From Leucoraja ocellata (Eukaryota): a stretch of 64,000 nt of DNA. Below are positions 1 through 64,000 of the stretch, one piece after another. Under the pieces are notes generated by a model. That model made no database searches and was not told the origin of the DNA. It was given only the letters and a program-made list of their open reading frames with translations. A program made the position numbers and the translations under genes. The stretch spans positions 1 to 64,000 of the forward strand of contig JAWMAR010003146.1 of the NCBI GenBank assembly GCA_036785375.1, given 5' to 3'. Numbering within the stretch: the stretch's first letter is position 1; each line of letters starts with the position of its first letter.

Positions 1-792
1 GCGTGCGTGTGGCATGTGCATGTACCTATACCCAGAATACGGAGGAAAGTTTTAATAGGAACCTGAAGGGCAGCGTTTTCCACTCCGAAGGTGGTGGGTG
101 TATGGAACGAGCTGCCAGAGGAGGTAGTTGGGATTGATGCTATCACATTTTAGATATTTTTTTTCTAATTATTTTTTTATTGAAAGCATATGTACAAATG
201 ATAATAAACGACAAACTGGTAACAGAATTCTTACACAGCTTCAAATTTTAAAGTTTGTTTTTAAAGAAAAGAAATAGAAAGAGAAAGGATTAGAGAAACT
301 ATAAGCTAATAGAAAGGAGAGGTGGGCTAGAGAGAAATAAAATTACACATATAATAAATAGATCCAGGAGATATCTGTTGTGACTTTAATTCTGTGTTAA
401 ACCAATTTACTTTTTTTAAATTCAATAAATTGAGACCATATTCTGTTTTTTTCAATTAAGACAAATCTTATTTTTTCCAAAAAATACGATCACATTCAAA
501 AGCCATTTGGACAGGTACATGGATAGGAAGGGTTTAGAGGAATATGGGCAAATGCAGGCAGGCGGGACTAATGTAGGATTGGACATGTTGGCCGGCAGAG
601 GCAGGTTGGGCCGAAGGGCCTGTTTCTGTGCTGTACATGTCTATGACTCCACAACCACATTAGTGCTGTAGTACAAGCAGACACTGGCCACAGACTGGAC
701 GTGGTGTGGCTGTGTGCCGGTGTAGCCGGTGTAGCCGGTGTAGCGAGCTGCTGAGACCTCACCGTCCCTGCCTCCCTCCCCCCCCCGTGCAG

Positions 793-25338
<24,546 letters not shown>

Positions 25339-26014
25339 GAGGGAGAAAGCAGTGGAGGTGGATGTCTTTGATCAGCGGTGAACTTAAGCCTGGACTTGCG
25401 GTACATCAGCTTCCTCTTGTCTTGGGAAGAAATGACATCCCACATTCTTAGCGAACTGGTGACCAGTGCCAGGAAACCCAATTCTCTAGCCCGATGCTCT
25501 AATCTTTCCTAACTCCTGGAACCAGGAAGAAATCAATCTGAGGAAGGGTCTCGATCTGAAACATCACCCATTCCTTCTCATCAGAGATGCTGCCGGTTCT
25601 GCTGCGTTACCCCAGCATTTTGTGTCTATCTTCGAAAATCAATCAGCTCCTGGAAACCACCCCAAGTGGACACTTGGCAACATGTTCAGCAGAGGGCTTG
25701 GGTCTGTTCTGTGCTGTACTGTTCTACATCCTAACGATCCTAAATGCGTCTCGGTCTGCCCTCTCCATGGTGTGGCTCTTGTGGGAGAAGGGCTGTTCCA
25801 TCTTGTGTTGGGAGGGGAGGGCTGGGTAGTGGGAGCATGCTGCCACACAGGACTACACTGGCCAGAAGACTTCTAATTCCAGCTTATTGCTCATTCCGCA
25901 GCGGGCTTGCGATAAAATGTCTCGCTCGAACAGGTTGCAGACACGGCTAATGACTAATTGTAGTAAAACATGTAATCAATGCACTGCACAGATCCACCAG
26001 CAAACTATTTTTAC

Positions 26015-26024
26015 AATAAATAAA
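26015..26024 (+). promoter_or_regulatory. Candidate IKBKB polyadenylation signals (overlapping AATAAA x2)
   Basis: AATAAATAAA about 680 bp after the stop codon. Confidence 0.6.
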
Positions 26025-26499
26025 ATTCCGTTATATGTGCCTTATAAAAGTGCAGTCACAATCTTATCTGTATGTAATGTTATAGTCAAGTGATGCCATT
26101 GAAACGCTGATGTTTTAACTAAAGAGTCACCTTTGTGGATGTAGGTGAGTCTATTGTTATATACACCAGGGTGCAAAAATATGGAGACCTAAGAGACAGC
26201 AGATGCTAGAGTCTTGTGCAAAAACAAAGTGCTGGAAGAACTCAGTGGGCCAGGCAGCATCTGTGGAGGAAAATGGACAGATGATGGTTCAGGTTAGGAT
26301 CTGTCTTCAGACTGATGGAATACAGGGGAGAAAAGTGAGAGGGAGGGGAGGGGCAAGAACAGCTGTTCCCTCCCCACCCTCACCTCCTTACCAGCTTTCT
26401 TCGTTCCAGTGAAGAAGGGTCCCAATCTGAAACATCTCCCGTCTATTTCACCCTACTGACCCACTGTGGTGAGAGATGGAGGCAATAATAATGTGTGGT

Positions 26500-26832
26500 C
26501 CTCACCTTTCTCCCACCTGCCTTCCGCATCTATTCTCCGACAGTTCTGCCACCTTCAATGTGATCCCACCACTGCTCACATCTTCCTGCCATCACCCCTT
26601 TCTGCAGGAGGTAGAGACAATGCTCTCCAGAAGTCTCACTGACTCTGCCCCCTCTCCAAGCACTTTCACCAGCAACCTCAGGGGATATAACACCTGCCCC
26701 TACACCTCCTCACTCACCTCCATCTTCTAGGGACCCCAGTAATCCTTCCAGGTGAGGCAGAGGTTAACATGCACTTCATCAAACATCATCTCCTGCATCC
26801 AGTGCTCCTGATGTGGTCCTCTCTACATTGCC
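26500..26832 (+). mobile_element. Degraded Penelope GIY-YIG endonuclease fragment
   Basis: Reads TCPYTSSLTSI..GPQ*SFQVRQRLTCTSSNIISCIQCS*CGPLYI, the typical PLE Cys-rich/GIY-YIG start. Confidence 0.75.
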
Positions 26833-27938
26833 AGGACCTGGGTCCAGAGCCTGGGGCTAGGTCGGTCCCGGAGGCCGGACTTGGGCGATGTCCCGGGATG
26901 GGGGTCCCAGCAAGATCAAAAACTTAACCCTAATGCAATTACAGTTCCTTCCTACACATTAAAAAATACTAATGGTAACTGATAACCTTTTCTTACACAG
27001 ACTATTCATAATTTGATCTATCATGTATACAACATCATTATTTACCTGCTCTTATCTTCAACTGACATCCTAAACCTGTAGAATTTGCTTGTGTTGTTAG
27101 AGTATTGTTTTTCTAAGACTGGAAAACTGGGCTGGAGATCAGGGGAGCACTTTGTACATTGGGGCTTGGATGATATTTCTTATCACGTCCTCTTGGCTCA
27201 TGAGTATCATAAAGCAAGCTAGATAAAGGATCTAATATCTCCATTGCAAAAATGCAAGGCTGAAGATCAAGAGAGTTTCATTGTCATGTGTCCCAGACAG
27301 AACAATGACATTCTTACTTGCTGCAGCACAACAGTATATGTACACATAGTGCACTGTATAGGGAGGTTTCATGGCAGTCGGGTCACGACCCATGACCCGT
27401 ACTGTTGCTAAGCTATTCCAAATGAACTGCAGGTGGGCACTTACCATTGTTTCCAGCGTAGCGGGCCCGTTACAACCCGCTGAAACTGTCAATTTTTATG
27501 CTGTAAATAATTATGGAAATCTGGATAAGCGTGCGAGACATTTAGCCTACTTCAGAATTCCAAAAGTGAGGAGAAATGATGGTAGATAGAAACAAGAGCT
27601 GAAGGGACAACAACAGCCAGAGTTGCTTGGCGAACATTGGCCATTTGCTCACTGCATTTCATCAACAGTAAGGCATTATTTGTGTTTTTTCTTGATTCCT
27701 TTGGCATCTAAAAAGTTTCAGAGGTGATAAATGTGGCTGTAATTTTTTTAAATCGCCCATGGTTCTCGTGGGTTTTTACTTACAAAATGGAAACGCCTCT
27801 GAAGAAACATTTACAGCCAGATTCATCACTTCTGAGAATTCTTAGATACCAAAGGAATCAAGAAAAAACACAAATAATGCCTTACTTAATGAAATGCAGT
27901 GAGCAAACGCGATAATTCCCAATATTTTCAATGTTGAC

Positions 27939-28389
27939 TGTGAGAGAAGGGTTAATAGAGGTTGAATTATACTAGAACTCTGAAAAATATAACTTAGAAA
28001 GAAATGAGCTTATCCGCAGAAGCCAGACTGCTAGTAGAATAAAGTAACAATATAAAGAACAGAGAGAAATTCTAGATAAAAAGTAGCAAACAGATAACAA
28101 CTTCAGCAGAAGCCTTGGGAGTCTTTGACGTCAGGACATGGTCCTAGACATTCCTGGACTTTCTCGTGGGAATGTGGGCTTTATGTTATGATTGGACGAA
28201 ACTCGATGGGGAGACCTGAGGTAGTGACCACAGTGAAGAAGGGTATAAAGATAGAAAGCATCTCCATTTTCTTTGTGCCTCCAGGGGACATCAGAGGAGA
28301 GACACCTATTCTGCAGAATATGAAAATTAATAAAAACACTTCTTTGTCTGAATTTGTCTCAAGAGCATTTGTGATTTTTGAATCTCACA
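27939..28389 (+). mobile_element. Solo LTR (451 bp)
   Basis: TGTGAGA...TCTCACA termini; 5-bp TSD TTGAC; TATAAA 28244-28249; AATAAA 28329-28334; TGACGTCA 28126-28133. Confidence 0.88.
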
Positions 28390-28613
28390 TTGACCAAGCA
28401 TTTTAGCTGCTGTAGTCCCTTCAGTTCTCGCTTCTCTATACCTTCATTTCGCTTCACGTTTGGAATTGTGAAGTTAGGTACATGTCTCTCACACTTACCC
28501 CGACTCCCACAATTTTTTTCAGCGCAAAAATGCAACATTTTGGCGGTTTTTAACAGTAGGAAAGTACGCATTTCTTGCATTAATAACATATACCTGAAGT
28601 GACGGATGTCTTC

Positions 28614-29009
28614 AATAGAGCATGTCATTATACATTGTGAGAGGTATGAGGAAGAAGACAAATGAGTGAACGATTCAGAAAAGAAAAAGTACAATTTGAT
28701 TTAATAGATATTTTACAAAAGAATTCATATAAGTGCTATCAAATCCTATTGCTTTTTCTCAGGGTAACCAATTTGTTTGGAAAGATATAGGTTATTTGTA
28801 GGTAGACAAAATTGCTGGAGAAACTCAGCGGGTGCAGCAGCATCTATGGAGCGAAGGAAATAGGCGACGTTTCGGGCCGAAACCCTTCTTCAGACTGATA
28901 GGTTATTTGTATATAAGTTATGTTATTTGATCCACACTCCACACCAGTTGGTGGTGGTAATGCACTAAAAAGTTGTTTGCCGACCGCCAAAAAAAACTAC
29001 ATAGAAGAA
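28614..29009 (+). mobile_element. 5'-truncated Nimb/I-group LINE
   Basis: IEHVIIHCERY (end of C-terminal Zn knuckle); GGTGGTGGTAATGCAC...AGAAGAAG 3' end; 13-bp TSD GACGGATGTCTTC. Confidence 0.7.
28801..28897 (-). mobile_element. Short Penelope-type element with intact minimal hammerhead core
   Basis: 14-bp TSD ATAGGTTATTTGTA; minus strand CTGAAGAAGGGTTTCGGCCCGAAACGTC. Confidence 0.8.
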
Positions 29010-29279
29010 GACGGATGTCTTCCAGTTGGATTTAGTGGCTCGGTGCATCGAGCCCTATGACCCGGTGACCTTTCGTGCAACCCCCCTATATGTAAACATA
29101 GTGCACTGTATACAATATGATAAATGAGGGAGAAACAAAGAAATAAAATAACGAATGATTGGGGAGTGAAGAATGTGGAGAGAGATCTGATGAGATTGGG
29201 GTGATATTAATTGTGAACGCTTTAACACCTCCAGTTTAAATTCCATTTGGAATATTTTGGAGGACCAAGAACCAAGAAC

Positions 29280-29600
29280 ATCTCCAGCAGGACTCTGACC
29301 CCGGGCCCAGGACATCACCTACCCCGGGACATTGCCCCAGCCCCCCGAGGCCCGACCTTGCTGGGACCATCATCCAAGGACCGACCAAGCCCCAACTCGG
29401 GCCCCAGGCTCCAGACCCGGGCCCTAGGAACTAGGCCCCCCCGCCCGTTGCCCTGGCGACCGCCGCCGTTGCCGGGACGGAAGCGGCTGCCATGACGATG
29501 GCGGCGGCAGCGTGCGCGTTCCCGCGGCCGGGCGTGCGTGCGGGCGGTTGGACGGTGACGCTGGAGCGGCGGTGAGTGCGCCCGGGGACGGGGGGCGTTG
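29280..29600 (+). promoter_or_regulatory. ENKD1: ENKD1 CpG-island promoter and non-coding first exon (donor after 29571), with RFX X-box-like sites
   Basis: CpG-dense. GTTGCCCTGGCGAC at 29447-29460, GCTGCCATGACGAT at 29486-29499, ETS-like CGGAAG at 29478-29483, strong donor GCG|gtgagt. Confidence 0.75.
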
Positions 29601-29606
29601 GGGGGG

Positions 29607-31190
29607 GTGGGGTAGAGGGGGCAGTGTGGGGAGGGGGGTAGAGGGGGCAGTGTGGGCTGGGGTAGAGGGGGCAGTGTGGGGAGGGGGGGTAGAGGGGGCA
29701 GTGGGGGGGGGGGGGGGGGGGGGTAGAGGGGGCAGTGGGGTGGGGGTAGAGGGGGCAGTGGGGCTGGGGTAGAGGGGGCAGTGGGGTGGAGGTAGAGGGG
29801 GCAGTGGGGCTGGGGTAGAGGGGGCAGTGGGGTGGGGGGGGGGGGTGGGGTAGAGGGGGCAGTGGGGGCTGGGGTAGAGGGGGCAGTGGGGCTGGGGTAG
29901 AGGGGGCAGTGGGGCTGGAGGTAGAGGGGGCAGTGGGGCTGGGGTGAGGGGGCAGTGGGGGGGGGGGGGGGGGTTAGAGGGGGCAGTGGGGCTGGGGTAG
30001 AGGGGGCAGTGGGGCTGGGTAGAGGGGGCAGTGGGGGGGGGGGGTGGGGAGGGGAGGGGGGAGGGGGGGCAGTGGGGTGGAGGTAGAGGGGCAGTGGGGG
30101 GGAGAGGGGGCAGTGGGGTGGAGGTAGAGGGGGCAGTGGGGCTGGGGTAGAGGGGCAGTGGGGCTGGAGGTAGAGGGGGCAGTGGGGTGGAGGTAGAGGG
30201 GGCAGTGGGGCTGGGGTAGAGGGGGCAGTGGGGCTGGGGTAGAGGGGGCAGTGGGGCTGGGGTAGAGGGGGCAGTGGGGGGGGGGTAGAGGGGCAGTGGG
30301 GGGGGGGTAGAGGGGGCAGTGGGGTGGGGGTAGAGGGGCAGTGGCTGGGTAGAGGGGCAGTGGGGGTAGAGGGGGCAGTGGGGGCAGTGGGGGTAGAGGG
30401 GGCAGTGGGGCTGGGGTAGAGGGGGCAGTGGGGTGGGGGTAGAGGGGGCAGGAGGTAGAGGGGGCAGTGGGGTGGGGGTAGAGGGGGCAGTGGGGCTGGG
30501 GGGGCAGTGGGGGCTGGGGTAGAGGGGGGCAGTGGGGTGGGGGTAGAGGGGGCAGTGGGGCTGGGGTAGAGGGGGCAGTGGGGCTGGGGTAGAGGGGGCA
30601 GTGGGGCTGGGGGTAGAGGGGGCAGTGGGGCTGGGGTAGAGGGGGCAGTGGGGGGGGGGGTAGAGGGGGCAGTGGGGGGGGGTAGAGGGGGCAGTGGGGC
30701 TGGAGGTAGAGGGGGCAGTGGGGTGGGGGTAGGGGGGGGCTAGTGGGGGCTGGGGTAGAGGGGGCAGTGGGGCTGGGGTAGAGGGGGCAGTGGGGCTGGG
30801 GTAGAGGGGGCAGTGGGGCTGGAGGTGAGGGGGCAGTGGGGGTGGGGGTTAGAGGGGCAGTGGGGTGGGGTAGAGGGGGCAGTGGGGGCTGGGGTAGAGG
30901 GGGCAGTTGGGGTGGGGTAGAGGGGGCAGTGGGGTCTGGGGTAGAGGGGGCAGTGGGGCTGGGGTAGAGGGGGCAGTGGGTGGGGAGGGGGTGGGTAGAG
31001 GGGCAGTGGGGCTGGGGTAGAGGGCAGTGGGTGGAGGTAGAGGGGCAGTGGGGCTGGAGGTAGAAGGGGCAGTGGGGCTGGGGTAGAGGGGCAGTGGGGG
31101 GGGGGCAGTGGGGCTGGAGGTAGAGGGGGCAGTGGGGCTGGGGTAGAGGGGGCAGTGGGGGGGAAAGGGGGGCTGGGGGTAGAGGGTTAG
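29607..31190 (+). repeat. About 1.6-kb G-rich tandem repeat, unit about GGGGTAGAGGGGGCAGTGGGGCT
   Basis: Seen directly in ENKD1 intron 1. Confidence 0.95.
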
Positions 31191-32591
31191 GGGGGGGCTG
31201 GGGGTAGAGGGGCAGGGGTAGGAGAGGCTGTGGGGGGATAGGGGTGGACGGGGCTAGGGGGGTAACAACATGCAGGGGGTAGAGGGGCAGGGGCGGATGC
31301 AGGGGGAAAGGAAGATGGAGGGGACAGGAGGATAGAGGGAGGTAGGGATGGGGGGTAGAGGACGGGGCAGTGGGGCTGGGGGTGGAGGGCAGGGGGGACA
31401 GGATGCAGGGGGGGCCAGGAGGGTAGAGGGGGCAAGGAGGTAGGAGAGGATGTGGGGATGGGGGGGTAGGGTTGAGGGGGTGGGGTAAAGGGGCTAGGGA
31501 CGAACAGGATTTAGGGGAAGGAAGATGGAGGGGAGAGGAGGGTAGAGGGAGATAGGGATGGGGTGGAACTGGGTTAGGAGGGTTGAGGGGGTGGGGGGGC
31601 TAGGGACAGGGTTAGGGGAAACATGATGTAGGGGTACAGGAGGATAGAGGGGACAGGGCAGTGGATGGGGGGCCGGTGGCAGGGGGCCAGGGTCAAGGGC
31701 GAAGGACAGGAGATGATGAGCCGGGGCAGGAAGCAGGGTTACAGTAGGGACCAAGGGCAATGGAAGAGCAAGAGGACAGCGGTCTGCGCAGACGGTAGAG
31801 CAGGGGGCAAGGGCAGGGGTGGCAGTGAGCACAGGGAGAGGTCGAGAACCCCCCCACCCCCGTCGACCATCCTTATATTGACTTAAGGTAATCAAAGATA
31901 TGGAATAAAGTTGAGGTAGAAATCAGACATCTAATTAAATAGCATAATGTGTTTGGAGTAGGAAACAAAGTGCTGGGAGGAACACAGCGGGTCAGGCAGC
32001 AACTGTGGTGGGAAATGGACAGACAGCATTTTCACAAGTTATGGGAGCAGAATTAGGCCATTCGGCCCATCGAGTCTACTCTGCCATTCAATCATGGCTG
32101 ATCTCTGCCTCCTAATCCCATTTTCCTGCCTTATCCCTATAACCCTTGACACCTGTTCTAATCAAGAAATCATCCATCTCTGCCTTAAAAATATCCACTG
32201 ACTTGGCCTCCACCGCCCTCTGTGGTAATGAGTTCCACAGATTAACTACTGACTAAAGAAGTTCCTCCTCACCTCCTTTCTAACAGAGCACCCTTTAATT
32301 ATGAAGCTGTGACCTCTGGTCGTAGTCTCTCCCACTTTTGGTTTTGGACCTTTCTTCAGACTGATGATAGTTGACGTTTGACATTATCGGCTCAGTCTGA
32401 AGAAGGGTCCTGATTCAAAACATTGTCTTTCCGTTTCCCTCCACAGATGCTGCCTGACCCGCTGTATTCCTCCCAGCACTTTGCATGTTAAGTGTAGCGT
32501 CTTTGTATGGCTAAATGGATTCTCGTCTTTGTTCCTCTCTTTAACCAAGCTACTTTGACAATGCTTTGTTACAGCTTCATCAGTAAAGAAA

Positions 32592-32676
32592 ATGTCTGAA
32601 GGACCCTCCAACATATCTGGCCCTATTCCACCAGACCCAACGCTGTTCCCAGACTTTTACCGACGTCCGATATCAG
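32592..32676 (+). CDS. ENKD1: ENKD1 first coding exon (acceptor at 32575)
   Basis: MSEGPSNISGPIPPDPTLFPDFYRRPIS. Confidence 0.94.
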
Positions 32677-32819
32677 GTGAATGATTATTCCGTTTTTTTC
32701 CCCAGGTAAAATTGCTCCAATTTTCCACTTTAGTAGAGTTAGTTAAATCACCACTTTGAACTGGGTGGCCTTGGCCTTAAAGCAGAAGGCAGTACAACTG
32801 GATGGCAAAGGGGGAGGGG

Positions 32820-32851
<32 letters not shown>

Positions 32852-35800
32852 AGGGGGAGGGGGGGGGGGGGGGGGGAAATATCTGGTTGTCACCCGATAC
32901 AAGCTTTCTGTCATTCTATACACCAGGAAATAGTTTGTAACACAGTTAAGGAAAGGCAAGGAGTAAGAAAGAGACAACAAATAAATTCTTATGGTAGACA
33001 CAAAATAAATTCTTATCTTGTCAATAAAAATAGAAAATGCTAAACGTATTCAACAGACCAGTTAATATCTATTGGGGAAGGGTCTCGACCTGAAAAGTCA
33101 CCTGTTCCTTCTCTCCAGAGATGCTGTCTGACCCGCTGAGTTACTCCAGCTTTTTGTGTCCATTGACAGAGAAACAGTTAACAGAGCAGGTCGATGATTA
33201 GCTGTTTACCTTGTTAAATTGGCAAACGGACTGATTTGCTGTAAGCGTCACAGTGTTGGACACTGTGAAGAATTTAATGGATGGGTTCTTAGTAAAAGGT
33301 TAAGATCTTTTATGGGATAATGAGATACCTGTGTGTGATTACAAGGCAGACATTGGATGAAAAGTGGAGTTGGATTAAATTAATCGGAGTAGTGAGGTGG
33401 CCTATTCTTTACTCCCCATTTTTTTATTGGACCTGGTTTACAATATATGTGAATCTTTTTATGGTGCCTTCTTTTGTGGGTGGATCCTATTGATCTGGTT
33501 ATGTAAAGTGACAGAGAAATGTCTGTAATTGGGGGAGGGGGGTGGGGGTGGGAAGGGTATGTTGGGGGGTGGGAGAGGGGTTGGGGGGGATGGGGAGGGG
33601 TCTCAACCCAAAACGTCGCCAATACCTTCTCTCCATAGATGCTGCCTCACCCGCCGAGTTTCTCCAGCAGTTTGTGTCTACCTCCCATCTAAGTTTATTT
33701 TCCTTCTGTTTCTGCCCGCAGCTCGGGGAAGGTTAGAAGGGAACAGCCTAAAGCTAGACTTCCTCACAGGACCACTGGCTCCGGACCCCACTTTGTACCC
33801 GTCATGCTACAGTGCCCGTCTGCCCCGGCCAGCCCCTCGTGTACGTGCGGACGCCCGGGAGATCCTCGAGAGGGGACAGAGGGGCTCTGTGGGCGTGCTG
33901 CTGCAGTTGGAAGGAGTGTCACTGCACAGGCAGCCTCCGCCAAGAAGTTAGTGGACTCTTTTACTGCTTACATCTGTGTATCCTTCAGCACCAACAAGGA
34001 ACTGCAGATGCTGCTTTATAAAAATAGACACATAGAGTTGGAGCAACTCAGAAGGTCAGTCAGTTGGGTCGCCAACTTCCTCACTCCCAAATAAGGGACA
34101 AAAGGTTAAAATAAAAGACAAATTCCTGACGGCAATTCCTTAACCGACTCGGCCGTGGCTGGGTGAATGATGAGTTGGCCCGGGTGCTGGACTGCACACA
34201 AAGCCCAGCCGGCGGGCCAGTTGAAGTCCGGCACCCCATCCAACTCGTGAACCGATGATCGGCCATGAGAAGGAGGGGTGGTGGTGGTGTCGGTCACAGA
34301 GGGTGGACAGCTGGCCGGGCTGCCGACCGACGGGGTCACGGGCAAGGCGCTGCTGCTGCTGCACTCCATGGGCTGCACTACGTTGGGACGGGTGAGGCGG
34401 GGCCGGACGTGGCACTCCCGCCCGACAGTCCCCTCGACCCGAGTAGTAGCACTCAAATACGGGACGAGGGCGGTCCCGTACGGGACAAACCAATTTAGCC
34501 CAATATACAGGATGTCCCGGCTAATACGGGACAGTTGGCAATCCTATCAGTCAGCATCTCTGGAGAATATGGATAGTTGATGTTTTGGGTCGGTGCCTAT
34601 CCTCAGGGTCCTGAGCAGAAACGTTACTTATAATTGTTCTCCAGAGATGTTTCCTGACCCTCTGAGTTACTCCAACTCTTTGTGTATCCATTAGTGTTGG
34701 GTCTGCAATTTCTTGTGCTGAACAGCCTTATTGCTATAGTGGGATATCTCCATTAATGAAAAAACATATTAAAGAACACAGTAATTAAAATAAATAAATA
34801 AAACATCTTTTGATGATGAAACGGCAACTGTATGTGTTTGGCTATTGCTTGGTGATTTGGTGATCTATCCCAGACACCTGGCGGTTCATCTGTGCCTCCC
34901 AATTTATAGAACAGGAACAGGCCCTTCGGCCCACAGTGTCTGTGCCAAACATGACGCCAAGACCATCTCCTATCAGCCTTCATTCCCCGCATATCCATGT
35001 GCCTATCAAAACATCTCTTCTGCCATATTATGGAAATGTTTACAGAAATCCCAGTGATGGTTAGATGACTTCAGTCAACTAGTACTGTAAAAAATCTCTC
35101 AGCTCACTAGAGATGTTTTATTCCAATTGCATGGACCAGTATTAGGACAGGAACAGAACGTTCGGCCCACAATGTCCACACTGAACACGAAGCCAAGTAA
35201 AATGAACCTCCTCCAAATGAGAGGAAATCCAATCCTGAGGATTGGAAGGGCCACCTTGCTCGAAGGGCCGAATGGCCTCCTCCTGCACCTATTTTCTAAG
35301 TTTCTATGATTGCCCTCCATTAGTGCCCAAACCACTGCCACGAGGCTCACCGGACTATAATCTCCTGGATTTAAGAAGGATTTTGTTTCTTGCTAGAGAA
35401 GGAGCCCAGGGACCACGAGAAGGAGAACGTGCGGCGAATGAGGGAGATCCAGAAAAAATGCAGAGAGAAGGACCAGGAGCGTGAACAGAGCGGCCCCAAA
35501 CCGGTGAAAGCGTTGTGGAAATCCCACAAGTATGAATCCGTTCCATCAAAAGTGATGGCTCGCTTACAGGTAAAGGCCCGGCCTAGGTGTGAGAGAAGCT
35601 CCTGGCAGGCAGGAGAGTAGTGGGAGGCTCCTGAATGAATAGTGAGATGGATAAACTTGCACAAAGCAGAACAGAGTAAATGACTTGTGTGTGGGCTCCG
35701 TATGAAGTCAAGTCTCTCTCGAAAGCATCCAGAGAACTGGCCTCCACCGCCCTCTGAGATAGTCTTGGAGATAAAACTTGGAAACCTGTCTTTCAGCCCA

Positions 35801-38800
35801 ACGGGTCCAGGGCCGACCATCGATTCCCCCGTTCACACTAGTTCTATGTTATCCCACTTTTGGGTCTCGCTTTTGGCACTCAGCCATGATCATATTGAAT
35901 GGCGGTGCAGGCTCGAAGGGCCGAATGGCCTACTCCTGCACCTAACTTCTATGTTTCTATGTTTTGCATCCACACCCTACACACTAGGGGGCAATATACG
36001 GAAGCCAATTAATCTGTAAAGCTGCAAATCTTTGGGATGAAACCCCAAAGGGAATGTGCAATCGCCACACAGCCAACGTCCGAGGTCAGGATCAAACCCG
36101 GGTCTGTGGCATCGTGAGGCAGCATCTCTACCAGCTGTGCCACTGTGCCACCCTGAAAGTGTACCACTTTGATAGCAAAGAAGTGACAATCATGACATGC
36201 CAGGAGCACTCTACTCTCAAGAGAGAGTTAGATTGTATCTGGTCAAAGACAGTCACAGTGAATACATGCCTGTAACCAGGTTGCAGACTTGCAGACTTTC
36301 CCAAATGCTGACTGATTCCTTTTCTGTCTTTTCTGTCATTTCTCCTCAGGACAACACATCCCCCAAGCCTTTGGATAATCAGCACTACCTTAAAGCTCAC
36401 TCGCGATGTGGGACTGGGGTCGGTCCCAAGAGATCCACATCCCCGAGCCCAACAAAAGCAGAGGCGTGTGTCGAGGCTCCAGAGGATTCTATCGCAAATG
36501 TGAGTGAAATATTGGACAGAACTCACAAAGTATTTAAACGTAGGTAGACAGAAATGCTGGAGAAACTCAGCGGGTGAGGCAGCATCTATGGAGTGAAGGA
36601 ATAGGTGACGTTTCGGGTCGAGACCCGAAACGTCACCTATTCCTTCACTCCATAGATGCTGCCTCACCCGCTGAGTTTCTCCAGCATTTCTGTCTATCTT
36701 TGATTTTTCCAGCATCTGCAGTTCCTTCTTAAACATTGCGTATTTAAACATGACTGTTTCATGCTTCGTTTAGTTTAGTTCAGAGATACAGCACAGAAAC
36801 AGCCCCTCGTCCCATTGAGCCTACAATCACCTGTTCACACTAGTTCCAAATTATCCCAATTTTCCATCCACTCCATACACACTAGGGGCTATTGACAGAG
36901 AGCAAATGAACCTGCATGTCTTAGGGATGTGGATGTGGGAGGAAACTTACTCGGCCACAGGGAGAATGTGCATACTCCACACAGACAGCATCCGAGGTCA
37001 GGATTGAACTTGCGCCCTGGCACTGTGAGGCAGCAGCTCTACCAGCTGCGCCACTGTGCTGCCCAAATGATCAAACTGAAGCATTATTCAATCCACGGAC
37101 AATATTACCAACTTGCAAACTCATTGCCCTGGGAAAGTGTCTGGGAAAGACTTTTGTGGGAATGTCTTGATAATCATAGAGCATAGAACAGTACAGTACA
37201 GGAACAGGCCCTTCAGCCCACAATGTCTGTGCCGAACATGATCTCAAGACCACGTATATTCCTGCACATAATCCATATCCCTTCATTCCCTGCATATCCA
37301 TGTGCCTATCTAAATTCTCTTAATTGCCAGGTACCCTTCACCATGCACATCTTTACACTTTGCCCCCTCACCTTGAAACTATGCCTTAAACCTCTGATAT
37401 AACCTCTCTGTAAATTTGCTGTTAATGCGACTAATGAAAGTGAATTTTGTTTCCTGGTGATAATTACTAACCTGCTTGTTTTTTTAATTGCAGGCTCAAG
37501 TCACAGGCGTTGCCATAGATTTCATCAGGCACAACGCCCAGAATGCAAGGAAAATGCCAGTACGACGCTCCAAATCTCTGCAGTCCCTGACAGACGTGCT
37601 GGACAGGAAAGAGAAAGAACAGCAGGACTACATCAGCCAGAATAAAGGACAGCTACCGCAGTAGTAAGGAATGCATTATTCATCAATCCTTTTCCTTCAC
37701 CTATTCCGCTGCAACTGGGTGCTATTGGTAGCTTTTATCTCAGAAATTATCCCAGCCTCACTCACCTTAACCTCCTGCTCAATCCCCGACACAACCTTCC
37801 ACATATCCCCATACAGCGCCAGAGACCTAGGTTCAATCCTGTCTGTACGGAGCTTGTACGTTCTCCCCTTGACCTGTGTGGGTTTTCTCCGGGAGCTCCG
37901 GTTTCCTCCCACACCAAAGACATACAGGTTTGTAGGTTAATTGTCTTGGGAGTGTTGGATAATGTTAGTGTGCGGGGATCACTGGTCGGCATGGACTCGA
38001 TGGGCCGAAGGGGCTGTTACTGCACTGTGTCTCTAAACTAAACTAACCAAAGATGCCGTGCTCTGCTCTGCCTTGAACGGTCTTGCATTTGATTATCCCT
38101 GCTTCTGGCGATTCCTTTACATCTTTTCCAGAGCTAAATTTGGCGTTTGCTACCCTGTGAGATCGACCAATGTTGAATCACACATGCCGAGGCCGACCAC
38201 GACTGTCCATGACTGTCCCTCAGGTGGTGAGCCCAGAGTCTTGCACCTGTGGCCCTTTGCCCTCTCACCTGTGTCAAGTACGACACAGTACAGCACAGGA
38301 ATAGGCTCTTCGGCCCACAATGTCTGTGCTGAATATGATGCCAGGATAAACTCTTCTCCTCCCCTCCACAAGATGCATATCCCTCCATTCCCTGCATATC
38401 CACCATCATATCCAAAAGCCTCTTAAATGCCACTATTGATTCTGCCCCCACCACTGCCCTGGCAGTGCATTCCAGGCATCCACCACCTTCTGTGTAAAAA
38501 CAAAACTTCCCTGCACATCTCCTTTAAACACTGCATCTCTCACCTTAAAGCTAAGCTCTCCGGTCTATGACATTTCCATCCTGGGAAAAATGTTCTGTCT
38601 GCTTACCCTATATATATATACGCCTCTCAAATGTTATAAACTTCTATCAGGTCTCCCCTCAACCTCAAACGTTACAGAGAAAACAATCTAAGTTTGTCTA
38701 AGTAGTTAATACACTCTTCCACCATCCCCTCAGCATTGAAATCAACTTATACTGAAGGGTTTCCAAACTTGACCATCTTACAGTCAGGAAGTTTTTACAA

Positions 38801-40487
38801 CTCAGCTTTGGATTCCCTCACTCACCCACAATTAGCTGCTGATTAATCTTGTTCACTCCATTTGCAATAATGATGGTTACATACCTCGGTCTTGCCCAAA
38901 TCCTTTAGCAAGGTTTTGGGCCTTGCAAATTGAATCTTGAATCTTGAATCTTGAATCTAAGTTTGAAAAGTGGAACATGTACAAGGCATGTCCTTTGTTC
39001 CAGAGTGACATTGTCAAATTGAATGTTATTTGCTTTTCTTCCTTTAATTAAAAACTATATTTTCCTTTTTTTCTTCTCTCAGAACATTCAATAAACTTAT
39101 CGAATAGTGGAAGGCTTGGATAGAGAGGATGTGGAGAGAATGTTTCCACTAGTGAGGGAGTCTAGAGTCTAGAGGCCGTAGCCTCAGAATTAAAGGACGT
39201 TCCTTTAGGAAGGAGGAGGAATTTTGTTAATCAGAGGGGGGTGAATCTGTGGAATTCTTAGCCAAGTCAATTGATATTTTTAAGGTAAAGATAGATAGAT
39301 TCTTGATTAGTACGGGTGTCAGGGGTTATGGGGAAAAGGCAGGAGAATAGGGTTAGGAGGGAGATAGATCAGCCATGATTGAATGGCGGAGTAGACTTGA
39401 TGGGCTGAATGGCCTAATTCTGCTCCTATCACTTATGGCCTCTCATAAATCCTCTCCGTGTTTCCAGTTTAATTGAACGGCGGAATCAATGGAGGAAAGA
39501 TGCGGAAGAGCGGCAGAAAAATATCCCTGACCCCAGCATGCCTCCAGGTCACACCAGGATGCCAGAGAATGAAAGACTGGAAACACTCAGTTCCCTCCAA
39601 CAAAGTAAGTTTCTGTGCTCTCCCTGCTGTAGAGAATAACATCTCTAGGATGACCCGAAACGTCACCTATTCATTTTATCTGACCCGCTGAGTTACTCCA
39701 GCACTCTGTGTCTATCCTCTTATGAATTATTGACAGGGTAACAGTTTGTGGATAACACTTGCTCCTGTACCAACTCTACATTTGGGTTAAACAAGCATTT
39801 CAGTCCAGCTCGCCCCATGCACCGTGTACAGATCATGCTCGGACAAAGCAGTGCCTAGTGATTGCAAGTTTTAAACAAATAAGTAAAGCCATTTTGCATT
39901 TCAAAAAGCAAGAGCTGCAGATGCTGGAAGTCTCAATTAGAAGCAGAACATGGTGATAATATATGGTAGACAAAAGTGCTGGAGAAACTCAGCGGGTGCG
40001 GCAGCATCTATGGAGCGAGTTTCATGGATGGACCTCCGCTCCGTAGATGCTGCTGCACCCGCTGAGTTTCTCCAGCATTTTTGTCTACCTTCGATTTTCC
40101 AGCATCTGTAGTTCCTTCTTGAACATGGTGATAATATACAGCAGGTCAGGCAGTATCAATGGAGAAAACAGACAATATTTTGGGTTAATGACATTTCATC
40201 AGAGCCCGTGAACTATTCAAGGTACATGGGTGATGCAAGTTGAGTGTTTAAAGTATTTATGTTTTAATTAACTTGAACTACCTGCTCACCTTGTTTAATC
40301 TGCTTCCTGCCAACCCCTACCCCTAGCCCAAAAGCAGCTGATCAAGCAACTGCTGATGTTTCCTGTGCGAGTGGATACGATTGGCATGCAGAATAGACGA
40401 GCTGACCTGGAGAAGAAACTGGCAGAGATCGAAGAGGCCATTAAAATCTTCTCTCGGCCCAAAGTTTTCATCAAAGTTAATGTCTGA
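32592..40487 (+). CDS. ENKD1: Enkurin domain-containing protein 1, 366 aa. Coding exons 32592-32676, 33722-33946, 35397-35569, 36350-36499, 37494-37663, 39468-39604, 40327-40487
   Basis: Spliced open frame of 1101 nt: MSEGPSNISGPIPPDPTL...GRLEGNSLKLD...DHEKENVRR...DFIRHNA...PDPSMPPGHTRMPENERLETL...EEAIKIFSRPKVFIKVNV*, recognisably ENKD1. Confidence 0.96.
33722..33946 (+). CDS. ENKD1: ENKD1 exon
   Basis: RGRLEGNSLKLDFLTGPLAPDPTLYPSCY...EILERGQRGSVGVLLQLEGVSL. Confidence 0.94.
34064..34546. mobile_element. Non-autonomous hAT DNA transposon
   Basis: TIRs TTGGGTCGCCAACT and AGTTGGCAATCCTA; 8-bp TSD TCAGTCAG; subterminal CGGGAC repeats; inserted in a Penelope-type element. Confidence 0.82.
35397..35569 (+). 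CDS. ENKD1: ENKD1 exon
   Basis: KEPRDHEKENVRRMREIQKK...KALWKSHKYESVPSKVMARLQ. Confidence 0.94.
36350..36499 (+). CDS. ENKD1: ENKD1 exon
   Basis: DNTSPKPLDNQHYLKAHSRCGTGVGPK...SIAN. Confidence 0.92.
36545..36696. repeat. Perfect 75-bp inverted repeat (fold-back Penelope-type element)
   Basis: Arms 36545-36619 and 36622-36696 are exact reverse complements; flanking GTATTTAAAC duplication. Confidence 0.92.
37494..37663 (+). CDS. ENKD1: ENKD1 exon
   Basis: AQVTGVAIDFIRHNAQNARKMPVRRSKSLQ...KGQLPQ. Confidence 0.93.
39468..39604 (+). CDS. ENKD1: ENKD1 exon (enkurin domain)
   Basis: LIERRNQWRKDAEERQKNIPDPSMPPGHTRMPENERLETLSSLQQ. Confidence 0.95.
40327..40487 (+). CDS. ENKD1: ENKD1 last coding exon
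   Basis: QKQLIKQLLMFPVRVDTIGMQNRRADLEKKLAEIEEAIKIFSRPKVFIKVNV*. Confidence 0.95.
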
Positions 40488-41768
40488 GCAGCTCAGAAAG
40501 GTAAAGTTCAGGTTGCAACAACATTTCTGTTTCTGGTTATTGCTTGGAATAATGGTTATGATGTTAAAGGCTTGGTTGTGATGTGAATGGGGAGAAGAGA
40601 GTTGAGGTGTATGAAAACAAATTTGAATCAGTTACCAAATACACAGGATACGATGTTAAAAAATCCAAAGTGCCAAATATCAACTTGCTCCCGGTGGTAC
40701 ACGATACAAGATACATTTATTTGTCACATGTGCCAGTTGGCACAGTGAAATGAGATAACCATACAGCCATACAATAAAAATAAAGAACACAACACACGAT
40801 AAAGTTAAACACAAAATTCTTAAGGGGTTGGACAGGTTAGATGCAGGAAGATTGTTCCCGATGTTGGGGAAGTCCAGAACAAGGGGTCACAGTTTAAGGA
40901 TAAGGGGGAAATCTTTTAGGACCGAGATGAGGAAAACGTTTTTCACACAGAGAGTGGTGAATCTGGAATTCTCTGCCACAGAAGGTAGTTGATTGGCTAT
41001 ATTTGCTATATTTGGCTATATTTGCTATAAATTGGCTATATTTAAGAGGGAGTTAGATGTGGCCCTTGTGGCTAAAGGGATCAGGGGGGTATGGAGTGAA
41101 GGCAGGAACAGGATACTGAGTTGGATGATCAGCCATGATCATATTGAATGGCGGTGCAGGCTCGAAGGGCCGAATGGCCTACTCCTGCACCTATTTTCTA
41201 TGTTTCTATGTAAACATAAAACATCTCCACACAGCAGAATCAAAGTTTCCCACTGTGAGGGAAGGCGCCAAAGTCAGTCTCTTCCTCTAATGTTCCCCAA
41301 TGTTCACTCGTGGTCGGGGCCTCCCCGAGCCCTCCGAAGTCGCCGCTACGGGCGGCCCGATGTTCAGGCCCGGTGATGGGAGCCTTATGCACTCACCTAT
41401 GCTCCTCCGATGTTGAGAAAGACTAGGCAGACACGTCATTGTGGTTATCAAGTGGGCACCTTTTCACTGGTGCAGCGAACAGATCTGCTTCCTCACAACA
41501 GCAGCGACCTGGGATTGATCCTGATCCCAATCCCGAGTGTCGTGGAGTTTACATGATCTTCCTGTGACTGTGTGGATTTCTTCTGGTGTTCCAGTTTCCT
41601 CCCACTTCACAAAGACACAAAGAAGATTTGTAAGTTAATTGGCTTGTGTAAACTACCCCTAGAGTTGTTGCAAAGTGGAATTGTTGTGAATGGGTGATCG
41701 ATGGTCGGTGTGGATTTGCTGGGCCGAAGGTCCTGTTTCTATGCAGTATCAATCATATTAAATGTAGG

Positions 41769-41903
41769 GTTTAAGAGGGAACTGCAGATGCTGGAGAATC
41801 GAAGGTTACACAAAAAAGCTGGAGAAACTCAGCGGGTGCAGCAGCATCTATGGAGCGAAGGAAATAGGCAACGTTTCGGGCCGAAACCCTTCTTCAGACT
41901 GGG
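41769..41903 (-). mobile_element. Short Penelope-type element with hammerhead core
   Basis: 15-bp TSD CATATTAAATGTAGG. Confidence 0.8.
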
Positions 41904-42188
41904 CATATTAAATGTAGGTGCTGGCTCGAAGGGCCAAATGGCCTATTCCTGCACCTATTTTTCTATGTTTCTAATTTTCGTAGAAAATTAGAAACATAGA
42001 AAAATAGGTGCAGGAATAGGAAATTTAAGGTAATTTCGTAATTCTACAATAATTACCTTTTGAAAACTAGTGATGTTCATCTCTGAATTAAATTTAGAAG
42101 TTTATGGAAAATTAAACCTATTTTGTAGCCAAATGAATCATTTGAATCCTCTGAATTATAGCTTTGTTCTTGTTCCTTTACATTGCAG

Positions 42189-42315
42189 GCTTTTAAACAG
42201 AGACATTTCTGGACTGCAGGTACAAGTTGGAGCTCCGGCACACTTTGCTTTCTGAGTCTGTTGGTAATGTTTCTCACAGATCTGTAAATAAACTGACAGA
42301 ATATTTTTTTATTGT
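42189..42315 (+). other. ENKD1: Probable non-coding terminal (3'-UTR) exon of ENKD1
   Basis: Donor AAG|gtaaag at 40501; polypyrimidine tract plus tgcag| at 42188; AATAAA at 42287-42292. Confidence 0.55.
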
Positions 42316-42569
42316 AATTAAATGTTCATTTTGTGATTCCAATGTTATTAAATTGATCAATTTTTGAAACAACATGTTTTTGTTCTTTGAGACCTATAAT
42401 AAGAGAAATGTTTGGATCGTCAAAACTTCCAAGGAGTGGAGGAATTTTTACCTTGTTTATGTGGCATTCACAGACCATCCTCCTTTCCTTGCAGCCCCCT
42501 GACTCAATATCAAATTTCCCAACCTCTGATAACTTGCTTTCTTTTGCCTATATCAGAACTGTGTGCGGC

Positions 42570-42860
42570 ATGGTGGCGCAGCGGTAGAGTTGCTGTCTTA
42601 CAGCGCCAGAGACACGGGTTTGATCCCGACTACGGGTGCTGTCTGTACGGAGTTTATATTTTCTCCCCGTGACCTGCGTGGGTTTTCTCCGGGTGTTCTG
42701 GTTTCCTCCCACATCCCAAAGATGTACAGGGTTGTAGGTTAATTGGCTTGGCAGAAATGTAAATTGTCCGGTAGAATAGTGTCAATGTGCGGGGATCGCT
42801 GGTCGGCGTGGACTCGGTCGGCCGAAGGGCCTGTTTCCGCGCTGTATCTCTAAACTAAAC
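42570..42860 (+). mobile_element. V-SINE (HE1-like)
   Basis: GGTGGCGCAGCGG A box, B box, V-domain and CTAAACTAAAC tail. Further copies at 35960-36150(-), 36770-37065(-), 37810-38045(+) and 51470-51742(-). Confidence 0.87.
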
Positions 42861-44329
42861 TGGTCACTTTTTGCTACGTCATTATCTGTTATTTTTTTCT
42901 CTTTTGTTCCCTCTCCATTAACACACGTATTTGCAACTCATCACACTTCTTTATAGCAACAAACAATCAGCCATGAGGGGAAAATAATTGCTGCCGATAC
43001 TGCTCAACCCACAGGTCCTCCAGCATACTGTTCCACACCTAGTTATCCCCTCTGACTGGCCTCATTAGCAATATATTCCCTTTGCAGAATGTGACCAAAC
43101 TCTACTTGGTGGCAAAGTATGAAGTGGAAACATTTGTGGCATTGATGCATTGTAAATAAAATGTTAATGTAACAACCTTTAGGTTTGTTATTATATATAC
43201 AGAAGTGCAGTGAAAATCTTTGTGTTGCATGCTATCCAAGCAGATCAAATATACCATACATAGACAATCAGTTCAAAAACAGGTACACTAAATAGAGCAA
43301 AGGGGAAGATACAGAGTGCAGAATATAGTTCTCAGCGTATATCATTTCTTTTCACAATGTTCCCAATGTCCTAATGAGCTCTAGGGGCTAGTGGAGTCGA
43401 GGGATATGGGGAGAAGGCAGGCACGGGTTATTGATAGGGGACGATCAGCCATGATCACAATGAATGGCGGTGCTGGCTCGAAGGGCCGAATAGCCTCCTC
43501 CTGCACTTATTTTCTATGTGTCTATGTCCTCAATGGGATTGAGGTGAAATGGAAAGTACCCTTGCTTATGGAAGGACTGTTCAGAGGCCTGTTAACAGAC
43601 ACTCACTGAACAGGGATAGGGATAGGGAAGGTTTTGAGGGATATGGGTCAAAGGCAAGCAATTGGGACCAACTTAGATGGGGCATCTTGGTCGGCATGGC
43701 CGAGTTGGGCAGAAGCCTGTTAGTGCTGTATTTCTATTGAAGGCACAATGAATGTGACTATTTGATGGCACAAATACAACGTCCAGGTTCAGGAATAGCC
43801 ACTTCCCCACAGCCATCAGGCTATTAAACCTGGCTCGGACAAAACTCTGATTATTAATCCCATTTTTTGTTATTTGCACTTTATCAGTTTATTTATTCAT
43901 GTGTGTATATATTTATATTATGATATATGGACACACTGATCTGTTTTGTAGTAAATGCCTACTATGTTCTGTGTTCTGAAGCAAAGCAAGACGGGACTAG
44001 AGACGGAAATTAGCTACTGATTAGCTACAATCTCGCATATTTACATGCAAAATGTTAATTAATATGCACTGTCCCTATAAACAAAACATTATTATTATTA
44101 TTATTGTCCTATATAGGGACACATGACAATAAACTCACTTGAACTTGAACAATGACAGCATTTTCTCTGCATATTTCTGAAATAATGTGCAGTGCTCCCC
44201 ATGCATGTGGACGTGGCATTCCCAGGGACACGTTGCCAGACTTTCTATTGGGGTTTCTGCACTATCTCTCTGCAATAAAGCCAATAGATCAACCGTATAA
44301 AGAGGTTTATAAATATAGTGTAAGGCAGG

Positions 44330-44519
44330 TTGCAGCCAGAGCGGGGGCGCGCACGGTTTAAATCCCCGGGCGGCGGGGGCGCGCACGCGGCCTAGCGACG
44401 CAGCAGAAGCCTGGGCTGACATTGTGACGGCGGCGCCTGCCCGGGAGCGGCGGAGACGGGGACGGAGACGGGGAAAGGAGGCTGCCGTTCGGGCGGGCCT
44501 TGCACCGAGAGCCGCCGCC
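44330..44519 (+). promoter_or_regulatory. POLB: POLB CpG-island promoter and 5' UTR
   Basis: CpG-rich, with a GGGCGG box and Kozak GCCGCCGCCATG. Confidence 0.8.
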
Positions 44520-44580
44520 ATGAGCAAGAGGAAAGCGCCGCAGGAGTCGCTGAACGAGGGGATCACCGACTTCCTGATCG
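44520..44580 (+). CDS. POLB: POLB exon 1
   Basis: [20 protein letters not shown]. Confidence 0.96.
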
Positions 44581-47500
44581 GTAATGGAGGCCGGGAGACA
44601 GCGCGTTCAACCCCCTTCCCCTCACACTCTTCCCTCTTTCCCCCTTCTCCTGCCCCTCCCCCCTTTATCCCCCTCTCACACCCCTTCCCCTCTCCCCCTC
44701 CCCCCTTCTCCCCCCGCCTCTCCCCTCCTCTTCCCATCCTCTCCCCCTTCCCCTCTCCCTCTCCCCCTCCACTCTCCTCTTCTTCTCCCCCCTTCCCATC
44801 CTCTCCCCCCTTTCCATCCTCTCCCCCCTTCTCCTCCCCTCCTCTCCCCCCCCCTTCCACTCCTCTCCCCCCCCCCCTCCCCTCCTCTCCCCCCCTTCCC
44901 CTCCTCTCCCCTTCCTCTCCCTCCTTCCCCTCCTCTCCCCTTCCTCTCCTCCCTTCCCATCCTCTCCCACTTCCCATCCTCTCCCACTTCCCATCTTCCC
45001 CCCCTTCCCCTCTTCCCCCCCCTTCCCCTCATCCCCTCCTCCCCTTCCTCTATTCTCTCCCAGGGGTAACAGTCACCCTCACCCCCACTGCCCCTTCTCC
45101 CCAGGGTAACAAGTCTCCCCCCCCCTTCCCTGGGGTAAGTCACCCTCACCCCACTGTCCCCACTCTCCCCAGGGTAATAGTTATCCTCACCCCCCACCCT
45201 CCTTCTCCCTGTGGTTATAGTTACCCCCTCTCCCTGGGGTAACTGTGGCCCTCACCCCCCCCACTGCCCAGCCTTTGAAACATACCTGGTTGTTTTATTT
45301 TGCAGAACTGGCTAACTTTGAGAGGAATGTGAATCGGGCGATGCACAAGTACAATGCTTACAGGTAATCCTCACTATCAGCAGCATTGACGTCCGTAAGA
45401 TCCCAGCTAACAGTTGCATTTCTTCCCAGGGTTCCTGACCTAATCAACAATCACTGTGGTGGATGAGCTCAGTGGGTCAGGCAGCATCTGTGGAGGGAAT
45501 GGACAGGTGATATTTTGGGTCGGGACCCTCCTTCATACGGATGGAGTTGGGGGGGAAGTAAGCTGGTAAAGAGAGGTAGAGCTGGAACAAATGATCGGTG
45601 TATACAGTTCAGATGACTTAGGTCAGTGGCTCCTGCTTAATATTGGTCCCCTCAGTAAACCCAGTTCATCACCCCTATCAGGTGGTGCTTCCAATTGGAT
45701 CCAGAATGATGTTCTGGACAAGCAAATGAGTTACTCTAGCAATGGTTCCTAATATAAACCACATGATCAGTATACTTCAAACTTTAATTTCACATTTTAA
45801 TTGGTTTAGTTTATTTAGTTTTGAGATACAGTGCGGAAACAGGCCCTTCAGCCCACCGAGTCTGCATCAACTAACGATCCCCCGCACATTAGCACTATCC
45901 TACACACACTAGGGACAATTTACACATATACCAAAGTCAATAACCTACAAACTTGCATGTCTTTGGAGTGTGGGAGGAAACCAAAGATCTCATAGGGACC
46001 CACACAGTCATGGGGAGAATGCACAAACTCCATAGAGACAGCACCTGTAGTCGGGATCGAACCCGGGTCTCCGGCCCTGCAAGCGTTTAAGGCAGCAACT
46101 CTACCGCTGCGCCACCGTGCCGCAGTTGTCCCGTGGTTGCCGGGTTATAAATAGAAATATACTTTCAATCTGAGTTTGTCATCTGTAAATTAGATTCTTA
46201 ATTTGCAGTATACCTGCTTTCTATGCGAGGCTCACATGGAAAGGGAAAATGCGTGTAATACAATTTTACAAAATTATTACTGTATCGAGGCTTTCTATTC
46301 TGCAGAATGATTACCAAAAACAAAGTAGATATTTGGAATGCAAGTTTGTACTTTTTGTTATCTTCTGACAGGAAAGCAGCGTCGGTTATCGCAAAATATC
46401 CAACAATAATCAAGAGTGGTGCAGAAGCTAAAAAACTGGTGAGCATTTCAATACTAAAAAAACATTTTTGTAACATTTCAAAATGTTGTAAACTTTAGTT
46501 ATTATTTCCAATATTTGCATCATTTAAAACATCTTAAATGAGTTAAAATGACAAGGTATCCGAGTGGTGTTTTGTGAGATAGAATGCATTAATTTATATT
46601 TGCAATACGTTTCAGGAAGGAGTTGGTGACAGGATTGCTAAGAAGATTGACGAGTTTCTAGCAACAGGAAAGTTGCAAAAGCTGGAAAAGGTACAGCATG
46701 GATTATTTATTCAATTAATCCTTTCAAGTGTTAATCACCTGTTTAGATTTATTCCAGATTAATGGTACGGGATGATCGAACAATCATCCAAAGTAAGAAA
46801 TCTATCAGGCGTGAAAAGAAAGCCATGTATGTTTTGCAAAGAAGATCTTCAGTACACTTTGGTGGATACAAAAAAGACACATAGTGCTGGAGTAACTCAG
46901 CGGGACAGGCAACAGCTCTGCAGAGAAGGAATGGGTGACGTTTCAGGTCGAGACCCGAAACGTCACCCATTCCTTCTTTCCAGAGTTGTTGCCTGCCCCG
47001 CTGAGTTACCAAAATATTTTGTGTCTATCTTTGGTTTTAACCAGCATATGCAGTTCCTTCCTATACAAAAAAGCACTGTACATTTTGAAAAGATGGTAGT
47101 CCACACAACCCCAACCCCATATGTTTACCAGCGGGGTTGGTATACTTACTGTTGTGAAATCTTGCTCTAACTAAAATTGATTTCCACATTTTCTATAAAT
47201 GTAGAACTTCAATTTTTTTTTTAAATGGTTTAAAAATTAAGATGGGACTTGACCCAAAACGTCGCCCGTTCCTTCTCTCCAGAGATGCTGTCTCACCCGT
47301 TGAGTTACTCTAGCGTTTTGTGTCTACCTTCATTGGTGTAAATGGTGTAAAAAGAAATTCCACATCACATCGAGTAACTGGGAGCACATTGCACTGGACA
47401 GGCTCTCCTGGAGGAAATCCGTGCAGGAAGGAGCTGCACGTCACAAAATGGAACTACGCTGTGTCGCAGAGACAAAGCGACAGCACCGTGAGAGAGATAG

Positions 47501-50500
47501 AGAGAGAAGGGGGCTCGACGACTACCAACCACCGCCAGTCTCCACTGCCCACGTTGCACCAAGGTGTGTGGATCGCGGATCAGCCTCTACAGACATCTGC
47601 AGACCCACAAGTATAAAACCCTATGGAGAGGAGAGGACAGTCGTACTCGTTTCCAGTGACTGCGATGATGATGGAGTTTAGAATTTTCATATGTTGATGA
47701 TTACATTGAAATTTTGCTTTCTTTTCTCACAGATTCGTCAAGATGATACCAGTTCATCTATTAACTTTTTAACAAGAGTAACCGGAATAGGGTAAGTTCT
47801 GACGGTAATAACATTTATCACAGTGGAACCTCATTATATGGCAAAATGGAGGGGATTCCATCTATCCCAATAATGTTTGTTGCTAATGCCAGTATAGTTT
47901 AGTTTCTTATTGTCACATGTACTGAGGTACAGTGAAAAGCTTTTGTTGTGTGCTAACAACATTCAATAGAAAGACAATATGGATATCAATGGATTTAGTG
48001 CTTTGAGAGTTACAGCAATGACAGTAAGAAAGATCTGCAGATGCCGGGTATAAATCGAAGGTAGACACAAAATCCTGGAGTAACTCAGCGGGTGAGGCAG
48101 CATCTCTGGAGAGAAGGAATCTGCGATGGTTTGAGGACGTTTACCAGGATGTAGTTTAAGAGATTGGAGACCTCTGAGGTTTTCAGCTCAGAATAAGGAA
48201 AAAATATGTTTAACTGATGGCATAAGGGTTAAGATATGCCACGTTAAGTGAGTTGGTGTCCTGATCAATTTAAAATAATGGGCAAAAGAAAGATAACGGT
48301 TATATAAAAGAAAGATAAGAGGTGAAATATTTTGGAAGGTATTTAAACGGGATTGAACCCAGTCACGTACTAATGCATGTTGCTACTTTGCAGACCTGCC
48401 GCAGCGAGAAAGTTTGTGGAGGAGGGAATCAAGACTTTGGATGGTACGGTATTTGAGCCCACATTTTTTTAAACTACAACAACACCAGGCTGTAAAGTTA
48501 CAACCTTAACTAAAAAAAATTATTGCCCATAAATAAAATTACATATGAAAATGTTCCTTTAATACTTTACTATGTATGTGCAATCTATTTCCTGAAAATG
48601 CAAATTATTTATTTCACTTCAGCGGTTTGTTAATGATTGGTCATTCATAATGAAAAGCAAAAAATCAGCAGTTAAGAAAAAAAAATCAGAAAATGCTGGA
48701 GATACACAGCAGGCCATGCAACTAGTTTAGTTTAGAAATGCAGCCGTTTGGAAGACCGATTCCATGCCGACCTGCAATCACTCCTATGCTAATTCCATCC
48801 TACACATTTGAATGTGGCAGGAAACCAGAGCACCCGGAGGAAACCCACGTGGTCACAGGGAGAACGTACAAACTCCAGTAGTCAGCATCGAACACGGGTC
48901 TCTGATGCTCTGCAGGGCCCTCCATTTTGAGCATTTACAATTGGGGATGAGTAAGAGGTTACATCTAGAGAACTATGGGGCTGGAGTTGAATATAGGGAT
49001 GGGAAGGAAAAGTGTTAAGTGCACAGCTCAAACCCATTTACATGGCCACTGTGATGATCATCTTTAAATGTACCGCTCTTTGAGAGAGGAACAGTTAGCC
49101 CTCTGGAACGGGAAACCAATTTGATCTAAGTCTTGGCAGTAATTTTTTCCTGTCATTTGAAGTCTAAATGGCTATTAATGATTTGAAATATAATTTCTCT
49201 GATCTACAGATCTGAGAGAGAATGAACACATACTGAATTATCATCAGCGGATTGGCTTGAAGTAAGTGTTTTTGTAGTGGAGCCATTTTGTTATAAATGA
49301 AATGTGATACAGCACGGGATCAAGTATTAATGGTGAAAGATTTGGTGCAGTGAGCAACTTTGCTTGCTGCACATTGTTTGTTGTGGTGCCTACAATCATA
49401 GTGTTTTACACAGGCTCTTCAGCCCAACTTGCCCACAATGACCAACATGGGCAACATGAGCCTGAAGACTAACGTCCAGGTTCAGGAACAGCTTCTTCCC
49501 CACAGCGTTCAGGCTATAAAACACAACAAATAAGCTATGAGCTCTGAACTGCAAAAGACTATATTATTATTTGTTTTGCACTATATTTGTTATTTATTGA
49601 ACTTTTTTATTTCTCTCGCGTTATATATAATGTTTATATTTTCACATATTCTGTTGTGCTACAGCAAGTAAGAATTTCATTGTCCCGTCTGGGACATATG
49701 ATAATAAAACACTCTTGACTCTTGACAAGCCCCATCAACACTCGTCCCACCTGCCTGTGTTTGGCCCACATCCTTCTAAACCAGACCTATTCACGTACCT
49801 GTCCAAACATTGTCTTCTAAACATTGTGGTAATACCTGCCTCAATTACCTCCTCTGGCAGCTCGTTCCATACACCCACCACACTTTGCGTTTTAAAAAAA
49901 AAAAAAAAAAAAGTTGCCTCTCGGGTTCCTATTAAATCTTTTCCCTCTGCGAGTTTGTGAGTTTGCCAGAATAGCAGAGAGAGCAAAAGTGAGAGTCTGA
50001 AAGAGGGCAGCACTCTCTGTCTTAAATTATTGTTAATCACTAAAACCTTTGCAGTCCTCTTTGGACCCAGACATTCTCTGCAAGAGTGTAAATGTCTTAT
50101 CTATTGGTCATTTTCAGGAAAATTACTTTGAAGGGACAGTAATATTGGCAAAGAGCTTGCGGTCAAAATTATTTTATACAACACAAAATGGGCGGAATAC
50201 GATTTTTAGAGAATTGACAGGCAGGTGTACGTTCCATTTAAATCTGAAAGGCGAAGTATATCTTTGTAATCAGAGCCTTGCAGCCATTAATTAAAGTTTG
50301 ACTGTACCCATTGTAATTTCAAGTTGGAGGAAGTAGTTTTAAGGGAATTCACGATTCAGCCAGCTATTTTGTTTTACTCCTTGGTTAAGAAAGCTAGTTT
50401 GCACCTGCTATATCTTCCTGTTGTGCTTTAAAGGATATGGAGACTAATCTGAAATTATCCACAATGATTGAACATTAATTTTCCCAATAGATTAACCTTC

Positions 50501-53500
50501 AAGACTTCAAAATGTTTTACGTTAAGGACACATCCTTTGCGTTTAATTTGTTTGCTGATTTGGTACACAGGCTAAAATTGTTGGGGAAAAATTTAATCAT
50601 TTAATTTCATTTTTTTAGATAGTTTTTCTTAAATGTGAGCAATTGTGTAGTGCAGGTATTTGCTCGATGTGCTAAAGCCCTCTGGTGGCAAATAAAAGGG
50701 ATAACTAAACAACTTCTAGTTTTGGACAATAAGATCATGTGATAGGTGGAGAATTAGGCCATTCGGCCCATCAAGTCTACTCTGCCATTCAATCATGGCT
50801 GATCTATCTCTCCCTCCTAACCCCATTCTCCTGCCTTCTCCCCTAGCCTTTGACAATAACTTAGTCACACTGTGCTACATGTAATAATCGCAGAAATATT
50901 TATCTTGTAATGGGTTTCAAAACGGAGTCTGAGCAGTAACACAATGTTTAATGTGGATCACACAATTATAGTTTGGATCTGAAACTTGAGTTTCTACCTT
51001 GTGCTTCATGTTAGTTAGTATATTATATGCGGTGCAGGAGGATTGGCGAGATATGAAGGTAGTCCCTTGCTATAGTGGCAAAGTAGTTGTTATTTTTCAT
51101 TGATGCTAAACCTGAACCATTTAAAAGTAAGGGGCGACCTGAATTAAGTCATGCAGGATAACAGAGAGAACTTTTAACTGAACATTTAACCTACAGGGGT
51201 GACCTATAATAGGCCAGTTCAGGTGGAGTTACTTTCCAATTACTAAATGCTGATAGTTATTTTATTGATTTCTGTAGGTATTTTGAGGACTTTGAAAAGC
51301 GAATTCCTCGGACAGAAATGGTGAAAATGCAGGTAAGGCAAAGAGACCTCAAACTGGGTAAGATATGTAGGAAAGAACTGCAGATCGAAGATAGACACAA
51401 AATGCTGGAGTAACTCAGCTGGACAGGCAGCGTCTCTGGAGAGAAGGAATGGGTGACGTTTCGGGTCTCGATTAGAGATACCGTGCGGAAACATGCCCTC
51501 CCCACCGATCAGCGATCCCCGCACACTAACACTATCCTACACACACTAGGGGCAATTTTTTACATATACTGCAAGCCAATTAACCTACAAGCCTGCACGT
51601 CTTTGGAGTGTGGGAGGAAACCGAAGATCTCGGAGAAAACCCACGCAGGTCACGGGGAGAATGTACAAACTCCGTACAGACAGCACCCGGGACTCTAGCG
51701 CTATAAGGCAGCAACTCTACCGCTGAACCACAGTGCCACCCTTAAACTTTGTAGTTACTTCATTGGTCTCAAGGCTTGGGAGGTTCTTTTAAAATGATGA
51801 GAGGGATAGACAGAGTCGATGTGGACAAGCTTTTCCCTTTGAGAATAGGGAAGATTCAAACAAGAGGACATGACTTCAGAATTAAGGGCCAGAAGTTTAG
51901 GGGTAATATGAGGGGGAACTTCTTTACGCAGAGAGTGGTGGCGGTGTGGAATGAGCTCCCAGTGGAAGTGGTGGAGGCAGGTTCATTGGTATCATTTAAA
52001 AAATAAATTGGATAGGCATATGGATGAGAAGGGAATGGAGGGTTATGGTACGAGTGCAGGTATATGGGACTAAGGGGAAAAAAATTTGTTCGGCATGGAC
52101 TTGTAGGGCCGAGATGGCCTGTTTCCGTGCTGTAATTGTTATATGGTTATATGGTTCTGACGTAATGGAAGGAATTGCACAAATGTGTTTTATTTCCCCT
52201 TTGACCTCTACTGCAATTTTTGTTTTAATCGAAAATTCTTGTTCTCTTTTGAAAACTTGTTGAAATTGGTTCTAAGAAGCCATCAGTCAAATTTTCCTGT
52301 CTTTAGTCCTCTGGTTTTTCACCATGAGCCATTAGAAACTATTTCATGCTACTTATTTAAAACTTTCATGATTTTCACACTTGCATCTAATCTCCAGTTA
52401 GTCTTTCCCTGCTACAAACTCTATGGATGATTTATAAATCACCGATGAATAGTTGGGAATAATGAATTCCTGTAATCATTTAGTAAATCTCCACTCTTTA
52501 GGAAAAACTCTTGTTGCCAAATTTCTTGTTTTATTTCAGTCCATATTAAAAACATGGCAGTCCATATTAAAAACATGAATTTCTGGCTGGAAGAAATGGA
52601 TCAACAACCAGAGGTTACACAAAAAAGCTGGAGAAACTCAGCGGGTGCAGCAGCATCTATGGAGTGAAGGAAATAGGCAACGTTTCGGGCCGAAACCCTT
52701 CTTCAGACTGGATCAACAACCAGATTGGTTAAGGATGGAAAAGGAAGACTGTTTACCTTTTGAAATTAGTCCGATTATATTTGCTCCCACAAAACTGCAC
52801 AAAAAAACCTATAAGGAAAACCCTATAATACAGAGTGGAATACAAATTTGGAAACAATTAAAAAAAGCTTTAAAATTGAATAATATACCACTATGCCTTC
52901 CCATTGTAACTAATCCTTTATTCAAGCCATCCATATTGGATAAAGGTTTCACACAAAGGAAAAACTGCCACACCATTCCTAAGTTTGGTCCTTAGCAATT
53001 ATCATTCCCTGAATATCTATGTGCCGATCCAGACCCCTATTAAATGCCACCATTGTATCCACCACAATTGGCAGCGTGTTCCTGGCACACACCACCTTCC
53101 TTCTGTGTAAGACTAAAACACTTGCCCCGCACATCTCCTTTAAACATTGCCTGCACATGATCCCTGCATATCCACTTAATTTTACCACAGTAGAGTTGAA
53201 GTAAATGAAAGATCTGCCACACAGTCACGAATGTCACTTCTGCTTTTACTTAGCATCGTGAATTTTTATTATTTTTGTCTCTTTTACTCTTTAGGCTATA
53301 GCTCTGCGGGAGGTGGAAAAATTAGATTCTAAATATGTCGCCACCGTTTGTGGCAGCTTCAGACGAGGTTGGTACATTCCGCTTTCTGCATTAGCAAAAA
53401 GAAAAATAGCAAATGGAATACTTGCTCTTTTGCCAAAACCAGGATACCATTTGATGATTTATCTGCTTTAAAAGTAGATAAATTAAAAAAAATTGGATCA

Positions 53501-56500
53501 AATTGCTAAGGATGTGTGCAAATTCACAGTGTGCTGAAGGGGACTGGATAAGCTCTCACTGGGGCTGACCGCGGGGCTTGAAAAAAACAGGAGAACTTAT
53601 CACTTGTGCTCTTGAGACTTATCCACTCCTCTTCAATGTCTCCATCTCTACCACATCTGCTCCCAAGATGAGGCTTTCCATCCAAGATGTCTTCTTTCGT
53701 TAGTAAACGTGGTTTCCCCTCCCCCGCTGACACAGATGGAACCTTGAACCATGTCTCCTCCGTGGCCAGTGTTTCTGCTTTTGCTCCCCCTCCCCCCAGG
53801 CGCAACTAGGACAGTTCCCCATGTCCTTATTTTTCACCCGACTTGCCTCCGCATCCAACACATCATTGTCTCTACTTAATAACATTTATAATACTTTCCT
53901 TTATAGTGATTGAGCTGATAGAGGATGTGCTGTTACAGTTTTATGACCACCAGTTATTCTTTATCTGTTTCTATTTCTATTTGTTTAATGACTACTAAAT
54001 GCAAAAAAAAATGTAGGGAGTATGGATCAAAAGCAATATTCCTCAGTGTTCTCTCTTGTTCTCAGGCGCTGAGTCCAGTGGTGATATGGATATTCTCTTG
54101 ACTCATCCGGACTATACCTCGGAATCTTTAAAAAGGGTACGTTGCTTTCTAGAGATGTCAGTTTACAATGTCATGTGTTAGTATTCAGCAGGTACATAAT
54201 CACCAAGTCATGTCATATGGGTTTCATTTGTACAAGAAGGTGATTCATCATCACAGGTGCATTTGGCAAATAATGGACAACACTTGTTGGCCTTGGATGT
54301 GAATGAATAATGAAAAGCTATACCTGTTTCTGCTGGCCTGCAGTGTAGTCTATTATAATAATCCCTGAATACATTTAAATGGTTTCATTGACCTCTCCCC
54401 ATTTTGTTTATTAAAACACAGAGTGCCGGAGGAACTCTGCAGGTCAGGCAGCATCCGTGGGAGAGTGGACACTGCCTGATCTGTTGACTTCCTCTGGTGT
54501 TTTGCTGGAGCTTCCAGCCTGCAGTTTCCCATTCTACCTACCCTGGGACAAGGTGTGTGCTTCCTATACTTACTCATGGCCATAGCATTGTTCAACAGCA
54601 GAGGGCACTGTACTTCTTCCCTAGGATGCAGATAGACTGAAGGAATTAGATGCCAGTGCTGAACTCAAATAGCTTTAAACATTTTTTAATTGCTGAAAAC
54701 CGTGTCTTTGCAAGAGGATGCTCACGTTGCAGTATTAAACTACAGAATCAAGACTGAATGCTTTAATATAGGAAATAAATCCTGCAGACATGGCTATGAT
54801 TAAGGTTACCTTTGGTCACCTTTTGAAGGAATTTGTGAAAAGTTCAGTTTAGTTTATTGTCACACATACCGAGGGACAGTGAGCCTGCCATACCAATTTG
54901 ATGGGAGTTGAGGGAGAGTAATTAGGTCAAACTTTGCAATGCAAGAATAATTTCAAAGCTACTTTCATATGACATCTTTAGGCCATTCTCAATATTGAAT
55001 GTGGACAAAAATGCTGGAGAAACTCAGCGGGTGCAGCAGCATCTATGGAGCGAAGGAAATTTTTTTCCTTCACTCCATAGATGTTGCCGCACCCGCTGAG
55101 TTTCTCCAGCATTTTTGTCTACCTTCGATTTTCCAGCATCTGCAGTTCCTTCTTAAATTATATTGAATGGATTGTTCTGATTCCATTTTCAGGTTTCTTG
55201 CATAAATAACTATCACCTGGATGGTGTCTAGTTTATTTTTTAATTGTCACGTGTACCGAGGCAAGGCTTTTTTGTTGCTTGCTGTCCAGTCAGCGAAAAG
55301 ACTATATGTGGTTACAATCAAGTCATCCACAGGTCTGCTCGATGATGAGCCAACACCTTTTTGAGATTCATTTTGAAGATACAAAATAAAGGATTTCCCA
55401 AGGAGTAGAACATTAGCAGAAAAAGAGTGGGAAAATTGGCTGGGAAAGAAATCTGACAAAAATGCTAAGCGACTTAAAAGTTCCCCTTTAAACCATTTAG
55501 ACGGTTTCATGTTAACATCATGTAGCAATGTTACAAAATTTTGAGATTTAAAAAATCAAGTCTGTAATTTATCCCATCAGATAAAGTAAAAAAAGAAGTT
55601 TAATTTGACACCTAATTCACTTTCATATCTCAAGTATTTAAAAAGTTATGGCCATTTTCATACTCGGAAATTAGCATCTTGTTCCCTATTGATTTTCTAT
55701 GGACATAACAAAAAAGCTGTGATCGTGTGCTGTCAAAAGGCCATAACCTTCTTAAAAATTAAGAGAACTGAATGAAATTTTCAGTTATCGTAGATTGAAC
55801 CATTCTGAAACAAATATAAAATAATCTTACTTGGATGACCTGAAATTAAAATATATAATTAGTTAGTTACCCAAGTGTAGCTAATTTCAACCTTCAATTA
55901 CTAGATCTAAACGTCTATTCATTTCTTAATAAATGATTAACATTTTTAAATAGCTCGTGTCCAAATAATATTCATAAATAATTCTCAATAAAACATGATT
56001 TTGAAATCTCATTTACATTAATTTATAGGCCAAATGGAAGGAATTTAGTGTTCAATTGCTGTAAATTAAAGTCCATTTTAAATCGGCTTTCTAGTGGGTT
56101 CCTGTGAACGCGCTGGTTTAGAACGTTCACATTGCAGTAGAATTGTGCCTTCAAATGCCCAGAAAAATACTGCGGGATATAAAGAGCCCAAAATTAGCTA
56201 CTCGCAATAGTAACTTTGTATAAAGGGTTCTAAAGAAGCCCTTTTTAATGTAAAAATAAGGTACATACCTTTAATTGTTTGCTTTATAAAACCCTGGGGC
56301 TGCGAGAGGTCACGGGTTTAGAGAGTGATTTTTAAACTACTATAACTATTATACAAGGCCATAAAAACTAATATTACCTTTCGCGACGGGGTCTTTCAGC
56401 GATTTTTCGTTAATGATTTACTAGGCTGAACATTTTCGATTGCAACAGCCTAGTAAAAATCGCGTTTTAAACCCGCCCCCTCTAAACAGCGCCAAAATCG

Positions 56501-59500
56501 CGCACACGGGCTGGGGCAGATTCTCAATGACGATTCAGGTAGGTTTTGCAACATACCTACATCATGCCGTGCAACTTTACCACATTTGGAAATTAATTTG
56601 TTTACAATCGTTGAGGCTACATGTGCATTTAATTTTAATCCCACTTCACTAGCCATGGTAAGGAACCAATTCCCATTTGACTTTTCACCTCATTAAACCA
56701 TAGTGTCACCATTATAGTATGTCATTTGATAAATGGGATTCTAGTTTGATCACTGACATTACTAATTCACTCCTGGCACCACGAGTGGACACCGCAAGGA
56801 AACTAAATCCAGCATTGCCAGGCTACTTACTAGAATGCCAGAAGAAGATTGGAGCAAAGTGGTTTGGACAAATGGGAATGGTGCATAGTTGGTGAAACTA
56901 ACTGAGAAGTTGAAAATATTGCGATGGGCATTAATGACAGACCTAATGGTTGAATTTGATCAAACTGCCCCTTCACTGAATTTTAGCACCATGGAATTCA
57001 TAGGAGTTTAGTTTATTGTCACGTGTGCTGAGGTTCAGTGAAAAGCTTTTGTTGTGTGCTATCCAGTCAGCAGAAAGACAATACACGATTACAATCGATC
57101 CATTCACAATGTATAGACCCATGATAAGGAATAACGTTTAGTGCAAGGTAAAGCCAGCAAAGTCCGATCAAGGATAGTCTGAGGGTCGCCAGTGAGGTAG
57201 ATAGTAGTTCAGGACTGCTCGCTTGTTGTGATAGGATGATTCAGTTGCCTGATAACAGCTGGGAGAAGTGCTGCCCATTAGAAGTGATATTTTGACCTGC
57301 CATTTAATGATCTCAGCAAACCTCTGTGTGAAGGCCTTTTACTGGTGGATTTCTGCCTGACAGAACATTGTAGACACTGATAGTAGGAATGGGTGACTGA
57401 AGAAGGGTCTCGACCCGAAATGTCAGCCATCCCTTCTATCCAGAGATGCTGCCTGGCCCTTTCTATAGGTGAGAAATAAAAATGAAACTGTGATTGACTA
57501 CAAGATGTCAACTGTCAGTTTGTAAATTGTGAGAGGAAGGGAGGGCTGAAGGAAGGGTTGAGCTCCGAGAAATCCTAGATCGAGGTTGGCAATGATGTGA
57601 TGAGTTTTGATTTCAACAAAGTGGCCATGAGTCACAGAGTTGTGTGGAAGCAGACCCTTTCAGCCATTGAGAAGGAAGAGCTATTAGTTATCAGGGTGAT
57701 ATATTGCCTGGCGTGGATGAGATCTCTCCTCAGTTGCCATGGCAAACAAGGGAGCCCTTACAAAGATTTTTGCTGGATTGGTGTGGATGAGAAAAATGTT
57801 GGCATGGACTCGATGGGCCAAAGGGCTAGTATATGAGCTGTGCAATTCCATGACTGTATACTGAATCACAAACTCAGCTGTTTGAGAAGTCAGGAACTCA
57901 ATAGTTCAGACAGCAGTTGCAGAGGGAATGGGCAGACAACATGAAGTGCTGGAGGACCTCAGCATGTCAGGCAGCAACTGTGCACGCTTCATCACTCCCT
58001 CCCTAGATGCTGACTGTCCCTCTGTGATCCTCCAGTACTTGGTTTATTTGCTCAAGATTCAGGCATCTGCAGTTTTTTGTGTCTCTTTATTTCTGAATAT
58101 GCAATGAGTTGTCTTTTAATATAAAATAATCAATAAATGCAGCAAAATATCTCTCCTGAATAGCAAGTTTAGCCTGATCTTTGCCAATTTCTATTGACTT
58201 ATCCATTCACATGCTGTTCTTTCATTTGTATTTTATTTATTTGGGCTGTGACCACAGGATTTATGTTGTTCCCTTTCAAATATACTTTCCCCACAACAAA
58301 ACTGCTGCTAATTAAGCAAGTGAGAAAATAAATAGAATTCTCACATCTTGATGAGATTATGTTAACCTATATATAGAAATGCAATATTATACTCTCATGC
58401 TTTCCAGAACAGAAAAAAATAGAAAATATTCACCAGTTCTAGCCATTTATGTCACAGTTGAAATAGAATAACAGACTTAACATTTAGTCAGTGATAGCCA
58501 TTTGGCACAAAGGATAATTCCCGTATGTGCCATGTGTGCCTAATACTGTGACCCAGCATTTTAATTGAATGTCATTTGGGATCAGAGGAGATTTGCAAGG
58601 CTAACAAATGCAGTGATCATAAGGCGTTTAGTATTTAGATATCTTTACAGCCTAGGATTTACAGTATTAAATTCATTGTCGCTTTCCATCCCTTAGCATA
58701 GAGGATAAATTCCAGACACTGGAAAATAATGTATGAATGGAGAGAGAGGAAGCAAGCATTCTCTTTATGGTTTACTATAATATAGTCATACAGCACGGAA
58801 ACGGGCCCTCCCTTCAGCCCGACACGCGTCTACACTCGTCCCACCTGCCCATATCTCTCTGATCCTTTCCTAACCATGTACCTGTCCAACTGCCTTTTAA
58901 ATGTTGTTTATAGCACTTTTATCAACTACCTCCCCTGGCAGCTCGTTCCACTTACCCACCACCCTCTGTGTGAAAAGTCACCCCTTGGGTTCCTATTAAA
59001 TCTTCACCCTCTCACCTTAAACCTATGTCCTCAAGTTCTTGATTTCCCCTTGTCTCATTAAAGCACTCACCCTATCTAGTCCCCTCGTCTTATACACCTC
59101 TATAAGATCACCCCTCGTCCTCCTGCGCTCCATGGAATAAAGTCCTAGCCTGCCCAACCTCTCCCTGTAGCTCAGTCCCTCGAGTCTTGGCATCATCCTT
59201 GAAAATCTTCACTGCACTCTTTCCAGCTTAAGGGCATCCACCGTCCGATATAATTAAGTAAAAACATCAAAAAGATCGATTTGTATTAGCACCAACAGAT
59301 AGTGCTCTCAGGGTTATTTCACTAGCCTTTCTGTGGAATAGAAATATTTGGACAGCATGGTGGCACAGTGGTAGAGTTTTATATATTCTATGTTTTGTGT
59401 TATTCTGTAGATTGGCAAACCTCTTAGAAATGTAGAAGGTGGTTTATGGTATGAACTGCAGTTTGTTGAATTAGCCTTAGAGCTCTCACTGCCAGTAAAG

Positions 59501-59848
59501 TTATGGGGAGCAAATGAAATTCTTATTGAATATTCAAGTGAGTTGTGTAAAAGACTTGGCAACAATACTGAAGTTTTGTTTTCTTTCAAAATGGCAATAG
59601 ATTTGAACTGTATAAGAATAAAATGAAGAACATATTAATAAACTTGCAAGTGTGTTAGTATGGCCTCCAATTGTCCCCACCAGCTAAATAATTGCACAAA
59701 TGATTATTATTTGAGATCCACTGGAGCTCAGTTACTGAGATTTTTATTGGATCTTTTTCAGCCAAAGCTTCTACATAAAGTTGTGGAATGCCTGGAAGCA
59801 ATAGACTTTGTCACCATCACCCTTTCCAAGGGAGATTCCAAGTTCATG
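44520..59848 (+). CDS. POLB: DNA polymerase beta, 3'-partial. Exons 44520-44580, 45306-45363, 46372-46438, 46616-46690, 47733-47791, 48394-48443, 49210-49261, 51278-51332, 53295-53367, 54066-54136, 59762-59848
   Basis: [29 protein letters not shown]...[17 protein letters not shown]...[14 protein letters not shown]...[21 protein letters not shown]...[10 protein letters not shown]; all phases consistent. Confidence 0.98.
44610..45060. repeat. Polypyrimidine (C/T) low-complexity tract in POLB intron 1
   Basis: Seen directly. Confidence 0.9.
45306..45363 (+). CDS. POLB: POLB exon 2
   Basis: [18 protein letters not shown]. Confidence 0.95.
45805..46122 (-). mobile_element. V-SINE (HE1-like)
   Basis: Reverse complement of the same SINE. 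Confidence 0.85.
46372..46438 (+). CDS. POLB: POLB exon 3
   Basis: [22 protein letters not shown]. Confidence 0.95.
46616..46690 (+). CDS. POLB: POLB exon 4 (dRP lyase Lys72)
   Basis: [25 protein letters not shown]. Confidence 0.95.
47733..47791 (+). CDS. POLB: POLB exon 5
   Basis: [19 protein letters not shown]. Confidence 0.95.
48394..48443 (+). CDS. POLB: POLB exon 6
   Basis: [16 protein letters not shown]. Confidence 0.95.
49210..49261 (+). CDS. POLB: POLB exon 7
   Basis: [16 protein letters not shown]. Confidence 0.94.
51278..51332 (+). CDS. POLB: POLB exon 8
   Basis: [18 protein letters not shown]. Confidence 0.95.
52540..52960 (+). mobile_element. L1-type ORF2 fragment interrupted by a Penelope-type element (52613-52708, 16-bp TSD TGGATCAACAACCAGA)
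   Basis: [16 protein letters not shown]...[18 protein letters not shown] resembles the fish L1 ORF2 C-terminal region. Confidence 0.7.
53295..53367 (+). CDS. POLB: POLB exon 9
   Basis: [24 protein letters not shown]. Confidence 0.95.
53620..53875 (+). mobile_element. Degraded Penelope RT/linker fragment
   Basis: ...KRGFP...[15 protein letters not shown]-like translation. Confidence 0.6.
54066..54136 (+). CDS. POLB: POLB exon 10 (catalytic Asp190/Asp192)
   Basis: [23 protein letters not shown]. Confidence 0.96.
55523..56559. mobile_element. About 1-kb non-autonomous DNA transposon
   Basis: TIRs TAGCAATGTTACAAAA and TTTTGCAACATACCTA; TSD CATCATG. Confidence 0.75.
59762..59848 (+). CDS. POLB: POLB exon 11
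   Basis: [29 protein letters not shown]. Confidence 0.95.
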
Positions 59849-60044
59849 GTAAGTAATATTTCTCCAGTTGCTGCAATGAGAAAACAATAAACAAAAGCAG
59901 AATTTTACTTTTTTGTCAGTCTGGAATTGTCTCCCTTTCACCCATTGTATTAAAATCACAAATAAAATGATGGAAGAGTGGATTTTAGATGACTTCATCA
60001 AATATGTATATACCAACATCCTAGTCATAATCATATTCCTGTGG

Positions 60045-60363
60045 TGGCACGGTGGCGCAGCGGTAGAGTTGCTGCCTTACCGCGCTTGCAGCGCCAGAGA
60101 CCCGGGATCGATCCCGACTACGGGTGCTGTCTGTACGGAGTTTGTACTTTCTCCCCGTGACCGCGTGTGTTTTCTCCGAGACCTCCAGTTTCCTCCCACA
60201 CTCCAAACACGTACAGGTTTGTAGGTTAATTGGCTTGGTTTTGTATACTTGGTATAAGTGTCCCTAGTGTGTGTAGGCTTGTGTTAATGTGCGGGGATCG
60301 CTGGTCCGTGCGGACACGGTGAGCCGAAGGGCCTGTTGCTGCACTGTATCTCTAAACTAAACT
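60045..60363 (+). mobile_element. V-SINE (HE1-like)
   Basis: Full-length copy. Confidence 0.87.
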
Positions 60364-62579
60364 GCATGGAAGCAGGCCCTTCAGCCCACCTTGTCATATT
60401 GAGCTAGTCCCATTTGCCTGTGTTTGTCCCATAGCCCTCTAAACCGTTCCTATCTATCTTGTCCAAATGTCTTTGAAAAGTCATAATTTTATCCACTTCC
60501 ATAGCTTCCTCTGGTTCTTTCCAGATATGGACTACACTCTGTGAAAACAATTCTCCTGAATTCCCTCATAAATCTCTTCCTTATGACATAGGCTTAGATT
60601 CATCAGGATCTTAAAGTTATGCCGTCTAGGTTTAGATTCCTCGACTCTGAAATAGATTGTGAGCGTTCACATTATCCATGCCTCTCAGGATCTTGTACAT
60701 CTTAATAAGGTCACCCCTCGGCCTCCTATGCTCCAAAGAAAAAAGTCCTTGCCTATCTAACCTCTCCATGTAATTCAAACCTGCAAACCCAGGCAACATC
60801 CAGATGAATCTCCGCTGTACCCTTTCCAGCTGAATGATATTTTCATTTAGCTGGGTGACCAGAACTCCATATTGTACTCCATTCAGTACTGGATAGTTTT
60901 GGGGCCATTGCTTTGATGACAAATTAGACTGTCTGTGGAACTGATGCGCTATAATACTGAGAACTAATTCTGCACTCTGTATCTTCCCCTTTGCTCTATC
61001 TATTGTAGAAACATAGAAAATAGGTGCAGGAGTAGCCAATTCGGCCCTTCGAGCCTGCACCGCCATTCAATATAATCATGGCTGATCATCCAACTCCGTA
61101 TCCTGTACCTGCTTTCTCTCCATACCCCCTGATCCCTTTAGCCACAAGGGACACATCTAACTCCCTCTTATATATAGCCAATGAACTGGCCTCAAATACA
61201 TTCTGTGGCAGAGACTTCCACAGATTCACCACTCTGTGTAAAAAATGTTTTTCTCATCTCAGTCCTAAAAGATTTCCCCTTTATCCTTAAACTGTGACCC
61301 CTTGTTCTGGACTTCCCCAACATCGGGAACAATCTTCCTGCATCTAGCCTGTCCAACCCCTTAAGAATTTTGTAATTTTCTATAAGATCCCCCCTCAATC
61401 TTCTAAATTATAGCGAGTACAAGCCGAGTCTATCCAGTCTTTCTTCATATGAACGTCCTGACATCCCAGGAATCAGTCTGGTGAATCTTTGTACTTGAGT
61501 TGTACTTGAGTTTAACTTAATTGTATTTATTTATATCCAGTATTACCTGATCTGATTAGATAGCATGCAAAACAAAGCTTTCCACTGTACCTCAGTACAG
61601 GTGACAATTATAAACCTGAAGTTAAACATGTTAAATGCATCGATACTATTCACTTCACCCACTCCCTGGAGCAGGGAGTTGCACATTTTCACCACTCTTT
61701 TGATATAACAATTTATTTGGAATGTTCTAATTTCTTGGTAATTGAATTGTGATAGCTTCTGGTAATACTGTTTCCTGTTTTCCTAAATCTACTCTATCAA
61801 AACGATTTTCAATTGCCGTTTCAAAACAAGGTCCCTTAAAACAAACGGGTTGAGCTTGAGTTATTGCTAATCAATATGAACCTCTACAAAGGAATGTAAG
61901 AGGATGCACTTTGGGTTTCATCCAGATCTTTGAAATCAAGTCAGTAATGTTTATCTTAAATTGCTTCCTGTGGGTAAACTGACACCTTCATTTTATCATT
62001 TCAGTCTTTGCTATTCTTTTAAACTTGAAGCACCTGATCTGTGGAAGGTTTTGAACTTTTAATCACATGTTTTCCCTCTGCTTTTGAAGTATTCTGACAA
62101 GTGTGGCGAGCTTTCTGTAGGAGTGGCAGAACACTGCTGGTTTACACTTCAGAAGTCTGTTCATTGATCTTGGTTTAAGATCATCATGAAAGACACTGTG
62201 GTGTCTGTTCACCTGCAACTCTCGTGGCTTTTGAAAACACGAGTTAATTGACTTTCCTCGTAAAGAGGTGTGAAGTACAATTTGATATATAAATATCAAA
62301 ATTAATTTTGGTGTTGAATTACAAGCACAATAACGGTGTCTCCCAAACAAAGATCTTATTATCTCTTGTCAAGATGTGAAGTGATTTTGTTGATTGTGAC
62401 ACGGCTCAGATTGCTGTAACAGGCTACAGAATGAAGTCGGCAGAGTTTGTGGCAATGACACATCTCTCCCTGATGAGCGCAATGTGTTTTGTGGTGATTT
62501 TGAACAGTAGATCAATGGGCTGATGTTGACTGCACCAACAGCCTCGGGTGTATCTCTACACACAGTCACCATCACACAC

Positions 62580-63725
62580 ATCAGATCGGTCTTTCTGAGA
62601 TTGGAAACCCCTGGAAACTGACTGGCAAGGAAGGAGACTTGTCTGTGTCCTCAGAACCTGTACGGACTAGCTGGCAGGAGCATCCGCTGACATATTTAAC
62701 TTTGTCCTACTCCAAACTGAGATTCCCACCTGATTGAAGAAGACCGTTATCCTCTTGGTGACAAGGTAGCGTGCCTTAGTGACTACTGCCCAGTGGATCT
62801 GACATCCATCATCAATCAGCATGTGCTTCAAGAGGCCGGTCATGGTGCACATCGTCATCAGACTCCCAGACAGCCTTGATCCACTGCCACAACAAGTCAA
62901 TACACAATAGGTGCAGGAGTAGGCCATTCGGCCCTTCGAGCCAGCACCGCCATTCAATGTGATCATGGCTGATCATCCCCAATCAGTACCCCGTTCCTGC
63001 CTTCTCCCCATATCCCCTGACTCCGCTAGTTTTAAGAGCCCTATCTAGCTCTCTCTTGAAAGCATCCAGAGAACCTGCCTCCACCACCCTCTGAGGCAGA
63101 GACCTTGGCAGATGACATCTCCATGGCCCCACCCTCGTCCCCAGAACATCAGGATAACAAGGACATTGATGTAGATGTGACTCTATTCACTATGGGTCCA
63201 CATTCAATGCCATAATTCCAACCAAACTCAAGTCCAGACTCCTGGACTAGGGCTCAGTGCAGCCCTCTGCAACTGGATCCTTGACTTCCTGATCCGGAGA
63301 CTGCAATGAGCAAGGATAGGCAACGAAACATCCTCCACAATTCTCAACACCAATGCCCCAAAGGGATGCATTCTCATCCCCTTACTTTCCTCCGTAAACT
63401 CTCAAGACTGTGTGGCCAAATTCAACTCGGACTCCGTTTATACATTTGCAGATGACAGCGCCATGCTGAGCTAGATCTCGACCAATGATGAAACAGAGAG
63501 CTTAGTAGCGTCACGTCAAGACAACAACCACTCCCTCAGTGACAGCAAATTACAAGAGTTGGTCAATAACTTCAGGAAGTGGGGTGGTGTACACGCCCCA
63601 GTCTACATCAGTGGGGACGGTCAGAAGTTTCAGGTTTGCTCGGTGTAAATATCACCCACGGCAAGTATCACCTACTTTCCCAGCACGGCCAAGAAAGTAC
63701 ACCAACACCTCTACTTCCTCAGAAA
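62580..63725 (+). mobile_element. Degraded Rex1/Babar-like LINE RT, interrupted by a CR1 tail
   Basis: VLRTCTD*LAGASADIFN..., FNAIIPTKL, LCNWILDFL and KFNSDSVYTFADD-like motifs. Confidence 0.72.
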
Positions 63726-63726
63726 G

Positions 63727-64000
63727 GGGCAGCGTTAGAGTTGCTGCCTCACAGCGAATGCACGCTGGAGACCCGGGTTCGATCTTGACTACGGCTGCTG
63801 TTTGTACGGAGTTTGTACGTTCTCCCCGTGACCTGCGTGGGTTTTCTTTGAGATCTTCGGTTTCCTCCCACACTCCAAAGACGTACAGGTTTGTAGGTTA
63901 ATTGGTTTGGTAAATGCAAAAATTGTCCCTAGTGGGTGTAGGATAGTGTTAATATGTGGGGATCGCTGGTTGACGTGGACCCGGTGGGCTGAAAGGGCGT
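63727..64000 (+). mobile_element. V-SINE (runs to the window end)
   Basis: B box and V-domain. Confidence 0.82.

What the first reader, a model, noticed from the sequence alone, without database searches (positions are those of the whole stretch)
28787..28911. Abundant family of ~100-150 bp mobile elements carrying a minimal hammerhead ribozyme (Penelope-type)
Seen: a repeat at about 30 loci (counted by eye) reads AGT-CTGAAGA-A-GGGT(TTCG)GCCC-GAAA-CG-TC/TT, or in a second subfamily GGGTC(TC)GACCC. Stem II pairing is kept in both subfamilies. Intact cores lie at 23064-23091, 28866-28893, 41870-41897 and 52679-52706 (all minus strand). Clean TSDs flank young copies: 14 bp (28787/28898), 15 bp (41754/41904), 16 bp (52597/52709) and 18 bp (39946/40121). 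One insertion boundary repeatedly falls within a few nt of the CUGA. Penelope GIY-YIG and RT relics are present at 26500-26832 and 53620-53875. Established: CUGANGA/GAAA/NUH is the hammerhead core. Penelope-like elements carry minimal type I hammerheads whose palindromic stem III allows dimer cleavage, and an extra A after A9 is known from a viroid hammerhead. Inference: these are recently mobile, non-autonomous ribozyme-bearing elements whose stem III is reduced to the palindrome ACGU (or AACGUU), so cleavage would need dimerisation. Stem I is only 2-4 bp here, so activity is not guaranteed.
Basis: partly seen in the sequence, partly recalled or inferred. Interest (0 to 1): 0.8.

Follow-up and report, generated by a model that had tools for sequence, protein, structure and literature searches.

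The report
Penelope retroelement stubs carrying minimal hammerheads
The repeat is real and carries a minimal hammerhead-ribozyme motif, but it is most likely the clipped tail end of a Penelope-like jumping gene, a known arrangement; the one fresh lead is that many stubs begin right at the motif, which may mark where the element's RNA starts.

Summary
Confirmed: 52 hits in 35 loci (0 in the reversed window), the four target-site duplications exactly as stated, and four intact cores. Only those 4 of 52 keep core, stem II and palindrome; the 18-bp-TSD copy has no hammerhead. These look like 3' stubs of an autonomous Penelope-like element (PLE), not a separate non-autonomous family: some copies run upstream into a C-rich UTR, one abuts an RT relic, an optional ~30-nt tail and 13 head-to-head pairs are PLE hallmarks, and 20 of 54 related RT+GIY-YIG loci carry a hammerhead just after the ORF, with covarying stems. 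Activity is doubtful: stem I is 2 bp, a competing hairpin is predicted, no head-to-tail dimer exists, reads show no ends at the cut site. Fresh lead: 34 of 52 copies begin at the ribozyme, and in 9 of 20 related families a TATA box lies 31-46 nt upstream of it, so stubs may be run-off cDNAs of a transcript that starts at the hammerhead. No TATA was seen in this window's own UTRs. The scan has noted this kind before on other DNA (234 notes, at least 14 genomes).

The parts
28787..28800 (+). target-site duplication, left copy (14 bp)
28801..28897 (-). PLE 3' stub, TTCG-loop subfamily, short end, no tail; starts 4 nt before C3
28866..28893 (-). minimal hammerhead core: CUGAAGA, extra A, 4-bp stem II, GAAA, ACGU palindrome, predicted cut after GUC (between 28866 and 28865)
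   Evidence: cleavage untested
28898..28911 (+). target-site duplication, right copy
41769..41903 (-). stub with intact core (41870-41897) and ~35-nt tail (41769-41805); 15-bp TSD 41754-41768 / 41904-41918
52613..52708 (-). stub with intact core (52679-52706), no tail; 16-bp TSD 52597-52612 / 52709-52724
22996..23091 (-). stub with intact core but no stem I 5' strand; 14-bp TSD with one mismatch (22982-22995 / 23090-23103)
23108..23315 (.). head-to-head pair, tail on the left arm, junction between stem II and the core's 5' edge; 16-bp TSD with one mismatch
36540..36739 (.). head-to-head pair forming a palindrome centred on stem II; tail on the right arm; 10-bp TSD
46877..47062 (.). head-to-head pair centred on stem II; tail on the right arm; 11-bp TSD
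39964..40120 (.). head-to-head pair without hammerhead, tail on the right arm, 18-bp TSD; inserted into an older family member
55002..55159 (.). head-to-head pair cut just downstream of the hammerhead, tail on the right arm, 10-bp TSD
2458..2811 (-). RT-domain relic (2811 to about 2620), about 40 nt C-rich UTR, then a GGGTC(TC)GACCC copy (A9 mutated) with tail, all on one strand
   Evidence: (E 6e-4)
26191..26838 (.). old inverted pair with UTR (26191-26455) followed by RT-EN linker and GIY-YIG relic (26532-26838, +)
53634..53900 (+). PLE RT thumb/linker relic, frameshifted, no repeat copy attached
16810..17186 (+). long copy: about 250 nt pyrimidine-rich UTR, decayed core, tail
   Evidence: UTR extent read by eye

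Best explanation
These repeats carry a minimal hammerhead motif and are likely dead-end 3' stubs (pseudo-LTR ends) of an autonomous Penelope-like retroelement in what is probably a skate or ray, likely pasted in by that element's own reverse transcriptase-endonuclease from RNA that the ribozyme had not cut. Shown: motif, TSDs of 9-18 bp in AT-rich DNA, two 3' end classes about 95 and 130 nt after C3, head-to-head pairs, UTR-bearing longer copies, PLE protein relics, the same motif after the ORF of related PLEs. Inferred: the GIY-YIG domain nicks AT-rich DNA; RT primes at one of two internal sites of the RNA (short end or tail end, as shown in vitro for the anole element) and copies towards the 5' end; most cDNAs end at or within the hammerhead. 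My preferred reason (about 45% of this part) is that the transcript itself starts at the hammerhead's 5' edge, so priming at the 5' copy of the terminal repeat gives a run-off cDNA of 95-135 nt; stalling on structure is the close rival (about 40%). cDNAs that fold back on the stem II complement would give the palindromic pairs. Stubs lack the upstream promoter and decay neutrally; they would cleave, if at all, only as protein-assisted dimers.
For: PLE link: relic P0001 has 215 homologues at E<=0.001; 3 of the 4 full-length ones scanned hit both RVT_1 and GIY-YIG, the fourth GIY-YIG only; the 4 named proteins among 10 looked up are from Leucoraja, Hypanus (2) and Rhincodon. In 86 related loci, 20 of 54 with a complete ORF end carry a min-HHR on the sense strand within 1.2 kb downstream, against 1 of 54 antisense and 1 of 1080 shuffles; the closest have the same geometry 110-150 nt after the ORF. 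Stems I and II covary in 23 sequences: 87.5% of cells paired vs 62.4% shuffled, 40 two-sided changes vs 11, 0 of 500 shuffles; stem I was not a selection criterion. RT relic, UTR, motif and tail are colinear at 2811-2458. Ends: 25 of 52 hits stop at the short end, 20 carry the tail; reads and contigs of two species break at 41769 and 41807-41810 with mixed flanks; a related family ends at +80..95 (9 of 29 hits) or +133..160 (12 of 29). 13 head-to-head pairs, tail on one arm only in 10 (39946 corrected by its TSD). TSDs 71.6% AT vs 51.4% window. 5' limits: 22 of 52 at the core's edge, 12 in stem II, 13 downstream, 5 upstream. TATA-type box at -46..-31 from C3 in 9 of 20 related families, 0-3 in other bins, shuffled mean 0.8, 0 of 2000; AWTAAA 0 of 20 there. 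The window's consensus around -3 fits the initiator pattern YYANWYY (pattern recalled). Neutral decay: G12 lost in 11 of 37 hits and G12A in 13% of X23 reads.
Against: No full-length parent of this exact family was obtained (no genome; 0 hits); the colinear RT relic is weak (E 6e-4) and joined to the UTR across a large deletion. No TATA box is visible in the window's UTR-bearing copies (by eye), so the promoter argument rests on distant relatives; the TATA window and the TATTTAA variant were chosen; 11 of 20 families lack it. The initiator match is partly forced by the core's CU and is weak alone; it is not at a fixed place in relatives. Loose ends at -3 do not begin with the extra G expected from a cap (majority letters only). 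Only 1 of 29 hits of the related family is a solo copy starting near the core (-16; loci were chosen for their ORFs). The UTR part of my profile is weak, so upstream extension may be undercounted. 5' limits spread over about 30 nt, not one base.
Confidence: 0.75

Rival explanations
1. Same PLE stubs, but the 5' hot spot comes from RT stalling, dissociating or folding back at RNA or cDNA structure (stem II, or the longer hairpin that pairs the core with the sequence after the cut site) on long transcripts primed at the 3' terminal repeat. Confidence is for this mechanism within the stub reading.
For: 12 of 52 hits start in stem II and two pairs are palindromes centred on it; 8 of 13 pairs have both arms ending within or at the edge of the ribozyme; a hairpin spanning the core is predicted; opposite-strand joints from 41861/41866 to 41899 occur in contigs of both species; palindromic junctions were read as self-priming in PMC3846280 (passages).
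Against: The largest class (22 of 52) ends at the 5' edge, after RT has crossed stem II; the element is no more structured than shuffles (z 0.77); stalling does not explain the TATA spacing in relatives.
Confidence: 0.4
2. A self-standing non-autonomous family (SINE-like or retrozyme-like) whose 100-150 nt RNA is transcribed on its own and mobilised in trans by a PLE.
For: Very high density; four near-identical young copies (86-92 of 93 nt identical) with shared 5' edge and clean TSDs; coding relics are few and old; non-autonomous PLE derivatives are described (bioRxiv 10.64898/2026.07.22.740005; PMC8557442).
Against: No A/B box pair and a T-run before the 3' end in 6 of 6 copies; no tRNA head; no tandem arrays of the unit; copies extend upstream to variable length; diagnostic anatomy equals the PLE terminus of relatives.
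Confidence: 0.15
3. The 5' edge is a splice acceptor (pyrimidine tract then CAG just before stem I), and splicing supplies a better stem I, as the Drosophila virilis intron end maps to helix I.
For: C/T-rich run then CAG immediately 5' of the core; PMC4209133 places the D. virilis intron end at helix I; loose ends at -2 mostly begin with G.
Against: Spliced copies should share an upstream exon, but loose ends are mixed (agreement 0.33-0.47) and TSDs abut at -2 to -6; the AG is not kept in relatives.
Confidence: 0.05
4. Copies are kept by the host as active ribozymes that process introns of IKBKB or POLB.
For: Family reads are common in both RNA runs (15,007 and 16,020 laid); non-CpG core columns are 94% identical vs 86% in the body.
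Against: All four intact cores lie on the minus strand while both identified genes are on plus; G12 decays at CpG; the core/body gap is confounded by subfamily-diagnostic sites; no RNA ends pile up (table 6); predicted stem II pairing probability is about 0 in 3 of 3 window copies vs 0.99 and 0.56 in two relatives.
Confidence: 0.03

Closest known systems
Minimal hammerheads (min-HHR) in the pLTRs of metazoan Penelope-like elements (Cervera and De la Pena 2014, PMC4209133)
   Same: Type I core, extra base between 9 and 10.1, G10.1-C11.1, palindromic 15.2-16.2, mostly single dispersed motifs from truncated PLEs, pairs on opposite strands 100-700 bp apart.
   Different: Stem I is 2 bp here (4-5 bp for Schistosoma in that paper; >=3 bp in 16 of 19 related sites); stem II is only 4 bp; density is very high (52 hits in 62 kb); cartilaginous fish are not named in the parts read.
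Poseidon_Ac of the green anole (Frangieh et al. 2024, PMC11167929)
   Same: Two 3' ends separated by a ~30-nt tail about 100-150 nt after the hammerhead, AT-rich targets, uncleaved RNA as template, no RNA-seq reads ending at the cut site.
   Different: Poseidon clade, ORF starts in stem II; here the parent's relatives have the Cys linker of Neptune/Nematis type and their ORF starts 250-700 nt after the 5' hammerhead; the paper does not discuss a 5' hot spot in the parts read.
Adineta vaga Penelope pLTRs (Arkhipova et al. 2013, PMC3846280)
   Same: Inverted pLTR, tail on one arm, 8-10 bp TSDs, palindromes at inverted junctions, putative TATA plus initiator in the pLTR, solo pLTRs.
   Different: Written before the hammerhead was recognised, so TATA-to-ribozyme spacing and junctions at stem II are not stated; solo pLTRs there lack TSDs and are ascribed to recombination.
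Non-LTR retrozymes (Cervera and De la Pena 2020, PMC7229834; Li et al., bioRxiv 10.64898/2026.07.22.740005)
   Same: Type I hammerhead, non-coding, derived from PLE pLTRs, long TSDs.
   Different: Defined by head-to-tail arrays with two or more complete ribozymes and circular RNA; none here.

Membership tests
min-HHR of PLEs | Core CUGANGA ... GAAA ... UH with stem II and G10.1-C11.1 | tested here: met
   4 complete copies; covariation with relatives
min-HHR of PLEs | Extra unpaired base after A9; palindromic 15.2-16.2 | tested here: met
min-HHR of PLEs | Stem I closing the junction (3-5 bp) | tested here: inconclusive
   2 bp in 3 of 3 TSD-bounded intact copies vs >=3 in 16 of 19 related sites; the two inner pairs follow the covariation
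min-HHR of PLEs | Self-cleavage as a dimer or with protein | not testable with these tools
   No RNA end pile-up in two runs not designed to keep such ends; competing fold predicted
EN+ Penelope-like element, 3' stub | Motif lies downstream of an RT + C-terminal GIY-YIG ORF | tested here: met
   20 of 54 related loci; colinear but internally deleted relic at 2811-2458; no intact parent of this family seen
EN+ Penelope-like element, 3' stub | Optional 30-40 nt tail at one end | tested here: met
   20 of 52 hits; one arm only in 10 of 13 pairs
EN+ Penelope-like element, 3' stub | Inverted 5'-truncated copy at the 5' end; variable 5' truncation; TSD | tested here: met
EN+ Penelope-like element, 3' stub | Partial tandem (direct pLTR-ORF-pLTR) | tested here: inconclusive
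   Not in the window; seen in related loci L007 and L076
Neptune clade | Cys-rich linker before the endonuclease and RT phylogeny | tested here: inconclusive
   Relatives keep C255, C260, C263; decayed in the relic; no tree with named clade references was built
Non-LTR retrozyme | Head-to-tail repeats with at least two complete ribozymes | tested here: not met
   Two same-strand neighbours only, neither with two cores; unit absent from tandem-repeat list
Non-LTR retrozyme | Circular monomer RNA | not testable with these tools
   poly(A)-based libraries only
Pol III SINE (Sm-alpha-like) | Internal A and B boxes, no terminator before the 3' end | tested here: not met
   0 of 6 with an A box, 0 exact B boxes, T4-T6 run in 6 of 6 (box patterns recalled)
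Rfam hammerhead families | Covariance-model match | tested here: not met
   No hammerhead among 23 matches at E<=1

The most novel reading that the evidence does not exclude
In this PLE lineage the hammerhead is the very 5' end of the transcript, set about 30 nt behind a TATA/initiator promoter, and the dispersed 95-135 bp stubs are integrated run-off ('strong-stop-like') cDNAs primed at the 5' terminal repeat; stem II doubles as the snap-back primer that makes the head-to-head pairs. The stubs would then be a genome-wide fossil record of the RNA's 5' end and of PLE second-strand priming, and in this fish a built-in anti-hammerhead hairpin would keep the template uncut.
Probability: 0.3. Interest if true: 0.62.

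Novelty: new member of a known kind. Interest (0 to 1): 0.3.

Why it matters
The ribozyme-in-Penelope arrangement is known since 2014, so the catch alone is ordinary. What a PLE hammerhead does and how PLE cDNA ends and inversions form are still open (PMC8557442 calls the function unclear; PMC11167929 finds cleavage dispensable in vitro). A family this dense, with exact TSDs, gives many junctions to test both questions, and the fixed TATA-to-hammerhead spacing in relatives gives a concrete prediction: transcription starts at the ribozyme's edge, so cleavage would remove the cap.

Tried and rejected
Whole-genome analysis: no genome held. Family motifs in viral, prokaryotic and metagenome collections: 0 hits. 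Word-based homologue search with the relic: none; Pfam on six relic frames: none; PLE relatives in viral contigs: none confirmed. Rfam hits are hairpin artefacts of inverted pairs, all below gathering score. Read-through of the repeat in 150 fetched proteins: none. Tail similarity between this family and the L083 family looked good by eye but 171 of 1000 shuffles match it: rejected as evidence of homology; only the distances agree. First TSD null (6 of 35 vs 43 of 600) was inflated by self-overlaps and tandem repeats and was redone. Antisense control for TATA (6 of 20) is uninformative as the motif is near-palindromic. Strand bias of unpaired copies: 17 minus vs 9 plus, p 0.17. Cleavage-derived 5' ends: one copy (17365-17434) starts at the cut site but has no TSD, and read depth shows no step there. 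Cap-derived extra G: not supported at -3, unclear at -2. Dimer energies can encode only one core and were not used as evidence of activity. Earlier-findings look-ups by sequence and place were empty.

Full report
Setting. The window holds plus-strand exons of IKK-beta and DNA polymerase beta, and 2320 N. No genome is held. The four named proteins among ten relic homologues looked up come from Leucoraja, Hypanus (two) and Rhincodon, so the host is inferred to be a cartilaginous fish, probably a skate or ray. Positions below count from C3 of the core.

The insert 28801-28897 sits between exact 14-bp duplications, and the 15, 16 and 18-bp duplications are exact too; seven more of 9-16 bp were found (11 of 31 curated spans score >=9, against 25 of 300 random spans). 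A profile finds 51 hits and none in the reversed window; an extended profile finds 52 hits in 35 loci. The core pattern occurs 5 times against 0.00 expected. Only 4 of 52 hits keep core, stem II and the ACGU palindrome, all of the TTCG-loop subfamily. The 18-bp-TSD insert has no hammerhead. G12 is changed in 11 of 37 hits that cover it, mostly by CpG decay, and in 969 of 7230 X23 reads: copies decay once inserted.

It is a real PLE hammerhead motif. The relic at 26532-26838 has 215 homologues; of four full-length ones scanned, three hit both RVT_1 and GIY-YIG and one GIY-YIG only. With five such proteins aligned I fetched 86 related loci (80 of 530 metagenome matches kept by the tool; 6 from genome bins; host animals not determined). 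Of 54 with a complete ORF end and at least 150 nt behind it, 20 carry a minimal hammerhead on the sense strand within 1.2 kb, against 1 antisense and 1 of 1080 shuffles; 34 had none under that strict descriptor. The nearest have the same geometry 110-150 nt after the ORF. In an ungapped alignment of 19 related and 4 window sites (I left out two window sites whose 5' side is flank or junction and added the 2547-2586 copy), stems I and II covary: 87.5% of cells pair against 62.4% shuffled, 40 two-sided changes against 11, 0 of 500 shuffles, and all slid registers are lower. Caveats: one family is over-represented and rows were chosen for stem II; stem I was not a criterion, and its three inner pairs hold in 23, 21 and 18 of 23.

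It is most likely a stub, not a family of its own. (a) 5 of 52 hits run upstream into a pyrimidine-rich UTR (two manual corrections stated in the script), and reads laid on the 41754 copy show G-rich loose ends on the plus strand at 41901 (3570 X21 reads, agreement 0.6). (b) At 2811-2458 an RT-domain relic, about 40 nt of UTR, the motif and a tail lie in order on one strand; the RT match is modest (E 6e-4) and most of the ORF is deleted. (c) 3' ends fall in two classes: 25 short, 20 with tail, 7 other (the 39906 hit borrows the tail of an older copy); reads and contigs from two species break at 41769 and 41807-41810 with mixed A/T-rich flanks, tail depth about 40% of peak in X23. A related family ends at +80..95 in 9 and +133..160 in 12 of 29 hits. 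(d) 13 head-to-head pairs, with the tail on one arm only in 10, on none in 2, on both in 1. The tail and the inverted truncated copy are given as PLE hallmarks in PMC8557442, PMC3846280 and PMC8969392 (passages), and PMC11167929 (first half of the text) shows that the tail lies between two internal RT start sites, that targets are AT-rich (TSDs here 71.6% AT) and that uncleaved RNA is the main template. (e) No Pol III boxes, and a T-run precedes the 3' end in 6 of 6 copies; no tandem arrays.

Activity is doubtful. Stem I is 2 bp in the three TSD-bounded intact copies, against at least 3 bp in 16 of 19 related sites. The purine run of the core is predicted to pair with the pyrimidines after the cut site; stem II pairing probability is about 0 in 3 of 3 window copies, 0.99 and 0.56 in two relatives (predictions only). 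No locus offers two cores head to tail, and all four intact cores are antisense to the identified genes. Two RNA runs gave 15,007 and 16,020 family reads but no pile-up of ends and no depth step at the cut; these poly(A)-based libraries would not reliably keep such ends, and reads pool all copies. PMC4209133 (first half) reports no monomer and low dimer activity; PMC11167929 reports cleavage only with protein. Lunse et al. 2016 on dimer cleavage was not held; I know it only through PMC6765202 (passages).

Why do copies start at the ribozyme? Cleavage cannot cause this, as the cut is at +28. In relatives a TATA-type box lies 31-46 nt upstream of C3 in 9 of 20 families (other 16-nt bins 0-3; strict TATAAA 5 of 20; 0 of 2000 shuffles; 10 of 20 hand-picked representatives with TATAWAWR allowing one mismatch). 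By the usual spacing of about 30 nt (recalled) transcription would start 3-14 nt before the core. The window's consensus there fits an initiator with +1 at -3. Hence my preferred inference: priming at the 5' copy of the terminal repeat yields a run-off cDNA of 95-135 nt. Against it: the bin and one variant motif were chosen after seeing the data, no TATA is visible in this window's own, decayed UTRs, the initiator match is weak alone, no cap-G signature is seen at -3, and D. virilis Penelope has a TATA-less promoter about 120 nt upstream of helix I (PMC2377424 passages with PMC4209133). Stalling or fold-back is nearly as likely, and clearly operates for the pairs: 8 of 13 have both arms ending within or at the edge of the ribozyme and two are palindromes centred on stem II. 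PMC3846280 already notes a putative TATA plus initiator in a rotifer pLTR and palindromic junctions as self-priming, without reference to the ribozyme.

Novelty. The motif, its place in PLE termini, dispersed truncated singles and opposite-strand pairs are all described in PMC4209133. The retrozyme preprint (parts 1-3 of 5 read) includes one chondrichthyan genome but concerns tandem units. I found no paper on this family in cartilaginous fish (searches; listings only) or on TATA-to-hammerhead spacing and a start-site origin of the stubs; the library lacks most subscription journals, Dfam and Repbase were not searchable, supplementary figures of PMC4209133 and PMC11167929 (text search empty) and the preprint's supplements were not seen and may bear on this. 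The scan's own notes list 234 similar findings in at least 14 genomes, unchecked and not used as support. Verdict: new member of a known kind, interest 0.3; the start-site and snap-back reading is the part worth testing (probability 0.3, interest 0.62 if true).

Noticed in passing
window 9205-9270, 29226-29276, 2801-2861: A short piece of a different repeat, ending in a few 7-nt units, is inserted into the hammerhead core of the 9136-9360 pair and abuts the RT relic at 2811; a third copy lies at 29226.
   Followed up: partly
window 22982-23331: Two family insertions sit side by side in an older repeat, with overlapping target duplications of 14 and 16 bp; either two hits at one preferred site or one compound event.
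   Followed up: partly
window 39906-40211: The young 18-bp-TSD pair is inserted into an older, divergent family member whose core reads CUGAUGA, showing several waves of the family.
   Followed up: partly
window 41860-41893 (reads): Reads and contigs of both species show a rare 34-nt tandem duplication spanning most of the core and the cut site; it would place two stem II-GAAA units in a row. Unexplained.
   Followed up: no
window 41940-42022: A near-perfect 38-bp inverted repeat made from the end of another abundant short repeat gives the best false microRNA hits in Rfam; fold-back insertions are not limited to the Penelope family here.
   Followed up: no
L038, L078, L081-L085: A related family reads CCGACGA at the core (U4 to C) in several copies, a shared core variant.
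   Followed up: no
L081-L086: Six Penelope-like loci lie in contigs of bacterial genome bins, most likely animal host DNA contaminating the bins.
   Followed up: no
window 41715-41935 (run X21): Single-cell reads lie about 4:1 on the strand opposite the hammerhead; internal oligo-dT priming on A-rich flanks could explain it.
   Followed up: no
window 32500-40490: An unidentified multi-exon gene on the plus strand lies between IKBKB and POLB (read by eye).
   Followed up: no
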